From the NCBI GenBank assembly GCA_014687725.1, contig GCA_014687725.1_4094.1: a DNA stretch of 64,000 bases. The stretch is one strand, 5' to 3'. The DNA comes from a phage. Positions 1 to 64,000 of the stretch are shown here, one piece after another. Position numbers and translations under genes: made by a program. The notes under the pieces were generated by a model. The model did not search any database and was not told where the DNA came from. It saw only the letters and a list, made by a program, of their open reading frames with translations. How positions within the stretch are numbered: the first letter of the stretch is position 1; each line of letters starts with the position of its first letter.

Positions 1-59
1 TTGACTATGTTATTATGACTCCAATCTTTGACACTGCTTACTATGATTCTTTGAAATAA
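1..59 (+). CDS. 3' end of an upstream ORF (partial, runs off window start)
   Basis: Open frame from window edge to TAA at ~57-59; no start visible. Confidence 0.2.
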   Translation, partial: DYVIMTPIFDTAYYDSLK

Positions 60-70
60 GGATAACTTAT

Positions 71-247
71 ATGAAACTACGTACTCGTAATCGACTGATG
101 GATGCACTGTACCATGAACAGCTTTCACTGAATGAAGTGAAGCGTCAGTTAATGTACACATATCAGTTTCCCGCTCGCATTGCAAAACAACGTGCTAAAG
201 AATTGCTGAAAGAAGCAATCGAGTACTGGGAATCTGATTCGTACTAA
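71..247 (+). CDS. hypothetical small protein (58 aa)
   Basis: ATG with upstream AGGA; below ORF-track size cutoff; compact spacing to next gene. Confidence 0.35.
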   Translation: MKLRTRNRLMDALYHEQLSLNEVKRQLMYTYQFPARIAKQRAKELLKEAIEYWESDSY

Positions 248-251
248 CATT

Positions 252-623
252 ATGAATATAGATTTGAAAGGTGCAACCCGAACTGTTATCCTCATTGGGG
301 AATATGCTATCAAGATTCCAACCTTTAAAAGTTGGAAGCTATTCTTAACAGGGATGATAGCTAACCTCAATGAACGTTCGTGGATGCAGTACTCCAATCG
401 TAGTGATAGTAGTATCTGCCCTACGTTGTGGTCATCATGTACTGGACTAGTAACTGTACAGAAACGTTGTAAGCCAGTACAACATAGGGGTTTATTTTGG
501 GTGGAGTTGTGTGCTTTAGCATTGAATTCAGAGTTAAGTACTGACTTCTTCTATTCAGATGCGAAGCCAGAAAACTTTGGGTATCTGGGTGGTAAGTTAG
601 TTAAACTTGATTATGGAGATTAA
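252..623 (+). CDS. mini protein-kinase-like protein (123 aa)
   Basis: Motifs GEYAIKIP and SDAKPENFGY...LVKLDYGD resemble kinase VAIK, catalytic-loop and DFG elements; same family as 43180-43764. Confidence 0.45.
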   Translation: MNIDLKGATRTVILIGEYAIKIPTFKSWKLFLTGMIANLNERSWMQYSNRSDSSICPTLWSSCTGLVTVQKRCKPVQHRGLFWVELCALALNSELSTDFFYSDAKPENFGYLGGKLVKLDYGD

Positions 624-624
624 T

Positions 625-894
625 ATGTACGCACTGTATAATAAAGAAAAGAAACGATTTGCTAAGGTTGAAATTTCGATTGATACATTTGATATGTTGG
701 AGTACTGTATTGTAACGGACCTATATGCTAACTTGTATTACGTTCTTGATGACGTATCAGTACTGCAACGATTGCTTGAGAATTCCAAAAGTCAATGCCA
801 AGGCATCCATGATGGTTCATCTTATGAAACACCTGAGTGTTCCTACGGCTATCTGGACGGGTATGAGATTGTGAAGTTGGGGATCATTGAATAA
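625..894 (+). CDS. hypothetical protein
   Basis: Track ORF 607-894 begins at TTG; ATG at 625 has GGAG 6 nt upstream. Confidence 0.45.
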   Translation: MYALYNKEKKRFAKVEISIDTFDMLEYCIVTDLYANLYYVLDDVSVLQRLLENSKSQCQGIHDGSSYETPECSYGYLDGYEIVKLGIIE

Positions 895-900
895 AGAAAA

Positions 901-933
901 GGGTTGACTTCGGTCAGCCCTTTTTGCTATAAT
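901..933 (+). promoter_or_regulatory. bifunctional intrinsic terminator / sigma70-like promoter element
   Basis: GGGTTGAC-TTCG-GTCAGCCC hairpin (UUCG loop) + TTTTT; embedded -35 TTGACT, 18-nt spacer, -10 TATAAT; repeated at 2183, 3904, ~36811, ~40502, ~43778, ~46036. Confidence 0.6.
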
Positions 934-961
934 TATTTCATCAAGACGAGAGGATGAATAC

Positions 962-1477
962 ATGACACGCATTAACTTAGTACACGTTAAAGAACTTGCT
1001 GACCAACATCTGATGGCTGAATATCGTGAACTCCCACGTGTATTTGGTGCTGTACAAAAACACGTTCAAGCACGTAAGCGTGTACGTGATTTCAAAATTA
1101 ACAGTACTTATCTGTTAGGTTCAGGTCATGTGACATTCTTTTACGACAAGTTGCTGTACTTACAGAAGCGTCATATCGATATTGTTAACGAATGTTTGCG
1201 TCGTGGTATGAAGATTCAAAACACTGAAGTAAACGACATTAGCGGCTTCCCTGCTGAGTTTTGTAATGACTACGTACCAACGGAGTCAGAGATTAAAATG
1301 TCTCGTGATCGTTTGATTGAGAAGCTCCAGATGAAGCCTACGTGGTATAAGTTTACTGATGTTGAATGTCCACAGTACGTTAAAGATATGCAGAACGTAA
1401 GTAGTAAGAACGAATCTAGTACTGATATGTTCGACGAAATTGAAGAACAAATCAAAGATGAAATGAATAATTATTAA
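962..1477 (+). CDS. denV: pyrimidine-dimer DNA glycosylase / endonuclease V
   Basis: N-terminus [45 protein letters not shown] matches T4 endonuclease V from memory; extra acidic C-terminal tail. Confidence 0.88.
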
Positions 1478-1515
1478 AGGAAAGGGTTGACTTCGGTTAC
1501 ACAAAGGAACATAAC

Positions 1516-1710
1516 ATGTTATTAGTATATTCAAAGCGTTTCTGGATTTCTTTTATTGTACTATCGCTAATCGGCTTCGGTTTGAGTATACTCTTTTCGT
1601 GGGATGAATTGGGTACATGGTATTATGAAGTCCCGTGGTACATGAAGATAGCTCCTTGTTATGCGGCATTGTTCGTGTCATTCCTTATTGTTGTCTTCAG
1701 CGAGGATTAG
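1516..1710 (+). CDS. small membrane protein (64 aa)
   Basis: Two hydrophobic segments; ATG start. Confidence 0.45.
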   Translation: MLLVYSKRFWISFIVLSLIGFGLSILFSWDELGTWYYEVPWYMKIAPCYAALFVSFLIVVFSED

Positions 1711-1761
1711 TTGATGTAGTATGTGCTACACCAAAGTATTTGGATATTTTAGATATAAACA

Positions 1762-1790
1762 TTGACACCTGTTCTATCTTTCTGTATTAT
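1762..1790 (+). promoter_or_regulatory. sigma70-like promoter
   Basis: TTGACA, 17-nt spacer, TATTAT about 30 nt upstream of 1817 gene. Confidence 0.45.
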
Positions 1791-1816
1791 GTACATCACC
1801 AAATGAGGAATACAAC

Positions 1817-2176
1817 ATGGCATCTTTAAGTGAAATCGCAGAATACAACCCACTAACAATCTCAACAATTCAACGTACAAAAACTTTTTATTTCCGTCCT
1901 GCTGATGGATGGAAACGTGGAATGAATGGTGACTATCGAGTACTGGAAGATTCACTAATCGAGCGTATCAACTCTGAACTACAGAAGTATGAAGGTGTTA
2001 AAGTTGTGCGTTCAACTTCTCGTTATTTTGAGTACTACATTGAGTCTTCAACTGTAAATGAAAACTCATCATTCTCGGTGGACAACACTGATATTCTTCG
2101 TAATGCTGTTGGTCTTTTATGCAGGATTGCAGAAGAAATTGGATTAACTATCACCACAATGAGTGAGTTAGAATAA
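1817..2176 (+). CDS. hypothetical protein
   Basis: ATG with GAGGA upstream; followed by terminator/promoter element. Confidence 0.55.
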   Translation: MASLSEIAEYNPLTISTIQRTKTFYFRPADGWKRGMNGDYRVLEDSLIERINSELQKYEGVKVVRSTSRYFEYYIESSTVNENSSFSVDNTDILRNAVGLLCRIAEEIGLTITTMSELE

Positions 2177-2182
2177 CATAAA

Positions 2183-2215
2183 GGGTTGACTTCGGTCAGC
2201 CCTTTTTGCTATAAT
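2183..2215 (+). promoter_or_regulatory. terminator/promoter element (copy 2)
   Basis: Same hairpin + T-run + TATAAT as 901-933. Confidence 0.6.
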
Positions 2216-2241
2216 TATTTTATCGAAACGAGAGGTAATAC

Positions 2242-2475
2242 ATGAAACTATCTTTTATACGTTTAGCAGAATTCTTCGGTACTGATATTATTACTTTACA
2301 ACAAATTGCAGACAATACTTCATTAAGTACACAAGAAGTACTTGACTTGGATGTAATTAAGTGCGATAATACTTCCATCGATTACAAAGAAGGTCTTGTC
2401 GAAAAAGATAAGATTCAGGCTAAGATTAATGGTGCTGGACGGGTTCAGTACTGGAAAGGAGTTTTAAGTAAATGA
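2242..2475 (+). CDS. hypothetical protein
   Basis: ATG after GAGAGG; ATGA overlap with next gene. Confidence 0.5.
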   Translation: MKLSFIRLAEFFGTDIITLQQIADNTSLSTQEVLDLDVIKCDNTSIDYKEGLVEKDKIQAKINGAGRVQYWKGVLSK

Positions 2476-3896
2476 AAATTTATATTGATAAATTTGGAAC
2501 GACTTATGAATATTATGATTATACACATTATAATTCATATATACAAAAAAATCATAACCAAATGTCACCTTATTTGCATTATGAAGATTTAATGGAACTA
2601 TTCTCTAAAAATTTAAATTCTATTAAATTTATTGGTTTTAAAGATCCAACATGGAAAAGTTCACATACGCATGTGTATTTTGAATATGATAATATGGTAT
2701 ATGAACATTCAATATCAAATATCAAAACAAAATTCGCTGATCATAGATATAAACCAGGTAGAATATGTAGAACCTTGGAACAAATTATAAATGAGTCCAT
2801 TTATATATTTAAAAAATATGATAAATTTAATTTTCATAGCATTGCATCATTTAATGGAGCACGAACTATAATCAATTATACAATTGAAGGACGTGAAAGA
2901 ATATTTTCTATATCATTCAATTCATTAATAAAAGATTTTAAAGGGGGAAGCCCATGTTATTCATATGAAGAAGTAGAAAATATATCTATAAAAAAATTAA
3001 ATGAACATAATTTGAGATTTATCTCAATTAGTAAATTTAATGGTGTGTTTAGTTGTATTGAATATGAACAACCAACTCAGAAAGGAAAAAAATATGTTGA
3101 TTTTAATATATTAATCTATAATGAATGGAAAGGTAATCTACCGAATATAACTAATGAAGAGGTGAATAATCGAATTTCAGAAAAAATGAAAAAACTAAAT
3201 ATCAATGAATATGAAATTGTAGAATATAACAGTACTAGGAGCATGGTTGAATATACAGTTGATGATATTTCATATACAACTAGTTACGATAAGATTATGC
3301 ATCCAACTTGGAAAGGTAATCCAAGATATACAAAAGAAAGAATAATAAAATTGTCGAAAAAATATTGCAAGGGTAAAAAATTTCAATTTAATAAAATAAT
3401 TGGTAATGTTAAAGGAATTAATACTATCATTGAATTAGAACTTGAAAATGGTATGTTTATATATCCAAAATTTATACAATTAAAAGGAGGTTCTGACTTT
3501 AATACATCCACTGATGGTAAGATTTTAACAGAAATAATTTATCCTTTGTTCGACAATTATATCACACAAAAACGTTTTGAAAATTGTAGAAATCCTGAAA
3601 CTGGATACTTGTTGCCATATGATTTGTATGTTCCAGAATTTAATTTATTATTAGAAAAAGATGGAGTGCAACATTACAATCCAACAGCATATTTTAATAA
3701 AACATATGAATCATATTTGAAATTGAGAGAGAGAGATGAATTTAAAAACAAATATGCCATATCAAATGGTTATAATTTCATGCGAATAGCAGATTATGAA
3801 GATCATGAAAAAATATTGAAATCTTTCCTTAAACTCATTGAAGAGAATCCAGGAAAGCAAATTGTGCAGATCTATGGTGAAGTACAAATTATCTAA
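2472..3896 (+). CDS. AT-rich protein with C-terminal Vsr/DUF559-like (PD-(D/E)xK) nuclease motif
   Basis: C-terminus YDLYVPEFNLLLEKDGVQHY ... NGYNFMRIADYE resembles the DUF559/Vsr endonuclease pattern; markedly lower GC than neighbours. Confidence 0.55.
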   Translation: MKIYIDKFGTTYEYYDYTHYNSYIQKNHNQMSPYLHYEDLMELFSKNLNSIKFIGFKDPTWKSSHTHVYFEYDNMVYEHSISNIKTKFADHRYKPGRICRTLEQIINESIYIFKKYDKFNFHSIASFNGARTIINYTIEGRERIFSISFNSLIKDFKGGSPCYSYEEVENISIKKLNEHNLRFISISKFNGVFSCIEYEQPTQKGKKYVDFNILIYNEWKGNLPNITNEEVNNRISEKMKKLNINEYEIVEYNSTRSMVEYTVDDISYTTSYDKIMHPTWKGNPRYTKERIIKLSKKYCKGKKFQFNKIIGNVKGINTIIELELENGMFIYPKFIQLKGGSDFNTSTDGKILTEIIYPLFDNYITQKRFENCRNPETGYLLPYDLYVPEFNLLLEKDGVQHYNPTAYFNKTYESYLKLRERDEFKNKYAISNGYNFMRIADYEDHEKILKSFLKLIEENPGKQIVQIYGEVQII

Positions 3897-3903
3897 AACA
3901 AAA

Positions 3904-3936
3904 GGGTTGACTTCGGTCGGCCCTTTTTGCTATAAT
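3904..3936 (+). promoter_or_regulatory. terminator/promoter element (copy 3)
   Basis: GGGTTGACTTCGGTCGGCCC + TTTTT + TATAAT. Confidence 0.6.
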
Positions 3937-3964
3937 TATTTCATCAACTGATGAGGATAACGAA

Positions 3965-4735
3965 ATGACCAGAGAAGCACGTAGCATTCAAATCCAGAAA
4001 AACTTCAACTCCATGATGGTTGCTCTTGAGTGTTTGCTCGACGATAGCAGTACTGTAAAAAGTATGGTTGTCAGCGGTGCACCTGGTGTTGGTAAGACTT
4101 ACACCCTGTCACAACGCCTCCAGAAAGCTCATGACGCAGCAGAATGGAACGTAGCCACTATCAGTGGTAAGATGACTACTCTTGCTCTGTATGAAGTTCT
4201 GTACAAGAATCGTCACAGCACTAATGTATTAGTACTTGATGATATGGATAGCATCTTTGAATCAGAAGATGGTATGAACCTACTTAAAGCTGTTTTGGAT
4301 AGTGGTAAGCGTACTGTATCTTATATGACTAGCTCTAAGTACTTGAGCACTAACGGCATTCCTAATAGCTTTGATTTTAATGGTCGCATCGTATTCATTA
4401 CTAACAAAGATTTAGCGTTAGATGCTAAAGCTAAAACTAAAATGTCTGCTCATTATGCTGCTCTTATGTCTCGTTCTGTGTACGTGGATTTACAGATTCA
4501 GACTAAAAGTGATATCATGATTCATATTGAAAATGTAATGACTAAGACTAATATTCTTGCATCTAAAGGTGTTAACAGTAACGGCAGTAAAGCAATTCTG
4601 AACTGGATGTTAAAACATGAAGATAATCTTCGTGCACCATCCCTGCGTATGCCTTTGTTGATTTCAGCAGTATATAACAACAATCCGTATGATTGGGAAG
4701 AACAATGTGAAAACTTGTTCCTTGAGAAAATCTAA
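3965..4735 (+). CDS. P-loop NTPase (AAA-like ATPase)
   Basis: Walker A GAPGVGKT and Walker B VLVLDD. Confidence 0.7.
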   Translation: MTREARSIQIQKNFNSMMVALECLLDDSSTVKSMVVSGAPGVGKTYTLSQRLQKAHDAAEWNVATISGKMTTLALYEVLYKNRHSTNVLVLDDMDSIFESEDGMNLLKAVLDSGKRTVSYMTSSKYLSTNGIPNSFDFNGRIVFITNKDLALDAKAKTKMSAHYAALMSRSVYVDLQIQTKSDIMIHIENVMTKTNILASKGVNSNGSKAILNWMLKHEDNLRAPSLRMPLLISAVYNNNPYDWEEQCENLFLEKI

Positions 4736-4802
4736 TTACATATGTTGACAGTACTACCATCGTGTAGTACTATAACTTAATATTCACCACCGGAGATACG
4801 AT

Positions 4803-5144
4803 ATGCTTGAGTTTTTTAATTCAGATACAATGCTTGGTATCACGCTAATTTACATGTTTGTATTTTTGTGTTATCATTCAATTGTAATTAGTCTGTGGTA
4901 TTTTAAAAGGAAAATTGTTTTTAAATTGTATTCGGATGATAATGTAGTCTTAGTTTTATATAGTATTATCCAAGGTGGGTTTATTTTATTTGGTGTGATG
5001 ACATATGCGATTTACATGTTACAAATTGATAATACACCACACATTACACAATATCTTGTGTTTTCAGGTCTAATCGTGTGGTTGTTGGTGTGTAGCATGT
5101 ACTTTATTATTAAAGCTCGTGATAGAATTAAAGGGGATTTCTAA
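4803..5144 (+). CDS. small multipass membrane protein, tandem family M (1/8)
   Basis: 3-4 hydrophobic helices; WYFKRK motif; close paralog of next gene. Confidence 0.6.
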   Translation: MLEFFNSDTMLGITLIYMFVFLCYHSIVISLWYFKRKIVFKLYSDDNVVLVLYSIIQGGFILFGVMTYAIYMLQIDNTPHITQYLVFSGLIVWLLVCSMYFIIKARDRIKGDF

Positions 5145-5482
5145 TGTTAACATTCTTTAAGTCAGATACAATGCTTAGTATTACTTTGATTTATCTGTTT
5201 GGTTTTTTCTTTTATCATGCACTAGTTGTAGTACTATGGTATTTTAAAAAGAAAATTGTTTTTAAACTGTATCCAGTGAGGAATTCATCACTAGTTCTTT
5301 ACACACTTGTTCAAGGTTTGTTTGCAATTGTTGGTCTTATGGCACACTTAATTTATTGTGCTAATCCTCACTTGAACTCAATCTCACAATATATTGTATT
5401 CTTTGGGTTGTTCATTTGGTTAGTTGTATACTTAATCCATCTCATTATTCATGGTAGAGATAAAATTCGCGGAGACTTCTAA
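5144..5482 (+). CDS. small multipass membrane protein, family M (2/8)
   Basis: Near-identical N-terminus to 4803 gene; TAATG coupling. Confidence 0.6.
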   Translation: MLTFFKSDTMLSITLIYLFGFFFYHALVVVLWYFKKKIVFKLYPVRNSSLVLYTLVQGLFAIVGLMAHLIYCANPHLNSISQYIVFFGLFIWLVVYLIHLIIHGRDKIRGDF

Positions 5483-5829
5483 TGTTTGAAGCTTATCTTG
5501 AGTTTTTAAGGAGTAGTCCAGTTGCACATTCAATTGCAGGGATTATTCTAACAGGTTATGTAACATTTTGGGTAGTTATGTTTCTAGGATGGTATTTTAA
5601 ACGACAATTCTATAAGCGTAATGGTGAAGATTTTATGAATTCTTTCATTAATCAATCGTTGTTTGCATCAACATTGATTGCATGTATTGTGGCTGTTCTA
5701 GCCGGAAAAGCACTACCTGCTTTTTCAGTCGTTTATGGAACAATTGGTATGATATGTGTAGTTTTTCACTTGATCATTAAACTTTGTTGTGTTATGATTG
5801 ACCTTCGAAACAAGATACCGGAGGAATGA
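5482..5829 (+). CDS. small multipass membrane protein, family M (3/8)
   Basis: Hydrophobic, WYFKRQ motif; TAATG overlap. Confidence 0.55.
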   Translation: MFEAYLEFLRSSPVAHSIAGIILTGYVTFWVVMFLGWYFKRQFYKRNGEDFMNSFINQSLFASTLIACIVAVLAGKALPAFSVVYGTIGMICVVFHLIIKLCCVMIDLRNKIPEE

Positions 5830-6164
5830 TGGAATATTTTTTACACTTACTGCCGTGGTATATGAAAGTTAGTACCATGTACTATATTATTAGTGCTGGA
5901 TTCTACTTTCTGATGTGGTTCTTTAAACGACCAATTTCAGTATTCATCGCTGATAACATGCTGCAATTAAAATTACACGCATGGTTTGGTCTGGCGATGA
6001 TTATGCCTATTATTCACTACTCAATGATTAGTAGAGGTTTCCGTTCTAATGGTGAACCAATTGTATTAGTATTCTATTGGGGTTCAACTATTGCATATGT
6101 AAGTTTGTTGTTGTTCCCAGTCGTTCATAAGTTACGTGCTAAAGTTCCTGATGCGAGGTACTAA
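5826..6164 (+). CDS. small multipass membrane protein, family M (4/8)
   Basis: Hydrophobic, WFFKR motif; ATGA overlap. Confidence 0.55.
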   Translation: MMEYFLHLLPWYMKVSTMYYIISAGFYFLMWFFKRPISVFIADNMLQLKLHAWFGLAMIMPIIHYSMISRGFRSNGEPIVLVFYWGSTIAYVSLLLFPVVHKLRAKVPDARY

Positions 6165-6478
6165 TGGATATAGTAACATTGATTTACACGTTGTATTCAT
6201 TCTATTTCATTATGTGTTGGGTTGGATTTTTATTTGTACTCAAGATGTTTGATTATGTTGAAAAACAGATAAAAGAATTTTGTATTCCTTTTATCGGTTC
6301 AACCATTATTAGTGTTTCTTGTGTGTATTTTTTGGTTTTTGATCCACCAGATAACACTGCAATGATTGACTTGATGTTACTACCAACAACTGTTACTTTT
6401 TTATGTAGTCTGATGCCGCCGATTAGCCGTGGACTAACAGAATTTAGACGCAATCAAAAGCGTAAACGAGGGATGTAA
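6164..6478 (+). CDS. small multipass membrane protein, family M (5/8)
   Basis: Hydrophobic; C-terminal basic tail QKRKRG. Confidence 0.5.
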   Translation: MDIVTLIYTLYSFYFIMCWVGFLFVLKMFDYVEKQIKEFCIPFIGSTIISVSCVYFLVFDPPDNTAMIDLMLLPTTVTFLCSLMPPISRGLTEFRRNQKRKRGM

Positions 6479-6846
6479 TGGAAATTGCTCTTATTATCTT
6501 AACTGCTATGTTGTTTATTAGTACTGTGGTTATAATTGGTAAATTCTTTTGTGTATCATTTTTAGAAACGGTATACGATGAAATTGCTGATGATTATGAA
6601 CTACAAGCCGGATTTTTCATTACGTATTGGCTTAGTTTATTTTGTCTAGTCATTGCTTGGATTTTACATATCTTTAAATGGGGTATGGTAGACGGTGATC
6701 CTATTATGGCAATTATTGTTCTAGTGTTTGGTATCCTTGGTGGTGCAGTGCATAATCTAATGGTTATCTGGCAAACTGTTCAATATGTTTTGGTTCCCTA
6801 TTTCGAAAAGATGCACAGTACAATTAAAAAACGTAAACGAGGTTAG
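6478..6846 (+). CDS. small multipass membrane protein, family M (6/8)
   Basis: Hydrophobic; C-terminal KKRKRG like previous. Confidence 0.5.
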   Translation: MEIALIILTAMLFISTVVIIGKFFCVSFLETVYDEIADDYELQAGFFITYWLSLFCLVIAWILHIFKWGMVDGDPIMAIIVLVFGILGGAVHNLMVIWQTVQYVLVPYFEKMHSTIKKRKRG

Positions 6847-6847
6847 T

Positions 6848-7210
6848 ATGAACGGGATAGAATTATCTTTCGTTGGTCAATTACTAGTAATGGCGTATAC
6901 ATTTATCTTCTCACTGAATGCATTCGTGTGCATTGGGAAGTACTTCCATAAGCGACCATTATCAAATATATATGATGTAATCCAAAAGAGATATAGTCCA
7001 GCATATACTGTGTTGGGTACAGTATTCAATTTTGGTTTTATTGTATTAATAATTGGACTGTTCACATCCTCTTTGAATACAATAACCTTCGGTCTTATGA
7101 TATGTTCATTGGTATTAGCCGTAATTATATGTTGTTTAGTACTGCACCTTGTGGTACTATTGTATATAAAGATCTCTGAAATCCACCAACGTTTGGGTAT
7201 GAGGAAATAA
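6848..7210 (+). CDS. small multipass membrane protein, family M (7/8)
   Basis: Start moved from track 6785 to in-frame ATG 6848 right after previous stop. Confidence 0.5.
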   Translation: MNGIELSFVGQLLVMAYTFIFSLNAFVCIGKYFHKRPLSNIYDVIQKRYSPAYTVLGTVFNFGFIVLIIGLFTSSLNTITFGLMICSLVLAVIICCLVLHLVVLLYIKISEIHQRLGMRK

Positions 7211-7211
7211 T

Positions 7212-7583
7212 ATGAGTTACCGTGAGATATTTTCCATTATTTCAATTATTATGTTCAGTACTGGAACACTGGTATGGTTATTATACTTCTTCTGTATTAA
7301 TCCAGTGTATAATATGTTATGTAATATTAAATCAAGTGCCGGATATATCACTTTTATGGTCTTTATGGGATATTATTGTCTAAGCATTTTAGGTGTTGTT
7401 TTGGTTGTTATATTTGATGTGGGACCAAATAGTGATGGTATGGAAATACATGAATTAATAACCATGTTTGGATGTATGATACCAACAGCACTACTGTTTG
7501 TAGCTACTGGTAGTGGATTGATAAAATTATATAATTATTTAAAATCCATTCATAATTCCATTCATAATAAGCGTATGTCATAA
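7212..7583 (+). CDS. small multipass membrane protein, family M (8/8)
   Basis: Hydrophobic; GAGGAAATAATATG start context. Confidence 0.5.
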   Translation: MSYREIFSIISIIMFSTGTLVWLLYFFCINPVYNMLCNIKSSAGYITFMVFMGYYCLSILGVVLVVIFDVGPNSDGMEIHELITMFGCMIPTALLFVATGSGLIKLYNYLKSIHNSIHNKRMS

Positions 7584-7587
7584 TAAA

Positions 7588-7613
7588 AATCCAGTACTAT
7601 TAAGTACTGGATT
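7588..7613. terminator. perfect 11-bp inverted repeat hairpin AATCCAGTACT-atta-AGTACTGGATT
   Basis: Perfect palindrome between membrane array and next gene; no T-run, so terminator assignment tentative. Confidence 0.35.
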
Positions 7614-7624
7614 AATAAGGAGTT

Positions 7625-8287
7625 ATGATGAAAACAAAATTAGGTTTGTTTTATAAAAATTATTTCGTTAAACAGCGTAAATTTATAAAAAAATATTTCT
7701 CTGGTGAGAAGTCTAGTCCTATAATTTTTAAAAGACCAAGTTATAATACTTACTTAGCTGGTGCTAAACAGTCTAAGAAATTTATTACTCTTTTAAATAA
7801 AAACAAAATTAAAGCTTCTTATGTTGAAACGAGAAGAAACTCATCAATAACTCCTGGTGATTTTATTGAGTACGGATGTTTCAATATTAAGTACAATGAT
7901 AATACATACTTTATGGATATTGATTGTAATACATCCAATCTTTTTAACATTGTAGTAAATCCATTAAAACAATATAATGTTTATGGTGATTCTATTATCA
8001 AATTAATCAAAAACAAAGATAGCTTTGATTTTGAAATAAATGTTTTAGATGATAATTTTGACGAAGTACCAGTAAACCCTGAAATCTGTGATATTTTAAA
8101 CAGTTTAAAAGGTAGTACCTACAATATATCATCTGATTTAATGTTTCAGTACTCATTAATCCATAAAGATATTGAAAAGTATATTGAATGCTCCAAAATT
8201 TTGAATTATCTTTACGATGAATTTAAAAAGAGTTCTAAAATAACTGCATACACTTTGTACAATATTCCTAAAATGGTGAATCTTTGA
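7625..8287 (+). CDS. hypothetical AT-rich protein carrying family-C signature (LMFQYSLIHKD)
   Basis: ATG after AGGAG; motif matches EEYFQxSLVxD family in 54-64 kb. Confidence 0.5.
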   Translation: MMKTKLGLFYKNYFVKQRKFIKKYFSGEKSSPIIFKRPSYNTYLAGAKQSKKFITLLNKNKIKASYVETRRNSSITPGDFIEYGCFNIKYNDNTYFMDIDCNTSNLFNIVVNPLKQYNVYGDSIIKLIKNKDSFDFEINVLDDNFDEVPVNPEICDILNSLKGSTYNISSDLMFQYSLIHKDIEKYIECSKILNYLYDEFKKSSKITAYTLYNIPKMVNL

Positions 8288-9420
8288 CAAATACAGTACT
8301 GGCAACTCCACCGTCTGTAATATATTGTCCAGTACTGTAAATTTGTATACCATCGGTTAAGTAAGTTCTGTATAAAGTTGCTGTAACATATACGTTATTC
8401 ATATTCATCTCTATTGGTAGTACACATTTGGTATAGGCCGACACATCTGTTTGTGTACCTATACCCAATTGACCTGCGTTATCGCCTGTGTTATAACCAG
8501 TTGCGTAAACACCTAATGAAGTTATAATATGATTAGAAAAATATGAATAACCCACACTGCTTCTTATTATATCACCTGGTGCTTGTGTTGTTTGTCTTAA
8601 CGAAATATATGTTTGTGATGTAGAACCATTTGCTAACTGACCAAAGTACTGTCCACCACCATGATATGCAAATAATTTATTAGTACTATTATTACTTGCT
8701 ATAGCAAAAGCGAAGTAACTTGAGTTTGTTGTATAATCTTTCACCGTATAGGTATTAGTTATTTGAGAACATAACGTGTACTTTGAATATAACGTCATGT
8801 CGGTTGTACCTACGCCTGATATTGCACCAGTATAATACAATCTCCCATCGGTTCCAATAAATCCTTGCATAAGAAAATTTGCCAGTATTTTGGATGGTGT
8901 TACTCCAGTAGGTACTGTTCCTTGTACAAATGATGAAAGTGAATCGGTACTTCTACCATTTCCCAGTTGTCCATAACTACCATAACCAGTATTCCATATC
9001 GTGTTGTCTGTACATAATACGCTTAATGCACCTGCACTAACTGCAATTTGTTTTATTGTTTTTCCTAGGGCTGTTATTCTATCAAACACTATCTTTGCAG
9101 AAGCCCACGTAGTAGACTTATCAGTTGATAAACCCAATGATGCACCATTCCCAGCGTACCACATCGTATTATCTTTCTTTTTTATTAAAGTTGACTCATA
9201 CCCGCACCCATATATCTTCTACGTTTGTATTGCATAAAACCCATTGGGTCTGTGTTATAATATTACCTATACCCATTTGCCCAAACTCTTGAGAGCCTCT
9301 ACTGTATAGTGTCCCGTCTGACATAAGGGCAAAAACTGTCGTATCAGATGAAGATATTTTGGTAACAGTAGGGGGTAGGTTCTTTTTTGATGATGTGATA
9401 ATTCTTCCAAAGGGTAGCAT
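8268..9420 (-). pseudogene. frameshifted MLPFGR-family RCC1-like propeller paralog (1/13)
   Basis: N-terminal ORF 9196-9432 (MLPFGRI...DIWVRV*) and C-terminal ORF 8268-9164 join by a 1-nt shift in a GGG run near ~9204-9210 to give DIW-CGYESTLIKKKDNTMWYAG, matching gene 2. Confidence 0.5.
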
Positions 9421-9492
9421 TGTATCCTCCAAATGTAAATCGTTATTATATTTAGGACAAAAAAATGCCAGTACAAGGCACTGGCATAAAAT
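9421..9492 (-). promoter_or_regulatory. intergenic terminator hairpin + TATAAT + GGAGGA SD unit
   Basis: Minus strand: TGCCAGT..ACTGGCA hairpin + T7 run, then TATAAT and GGAGGA. Confidence 0.45.
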
Positions 9493-20121: not shown

Positions 20122-21231
20122 TTATTTTGGTAAATCAATTTTAGTAAAGACTGCAACATCCTCGATTGCACCTGGAATGGCGTAATACGATCCAGTACTA
20201 TACACATCTCCATTTTTGGTTAATATCGATGTCAAACCATCACTAAAAAGAACATCTCTAATCTCACTAACTTCAACGGGTAATTGTAAATTGGTAGCAC
20301 TATATATAGCACCAGTTTGAGAATTGTTTAATCCCAAACCACGGTTCGCCCCAACACCCTTCTGATATGTACTAGTAATTACCATTTGTGTAGCAGTATT
20401 TAATGCAGGTGAATTCGTCATAAACAACGGAGAACTATTAGGCAAAGTACTTACAGGAACTGCACGGAATGTAGTCGTACCTGAACTAAGAAAGTTTGGA
20501 GTTTGACCACATACGAAATATGATGTACCATTATAGTAATTTAATGCATTACCACCAATGGCTGCATCGATTACACCAGAACTACGCAATCCCCAAGTGT
20601 TAATTTGTGTTTGGTTCCCCGTACCATGCTGCCCACTACTATTCCATCCAGAACTATATAGCTTATTATCTAATGTAAGATACATACTATCATTCGCATT
20701 GGTCATTACTTTACGAACGTTCGTAGCACATTGAGTTAATGTATAAATTGATGATGAACCAATACCCAAAGAACCACGATATCCATTATCTCCTGCACCA
20801 TAGAGTACTGAATTAGTGCTAAGTACAAATATTAAACCATTTGTACATACAATATTAGCAATTTCACTTACTGGTATAGCATTGGTAAACCAATTAGTCC
20901 TTTCAACTAATACAGTACTGTAAGAAGTAGTCGTAGAAGATGAGAACCAGTACGTTTGACCTGATGTCCATATAGTATTATCATTTTTAATAATAACAAG
21001 TGTACGATCACCCACGAAAAAATTAGAAACATCTGCACTTACTAATATCCATGAAGATACCGTGTTGGTATTACCATTTCCAGATTCACCACCTTGATTT
21101 CTACCTATGTAATATAAATCATGTGAATCAGTCAATAAGAATTGACCTTGTGTAGAAGCACCAACTTTAATTATATTTTTAGGACCAGGTACAATATTTC
21201 CGTACTTAACCATTCTTCCAAAAGGTAACAT
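20122..21231 (-). CDS. RCC1-like repeat propeller protein, putative receptor-binding protein (11/13)
   Basis: Start set at MLPFGRMVKYGN; motif NSSGQHGTGNQT. Confidence 0.72.
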   Translation of the reverse strand: MLPFGRMVKYGNIVPGPKNIIKVGASTQGQFLLTDSHDLYYIGRNQGGESGNGNTNTVSSWILVSADVSNFFVGDRTLVIIKNDNTIWTSGQTYWFSSSTTTSYSTVLVERTNWFTNAIPVSEIANIVCTNGLIFVLSTNSVLYGAGDNGYRGSLGIGSSSIYTLTQCATNVRKVMTNANDSMYLTLDNKLYSSGWNSSGQHGTGNQTQINTWGLRSSGVIDAAIGGNALNYYNGTSYFVCGQTPNFLSSGTTTFRAVPVSTLPNSSPLFMTNSPALNTATQMVITSTYQKGVGANRGLGLNNSQTGAIYSATNLQLPVEVSEIRDVLFSDGLTSILTKNGDVYSTGSYYAIPGAIEDVAVFTKIDLPK

Positions 21232-21304
21232 AAATCCCTCCTTATTCATTATACTATATTTAATACAAAAAAGAAAAGCCAGCATCAAGTACTGGCATAT
21301 CAAA
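21232..21304 (-). promoter_or_regulatory. intergenic terminator + promoter/SD unit
   Basis: Same conserved element. Confidence 0.5.
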
Positions 21305-22453
21305 TCACTGCAAAAATGACATATCGACTTCGGTATAATTAAGAACGTTCTGTCCAGCAATACCTCCCATTACTACAATTGAAGCCCCACAATAATATAA
21401 CTTCGAAGTGTCAGTAAGTATAAGTGAACCAGATGGGGTGCGTACCAAATTACACGAAGTATTAAACGAAGTATATGAAGGGGTATAAGAGTACTGATTA
21501 ATATTATTACCAACACCTAATTGACCAGACGAGTTGCTTCCAGATGCATAAAGTACTTCATCACCTTTAACTATATGTGACGCCATGTTACCAACACAAG
21601 TATATAAACTATAAACTCCTGAACTCAATAATGTTGGAGTTTTGTATTGTATATCTGTAGATGAAGAAGTACCACCTGTGCCAAATTCGTTCCCGTATTG
21701 TGCACCGAACTGTTTACCACATGCGTACAAATTATTATCTGATTTAATAAAAAATGTACTCTGATAACTTACATCAAAATCTATAACATCCGAAGCAATC
21801 ATCGTCACCCCAGTAATAGAAGTTTGATTACCTGTACCTAACTGATAGTAATAGTTAAAACCACAACCCCATAAAGTATTATCTTCTTTTAGGTATATGT
21901 TACCAACTGCCTTTTTAACCGAAGTTATAGTATCTACCCTTTTGAATGTGTTAAAAGAATTAATGTTTGTACCATCACCAAATGATGATAGGTTAGAGTT
22001 ATTGTTAGCTCCACAACAATACAATGTACCATCGTTTGTTATCAAATTTACCTTCATATCATTAAAACTACTCATGTATTTTATATCAGAAACATTAATA
22101 CCACCTGATGTTATCCACGTAGTACATTCCGTCCACAAAGTTTTTCTATCAGTTACACCAGTGAATGCCTTCGTGTTACCAGTGATAAAAACTTTTCCAG
22201 TACCTTTCTCTTCATACAATTGACAATCACTACTGTTATTTTCCAATAGAACTCGTTTAACATTCTCCGCACTAAGAATAAATTTACTCGACGAAACACC
22301 TGTTCCAGTACCCCAATTCGTCGCAGAAGATGCATACAACTTATCAGTATAAGTATCATGAAGATACATGGAATCACTGGAATATATTTTAAAACGTCCA
22401 TCATCACCAGGGGCAATATTCCCGTACTTAATCATTCTAACAAAAGGTAACAT
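21305..22453 (-). CDS. RCC1-like repeat propeller protein, putative receptor-binding protein (12/13)
   Basis: Start set at MLPFVRMIKYGN; motif NSSGQLGVGNN. Confidence 0.75.
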   Translation of the reverse strand: MLPFVRMIKYGNIAPGDDGRFKIYSSDSMYLHDTYTDKLYASSATNWGTGTGVSSSKFILSAENVKRVLLENNSSDCQLYEEKGTGKVFITGNTKAFTGVTDRKTLWTECTTWITSGGINVSDIKYMSSFNDMKVNLITNDGTLYCCGANNNSNLSSFGDGTNINSFNTFKRVDTITSVKKAVGNIYLKEDNTLWGCGFNYYYQLGTGNQTSITGVTMIASDVIDFDVSYQSTFFIKSDNNLYACGKQFGAQYGNEFGTGGTSSSTDIQYKTPTLLSSGVYSLYTCVGNMASHIVKGDEVLYASGSNSSGQLGVGNNINQYSYTPSYTSFNTSCNLVRTPSGSLILTDTSKLYYCGASIVVMGGIAGQNVLNYTEVDMSFLQ

Positions 22454-22555
22454 ATTTCCCTCCTTATTCATTATATCATATTTACCCCATAAAGAAAACC
22501 CTTGACATCCTTTCAGTACTGGTGTACTATAGAAGGAATATAAGGAGAACTACAC
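22454..22555. promoter_or_regulatory. divergent promoter region between minus-strand MLPFGR cluster and plus-strand family-A array
   Basis: Plus strand TTGACA, 17 nt, TACTAT then AAGGAG before 22556; minus strand TATAAT-like box and AAGGAGG. Confidence 0.45.
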
Positions 22556-22783
22556 ATGACAAATACTCTTAAGCACTACCTCAATACTCTAAATGAACTA
22601 GAGTACGGGGAATTTCTCGCGGATAGTTCGTGGCTAATTGAGCTAAAAAATTATAATAGTCCAGGATGCACCCTTATGATGAACAATGCAATTGATACCC
22701 TCATTGTGAGTATTTTACACAGCAACATCTGCGGGGATAGCAATAAACAATTATCAAAAATCTTAGTACTGCTATCTATATGA
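22556..22783 (+). CDS. family-A small protein (1/19)
   Basis: ~60-75 aa, hydrophobic/aromatic C-terminus; AAGGAG SD. Confidence 0.5.
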   Translation: MTNTLKHYLNTLNELEYGEFLADSSWLIELKNYNSPGCTLMMNNAIDTLIVSILHSNICGDSNKQLSKILVLLSI

Positions 22784-22983
22784 ACATTGAACAGTACTAC
22801 ATCGATGCACTACCAACAAAAGGTCTACGAGAAAGCCTACTGTATACACAAAATACTTTTATACACTACAAACGTTGTCCTAAACTCCTGAACTCGTACA
22901 GGAGTAATATCATAAGAAATGCTTTACAAGGGGCAGAAAGTATGCAATACTATTATATCCTTGCCCTTTTAATCGAGTACTAA
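22780..22983 (+). CDS. family-A small protein (2/19)
   Basis: ATGA overlap; ends LALLIEY. Confidence 0.5.
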   Translation: MNIEQYYIDALPTKGLRESLLYTQNTFIHYKRCPKLLNSYRSNIIRNALQGAESMQYYYILALLIEY

Positions 22984-22984
22984 T

Positions 22985-23194
22985 ATGAATACTGAACATA
23001 AAGAATTCTACACCAAATACCTTAGCAACGAAGAACAATTGTTTCTAAGGAGTGTATCACCTGTAAGTACCAATACTCACTTCGGTAGAGATTGCTTTAA
23101 TAATTGTATACGTAGTACTCTAGAAGCAATCGAATGCAATAACAAAAATATTATGTACTCAGGTTTAATAGGACTAATCTACTTCTATGAATAA
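22985..23194 (+). CDS. family-A small protein (3/19)
   Basis: MNTEHKEFYTKYL...; near-duplicate of 25998 gene. Confidence 0.55.
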   Translation: MNTEHKEFYTKYLSNEEQLFLRSVSPVSTNTHFGRDCFNNCIRSTLEAIECNNKNIMYSGLIGLIYFYE

Positions 23195-23381
23195 TCATAA
23201 AGATTTCTATGGTAGTAAACTACACAAGCAAGACCAGCTATCATTCTCTTTAGCACCACCTATGAGAAAGGATAATCTATATTACAATTACGATTTCAGG
23301 ATGGCGACACGTTATGCAATAGAACATCAGTTCCCTGAAACTAAGTACCGCTCTATCCTGAACCTCATCTTTAAGTTCTAA
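23187..23381 (+). CDS. family-A small protein (4/19)
   Basis: MNNHKDFY start; overlap with previous. Confidence 0.5.
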   Translation: MNNHKDFYGSKLHKQDQLSFSLAPPMRKDNLYYNYDFRMATRYAIEHQFPETKYRSILNLIFKF

Positions 23382-23433
23382 AAGGTGCAACAGGAACCGA
23401 GTACTTTAATATAGTAAGGCTAATTACATTATA

Positions 23434-23619
23434 ATGAATCATATAAGCTACTACTACCAACAACTATCAGACAGAGACAAGTACAGTCACAACTCCCATG
23501 TGTGGTACTACAAACGCGGCAGTATAAGAGACAAACAACATTACTTCTGTATTTCTATTAAAGAAGCACTGACAACTAAGTACACGTACCGAGCAGTACT
23601 GAAACTTATTGAAATGTAA
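23434..23619 (+). CDS. family-A small protein (5/19)
   Basis: ~61 aa, ends KLIEM. Confidence 0.5.
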   Translation: MNHISYYYQQLSDRDKYSHNSHVWYYKRGSIRDKQHYFCISIKEALTTKYTYRAVLKLIEM

Positions 23620-23627
23620 GGAAGAAA

Positions 23628-23810
23628 ATGAACATAGAATTCTATTTAACTAAACTACAACACGCCGAAAGATTCAACTTCAATAAGTTCAATATTTTCT
23701 ACAATTGCGGGAACAAAAAAGATAAACACACCTTCCTATATGTCGTCACAAGAGATGCACAAAACGAAAAGTACACATACAGAGAAGTAATGAAACTAAT
23801 CGCTATTTAA
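23628..23810 (+). CDS. family-A small protein (6/19)
   Basis: Close paralog of previous (KYTYREVMKLIAI). Confidence 0.5.
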   Translation: MNIEFYLTKLQHAERFNFNKFNIFYNCGNKKDKHTFLYVVTRDAQNEKYTYREVMKLIAI

Positions 23811-23818
23811 GGAATACT

Positions 23819-23998
23819 ATGCAACAATTCTATAGAGAACGTATAACCATAAAAGACCGTTTCATGTACGACACCTTCGTGAAGTACTACAAACTAGGAA
23901 CAAAAAGTACTAAAAATATTAATCTCAATAGCTGCATTTATGCTGTACTAACACAAGATAATCCCTACAGGGAAATCCTCGCCCTGGCATCTATATAA
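23819..23998 (+). CDS. family-A small protein (7/19, 59 aa)
   Basis: Below track cutoff; MQQFYRER..., ends ILALASI. Confidence 0.4.
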   Translation: MQQFYRERITIKDRFMYDTFVKYYKLGTKSTKNINLNSCIYAVLTQDNPYREILALASI

Positions 23999-24008
23999 AG
24001 GAAACCAA

Positions 24009-24680
24009 ATGAAACTTAATGCACACAGCAAACAATACCTTAAGCACTTTAAGTACCTCAATAGTATTCAGGCAGAATCAGTTACATCTGCATATACGTA
24101 TCACCCGAATGTACTAAAGAAACGAAATAAAAAGGAAAAATCCAGTACAAATGGAGTTAACGTATCAAAGAACCTTGAATTGTACATGAAGAAAAATAAT
24201 ATAGCTGTTCATTATATGAATATCTATAATACTGATTTAAAAGTATTGAGTACTAATACGAGCACAAAGGTACTAAAGAACGCATCCTTCATCATCAATA
24301 TGCAGTTGGATAATACCCCGTGCACTTTAATGCTATACTTCGGGAATACATACTTCTTCGGGAATTGTAACACCTCCCACGATGTCAATACAGCACAATT
24401 CCAAATGGGTGGCATATACAATATGGGTTCAAAAAAAGTACACGAGAATATGCACTTCTGGCAAGCACAACGTACAGAAGAAACTAAATCAATTGTAGAT
24501 TTCCTCAAAGAACTAGAACACAAAGAACTACAGGAAGAAGAACTATTCATGTACAGTACTGTAATCGATAATCCAGTACTCTATAAAAACGCGTACAATC
24601 TGACAAAACATGTACAGGAAATTATCAGTACTAATAAGAAAATGCATCACCTCATTACGTATATTACAAACTATGTATAA
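24009..24680 (+). CDS. hypothetical protein (223 aa)
   Basis: Largest ORF in the family-A block; relationship to family A unclear. Confidence 0.5.
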   Translation: MKLNAHSKQYLKHFKYLNSIQAESVTSAYTYHPNVLKKRNKKEKSSTNGVNVSKNLELYMKKNNIAVHYMNIYNTDLKVLSTNTSTKVLKNASFIINMQLDNTPCTLMLYFGNTYFFGNCNTSHDVNTAQFQMGGIYNMGSKKVHENMHFWQAQRTEETKSIVDFLKELEHKELQEEELFMYSTVIDNPVLYKNAYNLTKHVQEIISTNKKMHHLITYITNYV

Positions 24681-24855
24681 AGAATACTACCAAGAACATC
24701 TCCCAATGCATCTCCAACACCTTGTACCCAAAGAACCAATAGGAATAAAAGATCACGCAAAAATAATGTTCCAACAATGTACTAAGTACACGCTCATATA
24801 CGATGATAATCCATATATGCTGTACTACGTAGTAATGCTAACATTCAGGTACTAA
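24673..24855 (+). CDS. family-A small protein (9/19)
   Basis: Start moved to ATG at MYKEYYQEHL; ends LTFRY. Confidence 0.5.
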   Translation: MYKEYYQEHLPMHLQHLVPKEPIGIKDHAKIMFQQCTKYTLIYDDNPYMLYYVVMLTFRY

Positions 24856-24856
24856 T

Positions 24857-25036
24857 ATGCACAAACATAAAGAATTCTACCTCTCGTACCTTAATTCCGA
24901 TATAGTAACATCCAATACCTTCAGTACTAAAATTATCTATAATGAATTAATAAAAGAATGTATTAAAGGTGCTATTAACCCTAAAGATACGTATGACTTG
25001 TACTATGCAGTACTAACCCTTGTTTTCACGAAATAA
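24857..25036 (+). CDS. family-A small protein (10/19, 59 aa)
   Basis: Below track cutoff; MHKHKEFYLSYL... Confidence 0.4.
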   Translation: MHKHKEFYLSYLNSDIVTSNTFSTKIIYNELIKECIKGAINPKDTYDLYYAVLTLVFTK

Positions 25037-25044
25037 CACATAAT

Positions 25045-25236
25045 ATGAATAACCACAAAGAATACTACATAGAGAAACTCCCAATGTATCTCCAACACCT
25101 TGTACCAAACGTTGCATTGGGTATAGAAAAAAACTACGAAAAAGACTACTTCATTCAGTGCACTAAATCCTCGATATATATTGACGACTATAATCGAGTA
25201 CTGTATCACATCCTTTTACTAATATATAGGTACTAA
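25045..25236 (+). CDS. family-A small protein (11/19)
   Basis: MNNHKEYYIEKLPMYLQHLVP..., ends LLIYRY. Confidence 0.55.
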   Translation: MNNHKEYYIEKLPMYLQHLVPNVALGIEKNYEKDYFIQCTKSSIYIDDYNRVLYHILLLIYRY

Positions 25237-25237
25237 T

Positions 25238-25420
25238 ATGCACAAAGAATACTACACACAATTTCTCCCCAGCATTTTTGAACACTACGCCAGATATAAA
25301 GTCCCTATGGATAACGATTTGGCAGTACTGGGATTCAATAACTGCATAGAACGAAGTATAGAAAATAGTAGTAGTTATGACCAGCTATATAACACTATCC
25401 TACTTATATTCAGGTACTAA
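25238..25420 (+). CDS. family-A small protein (12/19)
   Basis: MHKEYYTQFLP..., ends LLIFRY. Confidence 0.55.
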   Translation: MHKEYYTQFLPSIFEHYARYKVPMDNDLAVLGFNNCIERSIENSSSYDQLYNTILLIFRY

Positions 25421-25421
25421 C

Positions 25422-25610
25422 ATGCATAAAGAATACTACACAAAATATTTCCCAATGTACCTCAGAACTAATCTATTAGATAAACCTCGCGGTATCAATG
25501 CACAAAATGATAAAGTGTATTTTACTATGTGCACTAAAGCATGTATACTAGATTTTGACAGCTATCATCGAGTACTGTATCATACCCTGTACCTAGCTTT
25601 CGTATTCTAA
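25422..25610 (+). CDS. family-A small protein (13/19)
   Basis: Start moved to MHKEYYTKYFPMYL. Confidence 0.5.
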   Translation: MHKEYYTKYFPMYLRTNLLDKPRGINAQNDKVYFTMCTKACILDFDSYHRVLYHTLYLAFVF

Positions 25611-25619
25611 GAGAACAAT

Positions 25620-25805
25620 ATGCATAAAGAATTCTACTTAAGCCATCTGGATCTAAACTCCCAAATGCTTATACCACTAATCCCAATAGATATCAAGGAT
25701 AAGAAAAATACCGAACAATTCATTTACCATACACAGTGTGCGATCACCCCAAATTACATTCCATATGAATTGTACTACATTATCGCCCTAATATATAGGT
25801 ACTAA
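25620..25805 (+). CDS. family-A small protein (14/19)
   Basis: MHKEFYLSHL..., ends ALIYRY. Confidence 0.55.
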   Translation: MHKEFYLSHLDLNSQMLIPLIPIDIKDKKNTEQFIYHTQCAITPNYIPYELYYIIALIYRY

Positions 25806-25806
25806 T

Positions 25807-25992
25807 ATGCATAGAGAATACTACACACAATTTGTTAAAGGGAACTACAAACATGCCGTACCCAGAACCCCTTTAAATTCTCATGACCCAAGTACTATAT
25901 TCTTGTTCCATGACGCAATACGTACAGTACTCAATACTAAAGATGAAGATGTGCAGTACGTATTCTTACTATTACTTATATACAGACACTAA
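25807..25992 (+). CDS. family-A small protein (15/19)
   Basis: MHREYYTQFV..., ends LLLIYRH. Confidence 0.55.
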   Translation: MHREYYTQFVKGNYKHAVPRTPLNSHDPSTIFLFHDAIRTVLNTKDEDVQYVFLLLLIYRH

Positions 25993-25997
25993 CTAAT

Positions 25998-26207
25998 ATG
26001 AATAAAGAACATAAAGAATTCTACTCCAAATACATAAGCCCCTCAGAACAAATGTTTCTAAGGACTACACCACCTTTAAGTACTAATACATATTTCGGCA
26101 GAGTATGCTACAATAATTGTATTCAAATGACTTTAAACGCAAACGAAGATGGTAACAGTACTAACCTGTACTCAGGTATCATAGGTATACTATTCCTGTA
26201 TGAATAA
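25998..26207 (+). CDS. family-A small protein (16/19)
   Basis: MNKEHKEFYSKYISPSEQMFLRT...; near-duplicate of 22985 gene. Confidence 0.55.
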   Translation: MNKEHKEFYSKYISPSEQMFLRTTPPLSTNTYFGRVCYNNCIQMTLNANEDGNSTNLYSGIIGILFLYE

Positions 26208-26388
26208 TTACAAAGACTTCTATTTGAATACACTACCTACTGTACTTTCTCTAAGTGCTCAATGTAAAATCCCGCTGGATAATGCTTACGCCAGATATAG
26301 CTATTCCATAACTGTTAATCGATGTATAGAGAATCATTGCAGTACTAACCAGTACTATAACATAATCCTACTTATATTCAGGTACTAA
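26200..26388 (+). CDS. family-A small protein (17/19)
   Basis: MNNYKDFY..., ends LLIFRY. Confidence 0.55.
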   Translation: MNNYKDFYLNTLPTVLSLSAQCKIPLDNAYARYSYSITVNRCIENHCSTNQYYNIILLIFRY

Positions 26389-26389
26389 T

Positions 26390-26572
26390 ATGAATAAAGA
26401 ACATAAAGAATTCTATATACGAAAACTAACATTCGTCCCCGTAAGAATATATAAAGAATGCGACCCAAGATTATACCTATGGCACTTCAATGAGTGCATA
26501 AAAGATTCTATATACCCTAAGAACTACAAAGAACAATTGTGCTCAGTACTAACACTAGTACTATCATATTAA
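26390..26572 (+). CDS. family-A small protein (18/19)
   Basis: MNKEHKEFYIRKL... Confidence 0.55.
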   Translation: MNKEHKEFYIRKLTFVPVRIYKECDPRLYLWHFNECIKDSIYPKNYKEQLCSVLTLVLSY

Positions 26573-26587
26573 TTAATAGAGAATACT

Positions 26588-26779
26588 ATGTATAAAAACT
26601 TCTATATAAGTAAACTAAAAGAAAATGAACAAGTATGGATTAGATCTATAATTCCACTGGCATTTAATAGATATGCATTTAACAGATGTACCGAGATTGC
26701 TATAGACCCTTATAATATTAAAGAGAATGTACAGTATAATCAGTACTACTATATCTTAATGCTTATATATAGGAAGTAA
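26588..26779 (+). CDS. family-A small protein (19/19)
   Basis: MYKNFYISKL..., ends MLIYRK. Confidence 0.55.
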   Translation: MYKNFYISKLKENEQVWIRSIIPLAFNRYAFNRCTEIAIDPYNIKENVQYNQYYYILMLIYRK

Positions 26780-26954
26780 TTAAACACAAGTAGACAGGGG
26801 AAGCTCCTAGTGAACAACCTTTATGTACAGGCGAATTGTTAAAATTCAGCCTGGACAAATGCGATCACTAGGATTCTCCCCAGGCTAAACCCCGTAATCA
26901 TAGGTAGTCATAAGTAATCATATATAAACATTTAAGTAATCATTTATAATCACT

Positions 26955-26983
26955 GTAGTGATCAGTAGTGATCAGTAGTGAGT
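26955..26983. repeat. tandem 10-bp repeat GTAGTGATCA (about 2.8 copies) flanked by TAATCA repeats
   Basis: gtagtgatcagtagtgatcagtagtgagtact; GTAATCA repeated several times in 26890-27130. Confidence 0.5.
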
Positions 26984-27620
26984 ACTAGAGTACAGGAATG
27001 TTCACGTTTAATCAAGAACGTAGCAGTACTGATATGCCACTAAGTAGGCAGAGGAAGTCTGCCGTACTTTGTAGTTTCCAAGCTCCTTTTCCATTTTTCA
27101 AATTACATCAAATGTAATCAAAAGTAATCACGCAATGATTAGTACTGAATTATTACTTTCACCTTAATTTCAATTACCCCTTTACCCTTCGGGGTAAAAT
27201 TCCATTACCCCTTGAGGCTCCAGCAAAAAGTTGGTTAGTACTCCATCCTAAATCTCGATCCTAAAAATTTTGGAGTACCTATGAAATAAAAGTTGGATCT
27301 TCGAAAGTTGAAATTTACGTTGGGACGTTTATGATTTGTGGGATATAATGATGTTTGTAGTCGGGTAGTTCTCAAGAATATCAGTACTGAATGGTGAAAG
27401 AAAGTTATTGACATTATGATTCAGTACTGTATAATGTTCTACATAGAGAGATGAGTTGCTGCGAACAATTCATTTACTCTACCTCCTGTCGTGAGACAGT
27501 ACAGAAAAGATAGTTCCTCCTGTGGTGGTACATCTTTTTGAACCTCATATGAAAATCGTAATAACAGTACTGATATTAACAGAATGGTGTCAGTACTGAT
27601 TTTAATCTAAAGCATTATGC

Positions 27621-27639
27621 CACCAGCTTGTGCTGGTGG
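27621..27639. repeat. perfect inverted repeat CCACCAGC-ttgt-GCTGGTGG (Chi octamer in both orientations)
   Basis: Direct reading; hairpin-capable palindrome containing Chi. Confidence 0.6.
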
Positions 27640-27785
27640 ATTCCCTCTAACAGTATTCAGTACTACATGATGGTCTTCATCCTCCTAGGGTAACATAGTG
27701 AGGGCTATGATGGCAGTACTGAATACTCCCTTTCAAAAGATAGATCTATGGTATAGTACTGACGGATTTTGGGTGTAGTTACCCT

Positions 27786-27945
27786 GGATGGATTTTGGAC
27801 GTAGATATGTCTAGTCCTCCAGAAGTCTGGAAGTAAAGATGGCTATCCATCTAGACGGCTAAACGGCTAGATTTCTGGATGGCTGGATGGCTAGACGTTT
27901 GGACGGCTAGATGGTTACACGTCTGGAAGTATAGACGGCTAAATC
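27786..27945. repeat. iteron-like cluster of short direct repeats (GACGGCTARA, GGATGGCT, TCTGGAAGTA) followed by AT-rich tract
   Basis: At least 8 imperfect repeat units in ~150 bp, then aaaattttattttgtttttt. Confidence 0.55.
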
Positions 27946-28685
27946 AAAATTTTATTTTGTTTTTTCCAATAGTTCCCCTACCGCGTGGGGATAGTTTCCC
28001 CGCAGTATCTGGAGTTAGATTTTTCTGAATCTGGAATCATTATCTTATAAACTGGGGGCAATGTCAACGGCCTGGACGGATATTTTTAAAAATTTTTTCA
28101 GTACTGAATTTTGGGCGTAACTATGCACCCGGTGGGCTTGAGTCTTTCTCGACTTGATGGAACTATTATACAGTACTGGAAAAATAAAGCAATACCCTGG
28201 AAGCAAAAAAGTTTTAATTAATTTGCTTGCTATCCTGGGCCGGACTATGGTACTATATTTCAGTACTGAGAAAGTGCTTTTACCTGCTAGGGTGCGGGAG
28301 TGTATCCTTTTTAAATTTACTGAATTTTGGGCGTAGTTCCGCACCCTGTGGGTTAGTGCCTTGTGTCCGGCTTATGTAGTAATTATACGCTTTTTCAGGA
28401 TCAAGTCAATACCTAAAAACAAAATAATTGAAAATAATTTAACGCGTTTAAACGGCCCGTAAAGCCCTGGAATGATTGGAATGGTGCAAATGTATAGCTT
28501 AGGTGTATTAATGCGTTAGAATGCGTCTGAGGCCGTTTTATGGGGTGTAGTAGTGATTTGGTTGATTCAGTACTGAATGATAGTACTACTATATAGAAAG
28601 ATAGTTCCCCTGGATGGTTGCAGTACTGAAAGATAGTTCCCCTATATAGAAAGAAAACTATTTTAAAAGTATTTGTAGAAAGTAC

Positions 28686-28713
28686 TTGCAAAGTATTGGG
28701 AAAGGTGTAGAAT
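28686..28713 (+). promoter_or_regulatory. early-type sigma70-like promoter (type 1)
   Basis: AGTACTTGCAA -35, 16-nt spacer, TAGAAT -10, then gTTTTACATcgag and 5' hairpin; this architecture recurs >20 times in 28.7-47 kb. Confidence 0.5.
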
Positions 28714-28770
28714 GTTTTACATCGAGACGGGGGATACGCTCCCGACTCACTTTTAAAAGAGATTAAAACG

Positions 28771-29133
28771 ATGGCGACTCAAATCAATACTATCATGCTT
28801 AACCTGGTTTCTTTCCGTGAAGAGATGAAAGATCTTCCCGCTGAGACTGTACGGATTCACATTGCAGCTTATCGGGAATTGATTGCAATGCTGCCGCTTA
28901 AGCGTGAACAGTACGCCGCTACTGCAATGCTGGACGCAATGATACATAAGATGATCCAGACTGATTTAACGATGGCTTATCAGTACATGGGCGAAATGTT
29001 TGCAGTGTATAGCAAGCCAGTACCAGGAATGGAAAGTACAGAAGTATTACACGGCTTAAACTTAAAACAAGATGCATGGGATAATATGCCTCGTTTCCTG
29101 GTATGGGCTGATAGTGGAAAGATTTACGAATAA
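28771..29133 (+). CDS. hypothetical early protein
   Basis: Own promoter and leader hairpin; ATG start. Confidence 0.6.
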   Translation: MATQINTIMLNLVSFREEMKDLPAETVRIHIAAYRELIAMLPLKREQYAATAMLDAMIHKMIQTDLTMAYQYMGEMFAVYSKPVPGMESTEVLHGLNLKQDAWDNMPRFLVWADSGKIYE

Positions 29134-29147
29134 GTTTTTAAAAGTAC

Positions 29148-29175
29148 TTGCAAAGTAAGTTTAAAGGCGTATAAT
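29148..29175 (+). promoter_or_regulatory. early-type promoter (type 1)
   Basis: TTGCAA, 16 nt, TATAAT. Confidence 0.5.
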
Positions 29176-29187
29176 ACTTTACATCAG

Positions 29188-29207
29188 GTGGGGAATAGTT
29201 CCCCACT
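29188..29207 (+). promoter_or_regulatory. conserved 5'-UTR stem-loop (example copy)
   Basis: GTGGGGA-atagt-TCCCCAC between -10 box and SD. Confidence 0.5.
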
Positions 29208-29226
29208 ATATAAGAGGATTAAAAAA

Positions 29227-29466
29227 ATGGCTAAATCAAAAATGTTCTTAGGTCACAAAAACAAAACTCAATGGAATGTAAGCCTTTGGATTAATAACGA
29301 CGAATCATTATACCGGTTGGCCCAGGACTTTATTGCCGCTAACACTAATCGTAATGATGCGGCCCGTCATATGATGCTATTTTTAGAACAGACTGGACAA
29401 GATAAAACACCGGACGGCTTTAAGTATAGCACTACTGCGATCCGTGCGGCGATGGTTGGAATGTAA
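29227..29466 (+). CDS. hypothetical early protein
   Basis: Track ORF starts at GTG inside the leader hairpin; ATG at 29227 follows AAGAGGA. Confidence 0.55.
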   Translation: MAKSKMFLGHKNKTQWNVSLWINNDESLYRLAQDFIAANTNRNDAARHMMLFLEQTGQDKTPDGFKYSTTAIRAAMVGM

Positions 29467-29548
29467 GAGAATAGATTAAAAGTACTATTGCACGGTGATA
29501 GTACTTTATAATAGATTTCTTTTATACAACAACGATAGGGGTAACAGC

Positions 29549-29815
29549 ATGAATATTATATACTTTGCAACGCGTGAACTTGCTCGGATTGCCGCACGCC
29601 AGGACGGGGCGACGTTTAAAGATATGGGCGTACAATCTGAACGTGGTAAACGTTGGGCCGTAGTAAAGCAAAGTACAGCCCGTTCAATTCAGTACTGGCT
29701 ATCTGCTTTAAAGCGTCCTGATAGTGTATCGCGTCGCGTGGTAGAAATAAAGCACGACCGCAAGGGCAACCGCGTTACTGTGTACAGTACTAAAAAGATT
29801 GCAGTACTTGAATAA
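29549..29815 (+). CDS. hypothetical early protein, paralog of 41865-42260
   Basis: Shared YATRE.ARI.AR..GA.FKDMG...RWAV and HDRKGNRVTVYS blocks. Confidence 0.55.
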   Translation: MNIIYFATRELARIAARQDGATFKDMGVQSERGKRWAVVKQSTARSIQYWLSALKRPDSVSRRVVEIKHDRKGNRVTVYSTKKIAVLE

Positions 29816-29901
29816 AAAGTACTTGCAAACTATGTTTAAGGGCGTATAATGTTTTACATCGAGAGCGGGAATAGTTCCCGCCTATAACCAGGAGTAATAA
29901 A

Positions 29902-30132
29902 ATGACCAATATGTATATGACTGAAGTTAAAACCGTAAAAGATACTACCACTAATAAAACTACTTACTTACAGCGGATCTGCGGTGTATGGCAACGTATC
30001 AGCAAATCAAAGTACTTTAAATTAACATCATATGCCAATCGTTCGGATTCATTCAGTACTGAAATAAAAGGTAATAAAGTACACCAATACGGCACTTATT
30101 ATTATTATAGCCTGGAGGCGATTGCAGTATAA
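29902..30132 (+). CDS. hypothetical early protein
   Basis: Promoter + GCGGGAA-tag-TTCCCGC leader hairpin + AGGAG. Confidence 0.55.
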   Translation: MTNMYMTEVKTVKDTTTNKTTYLQRICGVWQRISKSKYFKLTSYANRSDSFSTEIKGNKVHQYGTYYYYSLEAIAV

Positions 30133-30159
30133 GTAGTTTACAAATCTTTACAATTGCCA

Positions 30160-30350
30160 GTATTGACTTATTTTGTCAGTACTGGCATAATGTATTCATT
30201 GGCAGATAAGCCGTAGCCCATAGGGTGCGGGAGTGTATCTATAGAAAAATTAGTTTAGTATAGTTACAATTGTGCACCCGGTGGGTTAGCTGTTGTCATG
30301 GGGTATATTATGCCAGTACTTGATAATGCTGTCAATACTTTTTTTTAATA
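30160..30350 (+). repeat. structured repeat element with own promoter (candidate small RNA)
   Basis: TTGACT, 17 nt, CATAAT, then inverted arms CCCATAGGGTGC ... GCACCCGGTGGG and U-run; arms recur elsewhere. Confidence 0.35.
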
Positions 30351-30559
30351 TTCAGTACTGAAAACTATTTTTAAAAAGTACTTGCAAACTATGTTTAAAG
30401 GCGTATAATGTTTTACATCAGGACGGGGGACGAAATAAGTAACTTCCCGTTAAGTAGCCCAGGAGTAAGGCACACGAAAAACTCCCCTGATAAAATAGTT
30501 TGACAATTGTTTTTAAAAGCGTATAATACTTACATCAACTACTGAATGAGGGTTACAAA

Positions 30560-31171
30560 ATGAAAACTATCACTACTACTACTTTCGTTATGGATTTTTC
30601 TGAATTGAACGCAGAACAACAAACGTCAGCTATCGAACTGGTTCGGGAACGTGAAAAAAACTCAAACGACAATTATTTTTCTGAAAGTGAAATTGAATAC
30701 TATAAAGAAACAGTACTACCGGAATATGGCATTAATGACGCTGAAATACAATTCAGTGGTTTTTGGTCCCAGGGTGACGGTGCATCAATCAGTACTGACC
30801 ACGTTGACGCAGTGAAGTTTTTACGCAAGGTAAGAGCATTAACTAAGTATCGCTCAATCCGTCACCTGCTGAATGAAGATGATTTGGCGATGAGTGTAAA
30901 GCGTTCTCACTCCCACTACTCGCATGAGAATACTGTAAGCGGGTACATTGAATCGGCTTACACTGATTTAACCGCAAAACAAGAAACGTTAGTTAATGAG
31001 CTTGAGGAACTACTCACTGAAACTATTCGTGAATTGTCCCGCAAGTTGTACCGTGATTTAGAGAATGCATATGAGGATCAATTCACTACTGAAAACATTA
31101 CGGCACTGATTGAGGGTAACGAATATCAATTCAATGTTATTGATGGCGTAGTAGAATCAATCGAATATTAA
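30560..31171 (+). CDS. hypothetical early protein (203 aa)
   Basis: Tandem promoters with structured leader upstream; ATG after GAGGG. Confidence 0.6.
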   Translation: MKTITTTTFVMDFSELNAEQQTSAIELVREREKNSNDNYFSESEIEYYKETVLPEYGINDAEIQFSGFWSQGDGASISTDHVDAVKFLRKVRALTKYRSIRHLLNEDDLAMSVKRSHSHYSHENTVSGYIESAYTDLTAKQETLVNELEELLTETIRELSRKLYRDLENAYEDQFTTENITALIEGNEYQFNVIDGVVESIEY

Positions 31172-31264
31172 TTCAAAAAGTACTTGCAAACTAAGTTTAA
31201 AAGCGTATAATACTTTATATCGAGGCGGGGAATGGTTCCCCGCTCACACTAAAAGGGCAACAAA

Positions 31265-31537
31265 ATGAAAACTTTAAATATCACAACTGCACATCAATTG
31301 GTTCGGGATGCAATGGATCATGTGCAAGATTTCTTCCCTGATGTAAGTGTCGTAACTTATGAAAAAGGTACTTGGACTTATTCAACAATTAATGGTTATG
31401 AGCCTGATTTCGATGATCTGGAAGAAATGGAATTTAATTTTGATCTGCTGAATGATGCCGCCCGTGAAGTTGAAAACGATGTTCAATACATTGATGGTTC
31501 TGTCGCACCTGATGCAGTAAAAGAATTAAAAAACTAA
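31265..31537 (+). CDS. hypothetical acidic protein
   Basis: Promoter + leader hairpin + ATG. Confidence 0.55.
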   Translation: MKTLNITTAHQLVRDAMDHVQDFFPDVSVVTYEKGTWTYSTINGYEPDFDDLEEMEFNFDLLNDAAREVENDVQYIDGSVAPDAVKELKN

Positions 31538-31622
31538 AAAGTACTTGCATTGTAGTTAGATTAACGTATAATACTTTATATCGAGGCGGGGAATGGTTCC
31601 CGCCTTTACTGAGGGTTATCTA

Positions 31623-31883
31623 ATGAGCAAAGTAATTAACTATACAGTGTTAAGCAAGTCATTGTCTATTAGCCAATGTACTGATGGTTATTGGCTTTAT
31701 GATGAAACGCGTGGCATGAATTTAGCTATGCAGGAGAAAACTACTGATGCGGCATATCTTAAAGCACTGGAATACTACCAGAAGCGTTTAAAGGAAGTAG
31801 AAAACGATTATAATAACCTGAAAGCGAAAGTAGATAATTTCGTTGGTCAATTCATCGAGGAAGACGACGACATACAATATTGA
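31623..31883 (+). CDS. hypothetical early protein
   Basis: Start moved to ATG downstream of leader hairpin. Confidence 0.5.
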   Translation: MSKVINYTVLSKSLSISQCTDGYWLYDETRGMNLAMQEKTTDAAYLKALEYYQKRLKEVENDYNNLKAKVDNFVGQFIEEDDDIQY

Positions 31884-31968
31884 AAAAGTACTTGCAATTA
31901 GTTTTTAGTACTGTATAATGGTTTACATAGAGGGGGAAATGGTTCTCCCTGGTAATGAGGAAAATAAA

Positions 31969-32190
31969 ATGGCTAATATCACTACTCTTTCCCAACTGGA
32001 AGCACTGGTTAAATCTATGCGGGAACATGCCGACAAAATCGGCGTACAAGATCCAGCCGTTTGCTTCTGCGACGAATTGAATGATGATACCCTGGTAATA
32101 GCAGAAGTCCAGGACGTTTCTAACTATTCCTCGCGTTACACTGGCGGCGTAGCAAATAAAGGTGACTTCTGTTTATACCTTACAAAATAA
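31969..32190 (+). CDS. hypothetical early protein
   Basis: Start moved to MANITTL after AATGAGGAAAATAAA. Confidence 0.5.
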   Translation: MANITTLSQLEALVKSMREHADKIGVQDPAVCFCDELNDDTLVIAEVQDVSNYSSRYTGGVANKGDFCLYLTK

Positions 32191-32194
32191 CAAC

Positions 32195-32225
32195 GCGGGG
32201 AGATAATAACTCCCCGTTACTTTTT
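32195..32225 (+). terminator. intrinsic terminator
   Basis: GGGGAG-ataataa-CTCCCC then gttaCTTTTT. Confidence 0.5.
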
Positions 32226-32433
32226 CAGTACTGAATCATTTAATAGACGGATCTCGGCACCCGGTGGGTTAGTGACTGTTTCGTCTTGATGTAGTAATTA
32301 TGCCAGTACTGGATGCACTTGTCAACAACTATTTTTCAAATACTTTTTATTAAAATACTTGCAATTAGTTTTTAAACGCGTATAATGTTTTGCATAGGGG
32401 GAGCGGTTCCCCTGGTAACTAAGGAATAAGAAA

Positions 32434-32670
32434 ATGGTCGAACAAATCAAATCAACGTCTTCGAATGTAACGGGAACGGTAGCACACTTTACTAGTGATG
32501 AATCGCGGGGCGTTCCCTATTGTGCTGTACATGTAAACACTGAGGGTAACTACTGGTTTACGGTTTACGGATCATATTCATTTGGACGGCCAGGGCATCA
32601 AAAAATTCTGGATAAAGTACAACCAACGGGTAAAAATATCACTGCCGAAATGTTTTATAAAAAATCATAA
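32434..32670 (+). CDS. hypothetical early protein
   Basis: Promoter + hairpin + AAGGAATAAGAAAATG. Confidence 0.55.
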   Translation: MVEQIKSTSSNVTGTVAHFTSDESRGVPYCAVHVNTEGNYWFTVYGSYSFGRPGHQKILDKVQPTGKNITAEMFYKKS

Positions 32671-32754
32671 AGTACTTGATAATAGTTTTTAGTACTGTAT
32701 AATATTTTACATCGCAAGGGGGAGCGGTTCCCCCTGGTAACTAAGGATAATCAA

Positions 32755-33054
32755 ATGAAAATTGCAATCATCGCCCTGGCTTTATCTGTTTCCTCTTTCG
32801 CTGTTAATGCGTCATTAGATGTAAGTAGTGAAAAATTCATTCAGTGCACTGTTGCAATGACCGATGAAAGTACTGGCGAGATTGTTTTAAAGGATTTAGA
32901 GATCCAGCCAGAAGCATTTAAAAACGGGCCGTTCCATGAAGAAGACGAAAAAGGTAGCACGACAATTTATTACGATGCAAGTACTAAACGCGGTTCGGTC
33001 ACTGTTATGGATACTGAGAAAGTTACATTCACTGGCGTAATTAATTGTTTATAA
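32755..33054 (+). CDS. secreted/periplasmic small protein (predicted signal peptide)
   Basis: MKIAIIALALSVSSFAVNA/SLD: n-h-c regions with AxA-like cleavage site. Confidence 0.6.
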   Translation: MKIAIIALALSVSSFAVNASLDVSSEKFIQCTVAMTDESTGEIVLKDLEIQPEAFKNGPFHEEDEKGSTTIYYDASTKRGSVTVMDTEKVTFTGVINCL

Positions 33055-33071
33055 TATAGTACTGAATCACT

Positions 33072-33100
33072 AGCCCACTATAAGAAGTGGGCTTTTTTTA
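33072..33100 (+). terminator. intrinsic terminator
   Basis: AGCCCACT-ataagaa-GTGGGCT + TTTTTTT. Confidence 0.65.
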
Positions 33101-33292
33101 TTGTAGTATTGTAGTACTGGTATACTTTGAAAATAGTTTTAAAAAAGTAGTTGACATTACCAGGGAAAAGCGTAGAATGTATTACATCAAGACGGGGAAC
33201 ACTAAGTAGACCGCCAGTAAGTCGAATGAAAAACTGGACACGTCAAACAAACTTTGATAAACTAACTTAAACTTTAATTGAGGATTTATAAA

Positions 33293-33775
33293 ATGGCTAA
33301 TGTAAAATCATTTCTGAAAGCACTGATTTCTAACGATACTGTTATTGCTGCTGAATTGCTGGCTGACCTGGATAATGATACCATGAAAGCAGTACGCAAC
33401 AATTTTAACATTGCTTACAGTGAAGCGAAAGAACTACAAGCCAAAAAGGTAGCAGAACTGGAAGAACAGAAAAAAGCCCGTGAAGCAGAACTGCAAGCAA
33501 CAATAGAAAGTATTCAGGCGGCGGTGTCTGGTTTAGATCTGGAAGTGGTTATTGAAATGGCACATAAAGCCCTGGCGGTTAAGTACGGTGAAGATAAGCC
33601 GGAATCTAAGCCTAAAAAATGGATTCAAGAACGTGTTACGGTTGTCCTTGATAACGGGGAAGAACATTTGATTCCTGTACGCGGTAACTGCATTGCGGTA
33701 GTACTGGATGCAATCAAAGAAAGCGGTATGACTCGCGAGGAATGGATCGAAGCTCACCGCAAAGTTGAAGCATAA
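33293..33775 (+). CDS. hypothetical protein (160 aa), coiled-coil-like central region
   Basis: Start moved to MANVKSF after GAGGA; K/E/A-rich heptad-like stretch. Confidence 0.55.
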   Translation: MANVKSFLKALISNDTVIAAELLADLDNDTMKAVRNNFNIAYSEAKELQAKKVAELEEQKKAREAELQATIESIQAAVSGLDLEVVIEMAHKALAVKYGEDKPESKPKKWIQERVTVVLDNGEEHLIPVRGNCIAVVLDAIKESGMTREEWIEAHRKVEA

Positions 33776-33796
33776 CAATTAAAGTACTGAATCACT

Positions 33797-33823
33797 AGCC
33801 CACTGTATAAGTGGGCTTTTTTG
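33797..33823 (+). terminator. intrinsic terminator
   Basis: AGCCCACT-gtata-AGTGGGCT + TTTTTT. Confidence 0.65.
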
Positions 33824-34059
33824 TGTTTATCGTTTACCAGGCCACCAGCACCGCCTAGAATCGATTCTAACGCATTAAACTGATTATCTGATGCATCGCC
33901 CTAGCTGGTGGCGTTAAGGTCGTTAGAATGCGATTGAGGACGTTTAAAGTATTTTGCAAAAAGTAATAAAAAGTACTTGCACGATTAAGAGATTAGCGTA
34001 TAATGTTTTACATCGAGAGGGGGAAACGGTTCTCCTTCCAAATCAAAGGAATCAAAACA

Positions 34060-34287
34060 ATGGCTATCGTAATCGCTTATGTAACTGGTACTACTGGCAC
34101 TTCTTCTACTGTTGCTGTAATTACCAACAAGAAAGGTGCGGAATTACATTCTGCAATGGATACCTGGGCGGTAAATGAGTTCGGTCAGTGGGCAAGTGTA
34201 GCATATGTTGAAACCTATCAAGTGCCAACCATTAGCTTAACGGATCTCGGTGTAGATCGTATCCTTTGCCTGGATGAATTAAATTAA
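34060..34287 (+). CDS. hypothetical early protein
   Basis: Start moved to MAIVIAY downstream of leader hairpin. Confidence 0.5.
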   Translation: MAIVIAYVTGTTGTSSTVAVITNKKGAELHSAMDTWAVNEFGQWASVAYVETYQVPTISLTDLGVDRILCLDELN

Positions 34288-34373
34288 AAAAGTACTTGCA
34301 AAGTAAATCAGATAAAGTATAATACATTACATCAAGGGGAGAAATGGTTCTCCCTGATAATGAGGAAACTAAT

Positions 34374-34517
34374 ATGAAAACTTGTCAATGTGGTAAAAAA
34401 TCTATTACTGGTTTAAAGCGGGGCGTTGCTCTTTGCCAGTACCATTATAATTTACAAGTATGGGGTAAAGAATGGGCCGACCAGGTGGAAGCAGCAAAGA
34501 AAGCAAAAAGTAAGTAA
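34374..34517 (+). CDS. small Cys-containing protein (47 aa)
   Basis: Below track cutoff; full promoter-hairpin-SD-ATG context; CQCG...C.YH pattern. Confidence 0.4.
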   Translation: MKTCQCGKKSITGLKRGVALCQYHYNLQVWGKEWADQVEAAKKAKSK

Positions 34518-34536
34518 AATTATTATCACAGTACTA

Positions 34537-34565
34537 TTGACATAGATTGATAGTACTGGCATAAT
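34537..34565 (+). promoter_or_regulatory. early promoter (type 2, AGTACT-flanked)
   Basis: cAGTACTaTTGACA, 17 nt, gatAGTACTGG-CATAAT; no 5' hairpin; recurs at ~34820, ~37690, ~37970, ~38500, ~45410. Confidence 0.5.
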
Positions 34566-34598
34566 AGATTTTATCAAGACAACTAAGAGGAAACAATA

Positions 34599-34811
34599 AT
34601 GGCTATCATCACAAAAATCAAAGTAAACAAATCACTGGTTAAGCTGGAAGAAGTGAAAGAAGGTTATAAAGTATCGTGGTGCGGCATGTATCGGATTTTT
34701 ACAGATGTTGACGATGCAATCAATTACTACACTGACACGGTAAAAAACTTTGTTCGTGCTGATGTGGTTATGGCAGTGGCAACACACAAAGCATCGAAAG
34801 AAAGTAAGTAA
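34599..34811 (+). CDS. hypothetical early protein, paralog of 37763-37942
   Basis: Both start MAII.K; type-2 promoter upstream. Confidence 0.55.
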   Translation: MAIITKIKVNKSLVKLEEVKEGYKVSWCGMYRIFTDVDDAINYYTDTVKNFVRADVVMAVATHKASKESK

Positions 34812-34892
34812 AAATATTATCACAGTACTATTGACATAGTTTGATAGTACTGGCATAATAGATTTTATCAAGACAACTAAGAGGAAATTAAA

Positions 34893-35237
34893 ATGGCTAA
34901 TATCAACACTATCGCAAAACAAAATATCAACCTGTCTTCTGTTGAAGTTGTACATATTGCCGCTCGGCGTTGGTTCCAGGCTTCATATGGTAACACTTAT
35001 TTCTCTTTAAGTGTAGACGTAGAAATTGATGGTAATTTTATTGAAGTAGTAAACGTGCCGTTCCAATATGGATACGGGGATCACTTTGACACTGTAGCAA
35101 TGGAAGAATTTAGCAAGGTTATTAATATGGAAGATAAAGAGTTTTTACGCGGTTCTTATCTTTCCCGTTTTTGCCGTGACAATAATATCACTGTTTACAG
35201 TTCGGTAACTGATGTTAAACGCAAAAAAGATCTTTAA
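34893..35237 (+). CDS. hypothetical protein, paralog of 41446-41769
   Basis: Shared W...GNTY.S..V and F.YGYG and ITVY..V.DVKRKKD blocks. Confidence 0.6.
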   Translation: MANINTIAKQNINLSSVEVVHIAARRWFQASYGNTYFSLSVDVEIDGNFIEVVNVPFQYGYGDHFDTVAMEEFSKVINMEDKEFLRGSYLSRFCRDNNITVYSSVTDVKRKKDL

Positions 35238-35317
35238 TTAGCTTTACTTTATGCAGATACTTTGATATAGTGTCTGCATAGGGGAAAGAAATTAAATTAA
35301 CTTAAGAGGATAGTATA

Positions 35318-35587
35318 ATGAAAAATATCAGTACTTTAATTGATGCAGGTACACATGTTCGGCGGTCTATGGTTGCAACCAGTACTACAAAACAAGTAGC
35401 GAGCGGTTATCTTGTATTTGTGCACGATGGTAAACTCCTGGAACGTTCAATCAATTTTGATGTTAAAAACAATTGCCGTTTTATTATCTTTAAGCGTGAA
35501 CAATATAAAATTGATTTACCAGCGAAGCCCATAAGCGGGGCGTATAACGTCTATTCATTGTTTGAGCGTCAACCATACACCTATTAA
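35318..35587 (+). CDS. hypothetical early protein
   Basis: ATG after AAGAGGA. Confidence 0.5.
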   Translation: MKNISTLIDAGTHVRRSMVATSTTKQVASGYLVFVHDGKLLERSINFDVKNNCRFIIFKREQYKIDLPAKPISGAYNVYSLFERQPYTY

Positions 35588-35638
35588 TCAAAACATCGTT
35601 AGCGGTCGATTTAGGCCGCTTATATTGGGGATTATACC

Positions 35639-35911
35639 ATGAACGTTAATCAAGTACTGAATGAGATCGAAAGCATCATTAAACCGATGAAGCGTACTGA
35701 TGCTATGTTAACACCGGAAGAATGCCGCCTTTATGAGCGTTACAGCGTCGAACAAGTCCAGGCAATGGCTATGGCTACGCCAGCCGTTAAACCGCCTGAG
35801 AATGCGTTACAGGACGTTACAGGGGATTATATCATCAATCCAGTACTAGGGAAGATGGCTGCAATCACCGAAGATCAACAAGACTACTTAAGCCAGTACT
35901 TAAAAGGTTAA
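35639..35911 (+). CDS. hypothetical early protein
   Basis: ATG start; operon with next gene. Confidence 0.5.
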   Translation: MNVNQVLNEIESIIKPMKRTDAMLTPEECRLYERYSVEQVQAMAMATPAVKPPENALQDVTGDYIINPVLGKMAAITEDQQDYLSQYLKG

Positions 35912-35916
35912 TTAAT

Positions 35917-36126
35917 ATGCTTACTGTACAGGATAAGATCGACATCTTAAAGGTTAATATGTATGTGATTGATGCAGTACCTGGTAAAGTATTTGCATAC
36001 GATGACACCACTGTAAGCGATTTCTACTATAGCCAGGACGTGGGGGATCTTTCTGTACAGTCGGTTATTGAAAACGTAGTTAATGCAGCGTATGAGCATT
36101 TACTTTCAAATAGTACTTGCAATTAG
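35917..36126 (+). CDS. hypothetical early protein
   Basis: 5-nt spacing after previous gene. Confidence 0.5.
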   Translation: MLTVQDKIDILKVNMYVIDAVPGKVFAYDDTTVSDFYYSQDVGDLSVQSVIENVVNAAYEHLLSNSTCN

Positions 36127-36195
36127 TTTTTAAACGCGTATAATGTTTTACATGAAGGGGAGAAATGATTCTCCCCACTAATTAAGGAATATGAA

Positions 36196-36342
36196 ATGAA
36201 AGCATCAAAAAAGAGTAATACTAAGAAAGCACGTTCACCTTTCGCTGGGGTATTCCCTTTACGTTTCGTTGATGAAGTGGTTTCCTACCCGCCTGGCCTT
36301 ACTCCTGAGATGGTAGAAAGTTTGCGTAAATCTAAAAAATAA
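36196..36342 (+). CDS. small basic protein (48 aa)
   Basis: Below track cutoff; promoter, GGGGAGAA-atga-TTCTCCCC hairpin, AAGGAAT SD. Confidence 0.4.
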   Translation: MKASKKSNTKKARSPFAGVFPLRFVDEVVSYPPGLTPEMVESLRKSKK

Positions 36343-36423
36343 TACTTGCAATTAGTTTTTAGTACTGTATAATAGTTTACATGAAGGGGAGAAATAGTTC
36401 TCCCCAATAACAGGAGAAACAAA

Positions 36424-36576
36424 ATGAAACAATATAATGCTCGGATGGATGTAACTATCGGTAACGGCAAAGGTCAATTCTCTTTCAGTACTCGCAAAAG
36501 TTATACAGAAAACTTCCTGCGTAATTGTGCACTGACCGCCGCACAAATTAAACATTACTTTCAGGCTAAAAAATGA
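36424..36576 (+). CDS. small protein (50 aa)
   Basis: Below track cutoff; same promoter/hairpin/SD context. Confidence 0.4.
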   Translation: MKQYNARMDVTIGNGKGQFSFSTRKSYTENFLRNCALTAAQIKHYFQAKK

Positions 36577-36662
36577 AATCATTAGCTTATTACAGTTCGG
36601 CCCTGGTCGGTGCATTGATCGCGGCATTGTTAGTAACCTATCTATTCTTTATGGTGATTTAA
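36573..36662 (+). CDS. very small hydrophobic peptide (29 aa)
   Basis: ATGA-coupled; single predicted TM helix; speculative. Confidence 0.25.
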   Translation: MKSLAYYSSALVGALIAALLVTYLFFMVI

Positions 36663-36800
36663 ATGAATCCTAACGGTTTAATTTACAGTACTCCTAAAAC
36701 GAAAGCAGATAAAGCGAAAGCACGTAAAGCGAAAGTAAAGGAGTACATCAAGCAAGGCATGACGCGAAAGGCGGCAATTCTAAAAGCTAAAAATAAATGA
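36663..36800 (+). CDS. small lysine-rich protein (45 aa)
   Basis: TAAATG coupling; followed by terminator/promoter hairpin. Confidence 0.35.
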   Translation: MNPNGLIYSTPKTKADKAKARKAKVKEYIKQGMTRKAAILKAKNK

Positions 36801-36810
36801 AAAAAAAAGT

Positions 36811-36840
36811 GGTTGACTTCGGTCAGCCATTTTGCTATTA
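36811..36840 (+). promoter_or_regulatory. terminator/promoter element (copy 4)
   Basis: GGTTGAC-TTCG-GTCAGCC hairpin, TTTT, TATTAT. Confidence 0.5.
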
Positions 36841-37024
36841 TGTATTCATTGAGAGATAGCTCACTAGCCCACAGGGTGCATAAGTGTATCTATTGTATAA
36901 TGATTGAGTACTGAAAACTATTTTAAAGTATTTGATAAAAAGTACTTGCATACTATCTCAATAGGCGTATAATGTTTTACATCGCAAGGGGAAACGGTTT
37001 CCCCTGGTAATAAGGAAACGAATC

Positions 37025-37366
37025 ATGACTATTGCAATTGCTCAATCTAACTTTGAAAACGAAATCATCGCTCAGGCACTGCGTTTAAATGATGGTCGGG
37101 CCGAAATCAATTACGGTTTCAATAGTGGTGGATGTGAAAAATATCAGTACTTTATAACTGCTGATGGCGGTGTCCTGGGCATCAATACCGTTATTGTAAA
37201 CATTCAGAAAATTAATTTCAATGATCCAGACGATAGCCAGTTTTACATCACGGGCGTAGACGTGAACTATGAGGATGACTCACTAACTGATGATCACACT
37301 GGTGAGAAGTTAGAAAGTGCATACGGTGAAGATGATTATCAGTCCGGTCCAGAAGATTTCGAATAA
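37025..37366 (+). CDS. hypothetical acidic protein
   Basis: Promoter + leader hairpin + AAGGAAACGAATCATG. Confidence 0.55.
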   Translation: MTIAIAQSNFENEIIAQALRLNDGRAEINYGFNSGGCEKYQYFITADGGVLGINTVIVNIQKINFNDPDDSQFYITGVDVNYEDDSLTDDHTGEKLESAYGEDDYQSGPEDFE

Positions 37367-37458
37367 TATTAAAAAATAGTTTGACAATAGTTTTTAGTAC
37401 TGTATAATAGTTTACATGAAGGGGAGAAATGATTCTCCCCACTAAGAGGAAAAACAAA

Positions 37459-37671
37459 ATGGCTAATATCCGCACTGTACTGAAAAATGCAAAACAAGTT
37501 TTATTTTCTGATCATGAAAATTTCAACAAGGATATCACAGGTGTTCGGAATATCAAAGATGTAAAAAGTGTTATGGGTATCTATTGCAATATGAAACGTG
37601 TTGGCACGTTCGGCGATAAAGTACTATACCAGGCAGGGGATTACAATTTTACACTGACTATCATTAACTAA
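37459..37671 (+). CDS. hypothetical early protein
   Basis: Start moved to MANIRTV after AAGAGGA. Confidence 0.55.
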   Translation: MANIRTVLKNAKQVLFSDHENFNKDITGVRNIKDVKSVMGIYCNMKRVGTFGDKVLYQAGDYNFTLTIIN

Positions 37672-37762
37672 AAATATTATCACAGTACTATTGACAACGT
37701 TTGATAGTACTGGCATAATAACTTTTATCAAGACAACGCATATTAATTTAAGGAATACTAAA

Positions 37763-37942
37763 ATGGCTATTATCGCAAAAACTGAAATCATCGGCCTGGA
37801 TTCTATCATCATGACGTTTGAAGATCAAAAAGGGATGTATGTAGTTTCCTATGGTGATTATGTTCGGGAGTATGAAACGGTAGACGAAGCCTTTGAAAGT
37901 TACATTCGCCAGGTGAATAAAGCATACGACGACTACCGCTAA
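37763..37942 (+). CDS. hypothetical early protein, paralog of 34599-34811
   Basis: Start moved to MAIIAKT; type-2 promoter upstream. Confidence 0.5.
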   Translation: MAIIAKTEIIGLDSIIMTFEDQKGMYVVSYGDYVREYETVDEAFESYIRQVNKAYDDYR

Positions 37943-38041
37943 AATATATTACCAGTACTATTAAATCTATTGACAATGATTGATAGTACAGTATAATAAG
38001 TTTTATAAACAGTAGTTAACTTAACCTAAGAGAGAAACAAA

Positions 38042-38185
38042 ATGATCGCACTGGATTCATTCATCGACGCAGTACTGGCAAAAACTGGCGAGGATCTGAC
38101 CGCAGAACAATACGCGATGATCGAGCAATGCCAGCAAAACGGTAAATCGGTGAAAGATACTGTTAAGATTATCCGCAAGATGTAA
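38042..38185 (+). CDS. small protein (47 aa)
   Basis: Below track cutoff; type-2 promoter, AAGAGAGAAA SD, terminator downstream. Confidence 0.4.
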   Translation: MIALDSFIDAVLAKTGEDLTAEQYAMIEQCQQNGKSVKDTVKIIRKM

Positions 38186-38191
38186 GAATAT

Positions 38192-38220
38192 AGCCCACTG
38201 GTTAACGCTGGTGGGCTTTA
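38192..38220 (+). terminator. intrinsic terminator containing a Chi octamer
   Basis: AGCCCAC-tggttaacgct-GGTGGGCT + TTT; GCTGGTGG at ~38207-38214. Confidence 0.45.
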
Positions 38221-38290
38221 ATCATTTACCCTATACAATGCCAGTACTAAACCGTTTAACTCGTTAGAATGCATTACAGGACGTTTAACA

Positions 38291-38488
38291 ATGATTAGCA
38301 TGAAATCAGTACAAAAACAAATTGATACATTATCAAAAATTAAACGTAAACAATACTCATTAGAATATACAATCAATGGTAACTATCATCTAATGAAAGA
38401 GAATAATTTCATAGTCATTGATGAATCATTGCAAGTTATTAGTATAGTACTGAAAGCATTAATCAATGACAGAAAAAAGTTAAAATAA
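38291..38488 (+). CDS. hypothetical AT-rich small protein
   Basis: Track ORF; weak start context. Confidence 0.35.
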   Translation: MISMKSVQKQIDTLSKIKRKQYSLEYTINGNYHLMKENNFIVIDESLQVISIVLKALINDRKKLK

Positions 38489-38589
38489 TCTATTGACAAA
38501 TTATGCCAGTACTGGCATAATACTTACATCAAGACGAGAACGTCACTAACCCATAGGGTGCACAAATGTAGCTGTCTAATATTGATCAA

Positions 38590-38640
38590 AAAATGATCTG
38601 ATCAATACTTGATCAATTTGCGTAAAGTAGTATAATTCTA
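38590..38640. repeat. cluster of TGATCA/GATC motifs
   Basis: tgatcaaaaaatgatctgatcaatacttgatcaa in a ~240-bp gene-free stretch. Confidence 0.4.
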
Positions 38641-38819
38641 TGCAGTTGGTTAGACGAAAGGTTATGATTAGTAGTGGAAGTGTATAAAAATTTTCATGGT
38701 GTGGTGATCCGCACATATGGGGATGAATATGTCGTGTCGTATGGATTGGAAAAAGTAAGAACAAGTAATATACTTGTCGCGTTACAGTACTATAGTATTT
38801 TTATAATGAGGTTAAAATA

Positions 38820-39077
38820 ATGGCTGTAGGATTCACGAAAGATGGGGCCGAGCAAGACGAGATTAACGCAGTGATTCAGGCCGCTGTTAACCACGCTAGA
38901 ACGCAAATTAACGCACAAATAGAATCACTGATACATTGCCTCGACTGCGGCGATATAATCCCTGAGAAACGACGCCAGGCCGTTAAGGGATGTAAGTACT
39001 GCATAACTTGCCAGGAGGATCATGATAGTACTTTTAAACGTCCCCCGCGTAATTGTTGGCATAGATCTATGAGATAA
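38820..39077 (+). CDS. TraR/DksA-family C4 zinc-finger protein
   Basis: CLDCGDIIPEKRRQAVKGCKYCITCQ: CxxC-17-CxxC spacing typical of TraR/DksA. Confidence 0.7.
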   Translation: MAVGFTKDGAEQDEINAVIQAAVNHARTQINAQIESLIHCLDCGDIIPEKRRQAVKGCKYCITCQEDHDSTFKRPPRNCWHRSMR

Positions 39078-39140
39078 AAAGTATTGACAGTACTGAAAGA
39101 TAGTGTATAATATTTTATATCTTAACTGAGGATTGAAATC

Positions 39141-39497
39141 ATGGGAATACAACATATCACGCGTACTACTGACAATGGCGAGATCACTGGCTATCAAGTA
39201 CAGGGCAAAGTAGCACAATTGCAGTACTGGTTTGTTAAACGTGGAATCATTGCACCGGATCTTGATTATGACCGTGTAGCGTTTATTGATTCTCTTTATG
39301 TTGATCCTGATAGTCGGGGCAATGGTGAAGGTAACGAATTAATGAATGCCTTTATTGATGCCGCCGATGATTCAGATTGTATCATTTTAGAATGCGATAC
39401 GGGAGAAGATAACGCCTTTAATCTTAAAGAATGGTACGAAGGTTTCGGATTCGAGGTACTGATCGATAGTGAATATCCTATCATGATTTTATCATAG
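39141..39497 (+). CDS. GNAT-like N-acetyltransferase (small)
   Basis: VAFIDSLYVDPDSRGNGEGNELMNAF ... NAFNLKEWYEGFGF resembles GNAT motifs A/B. Confidence 0.5.
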   Translation: MGIQHITRTTDNGEITGYQVQGKVAQLQYWFVKRGIIAPDLDYDRVAFIDSLYVDPDSRGNGEGNELMNAFIDAADDSDCIILECDTGEDNAFNLKEWYEGFGFEVLIDSEYPIMILS

Positions 39498-39575
39498 TAC
39501 TTGCATTTAGTTTTCAGTACTGTTATAGTACTTACATCAAGGGGAAACATCTTCCCCTACTAAGAGGAAATAAAA

Positions 39576-39764
39576 ATGGAAAACTTATCAAGTATTTTAG
39601 TACAAGATGATTTCGGTAATCCTGGAAGTGCTATCATTGTTCGGGGTAATAAAGCAACATTTGTTATTGCTGGTGGACCTGTACAGCGTAGCATTAAAAA
39701 TAATGCTGTTACCATTAATAATGTACGCTATCGCTTAGATAAAGAATTGATTCATAAACTTTAA
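39576..39764 (+). CDS. hypothetical early protein
   Basis: Promoter + hairpin + AAGAGGAAATAAAAATG. Confidence 0.5.
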   Translation: MENLSSILVQDDFGNPGSAIIVRGNKATFVIAGGPVQRSIKNNAVTINNVRYRLDKELIHKL

Positions 39765-39848
39765 AAAGTATTTGACAATAGATTATAGTACTGTATAATA
39801 AGTTACATGAAGGGGTGAAATGATTCTCCCCACTAAGAGGAAAGAAAA

Positions 39849-40061
39849 ATGCAAGGTCAACTAATCGTTCGTAAATGGTCTGATACTAACGAAAAACCGT
39901 GGGATGTACAATACATCGGACCGGATGGGGTATCACGTTATCAGCCTGGCGTAACGCATAGTACTGAGCAATTCGCAAACGCTCACCGCGAACGCCTGTT
40001 AGAATCCATGAAACAGGGATTCTGTGAAAAATTCATTCAAGATCATTGGCTGAAAGATTAA
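39849..40061 (+). CDS. hypothetical early protein
   Basis: Promoter + hairpin + SD. Confidence 0.55.
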   Translation: MQGQLIVRKWSDTNEKPWDVQYIGPDGVSRYQPGVTHSTEQFANAHRERLLESMKQGFCEKFIQDHWLKD

Positions 40062-40078
40062 TATAAGGAGTACAGCTT

Positions 40079-40171
40079 ATGCAAATGAATCCGATGATTA
40101 TTGTTTTAGCTGTACTTATGATCATTCATGCAATAGTAGAAGTATTAACGCAATCAGGAGTAATAAAATGA
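40079..40171 (+). CDS. very small hydrophobic peptide (30 aa)
   Basis: AAGGAG 8 nt upstream; ATGA-coupled to next ORF; speculative. Confidence 0.3.
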   Translation: MQMNPMIIVLAVLMIIHAIVEVLTQSGVIK

Positions 40172-40341
40172 TTCAAGTAGAATTATCAGTACTGAAAGAT
40201 CTGTTTTATCGGTTAGGTACTACTGGCGAGTATCCTAAAAGTGATACCGCAAAACTTTTTGTATCACTCGACTTATGGCAACGCGAACAATTAGTAATGT
40301 CCTGGCGTAAAGGTAAAGCAGATAGCGAGGTGAAAGCATGA
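40168..40341 (+). CDS. small protein (57 aa)
   Basis: Below track cutoff; ATGA coupling both sides. Confidence 0.4.
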   Translation: MIQVELSVLKDLFYRLGTTGEYPKSDTAKLFVSLDLWQREQLVMSWRKGKADSEVKA

Positions 40342-40487
40342 AAGAATTCTTATTCGAAGTAGTGTTTCAAGGTGTCGGTAGTAACCAACTGATTCGCTCA
40401 AGTGGTTACAATGTTAACCAGGCATGGAATAACATTAAACAAATGTACCCGAACGCTATCACCTATCGCAACCCGAAACAAGTTTAA
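40338..40487 (+). CDS. small protein (49 aa)
   Basis: Below track cutoff; followed by terminator/promoter hairpin. Confidence 0.4.
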   Translation: MKEFLFEVVFQGVGSNQLIRSSGYNVNQAWNNIKQMYPNAITYRNPKQV

Positions 40488-40501
40488 AAATAATTGAAAA
40501 A

Positions 40502-40534
40502 GGGATTGACTCCGGTCAGTCCCTTTGCTATTAT
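40502..40534 (+). promoter_or_regulatory. terminator/promoter element (copy 5)
   Basis: GGGATTGAC-TCCG-GTCAGTCCC, TTTG, TTGACT/17 nt/TATTAT. Confidence 0.55.
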
Positions 40535-40635
40535 ATACGCATAGAAACAAATCAGCCCACAGGGTGCATAAATGTATCTATTGTTTGCTGGTGGCTAGTA
40601 CTATCAAGTACTGAAAACTATTTTTAAAAAAGTAC

Positions 40636-40663
40636 TTGCATTGTACTTAGAATCAAGTATAAT
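40636..40663 (+). promoter_or_regulatory. early promoter P1 of tandem pair
   Basis: TTGCAT, 16 nt, TATAAT; upstream A/T-rich tract and TCAGTACTGA. Confidence 0.5.
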
Positions 40664-40751
40664 GTTTTACATCAGGACGGGGAACGAAACAAGTAACCCC
40701 GTTAAGTAGTCCAGGAGTAAGACATAAGAAAACCTCCCCTGATAAAATAGT

Positions 40752-40779
40752 TTGACAATAGAAAGTAAACGAGTATAAT
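40752..40779 (+). promoter_or_regulatory. early promoter P2 of tandem pair
   Basis: TTGACA, 16 nt, TATAAT; separated from P1 by a ~60-nt structured leader, duplicated at 30360-30560. Confidence 0.5.
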
Positions 40780-40812
40780 ACTTACATCAACCACTGATAA
40801 GGAAACATTAAA

Positions 40813-41088
40813 ATGCGGATTCTACTGACAGCTAACGAAATCGAACAAGTACTGACTACTAACCTGGAAGACTGGAAACGTGAAGCAGATATCCAGGCGG
40901 TTCAACGGCTTAACGATGAGTTAACGCCGGATGACTTAAGCAAGATTGTAGATCCTCAATTCTACGAAGATATCCACGACACCGCGTTAAGCGTCGAGGA
41001 TGTACTAGATAAGCACTACATTGATATTGATTTGCAGGTTTACGGTCGTAAAAACTTTATCACTATTCACGACATTTACAATAATTAA
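40813..41088 (+). CDS. hypothetical acidic protein
   Basis: ATG after AAGGAAACATTAAA. Confidence 0.55.
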   Translation: MRILLTANEIEQVLTTNLEDWKREADIQAVQRLNDELTPDDLSKIVDPQFYEDIHDTALSVEDVLDKHYIDIDLQVYGRKNFITIHDIYNN

Positions 41089-41174
41089 GTATTGACAAAG
41101 TATCTTAGTACTGTATAATAGTTTACATCGAGAGGGGGAATGGTTCCCCTCCTAACAAAGAGAGAGAAATAAAA

Positions 41175-41357
41175 ATGGCTAAATGCACTATCTGTAAGAA
41201 AGAAATCGTATTAGTTCCAAGTGCCCGTGAACGTGCCGCTCGGTTCGGTGGCAAACCGTCAGACTATACAAAAATGTTTACTGTCCATGCAGCTTGCCAG
41301 GTAGCAAAACGTTCACAAGAAAGCGTAGAATTAATGCGTAAACTTTCCAAAAAATAA
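41175..41357 (+). CDS. hypothetical small protein
   Basis: Promoter + hairpin + GAGAGAGAAATAAAAATG. Confidence 0.5.
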   Translation: MAKCTICKKEIVLVPSARERAARFGGKPSDYTKMFTVHAACQVAKRSQESVELMRKLSKK

Positions 41358-41445
41358 GTATTGACAAAGTATCTTAGTACTGTATAATAGTTTACATCAA
41401 GTGAGGGGAAACGGTTCCCCTCCTAACAAAGAGAGAGAAATAAAA

Positions 41446-41769
41446 ATGGCTATGATCCTTGCCCAGAAAGTAGAACTGAAAATTGTAACCTCCTTTGACA
41501 TTAAAGTTAATCGGTGGACTGATTCACACGGCAATACTTACCACTCTTGCTACGTGTCTGCGTTAATTGGTGATCGTTGGGAAGACCTGGGACATGAAAC
41601 CTTTACATACGGTTACGGCACACAAGGCGAATACACGGGCTTGGAGATCATTAAAGAAACCGTTATAGGTTTCAACCCGAAAGAAACAGTTATTCACCGC
41701 ATCGAGGAAGAGATCAACAAAGAAATAACAGTTCGATACTACGATGTAAAACGTAAGAAAGATATGTAA
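41446..41769 (+). CDS. hypothetical protein, paralog of 34893-35237
   Basis: Start moved to MAMILAQ; duplicated promoter/leader with 41175 gene. Confidence 0.55.
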   Translation: MAMILAQKVELKIVTSFDIKVNRWTDSHGNTYHSCYVSALIGDRWEDLGHETFTYGYGTQGEYTGLEIIKETVIGFNPKETVIHRIEEEINKEITVRYYDVKRKKDM

Positions 41770-41864
41770 TAGAATCCATTTAAAGTACTATTTGACATTG
41801 CCCAGATAGTACTTTATAATAGACTCTAACTTGTAGTACTAACTCAACTAATAGGATGTATACC

Positions 41865-42260
41865 ATGATTACTAAATTCTACGCTACCCGTGAAGCTGCC
41901 CGTATTGTTGCACGCGAGGAAGGAGCAGCATTTAAAGACATGGGCAAAGATGCACCGAAAGGCCAACGCTGGGCCGTACAGTTCAAAGAGATCTCTGATA
42001 TTGTGAATTCACCTGAGCCAGTACTAACAGCAGCAGAACTAAAACGAGCGGATTTACTGGCGTCAATACTTGATGCACAAGATGAGTTTATCGCTGATTC
42101 TGATATCAAAGTACAGACAAACCATACCGCTTGGACTCACGCGGATCACCTGGCAAACCTGAAGCGTCCAAGTGAACTGGTACGCAACCAGAAAGAGATC
42201 CGACACGACCGTAAGGGTAATCGTGTAACAGTATACAGTAAACGCCGCCAGGTTATCTAA
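41865..42260 (+). CDS. hypothetical protein, paralog of 29549-29815
   Basis: Start moved to second ATG (AGGA upstream). Confidence 0.55.
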   Translation: MITKFYATREAARIVAREEGAAFKDMGKDAPKGQRWAVQFKEISDIVNSPEPVLTAAELKRADLLASILDAQDEFIADSDIKVQTNHTAWTHADHLANLKRPSELVRNQKEIRHDRKGNRVTVYSKRRQVI

Positions 42261-42282
42261 TAACTTGCAGTACTAACAACAC

Positions 42283-42307
42283 GGCGGGATCAGTTCCCGC
42301 CTTTTTT
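42283..42307 (+). terminator. intrinsic terminator
   Basis: GGCGGGA-tcagt-TCCCGCC + TTTTTT. Confidence 0.65.
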
Positions 42308-42321
42308 ATAGGACAAACAAA

Positions 42322-42576
42322 ATGATTAAGGTTCAACTATATAAAGATAATATCTTGCGGGTACACTATAAAGCCCCTCAGAGAATCATCACAAAGGCCG
42401 TACAGCTTGCTAATGAGTTTATTAATGGTAACCTATTACCAAGGAAGTTAAGCAACGGAAAACTGCGTGTAATCGATGTAGACACTAACAACAGAATAGT
42501 AATTGAGAACACAGGAAAGATAAACCTATATGAACACCAACAATATAATAAGAAAATAAAACTAATATCACGTTGA
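42322..42576 (+). CDS. hypothetical protein
   Basis: ATG after GGACAAACAAA. Confidence 0.5.
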   Translation: MIKVQLYKDNILRVHYKAPQRIITKAVQLANEFINGNLLPRKLSNGKLRVIDVDTNNRIVIENTGKINLYEHQQYNKKIKLISR

Positions 42577-42629
42577 CAGTACTCAATTGTTTTAGTACTA
42601 TGTACATATACCAACACGGGAGAAACAAA

Positions 42630-42848
42630 ATGAAATTATCTAAAATCGAAAAGAAAACTATTGATGAAGCAGTTAAGCACGGTTATACCTTTCGTAATGA
42701 TTCACATTTTACCAATTTTCAACAAGGGTATCGTACTATTAAAAAACTCATTGACAAAGGTTTATTAGTTGAAGTCAATAACGGCAATGGTATTGAGTAT
42801 CAACCAACACAAGACGCATTTTATTTTAAGAAATATAATATTATCTAA
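42630..42848 (+). CDS. hypothetical protein, tandem duplicate pair member
   Basis: Promoter TTGACA/17/TACTAT and leader duplicated at 42849-42905. Confidence 0.5.
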   Translation: MKLSKIEKKTIDEAVKHGYTFRNDSHFTNFQQGYRTIKKLIDKGLLVEVNNGNGIEYQPTQDAFYFKKYNII

Positions 42849-42905
42849 TTGACAGTACTCAAATGTTTTAGTACTATATGTACATACCAACACGGGGAAA
42901 ACAAA

Positions 42906-43148
42906 ATGATTACTTTAGAAAAACGTATCAAAGAAACTACATCGCTGGTGGAACTGTTAACAGTACTGAAATGCCGTACTACTCGGTTTAGTACACCGGA
43001 CTTTATTAATATGGTTGATGTTAACGGTCGTTATCGCATTGCAGTAGAACAAGGAACAGCGAAAGTATTCAGTACTAAAAACACTAAGGAAGTGATTCAT
43101 GCTGTAAGTGTTAAAAAAGTAGTTGCCATTGATAGTAAAGTACTGTAA
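42906..43148 (+). CDS. hypothetical protein, tandem duplicate pair member
   Basis: Same promoter/leader as previous gene. Confidence 0.5.
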   Translation: MITLEKRIKETTSLVELLTVLKCRTTRFSTPDFINMVDVNGRYRIAVEQGTAKVFSTKNTKEVIHAVSVKKVVAIDSKVL

Positions 43149-43179
43149 GATAGTTTCATTAACTCAAGGAGAACATGCA

Positions 43180-43764
43180 ATGCGTAATTATACTAAATTC
43201 ATCCGTACCCTGTCAGAAATGGAAACCAACAAAGAGATCCTTTCAGCTTGTCGGTTAGCTGGTCTGGAGATCATCGGTGCGGGTTCTTCCCGTATTGTAT
43301 TCGCTTTAAATGATCGGTTAGTGATCAAGGTCGCGAATTGTGATGCGGGTGTAGAACAAAATGAAACTGAATGTAAGGTATGGAATTTTTTAGATTATGA
43401 CCGCCCTCAATTGAAACAGTACTTTGCAAAGGTGCATATGCATTTATGCGATCCTGATAATATGTTTATCGTTATGGATCGGTTGAGTACTGCAAGTAAA
43501 GGCAGTGTAAAGCACGTAAACGCGTGCAATGAATTAAAGTACAATATTAAACGTAATGCCATTGAACGCCAGCACCGCTTTGCTGATGCACTACAACACG
43601 TTGATGATACATTATCAACACTAACGATAAGAGATATCAGAAAACAGAATATCGGCCAGGATCGTAATGGCCTTATTAAAGTACTTGATTACGGTTTAAC
43701 CCGCAATATCTGGAATCAGTACTATAAAAAGCGTGATGTAGAAGCAAGTAAGGTAACACGATAA
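43180..43764 (+). CDS. protein-kinase-like protein (atypical Ser/Thr kinase fold)
   Basis: IIGAGSSRIVF (Gly-rich loop), LVIKV (beta3 Lys), RDIRKQNIG (catalytic loop), KVLDYG (DFG-like); AAGGAG SD. Confidence 0.55.
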   Translation: MRNYTKFIRTLSEMETNKEILSACRLAGLEIIGAGSSRIVFALNDRLVIKVANCDAGVEQNETECKVWNFLDYDRPQLKQYFAKVHMHLCDPDNMFIVMDRLSTASKGSVKHVNACNELKYNIKRNAIERQHRFADALQHVDDTLSTLTIRDIRKQNIGQDRNGLIKVLDYGLTRNIWNQYYKKRDVEASKVTR

Positions 43765-43777
43765 AAAAGATTAAAAA

Positions 43778-43812
43778 AGGGATTGACTCCGGTCAGTCCC
43801 TTTGCTATTATA
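43778..43812 (+). promoter_or_regulatory. terminator/promoter element (copy 6)
   Basis: GGGATTGACTCCGGTCAGTCCC + TTTGCTATTAT. Confidence 0.55.
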
Positions 43813-43984
43813 TATTCATTGAGAGATAACTCACTGACCCATAGGGTGCGGAAGTGTATCTATTATATAAGTATTCAGTACTGAAAACTATTTTAAAAAA
43901 GTACTTGCAATGTACTTAGAATCAAGTATAATGTTTTACATAGAGAGGGGGAAATGGTTCTCCCTGGTAATAAGGAATAAAATC

Positions 43985-44206
43985 ATGACTACAATGACTT
44001 GCATTTACGCTTCCAATCTTCTGAATGATGCGGCCTTTAATGTTGATTCAGAATATCAATGTTATCGGGATGAAAATAAAAAAGTTTTTGTAGTTGATAA
44101 TAATGGTTTCCATATTGAATTACAATCCGGTTTCACTGGTGTTGATGGTAAATCAGTGTGGGGCGTACAGGATGATAAAGGCACATATCATTTTAAACGT
44201 AATTAA
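43985..44206 (+). CDS. hypothetical early protein
   Basis: Start moved to MTTMTC downstream of leader hairpin. Confidence 0.5.
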   Translation: MTTMTCIYASNLLNDAAFNVDSEYQCYRDENKKVFVVDNNGFHIELQSGFTGVDGKSVWGVQDDKGTYHFKRN

Positions 44207-44290
44207 GTATTGACAAAGTATATCAGTACTGTATAATAGTTTACATCAAGGGGAGAATAGTTCTCCCCGATACTAAAAGGAAACAAAATT

Positions 44291-44563
44291 ATGTCCAGCT
44301 ACTCCGCTACTATGATCATTAAAGATATGAACGGTAATCCTACTTCTGCTGGTGGATCATTTGGAAACATTAATTTAGATGGTCGGTTATCCATGCAATC
44401 AGCCATCGATGCAGCGAAAGAAGTTTTTAAGAATGAATGTACTGTTAGTAAGCTGGATTATATGGGATTCGCTATCGAGAAAACTAATCGTTTTGTGAAC
44501 TACAAAAATCCACTGATGATTGATACTAACCTGAAAGCTAACGAAGTGGGGTACTTATTATGA
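44291..44563 (+). CDS. hypothetical early protein
   Basis: Promoter + hairpin + AAAGGAAACAAAATTATG. Confidence 0.55.
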   Translation: MSSYSATMIIKDMNGNPTSAGGSFGNINLDGRLSMQSAIDAAKEVFKNECTVSKLDYMGFAIEKTNRFVNYKNPLMIDTNLKANEVGYLL

Positions 44564-44751
44564 CAGTAGAAGAAGTTAAAAAAGTACTGGCAGTACTACG
44601 CTATCATAATCATTGCAAGGTGAAGAATGATCCTGATTATGTTGATTCATCCCTGGAGGAAGACACATTAAACGCAATAAGCCATATGCAAACATTAGCA
44701 AAGCGTATGACCGAAAAGAATAGACCGGACTATATCGGAAATAAAATTTAA
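44560..44751 (+). CDS. hypothetical early protein
   Basis: ATGA overlap with previous. Confidence 0.5.
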   Translation: MTVEEVKKVLAVLRYHNHCKVKNDPDYVDSSLEEDTLNAISHMQTLAKRMTEKNRPDYIGNKI

Positions 44752-44837
44752 AAAGTACTTGCATTGTAGTTAGATTAACGTATAATGTTTTACATAGAGC
44801 GGGGGAACTATTCCCCCGCCAGTCCAGGAGATACACC

Positions 44838-45101
44838 ATGAACACTATCGAAATCACTATCAATGCACACGTATACGACAACGTAGTACTGCAAACTACT
44901 ATGACCGCTAATGATACCAGTACTTTGCGGAATACTGTTATTAGTGCCGTATGTGCCGCTATCGGTGATGTCGCCCTGGAAAATGCAGAACACATCAACA
45001 ACGGTTTCACTATGTGCAAACGTGATAACGCAAAACATATCATCGTAGAAGGTTACGGCGGTGTAGAATATAATCTTTATATGAAAAAAGTACTTGCATA
45101 A
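44838..45101 (+). CDS. hypothetical early protein
   Basis: Promoter + GCGGGGGAA-cta-TTCCCCCGC hairpin + AGGAG. Confidence 0.55.
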   Translation: MNTIEITINAHVYDNVVLQTTMTANDTSTLRNTVISAVCAAIGDVALENAEHINNGFTMCKRDNAKHIIVEGYGGVEYNLYMKKVLA

Positions 45102-45168
45102 TAACTAAAACAAAGTATAATGTTTTGCATAGGGGGAGATATCCTCCCCCACTAAAAGGAGTAATAAA

Positions 45169-45393
45169 ATGGCTAACTTTGATGAACTGATGCGGGAAGT
45201 AGCTAACCTGGCAGAAGAGAAGAAATCATTCGATTCTATCTATAACACCGCTCACCGTGATTCAGTACTGGCATGTACTCAGGATCAAAAAGATGAACTA
45301 ATCGCCACATATCATGAAGCATGGAAGTACTACCGCCAATGGGAGAAAGAAGAAAGCGAGTCTACCATCAACGGCATCAATAATCTAATCTAA
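45169..45393 (+). CDS. hypothetical early protein
   Basis: Promoter + hairpin + AAAGGAGTAATAAAATG. Confidence 0.55.
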   Translation: MANFDELMREVANLAEEKKSFDSIYNTAHRDSVLACTQDQKDELIATYHEAWKYYRQWEKEESESTINGINNLI

Positions 45394-45469
45394 AAGTTTT
45401 ATTTCAGTACTATTGACATAGCTTGATAGTACTGATGTAATAACTTTACTAACTACAAGGGGAAACATA

Positions 45470-45727
45470 ATGGAACAGTTCACACAATATCGGGTAAATC
45501 CTCAAGCTATGGCCTACGTAGAAGACCATAAAACGTTACCAGTACTAACACCAATTAAAGGCCATATCTATCGTGCAATGTCATGGAATACGGCCCAGGA
45601 TGGATATACTACCGCTGGCGTGGGTATGTATTGCGGGAATGGTGAATGGTTTGATCCAAATAATCCGGTAGCCATTGACAGTACTGAAAAAATGAAATGG
45701 GCCGACTACATCGAAGATATTTCATAA
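45470..45727 (+). CDS. hypothetical early protein
   Basis: Type-2 promoter; ATG after AAGGGGAAACATA. Confidence 0.55.
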   Translation: MEQFTQYRVNPQAMAYVEDHKTLPVLTPIKGHIYRAMSWNTAQDGYTTAGVGMYCGNGEWFDPNNPVAIDSTEKMKWADYIEDIS

Positions 45728-45816
45728 AACTATTTGACAGTACTAACCAGTAATGTATAATGTTTTACATAGAGCGGGGGAATAGTTCTCCCGCCAATAG
45801 TTTGGAGTAAAACATT

Positions 45817-46017
45817 ATGTCTATCGCTATCGCCCTGGTTGAAGTACTGAAAGAAGCTAAAGCCAACCTTATCGATGTACAGATTAAGGAATTACAAAAT
45901 GGTTTAATCGGCTGTACTTGTACCGCTGGTGGAGCGGCAGACTATCGGGAATTCGAATCACTTGAATCGATGGTCCGTTATCTTACCATGATCGTAGAAG
46001 ATTGGAGAATCATCTAA
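45817..46017 (+). CDS. hypothetical early protein
   Basis: Promoter + hairpin + TGGAGTAAAACATTATG. Confidence 0.5.
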   Translation: MSIAIALVEVLKEAKANLIDVQIKELQNGLIGCTCTAGGAADYREFESLESMVRYLTMIVEDWRII

Positions 46018-46035
46018 CAAAAAAGAATAAAAAAA

Positions 46036-46069
46036 GGGATTGACTCCGGTCAGTCCCTTTGCTATTATA
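46036..46069 (+). promoter_or_regulatory. terminator/promoter element (copy 7)
   Basis: GGGATTGACTCCGGTCAGTCCC + TTTGCTATTAT. Confidence 0.55.
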
Positions 46070-46263
46070 TACGCATAGACAAAAACTAGCCCACTGGGTG
46101 CAGGAGTGTATCTAAAATATATAGTTAATAACGGTGAGTAACTATCTGCTGGTGGGGTGAAAACTATTAATAAAAAAAGTATTGACAAAGTATATCAGTA
46201 CTGCAATAATGTATCTCGTAGGGCGGCAATGGTGCGACGGCCCACAAAGTTAGGAGATTCAAA

Positions 46264-46596
46264 ATGAGTACTTCAATCGCTATCGTTAAAGCTTTCATCC
46301 GTACCAATGTTTCATCTGTATTCATCGACGGTCTGGATCGGGAAGTAGAATACTCAATCATTATCGCACAGACTGCAAACGGTGCTCGGTATATCCTTAA
46401 TGATAGTGAAGCAAATCACTACTACTTCACTAAAGCTACTGGCTTTAAACGCATCGATGCTGACGTAGTATACACTAAGATGAATAAGCTGGTAGACAAG
46501 ATTAACGCGAAAGGTACTATCGATTTACAGTACTGGACCGAAACCGATCCAGAATATGGATCTCACCGCTACCTGAATCCAGGTATTAAAATGTAA
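46264..46596 (+). CDS. hypothetical early protein
   Basis: ATG after TTAGGAGATTCAAA. Confidence 0.55.
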   Translation: MSTSIAIVKAFIRTNVSSVFIDGLDREVEYSIIIAQTANGARYILNDSEANHYYFTKATGFKRIDADVVYTKMNKLVDKINAKGTIDLQYWTETDPEYGSHRYLNPGIKM

Positions 46597-46685
46597 AAAG
46601 TACTTGCATAGTACTTAGAATCAAGTATAATGTTTTACATAGAGAGGGGGAAATGGTTCTCCCTCCTAAATTAAGGAGTTTTATC

Positions 46686-47087
46686 ATGACCTTCTCAATC
46701 AATTCCTTCGCTGACGTTTTAGTACTGGCTCGGACTTTCGGTAAAGATGCACTGGAGTACGCTGTAAGTAATGGTACTATCCAACCGGAACAGTGCCGCA
46801 TCATTGGAAACTGCAAACGTTGGGCGGTATCCAATACTATTGCACTGGAAAACTTCCACGATGGCAACAATGAATATTCTGTTGATGTAGTATTCGAAGC
46901 CGTTGATCTCGGCGGTATCTATAATACTAACCTGAATGATGTGCGTATCGTTCGCACGGGGTTCGGTGCTTATGATGTATCTATTCGTGAAGCTATGAAC
47001 ACCGGATACATTAGCAAGGACTTACTTGCTCACATCATGCAGCTGTGTACGGAACGTAACGAAGCACGCACTATCTTAGGACTGTAA
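46686..47087 (+). CDS. hypothetical early protein
   Basis: Start moved to MTFSINS after AAGGAG. Confidence 0.55.
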   Translation: MTFSINSFADVLVLARTFGKDALEYAVSNGTIQPEQCRIIGNCKRWAVSNTIALENFHDGNNEYSVDVVFEAVDLGGIYNTNLNDVRIVRTGFGAYDVSIREAMNTGYISKDLLAHIMQLCTERNEARTILGL

Positions 47088-47155
47088 GCGTTACACATCA
47101 CCAAACATCATAGGCCGCCTTGTAGCGGCCTTAACTATATCAGGAGGGCATACAT

Positions 47156-47365
47156 ATGTTCTATACAGTATACAGCGTTCTAGGTACTATTGCAGGCGTA
47201 CATGATAACGTCAATGATGCTATGCGTACAGTACTGCAACAGGTTCCACTAAAGCCTAAGACCATTAAGCAGATGACAGCACGACTAACCAGGGCGACCG
47301 ATGGCGTGGAAGTATGGCAGGACTACGGGGATACACAGATAATCGTTAGCGTAACGAAGGATTAA
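47156..47365 (+). CDS. hypothetical protein
   Basis: ATG after AGGAGGG; upstream hairpin AGGCCGC-cttgta-GCGGCCT. Confidence 0.5.
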   Translation: MFYTVYSVLGTIAGVHDNVNDAMRTVLQQVPLKPKTIKQMTARLTRATDGVEVWQDYGDTQIIVSVTKD

Positions 47366-47392
47366 TGCGTAAAGGGATCTAGTACTGATTCA

Positions 47393-47459
47393 GAAAAAAG
47401 TCAAGGCGTTTTTAAAATTATGCGTTAAAAAAATGCATAGGTAATCCCTTGACTTTTTT
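47393..47459. promoter_or_regulatory. inverted-repeat regulatory region upstream of family-B array
   Basis: AAAAAAGTCAAGG ... CCTTGACTTTTTT 13-bp inverted repeat, ATGCGTWA direct repeats, promoter-like TTGACT ~30 nt upstream of array. Confidence 0.4.
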
Positions 47460-47614
47460 GAAATAAAAGGGATTGGACTATGGCAAAATGCGTAGGGGGC
47501 TAAAGGGCGGGTAACCTTAGCGACTTCGATAAAGGGGTATTACGAATAAAATGTTATTGACTTTTTATATGAATCGTATAAAATATGATTGATATTAATT
47601 TTAAGGGAGTCCCT

Positions 47615-47812
47615 ATGCGTATTTTAACTAAAGAACAGCACCACGAAAGACTTATCAATAACATGGCTATGATAATGTATAAGTCCCATGACCGTGGTAT
47701 TGCCTATAAGCGTGAATTAATTATGGCACTATTCATTGGAACTAACTTTCAGGAAAGGTATGTCAACGATTGGATTTGGTATTTAATTGAAGATATAACG
47801 AGTAAACTATGA
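47615..47812 (+). CDS. family-B small protein (1/29)
   Basis: Start moved to ATG after AAGGGAG; IGTNFQERYV motif. Confidence 0.55.
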   Translation: MRILTKEQHHERLINNMAMIMYKSHDRGIAYKRELIMALFIGTNFQERYVNDWIWYLIEDITSKL

Positions 47813-48009
47813 AAATGCGTATTTTAAATAAAGAAGAATATCAATCACTGTTACGTAAAAACTTCACAAAGATTTATAATACAGACACACACGTAGAACG
47901 AATGGAGTTATACCTTTTGATTACATTGGGAACAAACTATCAGGGTAGATGGGTGTGGCAATATATGGATACATTGAAAAATAAAATATTGTCCACGAGG
48001 AAACAATGA
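47809..48009 (+). CDS. family-B small protein (2/29)
   Basis: ATGA overlap; LGTNYQGRWV. Confidence 0.55.
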   Translation: MKMRILNKEEYQSLLRKNFTKIYNTDTHVERMELYLLITLGTNYQGRWVWQYMDTLKNKILSTRKQ

Positions 48010-48215
48010 AAACTATAACACGAACCCAATCATACGGTCTTATCTTGAAATACATGGACTTAATGGTGGATATCAGCAAAGACCTGCCTAAAACTGAAAT
48101 TGAAGTTGCAAGAGCAGAGATCCGCATGTTGGCTGTACTGAACACAAACCATCAGGAAGATTATGTTGAAGAATGGATTCGATTTTTAATAGAAGATATT
48201 AAGAGTAAACTATGA
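48006..48215 (+). CDS. family-B small protein (3/29)
   Basis: ATGA overlap; LNTNHQEDYV. Confidence 0.55.
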   Translation: MKTITRTQSYGLILKYMDLMVDISKDLPKTEIEVARAEIRMLAVLNTNHQEDYVEEWIRFLIEDIKSKL

Positions 48216-48427
48216 TTATTATAGAAAACTCATATCAATATACTAAACGCATCGCTGCCAGACAACTTGAAATCCTCATAATATACGAAGAGACTTCTGA
48301 TTTAAACTTAGCCGAGGTATTGGAAAATGAAATACTTTTGGGTGCATTCTTGGGAACAGACTATCAGGAGTATTATGAGGAAAAGTATTTGTCATCTCTA
48401 GAGAAATACATCAGGAGCAAATTATGA
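48212..48427 (+). CDS. family-B small protein (4/29)
   Basis: ATGA overlap; LGTDYQEYY. Confidence 0.55.
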   Translation: MIIIENSYQYTKRIAARQLEILIIYEETSDLNLAEVLENEILLGAFLGTDYQEYYEEKYLSSLEKYIRSKL

Positions 48428-48636
48428 TTATATTAACACCAGAAGAATATAAGAAACGTTTCAATTCTGTCCAGACTGAAATATTACTTATATACCTTTC
48501 AAATGCAGACCTTAACTTATCAAGGGCAATGGAGAAGGATTTACTTATGGGTGCATTTTTGGATACAGACTTTCAGGAGTATTATGTAGGGAAATACTTA
48601 ATTGAACTTCAGAACTACATTAAGAGTAAACTATGA
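48424..48636 (+). CDS. family-B small protein (5/29)
   Basis: ATGA overlap; LDTDFQEYYV. Confidence 0.55.
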   Translation: MIILTPEEYKKRFNSVQTEILLIYLSNADLNLSRAMEKDLLMGAFLDTDFQEYYVGKYLIELQNYIKSKL

Positions 48637-48860
48637 AACATTTAAGTAATATTGAGAAGATGAGAATTATCATTGATGCATTAAACAAATACGATACCCT
48701 TTTACAAATAAAAGGTTTAACTCGATTGGAACACAAGATAAACACCACCGATGTACGCATGTTGGCTGTACTGGGGACGAACTTTCAGGAAGAGTATGTT
48801 GTTGCACACATAGTTGCACTCACTAATTACATAATGGACAAATGTAATGAACATCATTAA
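48633..48860 (+). CDS. family-B small protein (6/29)
   Basis: ATGA overlap; LGTNFQEEYV. Confidence 0.55.
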   Translation: MKHLSNIEKMRIIIDALNKYDTLLQIKGLTRLEHKINTTDVRMLAVLGTNFQEEYVVAHIVALTNYIMDKCNEHH

Positions 48861-49071
48861 TAACTTTGAATACGAGGCCCGTGCTAAGAGTGCCAGAAAA
48901 AAAGAGAACACCATTTACTTCACTATGATGTACTTACAATGGACTGAAATTGAAGAAAAGGTTGCTGAAGTATGGATGTTGGAATTCATGGGGACGCAGT
49001 ATCAGAATAGGTTTGCGGGTGAGTATATCAATGTTCTTATGAAACAAATAGAAAGAAAGGAAAAGAACTAA
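48847..49071 (+). CDS. family-B small protein (7/29)
   Basis: MGTQYQNRF motif. Confidence 0.5.
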   Translation: MNIINNFEYEARAKSARKKENTIYFTMMYLQWTEIEEKVAEVWMLEFMGTQYQNRFAGEYINVLMKQIERKEKN

Positions 49072-49229
49072 TGGTTTTCATTAACATATCTGACCAACTC
49101 GATACTAAACTAGAAGTCGAGCAGAGTGAGGGATGGATGCTGTACTTTCTTGGAACTTCTCATCAGAATTTTTATATCCATGAACACATAGTTGCACTCA
49201 AGAATTACATTATGGACAAATGCAAATGA
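49071..49229 (+). CDS. family-B small protein, short member (8/29, 52 aa)
   Basis: Below track cutoff; LGTSHQNFY motif; TAATG coupling. Confidence 0.4.
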   Translation: MVFINISDQLDTKLEVEQSEGWMLYFLGTSHQNFYIHEHIVALKNYIMDKCK

Positions 49230-49483
49230 AATACTTAACACAAGATGAATATTCACTTAGAATTCGAAAGCTCACCCCAGAAGCAAGAGTAATCTACGAT
49301 GACCCCACCCTTACATGGAACCAAATGCGAGCTAAAGTTAATGAGCTATGGTTGCTGTACTTTATGGGGACTCAATATCAAGATAAGTTTTGCAAAGAAT
49401 TTGTCGATCAATTAATGAATGTTATACAGGATAAACTAGATGAATATTGGCTCGCAAAACATGAAGACTTTATCAGGAGTTGA
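49220..49483 (+). CDS. family-B small protein (9/29)
   Basis: MGTQYQDKF; start may be ATG at 49226. Confidence 0.5.
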   Translation: MQMKYLTQDEYSLRIRKLTPEARVIYDDPTLTWNQMRAKVNELWLLYFMGTQYQDKFCKEFVDQLMNVIQDKLDEYWLAKHEDFIRS

Positions 49484-49712
49484 GTATCAAACTGCCCTCT
49501 TCTCTCTTATTAACACCCTTAGAAAAAACAATGCATTACATGGTGCACCTGAAGTGGATGTTATCAACGGTGATGTTTATCTTATGAAATTCATTGGAAC
49601 AAACTATCAAGATCTGTTCATTCAACGATACTTGGCAGCATTAAGAAACCAAATCCAATATAAAACCCGTCAAGCCCAAAGAGAATGGAAGAGACAATGC
49701 GACAAAGACTAA
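49440..49712 (+). CDS. family-B small protein (10/29)
   Basis: IGTNYQDLF; start uncertain (alternative ATG ~49461). Confidence 0.45.
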   Translation: MNIGSQNMKTLSGVEYQTALFSLINTLRKNNALHGAPEVDVINGDVYLMKFIGTNYQDLFIQRYLAALRNQIQYKTRQAQREWKRQCDKD

Positions 49713-49945
49713 ATCACAAAATGTATTGTAAACTATTACAAACACTGGCACAGAAACACTATGACACCGTATCTGAAATATTACCCTATGATATCATGCG
49801 TTTAATTCATAGTGAGGCCGAGATGCTTGTACTGATGAGAGGGACTGATAAAACAGCAATAGCCAGATCGATTGAGCAATATATTGATGCACACTGCCAA
49901 CACATGAGAACCGAAATCTGGAGGAAAGAGAATGATAATCCTTAA
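49685..49945 (+). CDS. family-B-like small protein (11/29)
   Basis: Divergent (RGTDKTA); start uncertain (alternative ATG ~49697). Confidence 0.45.
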   Translation: MEETMRQRLNHKMYCKLLQTLAQKHYDTVSEILPYDIMRLIHSEAEMLVLMRGTDKTAIARSIEQYIDAHCQHMRTEIWRKENDNP

Positions 49946-50147
49946 TGAGTATCAGTATCATTGGAGGTTACAAACTATCAAATCAAAAGTGTATAGTATT
50001 GTGTTAAACAAATCTATTGCACAAGAGGACAAATGTGTTATAATAGCTGAAATGAAGTTGGGTGTATTCGTAGGGACAAACTATCAAAACATCTACACTG
50101 ACGTATTATTAAGTTCCTTACGTAACAAGGTGGTATCCAAAATATGA
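49932..50147 (+). CDS. family-B small protein (12/29)
   Basis: VGTNYQNIY. Confidence 0.55.
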   Translation: MIILNEYQYHWRLQTIKSKVYSIVLNKSIAQEDKCVIIAEMKLGVFVGTNYQNIYTDVLLSSLRNKVVSKI

Positions 50148-50362
50148 GAAATTTACAAGGCTTTGAATACATCAGACTCCTGAAAACATGTGGAAGCAGA
50201 AGGAGAATGATATCAAGCGATAAGAGCATCCAAGCTAACCTTAAGCACGCACTAGTAACTGAACTCTATGTAGGTGCACTCTTAGGCACAAACTATCAAC
50301 AAATGTATGTAGATCTATGGATTGACGCTCTACAGAAAGAGGTTAAAAGTAAATGCAAATGA
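50144..50362 (+). CDS. family-B small protein (13/29)
   Basis: ATGA overlap; LGTNYQQMYV. Confidence 0.55.
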   Translation: MRNLQGFEYIRLLKTCGSRRRMISSDKSIQANLKHALVTELYVGALLGTNYQQMYVDLWIDALQKEVKSKCK

Positions 50363-50571
50363 TTAATTTAAGTAAAGACGAATTTTATGTTATACTGGCG
50401 AAAACTTATCCAGCACGTAAGGCCGTTTATGATAGTCACATTATTGAACCCTCAAAGAAGTTGATTTTAGTAAATGAGATAAAGATGCTTTCAGTCTTAG
50501 GAACAAACTATCAAGAGAATGCTGTACTGATGTTAATTGATGCCCTCCAGCGAGAGGTTAAACGTAAATGA
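50353..50571 (+). CDS. family-B small protein (14/29)
   Basis: LGTNYQENAV. Confidence 0.55.
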   Translation: MQMINLSKDEFYVILAKTYPARKAVYDSHIIEPSKKLILVNEIKMLSVLGTNYQENAVLMLIDALQREVKRK

Positions 50572-50798
50572 AAATGATTCATTTAACTTACCATGAATAT
50601 CAAAAACGTTTAAATGCATCCAGAGATATAAGGATTCAAATATTCAATAACAAAAGATTGAAGCCTGATATCAGAAAAATCAAAATTATAGAAGCAGAGT
50701 TATGCAACTTTCTAGGGACCAACTATCAGGCAGGTAAGGTAAAAAACTATCTTAGAGAACTAATGAATAGTATTGAAAATAAATGTAAGGGTAATTAA
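50568..50798 (+). CDS. family-B small protein (15/29)
   Basis: ATGA overlap; LGTNYQAGKV. Confidence 0.55.
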   Translation: MKMIHLTYHEYQKRLNASRDIRIQIFNNKRLKPDIRKIKIIEAELCNFLGTNYQAGKVKNYLRELMNSIENKCKGN

Positions 50799-50799
50799 C

Positions 50800-51039
50800 A
50801 TGAAAATGATTAAATTATCTCAAGCAAAATATAAAGAACGCCTGGTGAAAATTGCACCTGGACTTAATGAAATCCATCACGGAGAAGTCATTAAACACGG
50901 AAATAAGATGATTATGAAACTTGAGTTAAAGGTGGGTGCATTCATAGGAACAAACTATCAGGAGTATTATGTAGATGAATACATAATCGCACTTAAGAGA
51001 TACATTGGAAGAAAACTATATCTACAAACTAAAGAATAG
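50800..51039 (+). CDS. family-B small protein (16/29)
   Basis: Start moved to MKMIKL; IGTNYQEYYV. Confidence 0.5.
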   Translation: MKMIKLSQAKYKERLVKIAPGLNEIHHGEVIKHGNKMIMKLELKVGAFIGTNYQEYYVDEYIIALKRYIGRKLYLQTKE

Positions 51040-51068
51040 TATTGAAAATAAATGTGAGGTTGATGAAC

Positions 51069-51332
51069 ATGCAAATGATCAATTTAAGTAAAGATGAATA
51101 TACCGAGCGTATGACAAAAATTACGCACAAACGTAATACAATCTATCACAACCCAGAAATTCAACACAGTAAGAAAATGATTATGATGCGTGAGTTAAAG
51201 ATGGGTGTATTCTTAGGAACAAACTATCAAGATACAGAAGTAAATCGCTTAATCGCGGAGTTACTACTGGAAATCAGAGGTAAGCTGTACTTTCATCAAA
51301 TGACCCAACCACTGAGGTGTACTAAGAAATGA
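51069..51332 (+). CDS. family-B small protein (17/29)
   Basis: Start moved to MQMINL; LGTNYQDTEV; upstream ~45-bp segment duplicated from 50761-50810. Confidence 0.5.
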   Translation: MQMINLSKDEYTERMTKITHKRNTIYHNPEIQHSKKMIMMRELKMGVFLGTNYQDTEVNRLIAELLLEIRGKLYFHQMTQPLRCTKK

Positions 51333-51544
51333 TCAACATCACATTGCAAGAAAGATTCATCCGAATCAACTATGCAATTACCAAATTAGATGCTACTATA
51401 GGATTCCAAAGTCTACCATACAAAACCAGATTGTTATTAGAGTGTGAAGCTAAGTTGGGTGTACTGTTAGGGACGCAACACCAACAACGATATGTGGAAA
51501 TCTGGATTGACCTTTTAACCCAAAATATATATGAGAGAATGTAA
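51329..51544 (+). CDS. family-B small protein (18/29)
   Basis: ATGA overlap; LGTQHQQRYV. Confidence 0.55.
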   Translation: MINITLQERFIRINYAITKLDATIGFQSLPYKTRLLLECEAKLGVLLGTQHQQRYVEIWIDLLTQNIYERM

Positions 51545-51775
51545 ATGCAAAATGAAATGATATACTTAACGAATGAAGAATTTCAAGAGAAGATGTTAAA
51601 AACCAAAAACATTACTCTTAAGTTCGTTCCAAATCAATCAATATCTGAAGTATCTGCAAATGTATTGTTTCAGAAGCTACCATACGTTCTTGGAACTGAT
51701 AAACAAGAATTTATGGTTCAAAATATGATTGAACATCTTATAATGAGTATTAAGGAAAAAGTTAATGCAAAATGA
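51545..51775 (+). CDS. family-B small protein (19/29)
   Basis: MQNEMIYLT...; LGTDKQEFMV. Confidence 0.55.
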   Translation: MQNEMIYLTNEEFQEKMLKTKNITLKFVPNQSISEVSANVLFQKLPYVLGTDKQEFMVQNMIEHLIMSIKEKVNAK

Positions 51776-52019
51776 AATGATATACTTAACCTATAATGAA
51801 TACGTCGAGAGATTAGTTCGTGCCAAGAGATATACCAATAAACGTCCAATTGACCTAAACCAAACCCCAGCAGAAAGGAGTGCAGAAGTATTATTCCAAT
51901 CACTACCATATCTTCTGGGAACTGATAGACAAGAGGAATATGTTGCACGTATGATTAGATATCTTAAAATCACTATTAAGGAAAAAGTAAATGCAAATGA
52001 AATACTTAACAGACGATGA
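51765..52019 (+). CDS. family-B small protein (20/29)
   Basis: Same MQNEMIYLT N-terminus as previous (recent duplicate); LGTDRQEEYV. Confidence 0.55.
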   Translation: MQNEMIYLTYNEYVERLVRAKRYTNKRPIDLNQTPAERSAEVLFQSLPYLLGTDRQEEYVARMIRYLKITIKEKVNANEILNRR

Positions 52020-52242
52020 GTTAAAAGAACGACTAATTAAATCAAGAAAACATACAAATCAACTTCCAAACGACACAAACAAGTCTCCAGCGGAAAGGAG
52101 TGCAGAAGTTTTATACATTCAACTCATGTACTTTCTTGGCACTGACAGACAAGAGTATTACATTGAAAGTATGCTTCGATATCTTAAATTCTCTATAAAG
52201 GAAAAGATACATGATCAAGTATTTAAAAATCCTAACAGTTAA
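51991..52242 (+). CDS. family-B small protein (21/29)
   Basis: LGTDRQEYYI; overlaps previous by ~29 nt. Confidence 0.5.
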   Translation: MQMKYLTDDELKERLIKSRKHTNQLPNDTNKSPAERSAEVLYIQLMYFLGTDRQEYYIESMLRYLKFSIKEKIHDQVFKNPNS

Positions 52243-52453
52243 TGAATATCATAAGATTGTAATGAAAACTAATAGTGCTTACGCTAAAAAATCAAACCCA
52301 AAGTACATACTGGAACACACATTTGAAGAACGTCAATTAGCTTTAGTTGAAGCAAAACTTCTTGCACTATTAGGAACAAACTATCAGGAAGAATACAATA
52401 GAAAACTAATATACCTTTTAACTAAACATATAAGAAAAAGAAAAAATGCATGA
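52211..52453 (+). CDS. family-B small protein (22/29)
   Basis: LGTNYQEEYN. Confidence 0.5.
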   Translation: MIKYLKILTVNEYHKIVMKTNSAYAKKSNPKYILEHTFEERQLALVEAKLLALLGTNYQEEYNRKLIYLLTKHIRKRKNA

Positions 52454-52680
52454 AACACTTGACAGATGATGAACATGGGCTTATAGTAATGGATGTAATC
52501 AACATCGAATACAAAAAGTTGATACGCTATCGTTGTTATGAAGATAAGCAACTCGTTCTAGCAGAACAGAAGTTGTTTCGACTCTTAAACACAAACTACC
52601 AAGCACAATACGAAGAATCGTATATGTACCTTTTGGCGAGGAAAGCAAAAAGAGATTATGAAAATTTTAAGCAAAGGTGA
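52450..52680 (+). CDS. family-B small protein (23/29)
   Basis: ATGA overlap; LNTNYQAQYE. Confidence 0.55.
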   Translation: MKHLTDDEHGLIVMDVINIEYKKLIRYRCYEDKQLVLAEQKLFRLLNTNYQAQYEESYMYLLARKAKRDYENFKQR

Positions 52681-52879
52681 TTCAGTAATATTACTTATAG
52701 AGAGTTCAAGTAAATTCTTAAACATAACACTGTCTGATATAGATGAAGATGACAAAGAAGTACTGAGAGCAGATTTAAGAGTACTGTTACATATCGGAAC
52801 AAACCTACAAGAAGAATATGTAGAGTGCTACATCAATGAACTTAAAGAATCAGTACTGAGAAAATGCAAATGCAAATGA
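52658..52879 (+). CDS. family-B small protein (24/29)
   Basis: IGTNLQEEYV. Confidence 0.5.
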   Translation: MKILSKGDSVILLIESSSKFLNITLSDIDEDDKEVLRADLRVLLHIGTNLQEEYVECYINELKESVLRKCKCK

Positions 52880-53097
52880 AAATCATTACCGATGTAGAAT
52901 ACCTAACAATCATAAATGGACTGTTTTTGAAGCTCTTCGTCATTAACACATCAGATATACCAGATATGGATAAAATTATTAAGAGAAATGAAGTCTATGT
53001 TCTAGCTACCCTTGGAACGAACTATCAAGAACACGACATTAAAGATTATATTAATACACTTAAACGAGCTATTGAACTAAAATGCCAAAACCACTAG
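52864..53097 (+). CDS. family-B small protein (25/29)
   Basis: LGTNYQEHDI. Confidence 0.5.
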   Translation: MQMQMKIITDVEYLTIINGLFLKLFVINTSDIPDMDKIIKRNEVYVLATLGTNYQEHDIKDYINTLKRAIELKCQNH

Positions 53098-53297
53098 GAA
53101 CAGCAGAATACATTGAACTCATGGGATTACACTTCTCATCCTTTCAGAAACTTATGCGAGAATCAAAGAATGATTTAGAATATACCATCAGAGGTTCCGA
53201 TTTAAGAATGCTTCTCACCCTAGACACAGATTCCCAAGAGCGATTTGTCAATGAGCATATTAGAGCACTTTTAATGGAAATTAAAAGTAAACTATGA
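53082..53297 (+). CDS. family-B small protein (26/29)
   Basis: LDTDSQERFV. Confidence 0.5.
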   Translation: MPKPLGTAEYIELMGLHFSSFQKLMRESKNDLEYTIRGSDLRMLLTLDTDSQERFVNEHIRALLMEIKSKL

Positions 53298-53509
53298 AGA
53301 TAATATCAAACCAAGAGTACTTGGCACTATTCAGGAAGAATAATCACAAATATATGGCACTTGATTCAAGAACTGATATAAGTGAACTTGAAAAAAATCT
53401 TTTGCGTTCAGATATGATAGTACTGACACTCTTAGGAACACAGCATCAAGAGAGAACTGTTAATTCATACATAGGTATTCTTATACAGATAGTACAGGAA
53501 AAGATATGA
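53294..53509 (+). CDS. family-B small protein (27/29)
   Basis: ATGA overlap; LGTQHQERTV. Confidence 0.55.
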   Translation: MKIISNQEYLALFRKNNHKYMALDSRTDISELEKNLLRSDMIVLTLLGTQHQERTVNSYIGILIQIVQEKI

Positions 53510-53727
53510 GAATCATAACACAACAAGATATTCTTAAGTTCACAAGGGTTCATGCATCTGAATTTGATGCTATATTATCAAAAAGTTACAATGACCCTTA
53601 TACACAAGATGTACATTACAGTGAATTATGGATGTATATACTTTTAGGTACAAATAAGCAAGAGCAAGCCGTACAGAAGTATTTGACAGCTTTACGTGAT
53701 GCTACTGCTAATGGAGTATGTGTTTAA
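53506..53727 (+). CDS. family-B small protein (28/29)
   Basis: ATGA overlap; LGTNKQEQAV. Confidence 0.55.
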   Translation: MRIITQQDILKFTRVHASEFDAILSKSYNDPYTQDVHYSELWMYILLGTNKQEQAVQKYLTALRDATANGVCV

Positions 53728-53728
53728 T

Positions 53729-53971
53729 ATGAAAGTACTGACAGAACTAGAAATGTATCATAGATTTAATAAGTACTATCATTTACTTAAGCCTATACAG
53801 AGGATTAAATGTCCATTTGAAGAGAAACAGGTTTTAATCTATGAGCACAAGTTCTTTGTATCATTAGGTACAGATCAACAAGAGTACTATTTGACGTTGT
53901 ACTTGATTACATTAATAGATTTAATTCACTATAAAACCAAACAAGCTAATAAAGAGAAATATGAAAACTAA
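53729..53971 (+). CDS. family-B small protein (29/29)
   Basis: Start moved to MKVLTELEMY; LGTDQQEYYL. Confidence 0.5.
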   Translation: MKVLTELEMYHRFNKYYHLLKPIQRIKCPFEEKQVLIYEHKFFVSLGTDQQEYYLTLYLITLIDLIHYKTKQANKEKYEN

Positions 53972-54305
53972 TATACAACTCAAGGTATATAAATCATTTG
54001 AACATACATATATCAAAAGTAGTCTATGTAGAGATGTAATGGATTACAAGGGTAAGCCATTCACAATTACCTATGATTCTTATGTTAGTGATTTATATAT
54101 ATCATTTGTTAATTACGAAAATAAAATATACAAGCACGTTGATATTAAAGATTTAAGTACTTTATCACCAGAGGAATACTTTCAGGAATCATTAGTATGG
54201 GATTTAGAGTTTCCTATGCCATTAGTACATAAGATGATAGTACTAATGAAAGAATCTAAACAGGAGCCTAATGGTGATTATGAAGAACACACAGTTGAGT
54301 ATTAA
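53961..54305 (+). CDS. family-C protein (EEYFQxSLVxD motif)
   Basis: Motif EEYFQESLVWDLEFP. Confidence 0.55.
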   Translation: MKTNIQLKVYKSFEHTYIKSSLCRDVMDYKGKPFTITYDSYVSDLYISFVNYENKIYKHVDIKDLSTLSPEEYFQESLVWDLEFPMPLVHKMIVLMKESKQEPNGDYEEHTVEY

Positions 54306-54675
54306 AAGTACTGATAATACTAAGAGTTATACAAGCTCAAGTACTGTGACAATCGAAGTGAATTCTATTAATGCTGGTAATGCAGTAGATAAGTTCTTTA
54401 TTGCTCAAGGGTACAGGAAAGATATTCATCAATATTGTTCAGTATATGGGGAGTACAATTCTACTGAAGATATAATTTATTGGTCAACACATCAAGATTA
54501 TATAACTAAAATTGGCGTTCCAGATGTTAGTACTTTATCTGAAGAAGAATACTTTCAGTACAGCTTAGTACATGATGTACCTATACCTTTAGGGTTAATC
54601 AAGGGTATGCAGGAAGAGGTTCATAAGCTTAAATCCATGAGTTCAGGTACTTTCATTAGAACAGTGCAATACTAG
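54280..54675 (+). CDS. family-C protein
   Basis: Motif EEYFQYSLVHDVPIP; start taken at MKNTQL. Confidence 0.5.
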   Translation: MKNTQLSIKSTDNTKSYTSSSTVTIEVNSINAGNAVDKFFIAQGYRKDIHQYCSVYGEYNSTEDIIYWSTHQDYITKIGVPDVSTLSEEEYFQYSLVHDVPIPLGLIKGMQEEVHKLKSMSSGTFIRTVQY

Positions 54676-54734
54676 CTTGACAGTACTTTTCATTACTGAT
54701 ATAGTACACTAACGTTAATCATAGGGTAAAAATT

Positions 54735-54980
54735 ATGTTAAATTTTTTAAATTTCCTTATCGTTTTGTGTATTGTTCTTGGGATTGCACCATTTGTATTG
54801 TATTTCATGGATTCAGATGAAATGCAGAAGATGAATTGCACAAGGACAGGACAGAGTAGAGAAGAGACGATTCTTATGCCTGTTACGGTTATTGTTAACA
54901 ACATGCCCATTACAAACATGGTCCCTACCCTAACGACAACGTACCAGTACTCTTGTGCTGACGGAGAGAGGTGGAGATGA
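54735..54980 (+). CDS. small membrane protein (N-terminal TM helix)
   Basis: Upstream TTGACA/17 nt/TATAGT; hydrophobic N-terminus. Confidence 0.5.
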   Translation: MLNFLNFLIVLCIVLGIAPFVLYFMDSDEMQKMNCTRTGQSREETILMPVTVIVNNMPITNMVPTLTTTYQYSCADGERWR

Positions 54981-55297
54981 AATTTAATATAGCAAAAACA
55001 TCGAGTATATGTATTTTTGGTTATGCAGAAGAGTTAGGTGATATTGACATTCTTTTGTACAAAAAGGATGGTGTTATGCATTTCAAGTACCAGGATGAAG
55101 AGGCAGACAATTATCCTTTACCTAATTTAGTACAAATGCAGGAAGATGAATTATTCCAGTACAGCTTAATATACGACATTGATATTTGCACGATGCCAGT
55201 ACTAATTAGTATTCAAAAAGTGATGCTCGATATGTATGATAAGCTAATACAAGGTACATCAGGGAGAATCATTGAAATCGATATACAAGACAATTAA
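54971..55297 (+). CDS. family-C protein
   Basis: Motif DELFQYSLIYDIDIC. Confidence 0.55.
   Translation: MEMKFNIAKTSSICIFGYAEELGDIDILLYKKDGVMHFKYQDEEADNYPLPNLVQMQEDELFQYSLIYDIDICTMPVLISIQKVMLDMYDKLIQGTSGRIIEIDIQDN

Positions 55298-64000: not shown

Follow-up and report, generated by a model that had tools for sequence, protein, structure and literature searches.

An apparent inverted repeat in the predicted terminal repeat of an Asteriusvirus phage lies within a cluster of Chi octamers

The 96-bp stretch at positions 33840–33935 of the window (the whole 64,000-nucleotide stretch of phage DNA that was analyzed) is a spacer between genes, situated in the predicted direct terminal repeat (DTR) of the phage. 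It separates the terminator of the gene at 33293–33775 from the early promoter of the gene at 34060–34287, and lies about 6.8 kb from the left end of that repeat. Both flanking genes were judged real, with PHROGs matches to families of unknown function only, and a Pfam search of seven neighboring ORFs gave no matches, so that the flanking genes offer no functional clue. An ORF at 33954–34178 with a TTG start was judged not real, as it crosses the promoter and overlaps the gene at 34060 in another frame. When the upstream protein was used to look for related loci in IMG/VR, phage 121Q alone was returned. The spacer and its flanks contain the following features.

33797–33817, plus strand: intrinsic terminator of the upstream gene (33293–33775), AGCCCACTgtataAGTGGGCT followed by a T run, found by a terminator scan
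33842–33849, minus strand: Chi octamer, reading CCACCAGC on the plus strand; about 6.8 kb from the left end and one of two left-facing sites in the DTR
33856–33869, palindromic: perfect 14-bp palindrome TAGAATCGATTCTA, the right half of which overlaps an inverted copy of the CGTTAGAAT box (33864–33872)
33904–33911, plus strand: Chi octamer GCTGGTGG, facing the right end and eighth of nine when counted from that end
33921–33945, plus strand: CGTTAGAAT box, CGTTAGAATGC-N5-AGGACGTTT, which varies in 5 of 13 genomes
33972–34004, plus strand: early-type promoter module AGTACTTGCAC-N16-TATAAT of the downstream gene (34060–34287), identified by consensus match only

The preliminary description had presented this spacer as a large imperfect inverted repeat carrying Chi in both orientations, situated between two terminators and possibly acting as a cruciform-capable regulatory site or a recombination hotspot. 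Chi is indeed present on both strands, and inverted repeats do lie where they had been placed, but they are two perfect 9-bp repeats rather than one large one: GCCACCAGC (33841–33849) is matched by GCTGGTGGC (33904–33912), 54 nt apart, and ATTCTAACG (33864–33872) by CGTTAGAAT (33921–33929), 48 nt apart. Their arms follow one another in the order A B A' B', interleaved rather than nested, so that the two pairings would be mutually exclusive in a hairpin or cruciform and no single hairpin could accommodate both. No composite unit is inverted either: on the left, reading along the minus strand, the box precedes Chi, and on the right Chi precedes the box. As for the two terminators, the scan found one (33797–33817), and the feature downstream of the spacer is the promoter module.

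The idea that these arms pair, as a cruciform or as structured RNA, in order to regulate the neighboring genes or to form a structural recombination site draws on the concentration of two perfect 9-bp repeats and a 14-bp palindrome within 96 bp. Two inverted-repeat axes of at least 9 bp within a 131-nt stretch were indeed rare in dinucleotide shuffles (0.04%), but in the real window this arrangement is found at seven loci, indicating that it is not unique. However, folding of the element gave results no better than those of shuffled sequence, both as DNA (z = −1.43; as good in 22 of 200 shuffles) and as RNA (z = −0.68; as good in 46 of 200), and the interleaved arms would allow one pairing at a time, across loops of 48–54 nt. 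A search of 33500–34300 against Rfam 15 found no family match within 33840–33935, the only hits being sub-threshold, terminator-like and located at 33740–33824.

Comparison of relatives speaks against paired arms as well. We aligned the spacer across 13 genomes (the window, EC22.5-2, vB_Ec-M-J, PBECO4, SP27, Turkey5, slurp01, TH47, A4, 121Q, G17, CMSTMSU and EJP2). The minus-strand Chi at 33842–33849, which forms the left Chi arm, is intact in 8 of the 13, and also occurs in fEgEco12; it reads CCACTAGC in slurp01, A4 and G17 and CCGTCAGC in 121Q, and is absent from EJP2, a loss in five genomes which indicates that this site is dispensable. Likewise, only 8 of 13 genomes keep the CGTTAGAATGC arm within the box at 33921, and the ATTCTAACG arm with which it would pair is unchanged. 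Throughout the alignment, broken arms face unchanged partners, with no compensating changes. A pair-count test of both helices on the same alignment detected no covariation, since 331 of 500 shuffles scored at least as high as the real sequences. The palindrome at 33856–33869 also varies, reading TAGAAACGATTCTA in several relatives, and in G17 a 12-nt deletion removes most of it. Considering the arm order, the fold z-scores, and the lack of both conservation and covariation, we reject the cruciform or RNA-structured reading as highly improbable. What looked like an inverted repeat arises as a side effect of two short motifs that are selected independently and each occur in both orientations.

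To place these motifs in a wider context, the phage itself has to be considered. Genome sequence comparison gave 88–94% identity between the window and 121Q, PBECO4 and other Asteriusvirus genomes, and on this similarity its source is identified as a jumbo coliphage of the 121Q/PBECO4 type, an Asteriusvirus with a genome of about 350 kb. Phage records matching the window list E. coli and Salmonella as hosts. Position 1 of vB_Ec-M-J and position 1 of fEgEco12 both align to window position 27043, and the DTR ends of these two genomes align to about 47517–47521, predicting by homology a DTR of about 20.5 kb in the window phage. This length is close to the 21,525 bp annotated in the vB_Ec-M-J record, to the 20,993 bp of fEgEco12, which was determined with PhageTerm and confirmed with restriction digests (PMC13070987), and to the 20,668 bp of Sharanji (PMC11895373). 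The restriction cuts of fEgEco12 DNA match the in silico prediction (PMC13070987), suggesting that the DNA is probably without heavy modification. The DTR consists of small genes, all on the plus strand, is 65% coding, and has a G+C content of 0.38, compared to 0.33–0.35 in its flanks. In addition to the two sites in the spacer, it contains nine further Chi octamers.

27043–47520, plus strand: DTR, present once in the window; left physical end at about 27043 and right physical end at about 47517–47521, placed by homology
27620–27639, palindromic: Chi pair CCACCAGCttgtGCTGGTGG (27620 on the minus strand, 27632 on the plus strand), 577 bp from the predicted left end
38207–38214, plus strand: Chi in the hairpin AGCCCACTGGTTAACGCTGGTGGGCT, non-coding
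39669–39676, plus strand: Chi, coding (GCT GGT GGA, Ala-Gly-Gly)
40587–40594, plus strand: Chi, non-coding, upstream of a promoter module
42944–42951, plus strand: Chi, coding
44348–44355, plus strand: Chi, coding
45925–45932, plus strand: Chi, coding
46148–46155, plus strand: Chi, non-coding, nearest to the right end (about 1.37 kb); the homologous site of fEgEco12 is 1,368 bp from its DTR end

The window contains 14 Chi where 0.53 would be expected, and the 11 copies in the DTR compare with 0.17–0.39 expected under Markov models of orders 0–4. The density of Chi in the DTR is 0.52–0.54 per kb, and Chi is likewise concentrated in the DTR of relatives. In EC22.5-2 (351,992 bp), the 21.3-kb equivalent of the DTR holds 11 Chi (0.517 per kb) and the remaining 330.7 kb holds 17 (0.051 per kb; binomial P = 3e-7). 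All 11 DTR sites are kept in vB_Ec-M-J, which has a single Chi in the next 38.5 kb, and fEgEco12 has 12 in its DTR (1–20993) and none in the next 24 kb. The palindromic pair at 27620–27639 is conserved in vB_Ec-M-J (588/600), fEgEco12 (578/590), 121Q, G17 and EC22.5-2; an IMG/VR scan for the pair as CCACCAGC-N4-GCTGGTGG was uninformative, returning 46 mostly unrelated small contigs together with 121Q. In 121Q, G17 and CMSTMSU each DTR holds 10–12 Chi, with individual positions gained and lost, and such turnover at a steady count looks like selection on the number of sites more than on their position.

We considered whether the excess could be a functionless by-product of base composition, of codon usage (Ala-Gly-Gly or Leu-Val) or of terminator stems (GTGGGCT). 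The three Chi of the window that lie outside the DTR (15649, 15907 and 16162) all fall in one Gly-rich gene, one DTR site (38207) overlaps a hairpin stem, and the G+C content of the DTR is slightly above that of its flanks, all of which would fit such a by-product. However, models up to order 4 expect 0.4 copies or fewer, the exact octamer is present 11 times while all 24 of its one-mismatch variants together account for 2, and 7 of the 11 sites are non-coding even though most of the DTR is coding (P = 0.05). Furthermore, the blocks of plus-strand small genes that adjoin the DTR hold only 0–1 Chi in 24–38 kb. An origin without function is therefore extremely improbable.

The Chi at 33904–33911 shows no variation across the 13 aligned genomes, even in EJP2 with its unrelated upstream context, and is present in fEgEco12 too. 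It lies within a block of about 110 nt, conserved as a whole together with the promoter, so that its invariance alone is no proof of selection on Chi. This block, which extends from about 33870 as far as the promoter, is much better conserved than the left half of the spacer and travels with the promoter into the different context of EJP2. The core of the promoter module is itself invariant across the 13 genomes, and the upstream terminator is kept in 12 of 13 relatives. A promoter module of the form AGTACTTGCA-N17-TATAAT occurs 16 times in the window, always on the plus strand and always in the DTR. Arbiol et al. reportedly described, in 2010, promoter-early stem-loop (PeSL) elements that act as repeated regulatory cassettes of T4-type phages. 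The DTR resembles these in having a terminator hairpin and early-promoter modules (16) between many of its small ORFs, a likeness of layout only, and in that its block of Chi, box and promoter is found in a different gene context in EJP2. We know of no PeSL that carries Chi.

The second motif of this block is the CGTTAGAAT box. Related motifs had been noticed near 28510 and 38255, and exact copies of CGTTAGAATGC are in fact present at 28514 and 38262, each as part of a further box.

28514–28538, plus strand: CGTTAGAAT box, second copy, within the non-coding DTR leader of 1.7 kb
38262–38286, plus strand: third copy of the CGTTAGAAT box, ending just before the ATG of the gene at 38291–38488

The copy at 38262 supplies the AGGA Shine-Dalgarno sequence of the gene at 38291–38488, which is supported by phrog_36844, while no credible ORF follows the boxes at 33921 and 28514. 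The box is built of CGTT(A/T)-like pentamers phased about 10 bp apart, starting from 33912, and may represent the relic of a leader, a weak promoter or an array of protein-binding sites. A sigma-70 promoter in the box has little in its favor, as its TAGAAT has no credible −35 element and only TAGCTK or AGTACT at that position. The promoter scan near the box found only a weak TTTACC-N17-TAGAAT at 33833–33861, the spacer of which holds the minus-strand Chi, and this match is degraded in 121Q and G17. The hexamer AGTACT is present in roughly ten-fold excess.

These observations raise the possibility that 33870–34004 is a promoter-upstream regulatory module, in which the phased pentamers of the box are bound by a regulator or provide a weak extra promoter, with Chi 33904 merely embedded in it and the inverted box at 33864 serving as a second operator half-site. 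The superior conservation of the block and its movement with the promoter in EJP2 would fit such a module, and so would the distribution of the box: the 9-mer CGTTAGAAT has five copies in a whole genome, all of them in the DTR, three exact boxes occupy homologous positions in five relatives, and the pattern CGTTAGAATGC-N5-RGRNCGTTT has four matches (with three or fewer mismatches) where 0.11 are expected. However, the box at 33921 varies in 5 of the 13 genomes and Chi 33904 in none, and the module would leave the other ten Chi and the DTR-wide enrichment unexplained. We therefore regard it as rather unlikely to be the main explanation, while noting that it is compatible with, and does not exclude, a reading in which the Chi octamers form a functional array.

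That reading gains from the orientation of the sites. RecBCD responds to a top-strand 5'-GCTGGTGG-3' when it approaches from the right (PMC12315714). With the DTR ends placed by homology, nine plus-strand Chi face the right end and two minus-strand Chi face the left. The left-facing sites are located 0.58 kb (27620) and 6.8 kb (33842) from the left end, and the nearest right-facing site is 1.37 kb from the right end. The polarity in fEgEco12 is 10 : 2, with the minus-strand sites about 0.58 and 6.6–6.8 kb from its left end. In a single genome the orientation bias is marginal (9 of 11, P = 0.065), and the polarity of Chi matches the direction in which all DTR genes are transcribed and may therefore have a transcription-linked cause.

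A similar organization was found in other phage lineages. In Klebsiella phage fENko-Kae01, the DTR assigned by PhageTerm (1–19736) contains 14 Chi, 12 on the plus strand and 2 on the minus strand (at 484 and 7013), compared to 2 in the 30 kb that follow. Promoter spacers contain four of the Chi sites of this phage, and a palindromic Chi pair is located at 484/496 (484–503), with a loop that differs from that of the Asteriusvirus pair. In Erwinia phage Hallingskeid, 13 Chi lie in a block of small early genes, as opposed to a mapped DTR, compared to 5 in the next 22 kb, and 11 of the 13 are co-oriented with the genes. These two phages were compared to the window with a 285-nt spacer query only, which gave one short promoter-like match in each, of about 100 nt and 45 nt, respectively. 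The orientation ratios in four genomes from three lineages are thus 9 : 2, 10 : 2, 12 : 2 and 11 : 2; when the three lineages are pooled, 32 of 38 sites share the same polarity, for which our own binomial arithmetic gives a probability of about 1e-5. Both the enrichment of Chi and its polarity therefore recur across three lineages, the hosts of which are E. coli, Klebsiella and Erwinia.

It is conceivable that GCTGGTGG is instead the site of a phage protein, involved in packaging (terminase), initiation of replication, end binding or partition, with its identity to Chi due to chance or mimicry. Clustering in a terminal repeat is where packaging and replication signals of DTR phages would be expected, and both Asteriusvirus and fENko-Kae01 have a palindromic pair 0.5–0.6 kb from the left end. 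Yet the unit under selection is exactly the Chi 8-mer of the hosts, and comparison of the flanks of the DTR sites revealed no consensus beyond those eight bases. Recurrence in lineages with three different hosts, the irregular spacing and turnover of sites, and a polarity that fits the entry rule of RecBCD also weigh against a phage-protein site, and we consider it unlikely.

The two Chi octamers of the spacer are more plausibly members of a terminal Chi array that turns RecBCD entering from a genome end from a nuclease into a recombinase, an interpretation that we favor as probable, with considerable room for doubt. We infer from the sequence patterns that RecBCD would be the reader of the array, and that the benefit would be end protection combined with recombination between DTR copies. 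The packaged genome would be linear with a DTR at both ends, and host RecBCD would load at a free end and degrade inward until it meets a correctly oriented Chi. There it would attenuate its nuclease and load RecA on the 3' strand, which consists of DTR sequence and would therefore be able to invade the other DTR copy, in the same or a sister genome, once coated with RecA. The predicted outcome is the formation of circles or concatemers with limited degradation of the ends. The nine plus-strand Chi would serve the right end, and the two minus-strand Chi the left. The recombination hotspot that had been suggested for the spacer thus survives in altered form, as a DTR-wide polarized array of single octamers, and the 33842/33904 pair is not special as an inverted repeat.

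Further observations count against the array. Only two Chi face the left end, and one of them, 33842, is lost in 5 of the 13 aligned genomes. In addition, a RecA/UvsX-like recombinase and a RecD-like protein have been reported in Sharanji (PMC11895373).

Terminal clusters of Chi have been described in P1, P7 and D6 (Subramaniam & Smith, bioRxiv 10.1101/2021.07.08.451572; Adv Genet 2022). In the P1 group the density of Chi is above that of E. coli and the sites are not preferentially coding, and it has been proposed that RecBCD/RecA recombination between the terminal repeats of P1 circularizes injected DNA, for which dependence on RecBCD has been shown (bioRxiv 10.1101/2021.07.08.451572). P1 and Asteriusvirus are alike in having Chi at the packaged ends or terminal repeats, on both strands and in an orientation that depends on position. 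However, P1 is temperate and packages its 94.8-kb genome by the headful (pac) mechanism, with a variable redundancy of 5–10 kb, whereas Asteriusvirus is virulent, about 350 kb in size, and has fixed direct terminal repeats of about 21 kb to which the array is confined; the role of RecBCD in Asteriusvirus is inferred here from sequence. A second parallel is provided by lambdoid phages of the LLS type ('no Rec module, high Chi'), which lack recombination genes of their own and whose growth is enhanced by RecBCD (Genome Res 2025, PMC12315714). Chi in LLS is clustered toward one end with a bias to the active orientation (20 of 23, compared to 9 of 11 in the DTR of the window). The LLS-type phages are cos phages of 30–58 kb, while relatives in Asteriusvirus are reported to have RecA/UvsX-like and RecD-like proteins, which suggests that the absence of an own recombination module, a trait of the LLS class, is not shared by Asteriusvirus. 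The array of Asteriusvirus also differs in including two opposed pairs that would serve the other end. On the E. coli chromosome, Chi is co-oriented with replication, is mostly found in ORFs and has a density of about 0.22 per kb (PMC12315714; bioRxiv 10.1101/2021.07.08.451572). The octamer of the DTR sites is identical to this canonical Chi, but the DTR sites are denser, mostly non-coding, and polarized toward the ends of a linear genome.

More broadly, the long DTRs of Asteriusvirus and related Enterobacterales jumbo phages may be Chi-armored recombination arms, such that a virulent phage with its own recombinase still recruits RecBCD, and a polarized array (about 9–12 sites facing right and 1–2 facing left) blocks degradation of the ends and drives DTR-DTR circularization or concatemerization. 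We offer this generalization tentatively, as a proposition that falls somewhat short of an even chance. The array might also curb the acquisition of CRISPR spacers that RecBCD feeds from the injected end. Along with the array, the CGTTAGAAT boxes, which are likewise specific to the DTR, and the excess of AGTACT may belong to a terminal-repeat organization that has yet to be described. In the paper on fEgEco12, DTR recombination is invoked for circularization in general terms, without Chi or RecBCD (PMC13070987), and the literature that we surveyed, the coverage of which was incomplete, contained no prior description of Chi or RecBCD in the terminal repeats of Asteriusvirus or other jumbo phages.

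If the array works as we propose, the exploitation of host Chi by phages would extend from temperate P1 and the lambdoid phages to virulent jumbo phages with fixed terminal repeats of about 20 kb. It would provide a testable answer to the question of how linear genomes of 350 kb survive RecBCD and circularize. Many Asteriusvirus isolates have been proposed for therapy, and the recBCD status of the host could then affect the efficiency of these phage-therapy candidates.

The CGTTAGAAT box, which accompanies Chi in both orientations at the paired inverted repeats of window 33840-33935, is built of CGTT(A/T) pentamers with a phasing of about 10 bp, and is specific to the direct terminal repeat (DTR). 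In the complete-genome relative EC22.5-2, all five genomic copies of the box 9-mer likewise lie inside the DTR. The copies in the window, together with a Chi-bearing hairpin, are as follows.

28514-28538, CGTTAGAAT box
33864-33872, inverted 9-mer of the CGTTAGAAT box
33921-33945, CGTTAGAAT box
38192-38217, hairpin CCACTGGTTAACGCTGGTGG, whose 3' arm contains Chi; 19339-19363 in the Klebsiella phage fENko-Kae01
38262-38286, CGTTAGAAT box

A scan in 131-nt windows for stretches with at least two perfect inverted-repeat axes (minimum 9 bp) also returned window 7561-7771, 38401-38691, 45381-45531, 54121-54311 and 63461-63651.

One CGTTAGAAT box falls in the left end of the DTR (27043-28770, about 1.7 kb), a stretch without an annotated gene in relatives that also holds a palindromic Chi pair (27620-39) and numerous AGTACT palindromes, and that may serve in packaging or in recognition of the terminus. 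Immediately upstream of the DTR, on the minus strand at 9493-22471, is a tandem array of paralogous genes of about 380-440 aa each, annotated in relatives as RCC1-like 'regulator of chromosome condensation' or DNA condensation proteins; one member (15591-16346) carries three Chi octamers in glycine-rich repeats, spaced 255-258 bp apart.

The AGTACT palindrome occurs 252 times in the 64-kb window, against about 22 expected, with 130 copies in the DTR. Its densest stretch is 26001-48000, and it is absent from some blocks of the window (48001-52000 and 56001-62000). Octamers containing AGTACT are the most frequent 8-mers of the DTR (AGTACTGA, 55 copies), and the palindrome is also plentiful in fENko-Kae01 and in the Erwinia phage Hallingskeid. 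AGTACT is a component of the DTR promoter module, yet the majority of its copies are isolated. These modules, AGTACTTGCA-N17-TATAAT, number 16, are near-identical, and lie on the plus strand between 29143 and 46631, all within the DTR. In many cases GTTTTACATC and a G-rich hairpin in the 5'-UTR come next, and the octamers GGGAGAAC and GGTTCTCC are enriched.

The hairpin CCACTGGTTAACGCTGGTGG, which resembles a degenerate form of the palindromic Chi pair, is common to the window and the fENko-Kae01 DTR, and no other match was found between the DNA of that DTR and the window. Four Chi octamers of fENko-Kae01 lie within promoter spacers (at 3711, 9192, 16840 and 18721), three of them exactly 2 nt 5' of the -10 hexamer, as GCTGGTGG-NN-TATAAT, TATACT or TATTAT. 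This spacer placement in the Klebsiella phage suggests that Chi is put where the sequence is otherwise free.

What the first reader, a model, noticed from the sequence alone, without database searches (positions are those of the whole stretch)
38820..39497. Putative host-takeover pair: TraR/DksA-type zinc finger followed by a GNAT-like acetyltransferase
38820-39077 has the CxxC-17-CxxC zinc ribbon of TraR/DksA proteins, which bind the RNA polymerase secondary channel. The next gene (39141-39497) has GNAT-like motifs. Together with the two kinase-like proteins this suggests layered modification of host transcription/translation early in infection.
Basis: partly seen in the sequence, partly recalled or inferred. 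Interest (0 to 1): 0.45.

Follow-up and report, generated by a model that had tools for sequence, protein, structure and literature searches.

The report
Two unlinked early phage genes
Two neighbouring early genes of a giant E. coli phage do encode a TraR/DksA-type zinc-finger protein and a very small acetyltransferase, as public records already annotate, but they are independent genes rather than a working pair, because the acetyltransferase sits on a small cassette that many sister phages lack.

Summary

The window is an Asteriusvirus jumbo phage (121Q/PBECO4 group). GenBank records already annotate these genes as 'DksA-like zinc-finger protein' and 'acetyltransferase'. In relatives they lie in the ~21 kb direct terminal repeat, an array of small genes with consensus sigma-70 promoters.

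The 'pair' reading is not supported:
- ORF2 has its own perfect promoter.
- A 418-bp promoter-to-promoter cassette holding ORF2 is precisely absent from 12 of 35 sister records.
- The same cassette occurs without ORF1 in an unrelated 146-kb phage.
- ORF1 relatives occur in about 950 phage records; the three loci outside the genus that I examined have no homologue of this GNAT nearby.

ORF1 lacks TraR's literal DxxDxA motif. It has an invariant D8xxE11 and a conserved N-terminal extension instead. It most likely acts on RNA polymerase, but this is untested. The GNAT's target is unknown. Overall an ordinary finding, with modest open questions.

The parts
38584..38614 (.). Cluster of four GATC sites (two as TTGATCAA) that covers the -35 element of the ORF1 promoter and the sequence upstream of it
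   Evidence: Densest GATC cluster in the 64 kb window: 4 sites in 31 bp against 1.9 per kb overall. Its function is not tested.
38609..38636 (+). Promoter-like site TTGATC-16-TATAAT that probably drives the small upstream ORF and ORF1
   Evidence: 10 of 12 matches to the sigma-70 consensus. It is identical in Salmonella phage SD-1_S14.
38674..38820 (+). 48-aa ORF (GTG start) whose stop overlaps the ORF1 start (TAATG), which suggests translational coupling
   Evidence: The frame is open and the protein is conserved, despite DNA divergence, in SD-1_S14 and vB_Ec-M-J. It is not homologous to the ORFs upstream of ORF1 homologues in T4-like phages.
38820..39077 (+). ORF1: 85-aa YbiI/TraR-like C4 zinc-ribbon protein
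   Evidence: Pfam PF01258 E 1.6e-10. PDB matches: YbiI 2KGO E 7e-12 and TraR 2e-5. The AlphaFold model has helix 7-29, a Zn ribbon and helix 62-71 and superposes on RNAP-bound TraR with TM 0.65-0.71.
39084..39111 (+). Perfect sigma-70 consensus promoter (TTGACA-16-TATAAT) for ORF2, in the ORF1-ORF2 spacer
   Evidence: 12 of 12 matches. No terminator-like site was found between ORF1 and ORF2.
39094..39511 (+). 418-bp presence/absence cassette that carries ORF2, bounded inside two promoters
   Evidence: Precisely absent in SD-1_S14, where a hybrid promoter remains. It is absent in 12 of 35 sister records. It is present at 91% DNA identity in the unrelated phage SF1-1.
39141..39497 (+). ORF2: 118-aa acidic mini-GNAT N-acetyltransferase
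39501..39557 (+). Weaker promoter-like element (TTGCAT-17-TATAGT) plus the leader stem-loop GGGGAAACATCTTCCCC of the next gene (39576-39764)
   Evidence: Read from the sequence. Its -10 half forms the right end of the cassette junction. The same leader is present in SF1-1.

Best explanation
These are two independent accessory early genes of an Asteriusvirus jumbo phage. They lie in an array of about 50-60 small genes that host sigma-70 RNA polymerase can transcribe. In relatives this array is the ~21 kb direct terminal repeat.

ORF1 is a member of the YbiI-like branch of the TraR/DksA zinc-ribbon family. It most likely binds E. coli RNA polymerase as follows (inferred from homology and model):
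- the zinc domain sits on the beta' rim helices, using the invariant R51/R52 that match TraR R48/R49;
- the N-terminal helix inserts into the secondary channel, placing D8/E11 and a conserved N-terminal extension near the active site;
- this would shift initiation away from promoters with unstable open complexes (rRNA, ribosomal proteins) towards the phage's own strong promoters.

ORF2 is a complete, highly acidic minimal GNAT. It lacks the usual N-terminal beta1-alpha1-alpha2 arm. It most likely transfers acetyl from acetyl-CoA to an amine of a basic host protein or a polyamine-like molecule. It travels on a 418-bp promoter-bounded cassette that is gained and lost by recombination between early promoters. 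Its adjacency to ORF1 is therefore incidental.

Shown here: gene structure, family membership, folds, promoters, and the cassette polymorphism and its mobility. Inferred: RNA polymerase binding, early timing, and the acetylation substrate.
For: Identity and context:
- The window is 90-97% identical to Asteriusvirus genomes, which carry the same annotations.
- A direct terminal repeat of 20,993 bp was confirmed by restriction digests in fEgEco12 (PMC13070987). The pair sits at 11.5-12.4 kb of that record (H99).
- There are 12 perfect TTGACA-N16/17-TATAAT sites, all on the + strand between 27408 and 45734, against 0.07 expected.

ORF1:
- Pfam, PHROG and PDB matches.
- C40/C43/C61/C64 and R51/R52 are invariant.
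- The model superposes on RNAP-bound TraR at rmsd 2.7-2.8 A.
- An ungapped BLASTP alignment to lambda Orf73 (offset 5) places D8/E11/D13 opposite lambda D3/D6/A8.
- TraR and five phage homologues bind RNAP and inhibit rRNA and ribosomal-protein promoters (PMC9239242).
- YbiI was reported to rescue a dksA mutant at high expression, data not shown (PMC2613031).

ORF2:
- GNAT Pfam hits and motif A.
- A family of about 290 mini-GNATs, with G64, W98 and Y99 invariant.
- pI 4.05.

Independence of the two genes:
- ORF2 has its own promoter.
- Precise cassette absence in sister phages.
- The cassette occurs in SF1-1 without ORF1.
- No co-occurrence outside the genus.
Against: - No experiment exists on this ORF1 subfamily.
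- The literal DxxDxA motif is absent. MAFFT and HMMER registers to TraR put D8/E11 two or more residues out of register with TraR D3/D6.
- The protein scores below the NCBIfam cut-offs of both the YbiI equivalog (79.7 against 96) and the TraR subfamily (52.2 against 59.7).
[quoted passage not shown] The extra conserved N-terminal residues therefore cannot be accommodated in the same way.
- The ORF1 model has only moderate confidence (pLDDT 71). The conserved C-terminal tail is unmodelled.
- No terminator separates ORF1 from ORF2, so some co-transcription is possible.
- Early timing is inferred from promoters and position only.
- The GNAT substrate is entirely inferred.
Confidence: 0.6

Rival explanations
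1. One reading: ORF1 and ORF2 are a co-evolved functional pair that together remodel host transcription and translation, as part of a layered program with phage kinases.
For: The two genes are adjacent on the same strand, 63 bp apart, with no terminator between them. They are contiguous in 23 sister records. Among the array genes I scanned against Pfam (10 larger ORFs plus these two), they are the only ones with a match above threshold.
Against: - There is a separate perfect promoter for ORF2.
- A 418-bp cassette with ORF2 is precisely absent in 12 of 35 records that keep ORF1.
- The ORF2 cassette occurs without ORF1 in SF1-1 and related Klebsiella phages.
- About 950 phage records hold ORF1 relatives, against 25 with this GNAT.
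- Only one weak, sub-threshold kinase match was found.
Confidence: 0.07
2. ORF1 keeps the TraR/YbiI fold but does not regulate RNA polymerase as TraR does. It either blocks the active site outright through its extended N-terminus, or it acts on a different target altogether.
For: - No literal DxxDxA motif.
- Nearly invariant N-terminal MAVGFxK and C-terminal FKRxPRNCWHRSMR sequences that TraR lacks.
- Scores below the cut-offs of both curated NCBIfam models.
- The literature notes that some C4 zinc-finger family members lacking the motif and the C-terminal helix are inactive (PMC9239242).
- The function of YbiI itself is unsettled.
Against: - R51/R52 match TraR's RNAP-contacting R48/R49.
- The three-element fold superposes on RNAP-bound TraR.
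- Acidic D8/E11 are in register with lambda Orf73 D3/D6.
- Homologues with an imperfect motif (P2 Orf82, Gp34) still worked.
- YbiI was reported to complement a dksA mutant.
Confidence: 0.3
3. ORF2 is a counter-defence enzyme of the AcrVA5 kind. It would be a minimal acetyltransferase that inactivates a host immunity protein by acetylating a key lysine.
For: - AcrVA5 acetylates Cas12a and Cas2 lysines (PMC11021501).
- ORF2 is an accessory cassette with patchy distribution that transfers between unrelated phages.
- Family members occur as modules fused to PARP, ParB_N and amidoligase domains.
- It sits in an array of genes with sigma-70 consensus promoters (inferred early).
Against: - The family profile gives only generic GNATs against PDB sequences. 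AcrVA5 is not among the 60 best.
- No target is known.
- From my own knowledge, E. coli does not carry Cas12a.
- The absence of a PADLOC hit says nothing either way.
Confidence: 0.2
4. ORF2 acetylates a small molecule (a polyamine, aminoglycoside-like or antibiotic-like amine) rather than a protein.
For: Weak sequence matches to AAC(3)-XI, phosphinothricin, arsinothricin and streptothricin acetyltransferases. The very acidic surface (pI 4.05) suits cationic small molecules. One GenBank record names the gene 'PaiA acetyltransferase'.
Against: All those matches are far below the family cut-offs. N-terminal and ribosomal-protein acetyltransferases match equally well. The substrate-binding N-terminal arm used by many small-molecule GNATs is missing.
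Confidence: 0.2
5. ORF2 is a toxin-like GNAT (AtaT/TacT type) that acetylates aminoacyl-tRNA to shut off host translation.
For: AtaT chains appear among the Foldseek matches (E about 2e-3, TM about 0.5).
Against: A net charge of -16 at 118 aa makes tRNA binding unlikely. The matches are weaker than many generic GNATs. ORF2 is about 60 residues shorter than the AtaT chains matched by Foldseek (168-180 residues).
Confidence: 0.03

Closest known systems
E. coli YbiI (PDB 2KGO; NCBIfam NF008243, DksA/TraR family C4-type zinc finger protein)
   Same: Best sequence and fold match: phmmer E 7e-12 over the full length and Foldseek E 4e-5. It shares the N-terminal MA-G-[FW]..D.A.Q..I pattern, the C4 ribbon and the RR pair.
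   Different: ORF1 scores 79.7 bits, below the equivalog cut-off of 96. YbiI-type proteins have V at position 11 where the phage group has an invariant E. They end in GYNRRGSKDSQLR rather than RNCWHRSMR. The function of YbiI is itself unresolved.
F-plasmid TraR and phage TraR homologues such as lambda Orf73 (PDB 5W1S, 6N57)
   Same: The same three-element architecture: N-terminal helix, Zn globular domain, C-terminal helix, with TM 0.65-0.71 to RNAP-bound TraR. CxxC-17-CxxC is shared. R51/R52 equal TraR R48/R49. ORF1 is 46% identical to lambda Orf73 over 46 residues. It is also a small protein of a mobile element of Proteobacteria.
   Different: DxxDxA is replaced by D8-G-A-E11-Q-x. A nearly invariant N-terminal extension of 5 to 7 residues is present. 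The C-terminal helix is shorter and is followed by a conserved basic tail containing Cys and His. ORF1 is below the TIGR02419 cut-off. It belongs to a strictly lytic jumbo phage rather than a temperate phage or plasmid.
AcrVA5 (PDB 6IUF), the anti-CRISPR mini-acetyltransferase of Moraxella prophages
   Different: No detectable relationship at the sequence-profile level. There is no known target for ORF2. ORF2 has an extra helix (residues 24-33) after the first hairpin.
Uncharacterised small bacterial GNATs 1Y9W (Bacillus cereus) and 2G3A (Agrobacterium)
   Different: 16-20% identity. Their function is unknown, so they give no functional lead.
PeSL (promoter-early stem-loop) cassettes of T4-type phages
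   Same: A single small gene is flanked by early promoters and leader stem-loops. The insertion/deletion end points lie inside the promoters, and the cassette is shared between different phages. The concept comes from PMC2839356 and PMC4122927.
   Different: It is seen here in an Asteriusvirus terminal repeat and in a 146-kb myovirus, with their own promoter and leader consensus. I did not compare the sequences with the T4-type PeSL consensus.

Membership tests
TraR/DksA C4 zinc-finger family (Pfam PF01258) | CxxC-x17-CxxC zinc ribbon, with a profile score above the gathering threshold | tested here: met
   C40/C43/C61/C64 are invariant in 43 homologues. PF01258 scores 41.2 bits against 24.9, E 1.6e-10.
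TraR subfamily (functional TraR-like regulators; TIGR02419) | Curated subfamily score cut-off | tested here: not met
   TIGR02419 scores 52.2 bits, below the cut-off of 59.7. The TraR equivalog NF010268 scores 29.2, below 108.
TraR subfamily (functional TraR-like regulators) | DxxDxA motif at the tip of the N-terminal helix | tested here: inconclusive
   The literal motif is absent. MAFFT aligns TraR D3/D6/A8 to V3/T6/D8. Extrapolating the ungapped BLASTP alignment to lambda Orf73 (offset 5) places the invariant D8/E11 and the variable D13 opposite lambda D3/D6/A8. Homologues with incomplete motifs retained reduced activity (PMC9239242).
TraR subfamily (functional TraR-like regulators) | Arg pair that contacts the beta' rim helices and beta' Si3 (TraR R48, R49) | tested here: met
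   R51 and R52 are invariant and align to TraR R48/R49 within IPExRR. Their role comes from PMC9239242.
TraR subfamily (functional TraR-like regulators) | C-terminal helix that contacts beta lobe-Si1 | tested here: inconclusive
   The model has a helix at 62-71 only. It is followed by a Pro-containing conserved tail that is modelled at low confidence (pLDDT 50-58). TraR's helix spans residues 58-73 (PMC6970531).
TraR subfamily (functional TraR-like regulators) | Binds the RNA polymerase secondary channel and changes initiation without ppGpp | not testable with these tools
   This needs biochemistry or a complex structure. Only fold superposition on RNAP-bound TraR is available.
YbiI equivalog (NCBIfam NF008243) | Curated equivalog score cut-off | tested here: not met
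   79.7 bits, below the cut-off of 96, although this is the best-scoring model.
GNAT (GCN5-related N-acetyltransferase) superfamily | Profile match above the gathering thresholds | tested here: met
   PF00583 37.2/20.7, PF13508 33.5/27, PF13673 26.3/23.6.
GNAT superfamily | Motif A, (R/Q)-x-x-G-x-(G/A), the acetyl-CoA pyrophosphate-binding loop | tested here: met
   R59-G-N-G62-E-G64. G64 is invariant, and R59 and G62 are at least 90% conserved, across 43 family members.
GNAT superfamily | GNAT fold core (beta4-alpha3-beta5-alpha4-beta6) | tested here: met
GNAT superfamily (canonical full-length form) | N-terminal beta1-alpha1-alpha2 arm | tested here: not met
   Only profile positions 53-116 of 116 are matched. 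The model starts with a beta hairpin (2-21) and one helix (24-33) before beta4. ORF2 is therefore a minimal GNAT. It is not a truncated gene, because about 290 relatives of 118-140 aa share the layout.
GNAT superfamily | Acetyl transfer from acetyl-CoA to an amine | not testable with these tools
   Needs an enzyme assay.
AcrVA5-type anti-CRISPR acetyltransferases | Sequence-level homology to AcrVA5 | tested here: not met
   A profile of 43 family members searched against all PDB sequences lists only generic GNATs in the best 60. AcrVA5 is not among them. The similarity is structural only.
AcrVA5-type anti-CRISPR acetyltransferases | Inactivates a host immunity protein by lysine acetylation | not testable with these tools
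   Needs plating assays and an acetylome.
PeSL-like mobile early-gene cassette | A gene bounded by early promoters and stem-loops, with insertion/deletion end points inside them | tested here: met
   The deletion end points lie at the -35 of the ORF2 promoter and in the spacer of the next promoter. There are 12 records without and 23 with the cassette. The same cassette is bounded by the same promoter type in SF1-1.

The most novel reading that the evidence does not exclude
Two readings are not excluded.
(a) The acidic mini-GNAT is a mobile counter-defence or host-shutoff protein acetyltransferase, working like AcrVA5 but against an unknown E. coli target. It would be exchanged between unrelated coliphages as a promoter-bounded cassette.
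(b) The phage YbiI-like proteins, found in Asteriusvirus and many T4-like phages, use their invariant N-terminal extension (MAVGFxKDGAEQ) and C-terminal RNCWHRSMR tail to act on RNA polymerase in a way distinct from TraR. For example, they might occupy the active site or NTP site rather than act allosterically.
Probability: 0.15. Interest if true: 0.6.

Novelty: new member of a known kind. Interest (0 to 1): 0.25.

Why it matters
Little changes if the main reading holds. Phage TraR homologues that retune host RNA polymerase are already described (PMC9239242), and phage GNATs are commonly annotated. Three modest points are of value.
1. The result corrects an attractive but unsupported 'operon-like pair' story. 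The acetyltransferase is a mobile single-gene cassette.
2. It flags a widespread phage branch of the TraR/YbiI family, present in Asteriusvirus and many T4-like phages. Its tip motif and termini differ from the studied TraR proteins, so it is worth one biochemical test.
3. Natural phages with and without the cassette (121Q-type and PBECO4-type) offer a ready-made experiment for finding the target of a minimal acetyltransferase.

Tried and rejected
- PADLOC models: no hit for either protein.
- NCBIfam: no specific family for the GNAT. All matches (RimI, ArsN, AAC, Sat) are far below their cut-offs.
- Word-indexed homologue search for the GNAT gave only 2 hits, then 7 with an alignment query. 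The exhaustive phmmer search was needed to see the family.
- A family profile against PDB sequences did not recover AcrVA5, so I rejected filing ORF2 as an Acr family member.
- Fusion partners of remote GNAT relatives (Amidoligase_2, PARP plus ParB_N, DUF5661) are suggestive of conflict systems. They are too distant to transfer a function.
- I tested whether the true conserved partner of ORF1 is the overlapping upstream ORF. T4-like phages also have a TAATG-overlapping upstream ORF, but it is not homologous to the one here. Rejected.
- I looked for a second copy or paralogue of either gene in the window and found none.
- A literature search for YbiI was swamped by ytterbium(II) chemistry. Only the 2009 remark was useful.
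- A Pfam scan of ten larger ORFs of the array, looking for the 'kinase-like' partners, gave only one sub-threshold Pkinase match.
- The tRNA-acetylating toxin idea was rejected on charge and size.

Full report
**Observation.** ORF1 contains C40-L-D-C43, then 17 residues, then C61-I-T-C64. This is not a chance pattern:
- Pfam zf-dskA_traR scores 41.2 bits (cut-off 24.9, E 1.6e-10).
- PHROG 54 'DksA-like zinc-finger protein' gives E 1.3e-18.
- The four cysteines are invariant in 43 homologues.

ORF2 passes three GNAT Pfam models above threshold and carries the acetyl-CoA loop R59-G-N-G62-E-G64.

**Where the window comes from.** The region is 90-97% identical to Asteriusvirus jumbo phages of E. 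coli (SHEFM2K, SP27, 121Q, phAPEC6 and others). Many of those records already annotate these genes as 'DksA-like zinc-finger protein' / 'TraR/DksA C4-type zinc finger protein' and 'acetyltransferase' / 'GNAT family N-acetyltransferase'.
- In vB_Ec-M-J the pair lies inside an annotated 21.5 kb direct terminal repeat.
- In fEgEco12 a 20,993-bp terminal repeat was confirmed by restriction digests (PMC13070987). The pair sits at about 11.5-12.4 kb of that record.
- The surrounding array consists of small + strand genes. Twelve perfect TTGACA-N16/17-TATAAT sites lie on the + strand between 27408 and 45734, against 0.07 expected, and eight of them fall between 36000 and 42500.
- A related Rak2-like phage paper had already proposed that such promoter-rich arrays of short ORFs are early host-takeover genes (PMC5259590).

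Early expression by host RNA polymerase is therefore a reasonable inference, but I have no transcript data.

**ORF1.**
- Relatives:
  - The best solved relative is the E. coli chromosomal protein YbiI (2KGO, E 7e-12, full length), ahead of F-plasmid TraR (E 2e-5).
  - NCBIfam ranks the YbiI equivalog first (79.7 bits) and the TraR subfamily second (52.2 bits). Both are below their cut-offs of 96 and 59.7.
  - Close homologues (62-73% identity) are in T4-like phages (Moon, JS10, RZ, MHG19, fHe-Yen9-01).
  - tblastn finds relatives in 956 phage records, including lambda.
- Model:
  - An AlphaFold model built on 43 sequences (pLDDT 71) has helix 7-29, a zinc ribbon, helix 49-54 and helix 62-71.
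  - It superposes on RNA-polymerase-bound TraR with rmsd 2.7-2.8 A and TM 0.65-0.71 normalised to TraR.
- Literature criteria for TraR-like function are the DxxDxA tip, R48 (rim helices), R49 (beta' Si3) and the C-terminal helix (beta Si1) (PMC9239242; PMC6970531).
  - R51/R52 are invariant and align to R48/R49.
  - The literal DxxDxA is absent. The subfamily has a nearly invariant MAVGFxKDGAEQ.
  - MAFFT aligns TraR D3/D6 to V3/T6. The ungapped BLASTP alignment to lambda Orf73 has offset 5, which would put D8/E11/D13 opposite lambda D3/D6/A8. I regard this criterion as inconclusive.
  - If the lambda register is right, five to seven conserved residues precede the acidic tip. TraR's residue 2 is already 4.3 A from the catalytic Mg, so the geometry at the active site must differ.
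  - The C-terminus also differs. A short helix is followed by a nearly invariant FKRxPRNCWHRSMR tail, where the YbiI group has GYNRRGSKDSQLR.
- YbiI was reported, as data not shown, to rescue dksA auxotrophy when over-expressed (PMC2613031).

I conclude that ORF1 is a member of the TraR/DksA family in its YbiI-like branch. It probably works on RNA polymerase, with details that may differ from TraR.

**ORF2.**
- Only the C-terminal half of the GNAT profiles is matched (positions 53-116 of 116). This raised the possibility of a truncated gene. That is not the case:
  - An exhaustive phmmer search finds 290 relatives, mostly 118-140 aa, that align end to end.
  - They share G64, W98 and Y99 (invariant) and R59, G62, D86 and E89 (at least 90% conserved).
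  - The AlphaFold model is confident (pLDDT 90.7). It has a beta hairpin (2-21), a helix (24-33) and then the canonical beta4-alpha3-beta5-alpha4-beta6-beta7.
- The AcrVA5 similarity is structural only. The family profile recovers only generic GNATs from PDB sequences, and NCBIfam gives nothing near a cut-off.
- The protein is very acidic (pI 4.05, net charge -16). This argues against nucleic-acid substrates such as tRNA and for cationic substrates such as basic proteins or polyamines.
- Some remote relatives are modules of large proteins with Amidoligase_2, PARP plus ParB_N, or DUF5661 domains.
- The target cannot be determined with these tools.

**Is it a pair?** No, on four counts.
1. A perfect promoter (39084-39111) lies between the genes. 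ORF1 instead follows, with a TAATG overlap, a conserved 48-aa ORF served by a different promoter at 38609-38636.
2. In Salmonella phage SD-1_S14, ORF1 is 97.6% identical but ORF2 is precisely missing. The gap runs from the -35 region of the ORF2 promoter (39094) to the spacer of the next promoter (39511) and leaves a hybrid promoter.
3. Across the phage collection, 23 records have ORF1-ORF2-next gene contiguous. Twelve have ORF1 followed directly by the next gene: four Salmonella phages, PBECO4, slurp01, BF17, G17, Sharanji and others.
4. The two genes occur separately elsewhere.
   - The ORF2 cassette is found at 91% DNA identity, from its -10 element to its stop codon, in the unrelated 146-kb Shigella phage SF1-1. 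ORF1 is not nearby, and the cassette is followed by a promoter almost identical to the window's ORF2 promoter.
   - More distant ORF2 homologues in Klebsiella phages and a metagenomic contig also lack an ORF1 neighbour.
   - ORF1 homologues in JS10, a Klebsiella T4-like phage and lambda lack a GNAT neighbour.

This behaviour matches the promoter-bounded single-gene cassettes (PeSLs) described for T4-type phages (PMC2839356, PMC4122927). Between the window and vB_Ec-M-J, the ORF2 DNA is 99.2% identical while its flanks are 72-94% identical. That is consistent with recent exchange or strong constraint.

**The 'two kinase-like proteins'.** Among ten larger ORFs of the array, only 43123-43764 gives a weak, sub-threshold Pkinase match (E 0.003). 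The layered-modification narrative therefore rests on little.

**Verdict.** Both genes are already annotated as such in public records, so I rate them as new members of known kinds. The residual interest lies in three things:
- the deviant tip and termini of the phage YbiI-like branch;
- the unknown target of a mobile, acidic mini-acetyltransferase that resembles AcrVA5 in shape;
- the promoter-mediated cassette exchange in the terminal repeat.

Noticed in passing
window 27408-45734, + strand: Twelve perfect TTGACA-N16/17-TATAAT promoters, against 0.07 expected. Most share an extended consensus (spacer ending AGTACTG, then TATAAT, then AGTTTACATCAA). Many are followed by a short stem-loop and a constant leader ...ACTAAGAGGAAA-N-ATG (for example 39541-39575 and 37420-37452). 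This looks like a phage-specific early promoter/leader module, analogous to the PeSLs of T4-type phages.
   Followed up: partly
window 39094-39511; L002 (SD-1_S14) about 2775-2790; L011 (SF1-1) 2500-2990: The ORF2 cassette end points lie inside two early promoters. The deletion form carries a hybrid promoter (the -35 of one, the -10 of the next). In the unrelated phage SF1-1, the promoter downstream of the cassette is nearly identical to the window's upstream ORF2 promoter. This suggests promoter-promoter recombination across phage lineages.
   Followed up: yes
window 38584-38614: Four GATC sites in 31 bp, two of them as TTGATCAA. This is the densest GATC cluster in the 64 kb window, and it covers the -35 element of the ORF1 promoter and the sequence upstream. 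It could be an operator, or a Dam/SeqA-sensitive control of ORF1 expression.
   Followed up: no
window 38674-38820 and 37691-37942: The 48-aa ORF that overlaps the ORF1 start shares a 'YVVSYG' motif with the 83-aa ORF at 37691-37942. It is conserved at the protein level in relatives despite about 72% DNA identity. It is absent from the vB_Ec-M-J annotation and called only as a 29-codon fragment in SD-1_S14. It may belong to a small paralogous family.
   Followed up: partly
window 39032-39077 (ORF1 residues 72-85): The C-terminal tail FKRxPRNCWHRSMR is nearly invariant from Asteriusvirus to T4-like phages. A separate PHROG of unknown function (phrog_25948) matches it. T4-like phage TH58 matches only this piece (H83). 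Its role is unknown.
   Followed up: no
L008 (JS10) 2819-3258; L009 (kv_tblp8) about 2960-3258: In T4-like phages the ORF1 homologue lies in the tk-nrdC variable region. There too it is preceded by an unrelated small ORF whose stop overlaps its start (TAATG). Translational coupling to an upstream ORF therefore seems to be a recurrent feature of this gene.
   Followed up: partly
window 43123-43764: A 213-aa ORF with a weak, sub-threshold protein-kinase match (Pkinase E 0.003, 17.5 bits against a cut-off of 31.7). I did not examine it further.
   Followed up: no
Escherichia phage CMSTMSU (MH494197.1 120963-121313): The ORF2 homologue there matches in three pieces, and the deposited protein is an 80-aa truncated form. 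The cause is either a frameshifted pseudogene or sequencing errors in that record.
   Followed up: no

Follow-up and report, generated by a model that had tools for sequence, protein, structure and literature searches.

The 'host-takeover module' of SPO1 and the pre-early genes of T5 are gene sets of virulent phages that lie within long terminal repeats. The MGF110/360/505 families of African swine fever virus (ASFV) and the terminal families of poxviruses govern host range and immune evasion, and the colicin DNase immunity proteins Im7 and Im9 are small four-helix proteins. Orphan immunity gene arrays occur at polymorphic toxin loci (PMC3482391), and in Bacillus phage G a lineage-specific expansion comprises about 35 zinc-ribbon proteins, for which the authors propose a DNA-binding or transcription-factor role (PMC7824862). 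The related phage PA5oct depends on host RNA polymerase and transcribes the genes of its direct terminal repeat (DTR) early (PMC7318152), while phAPEC6 codes for a sigma factor, with a phage RNA polymerase absent from its listing (PMC7247149).

We analysed a 64-kb window of a jumbo coliphage of the genus Asteriusvirus (97.4% identity with G17 and Sharanji; the 36 phage records matched were all Escherichia or Salmonella jumbo phages), in which an array of small paralogous genes adjoins the DTR. The array resembles the sets of SPO1, T5 and PA5oct (PMC7318152) in its dense small genes at the genome end, which read inwards from host-sigma-type promoters and are likewise expected to be expressed first; unlike those sets, it lies just outside the repeat and consists of a single paralogous family instead of unrelated genes. 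One moderate promoter would serve its ~30 genes, whereas the genes of the repeat have strong individual promoters and terminators. As in the ASFV and poxvirus families, tandem diverged paralogs adjoin the terminal repeats, with strain-variable copy number, a conserved core and a variable fringe. Those viruses belong, however, to another realm, and the array codes for unrelated, much smaller proteins (~70 aa), its genes being packed into a single operon in which stop codons overlap the next start. Phage G is also a jumbo phage with at least 30 copies of one very small domain, but it belongs to a different phage group and its domain is a zinc ribbon, not four helices. Immunity proteins share with the array their size (~70-90 aa), four helices, tandem diverged paralogs and variable binding surfaces on one scaffold, but no toxin genes are adjacent here, the family is found in phages only, and neither sequence nor structure comparison matched an immunity protein. 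The same family is represented in PHROG by phrog_4148, an entry without function, structure or context, and we found no description in the literature of how the array is organised, of its place next to the DTR boundary, of the fold or of the evolutionary pattern.

Family membership of the array genes

The original prediction had placed about 29 tandem paralogs at 47585-53971, and all 29 open reading frames were present on the + strand, together with two more at 55272-55726 (Table 1). A profile of 31 sequences, scanned against the six frames of the 64-kb window, matched precisely those 31 loci, all on the + strand, and no weaker match was found elsewhere in the window. We recovered 30 of the 31 sequences in leave-one-out tests (E-values from 1e-7 to 2e-20), and these included the two outlying genes already proposed as further members (E=2.3e-12 and 9.8e-8), which are separated from gene 29 by three genes of another family. 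The independent profile phrog_4148 matched 9 out of 10 members tested over its full length (E-values from 7e-9 to 6e-22), while phrog_28039 was matched more weakly; phrog_4148, previously clustered from 121Q, PBECO4 and related genomes, and the array are the same protein family. The array region is AT-rich, with a regular period of ~215 bp, and the products measure ~65-90 aa. The genes are labelled 'hypothetical protein' in every GenBank record and no Pfam or PDB relative was found, in line with the first reading, which did not recognise the family. No metal-binding or DNA-binding signature was seen in the family, which was absent from complete E. coli genomes.

The exception was gene 11 (ORF 49685/49697-49945), which was missed both by leave-one-out and by phrog_4148. 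Aligned with the rest by hhalign (P=0.002, probability 13%), it is in register at E..L..GT(D/N); its single-sequence AlphaFold model was all-helical, with low confidence (pLDDT 61.6), and the gene is kept in 6 out of 6 phages compared. We regard gene 11 as a doubtful, very diverged member, and the array therefore comprises 28 firm members and one doubtful. Its corrected extent is 47615-53971, with 29 abutting genes. For the first gene, formerly taken to begin at 47585, the most probable start codon is ATG 47615. This codon is preceded by a Shine-Dalgarno sequence and is equivalent to the start annotated in G17, 121Q and fEgEco12, whereas ATG 47585 overlaps the -10 box and is conserved neither in fEgEco12 nor in CMSTMSU.

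Table 1. Coordinates of the terminal repeat, the putative promoter and the family members in the window (LOO, leave-one-out; SD, Shine-Dalgarno).
Feature	Coordinates	Strand	Support	Remarks
DTR, as seen in window	27043..47517	+	G17 end-to-end mapping; fEgEco12 agreement	
Putative sigma-70-like promoter	47557..47584	+	promoter scan and direct reading	TTGACT-16 nt-TAAAAT
Gene 1	47615..47812	+	LOO E=2.8e-13	SD AAGGGAG at 47603-47609
Gene 2	47809..48009	+	LOO E=4.7e-14; phrog_4148 E=7e-19	
Gene 3	48006..48215	+	LOO E=4.3e-18	motif variant LNTNHQ
Gene 4	48212..48427	+	LOO E=1.2e-13; phrog_4148 E=1.2e-18	nearest paralog gene 5 (52%)
Gene 5	48424..48636	+	LOO E=9.7e-18	motif variant LDTDFQ
Gene 6	48633..48860	+	LOO E=6.6e-18	no ortholog in 121Q
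Gene 7	48847..49071	+	LOO E=3.3e-15	
Gene 8	49071..49229	+	LOO E=1.3e-14	short (52 aa), without N-terminal helices; ortholog group in 3/6 phages compared
Gene 9	49226..49483	+	LOO E=4.9e-20	recombinant patch
Gene 10	49440..49712	+	LOO E=7.3e-13	same patch as gene 9
Gene 11 (doubtful)	49697..49945	+	hhalign probability 13%	RGTDKT, 6-residue insertion, without conserved Q
Gene 12	49932..50147	+	LOO E=1.6e-16	
Gene 13	50144..50362	+	LOO E=4.4e-20; AlphaFold four helices	protein modelled
Gene 14	50353..50571	+	LOO E=1.1e-18; phrog_4148 E=3e-21	
Gene 15	50568..50798	+	LOO E=6.9e-19	
Gene 16	50800..51039	+	LOO E=1.7e-20	ATG 50800 as in Sharanji/G17 annotation
Gene 17	51069..51332	+	LOO E=3.5e-20	
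Gene 18	51329..51544	+	LOO E=1.3e-12	
Gene 19	51545..51775	+	LOO E=1.2e-16	no close ortholog in PBECO4, 121Q, fEgEco12
Gene 20	51765..52019	+	LOO E=4.2e-18	nearest paralog gene 21 (56%, array maximum)
Gene 21	51991..52242	+	LOO E=5.1e-19	
Gene 22	52211..52453	+	LOO E=9.4e-15; phrog_4148 E=2e-10	
Gene 23	52450..52680	+	LOO E=1.5e-9	motif variant LNTNYQ; 100% conserved in Sharanji, yet unannotated in its record
Gene 24	52658..52879	+	LOO E=2.1e-16	
Gene 25	52870..53097	+	LOO E=1.1e-18	
Gene 26	53082..53297	+	LOO E=1e-12	motif variant LDTDSQ
Gene 27	53294..53509	+	LOO E=1.3e-17; phrog_4148 E=3.5e-20	
Gene 28	53506..53727	+	LOO E=1e-12	
Gene 29	53711..53971	+	LOO E=8.1e-12	last of contiguous array
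Gene 30	55272..55490	+	LOO E=2.3e-12; phrog_4148 E=7e-9	outlying member
Gene 31	55460..55726	+	LOO E=9.8e-8	outlying member

Terminal repeat and expression signals

Mapping of G17 placed its record position 1 at window position 47517 and its record end (370817) at 27043, and one gene is present twice in that record (G17_00001 = G17_00614, offset 350,149 bp). The DTR is 20.5 kb long and its inner boundary, between 47517 and 47518, matches to the base the edge of the fEgEco12 DTR, which measures 20,993 bp according to PhageTerm and restriction digests (PMC13070987). The DTR genes lie on the + strand throughout, directed at the array, and the repeat contains 19 near-consensus sigma-70 promoters (at least 11 out of 12 matches), of which 12 match perfectly. 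The distance from the inner DTR edge to the array start is 98 bp, and the array is co-directional with the DTR genes.

The putative promoter at the array head lies 40 bp past the DTR boundary and matches 10 out of 12 consensus positions. Its position is conserved in 121Q, fEgEco12 and CMSTMSU; in PBECO4 the upstream DNA differs, yet TTGACA-17-TATGAT stands at the array head. A permissive promoter scan of the AT-rich region gave 70 hits versus 71.6 expected in shuffled sequence, i.e. no excess. Within the array we found one terminator-like site on the + strand, a weak one (53554-53570), and the G17 annotation has no terminators there. The genes had been described as mostly coupled by ATGA; 26 of the 28 junctions do overlap or abut, but the exact ATGA overlap occurs in 12 of them.

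Predicted fold and evolution of the copies

Two of the checks that had been proposed, profile search of phage databases and structure prediction of a representative, bore out the family: besides the phrog_4148 matches, AlphaFold gave for gene 13, from the paralog alignment, a small four-helix model with pLDDT 97.8 and pTM 0.83. The model has helices at residues 6-14, 17-25, 31-45 and 52-71 and a beta-bridge from residue 2 to 49. The conserved residues, namely the N-terminal M-x-x-L, E41, L47-G48-T49-x-x-Q52 and the hydrophobics of helix 4, are predicted to build the fold. G-T-x-x-Q corresponds to a loop and the start of helix 4, with T49 bridging residue 2; as the loop and cap that open helix 4, the LGTNYQ motif looks structural rather than catalytic. 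Along helix 4 the conserved columns are hydrophobic positions spaced by 3-4 residues, and the intervening polar columns are the most substituted among orthologs (21-33%). Charge and exposed positions vary widely from copy to copy (pI 4.5 to 9.9, net charge -6 to +9), and given this span of charge the copies have no shared electrostatic function.

Paralogs share 13-56% protein identity (median 25%), whereas orthologs across Asteriusvirus genomes are syntenic and 60-100% identical for nearly every copy; the expansion is therefore older than the genus. The nearest paralog lay two positions away or less for 16 out of 29 members (permutation mean 3.9, p<1e-4). The array was built by local tandem duplication ahead of genus diversification, after which most copies persisted as distinct orthologs. 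The original prediction of ongoing duplication was not supported, since no paralog pair exceeds 56% protein identity and the best DNA repeat in the array reaches 74% over 226 nt. This repeat corresponds to genes 16 and 17, a tandem duplicate pair with 47% protein identity; the junction fragments 50761-50810 and 51030-51075, rightly noticed as duplicated, are part of it. The N-termini at 51545 and 51765, taken as near-identical, share 85% identity over 47 nt.

We identified 36 ortholog groups over six phages, 20 of them present in all six and 16 variable, and copy number among viable phages ranged from 25 (121Q) to 31. Concatenated dN/dS was 0.28 against G17, 0.32 against PBECO4, 0.35 against 121Q and 0.36 against fEgEco12: the genes are real and under moderate purifying selection. 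In the groups kept in six phages, synonymous divergence reached about 0.26-0.6, with non-synonymous divergence about three times lower. Present-day change consists of loss, replacement and allele exchange. Genes 9 and 10 form a recombinant patch, an instance of allele exchange: gene 9 is 72% identical to its G17 ortholog versus 82-92% to those of fEgEco12/CMSTMSU, gene 10 is 69% versus 92-93% identical, and gene 9 has a dS of 0.38 against G17, where most other genes have about 0-0.06. The family is retained in a second genus, Alcyoneusvirus, and its position is conserved outside Asteriusvirus: in Klebsiella phage Muenster the first two genes past the 20,030-bp DTR are family members.

Possible roles of the array

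We tentatively favour the explanation that the array is a polycistronic operon of ~30 anciently duplicated soluble four-helix proteins, which may form an early host-binding or anti-defence set. The host-takeover or anti-defence idea of the first reading is compatible with the location, the putative early promoter, the variable surfaces and the lack of the products in virions. Against host binders, a dN/dS of ~0.3 is moderate purifying selection, whereas an acute arms race should bring strong positive selection, and weaker constraint on exposed residues suffices to explain the variable surfaces. The match of the head promoter to 10 out of 12 consensus positions and the lack of excess in the permissive scan also count against this explanation. 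It is rather unlikely that the copies instead serve the phage's own processes. As adaptors, chaperones or regulatory subunits they would each have a distinct partner among the phage's proteins or DNA sites and might, for example, modulate transcription, replication or assembly in this genome of ~600 genes. Some two-thirds of the copies persist as strictly conserved orthologs in six phages under purifying selection, a pattern that suits housekeeping partners no less than host binders; retention in Alcyoneusvirus also fits, and the basic members (about 40%, with pI above 8.7) could bind nucleic acid. However, searches revealed neither a helix-turn-helix nor any other nucleic-acid-binding fold, a common electrostatic function is lacking, viable phages differ in copy number (25 to 31) and one in three ortholog groups is dispensable, and a DTR-adjoining site amid hundreds of small early-type accessory genes typifies host-directed genes (PMC5259590, PMC7318152). 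The proteins were not found in virions either: mass spectrometry of phAPEC6 virions identified 62 proteins and did pick up one of 4.7 kDa, but none of the array products gp467c-gp489c. The same result makes it very improbable that the products are packaged as internal proteins are and leave the virion together with the DNA to act before transcription, even though the products are small, their genes are close to the genome end and the multi-copy 'DNA condensation proteins' of this phage are virion components.

The array might also be a 'frozen accordion', i.e. a largely redundant or near-neutral relic of amplification, without distinct roles per copy, that is kept through slow loss or total dosage. 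The nearest paralogs are neighbours, as expected from tandem amplification, 121Q has 25 copies, 16 out of 36 ortholog groups vary, and a dN/dS of ~0.3 is relaxed by the general expectation for core phage genes. We consider this quite unlikely: 20 groups persist in six phages despite the synonymous divergence given above, all 31 copies retain intact reading frames, start codons, overlaps and fold-determining residues, and paralogs of 25% identity cannot stand in for one another to raise the dosage of a single specific surface. A degenerate DNA repeat or non-coding feature with incidental ORFs, for which the regular period and AT-rich sequence would speak, has a negligible chance and is refuted as far as sequence analysis goes. 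The similarity is at protein level, with DNA repeats of 60-86% over short stretches; all 31 profile matches, strong ones, fall in open frames on one strand, the fold was predicted with confidence from the paralog alignment, ortholog dN/dS (0.28-0.36) is well under 1, and Rfam and tRNA searches of the region gave no matches. The original prediction of a protein family was thus upheld.

According to the favoured explanation of an early host-directed set, host RNA polymerase would transcribe the array early from the conserved head promoter of sigma-70 type, perhaps with additional read-through out of the DTR, and the array would be translated as one coupled unit. Its products would act in the host cytoplasm as diversified binders on a single scaffold, and each copy may neutralise or redirect a different host factor, either a defence protein or another takeover target.

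Membership and extent of the family B array

All 29 ORFs originally assigned to family B, the ~70-aa paralogs with an LGTNYQ motif, were recovered on the + strand between 47585 and 53971, together with the two outlying ones further downstream. For gene 1 the likeliest start is ATG 47615, with a Shine-Dalgarno sequence; the original start, ATG 47585, showed no conservation in other phages. A six-frame scan of the 64 kb with the 31-member profile returned exactly those 31 sites, all on the + strand, and no weaker match elsewhere in the window. Because such a self-scan is circular, it was rerun leaving out one member at a time, and 30 of the 31 members were recovered (E 1e-7 to 2e-20). The independent PHROGs profile phrog_4148 matched 9 of the 10 members tested (E 7e-9 to 6e-22), mostly spanning positions 1-72 of its 74; judged by this membership, family B corresponds to PHROG 4148, a group with no assigned function. 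The family alignment comprised ~75 columns with the consensus M-x-x-L...E-Y...E......L-G-T-N-x-Q-E-x-Y-V..x-I..L...I..K, in which the Thr was invariant and the Gln and Leu nearly so.

The sole exception in both the leave-one-out and the phrog_4148 tests was gene 11, which keeps the G-T, has six residues inserted and is without the Gln. Its alignment to the remaining members was weak (hhalign, P=0.002) and its single-sequence AlphaFold model was helical with low confidence, so it is doubtful whether gene 11 is a very diverged member of the family. The genes had also been described as mostly coupled by ATGA stop/start overlaps: 26 of the 28 junctions overlap or abut, and exact ATGA overlaps were found at 12 of the 28, not at most of them.

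The 6.4-kb array stretch aligned end to end with Escherichia phages vB_EcoM_G17 and Sharanji at 97.4% identity. Its DNA matched 36 phage records, all of them Escherichia or Salmonella jumbo phages in or near Asteriusvirus (PBECO4, 121Q, phAPEC6, fEgEco12 and others), and the genes under the match were labelled 'hypothetical protein' in every record. The Sharanji record leaves gene 23 (locus 24870-25073) unannotated despite 100% conservation, and the PBECO4 annotation holds only 17 features under the match, against 31 members found by profile in the same locus.

Features of the window around the family B array and the direct terminal repeat (DTR)
Feature	Position	Strand	Description
Paralog pair	20122-22471	-	two adjacent paralogs, ~390-410 aa, G/S/T/N repeat-rich, beside family A
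Site at family A head	22502-22530		sigma-70-like, 10/12
Family A	22556-26779	+	18 abutting ~60-aa genes; M(N/H)KE(F/Y)Y N-terminal, LLI(Y/F)RY C-terminal
DTR	27043-47517		20.5 kb
Candidate array-head promoter	47557-47584	+	TTGACT-16-TAAAAT, 10/12 to sigma-70 consensus
Family B array, genes 1-29	47615-53971	+	~70-aa paralogs
Recombinant patch	49226-49712		genes 9-10
Gene 11	49697-49945	+	RGTDKT variant, doubtful member
Gene 13	50144-50362	+	modelled protein
Genes 16-17	50800-51332	+	tandem pair
Gene 23	52450-52680	+	family B member
Sigma-70 match	52459-52487		TTGACA-17-TATAGT, 11/12, inside gene 23
Weak terminator-like site	53554-53570	+	array interior
Family C, first gene	53961-54305	+	three genes of 108-134 aa in all, S(P/E)EEYFQ(E/Y)SL(V/I).D
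Family C, second gene	54271-54675	+	
Family C, third gene	54971-55297	+	
Family B, genes 30-31	55272-55726	+	outlying members

Relatives and predicted fold

No Pfam-A family passed the gathering threshold for the 10 members searched; the sub-threshold matches were scattered and unrelated (E 0.018 or worse), none was common to several members, and no precomputed Pfam domain was present on the database homologs of family B. HMMER over 1.84 billion cluster representatives returned only 91 proteins at E <=0.001, including P0057 (1771 aa), which looks like an unrelated repetitive protein and was treated as spurious. Indexed searches with the family profile and a broadened one reached only proteins on ~345-383 kb contigs or on short metagenome contigs, with no names or domains among the matches; the broadened profile (A3) added neither a new group nor a protein with an annotation. 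The array was absent from complete RefSeq E. coli genomes. Many family members also appear in NCBI under the title 'hypothetical protein [Escherichia coli]', on 343-359 kb contigs (e.g. P0099, P0117, P0143); these contigs look like whole Asteriusvirus genomes in draft assemblies, from a carrier state or contamination.

More distant members were found in Klebsiella phage Muenster (Alcyoneusvirus, RaK2-like), where eight lie in scattered small groups with orthologs in RaK2 and K64-1, and on a metagenomic contig of a divergent relative, which has 17 members, including an uninterrupted run of 14. In both cases only the C-terminal half (helix 3, loop, helix 4) matched the profile. A tblastn search with one Klebsiella-phage member, a query too insensitive for paralogs, returned its own orthologs only. 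Some of these distant proteins (Muenster 18580-18930; P0071 and P0091; ~117-122 aa) carry a ~50-residue C-terminal extension after the four-helix domain, with a recurring C-x-(V/Y)-(T/Y)-I ... N-N-Y. The metagenomic protein P0092 (154 aa; cf. window 52211-52680) was considered as a two-domain protein and rejected, as it is simply genes 22 and 23 fused in frame after loss of the gene 22 stop codon. We found no description of family B in the literature; the sole related remark is that paralogues make up ~10% of RaK2 proteins (PMC3622015).

Gene 13, modelled with AlphaFold2 and the 31 paralogs as the sole alignment, gave pLDDT 97.8 and pTM 0.83, with helices at residues 6-14, 17-25, 31-45 and 52-71; residue 2 pairs with Thr49 in the only beta-bridge. 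From this bridge and the helix limits, the signature motif is placed in the helix 3-4 loop and the start of helix 4, and the conserved N-terminal M-x-x-L is pinned to that same loop. By general helix-capping rules, the Gly of the motif ends helix 3 and Thr-x-x-Gln resembles an N-terminal capping box. The conserved columns of helix 4 were hydrophobic and recurred every 3-4 residues (57, 60/61, 64, 68, 72), while the polar columns between them were the most substituted between orthologs (21-33%). Across the family the pI ranged from 4.5 to 9.9 and the net charge from -6 to +9. In the model, the conserved part thus looks like the fold and the variable part looks like the surface.

The search for a conserved catalytic or metal-binding constellation among family B residues gave no candidate. 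No relative was found among PDB sequences with the family profile, and Foldseek against the PDB gave nothing better than E=3; solved structures, among which the PDB holds known anti-CRISPR, anti-restriction, anti-CBASS/Thoeris and anti-sigma proteins, showed no sequence-profile or fold similarity. Against predicted viral structures, Foldseek recovered the same family only, in 121Q, PBECO4, UB and slurp01. A helix-turn-helix or other small DNA-binding regulator was also considered and rejected: there was no HTH match in Pfam, no HTH protein among the top structural matches, and the pI extends from 4.5 to 9.9.

Coding nature and history of the copies

Selection at the protein level argues for real genes rather than a DNA repeat, a conclusion that we regard as close to certain. 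The dN/dS of the concatenated orthologs was 0.28 (G17), 0.32 (PBECO4), 0.35 (121Q) and 0.36 (fEgEco12), that is, non-synonymous change was about three times rarer than synonymous change between orthologs of different phages. At the DNA level the copies shared just 60-86% identity over short stretches, and the best long repeat (226 nt, 74%) spanned genes 16 and 17. A degenerate repeat lacking conservation at the protein level, raised with the original prediction, is contradicted by these values, and the probability that the array is a non-coding repeat is negligible. Rfam and tRNA scans of the window returned no RNA family and no tRNA.

Within the genome, the paralogs were 13-56% identical (median 25%). 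For 16 of 29 members the closest paralog lay within two positions, against 3.9 expected (permutation, p<1e-4), which is the signature of local tandem duplication. Nearly every copy had a syntenic ortholog in other phages, with 60-100% identity. Clustering the members of six phages (31, 31, 31, 30, 30 and 25 copies) gave 36 ortholog groups, with 20 present in all six phages and five singletons. The low paralog identity, the syntenic orthologs and the shared groups together indicate an expansion older than the genus, with most copies individually retained. The duplication earlier thought to be ongoing is therefore not borne out; current change in the array consists of loss, replacement and allele exchange. 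In the recombinant patch over genes 9-10, protein identity was only 69-72% with G17 and Sharanji and reached 82-93% with fEgEco12 and CMSTMSU, with local dS of 0.38-0.58 against ~0-0.06 for most other genes, G17 being the closest relative overall; this points to allele exchange between co-circulating phages.

Terminal repeat junctions, expression and proposed role

The G17 record holds both copies of the direct terminal repeat (G17_00001 = G17_00614, offset 350,149 bp). Its position 1 aligned to 47517 of the window and its end to 27043, which defines the extent of the repeat. The inner boundary was identical to the base with that of fEgEco12, whose repeat of 20,993 bp had been mapped with PhageTerm and verified by restriction digestion (PMC13070987). 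The first start codon of the array lies 98 bp beyond this boundary in the window and in fEgEco12 alike, so the array adjoins the repeat rather than lying within it. In the records vB_Ec-M-J, BF17, E9.1, CRJP21 and ELP-22 the array match starts at ~20-23 kb, as would be expected if a left repeat of ~20-21 kb came immediately before it, the repeat length being known for vB_Ec-M-J only. In Muenster, the first two genes past the 20,030-bp repeat were family B members.

Family A stops 264 bp short of the repeat's outer edge, and from that edge through the array and beyond all genes are on one strand, reading inward. Paralog arrays therefore flank both repeat junctions on the circular or concatemer map. 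No relationship with family B was found by hhalign for family A (P=0.07) or for family C, which sits between the main array and genes 30-31. The paralog pair beside family A is another multi-copy family of the phage; its G17 counterparts are described as similar to a 121Q 'putative DNA condensation protein', and several such condensation-type proteins are virion components of phAPEC6 (gp003-gp010, gp549, gp551).

At a permissive threshold, promoter-like sites were no commoner than in shuffled sequence, and only high-stringency and conserved sites are counted here. The + strand of the repeat contained 19 sites that match TTGACA-N16-18-TATAAT at 11/12 or better, including 12 perfect ones (TTGACA-16/17-TATAAT), a density of 0.93/kb against 0.16-0.24/kb in the arrays and 0.18/kb in the left 22.5 kb. 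In the G17 annotation, about a dozen terminators separate the small genes of the repeat and none falls in the array, whose interior showed a single, weak terminator-like site on the + strand; the layout of the repeat is that of strong early units of single or few genes. The candidate promoter at the array head was conserved in position in 121Q, fEgEco12 and CMSTMSU, with another good match instead in PBECO4. The match inside gene 23 may be due to chance, or it may serve the last third of the array as a promoter of its own. Related phages depend on host RNA polymerase. In PA5oct the repeat genes are transcribed early (PMC7318152), a sigma factor is encoded by phAPEC6 (PMC7247149), and in CBB RpoD-like promoters cluster in a short-ORF region adjoining the repeat, which its authors suspect to hold early genes (PMC5259590). 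From the promoter signals and the related phages, we infer that the family B array would be expressed early.

The reading that we tentatively favour, at a little under an even chance, is that the array would be an early, translationally coupled operon of ~30 cytoplasmic proteins, in which all copies would share one small scaffold, differ in their surfaces and each be kept for a role of its own. That role would most likely be to bind a different host factor in each case, in the service of takeover or counter-defence. What this reading says on coding, structure and evolution is close to certain; its functional part, host-factor binding, is what we infer. That the copies are instead partners of the phage's own proteins we hold to be unlikely. 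An array that is largely a redundant relic of amplification is quite improbable: the adjacency of closest paralogs speaks for it, the persistence of 20 ortholog groups in all six phages against it. Virion or ejected proteins are very improbable: the phAPEC6 virion proteome of 62 proteins, which includes one of 4.7 kDa, contains none from gp461c-gp489c, where the array is gp467c-gp489c (PMC7247149), and the downstream neighbours of the array are likewise absent from it.

By functional analogy, the nearest counterparts of the array would be two: the terminal multigene families found in large eukaryotic DNA viruses, and the host-takeover sets of SPO1, T5 and PA5oct. With the former it shares tandem diverged paralogs beside terminal repeats and varying copy number (here 25-31), and the organisation of host-range genes in those viruses resembles the two-junction layout found here. 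The SPO1, T5 and PA5oct sets lie in the terminal repeats, whereas the family B array is outside the repeat, and it differs from them in being a single paralogous family with one candidate promoter for ~30 genes. The closest phage precedent in scale is the zinc-ribbon expansion of phage G, with ~35 copies (PMC7824862). Lineage-specific expansions of small early phage genes are an already known kind; what is notable is how large this array is, that its confidently predicted fold lacks informative relatives, and that it sits flush against the terminal-repeat junction.

Extending the host-binding reading, it is possible, if doubtful, that the array is a panel of ~30 binders on one four-helix scaffold, a counterpart in bacterial viruses of the terminal multigene families of ASFV and poxviruses. 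Each conserved copy would then neutralise a different host defence or factor, expressed from the first unique DNA entering after the terminal repeat, and together with family A the array would mark the repeat junctions of RaK2-like phages as sites where counter-defence families expand.

Family B accounts for ~5% of the genes in well-studied jumbo coliphages that are therapeutic candidates, and its fold is confidently predicted, yet has no informative structural relative. The genome map is sharpened to two unrelated tandem families, one per terminal-repeat junction. If the copies are host-directed binders, they would supply ~30 probes, ready for use on defence or essential functions of E. coli, and would show how nature can derive many specificities from one small scaffold.
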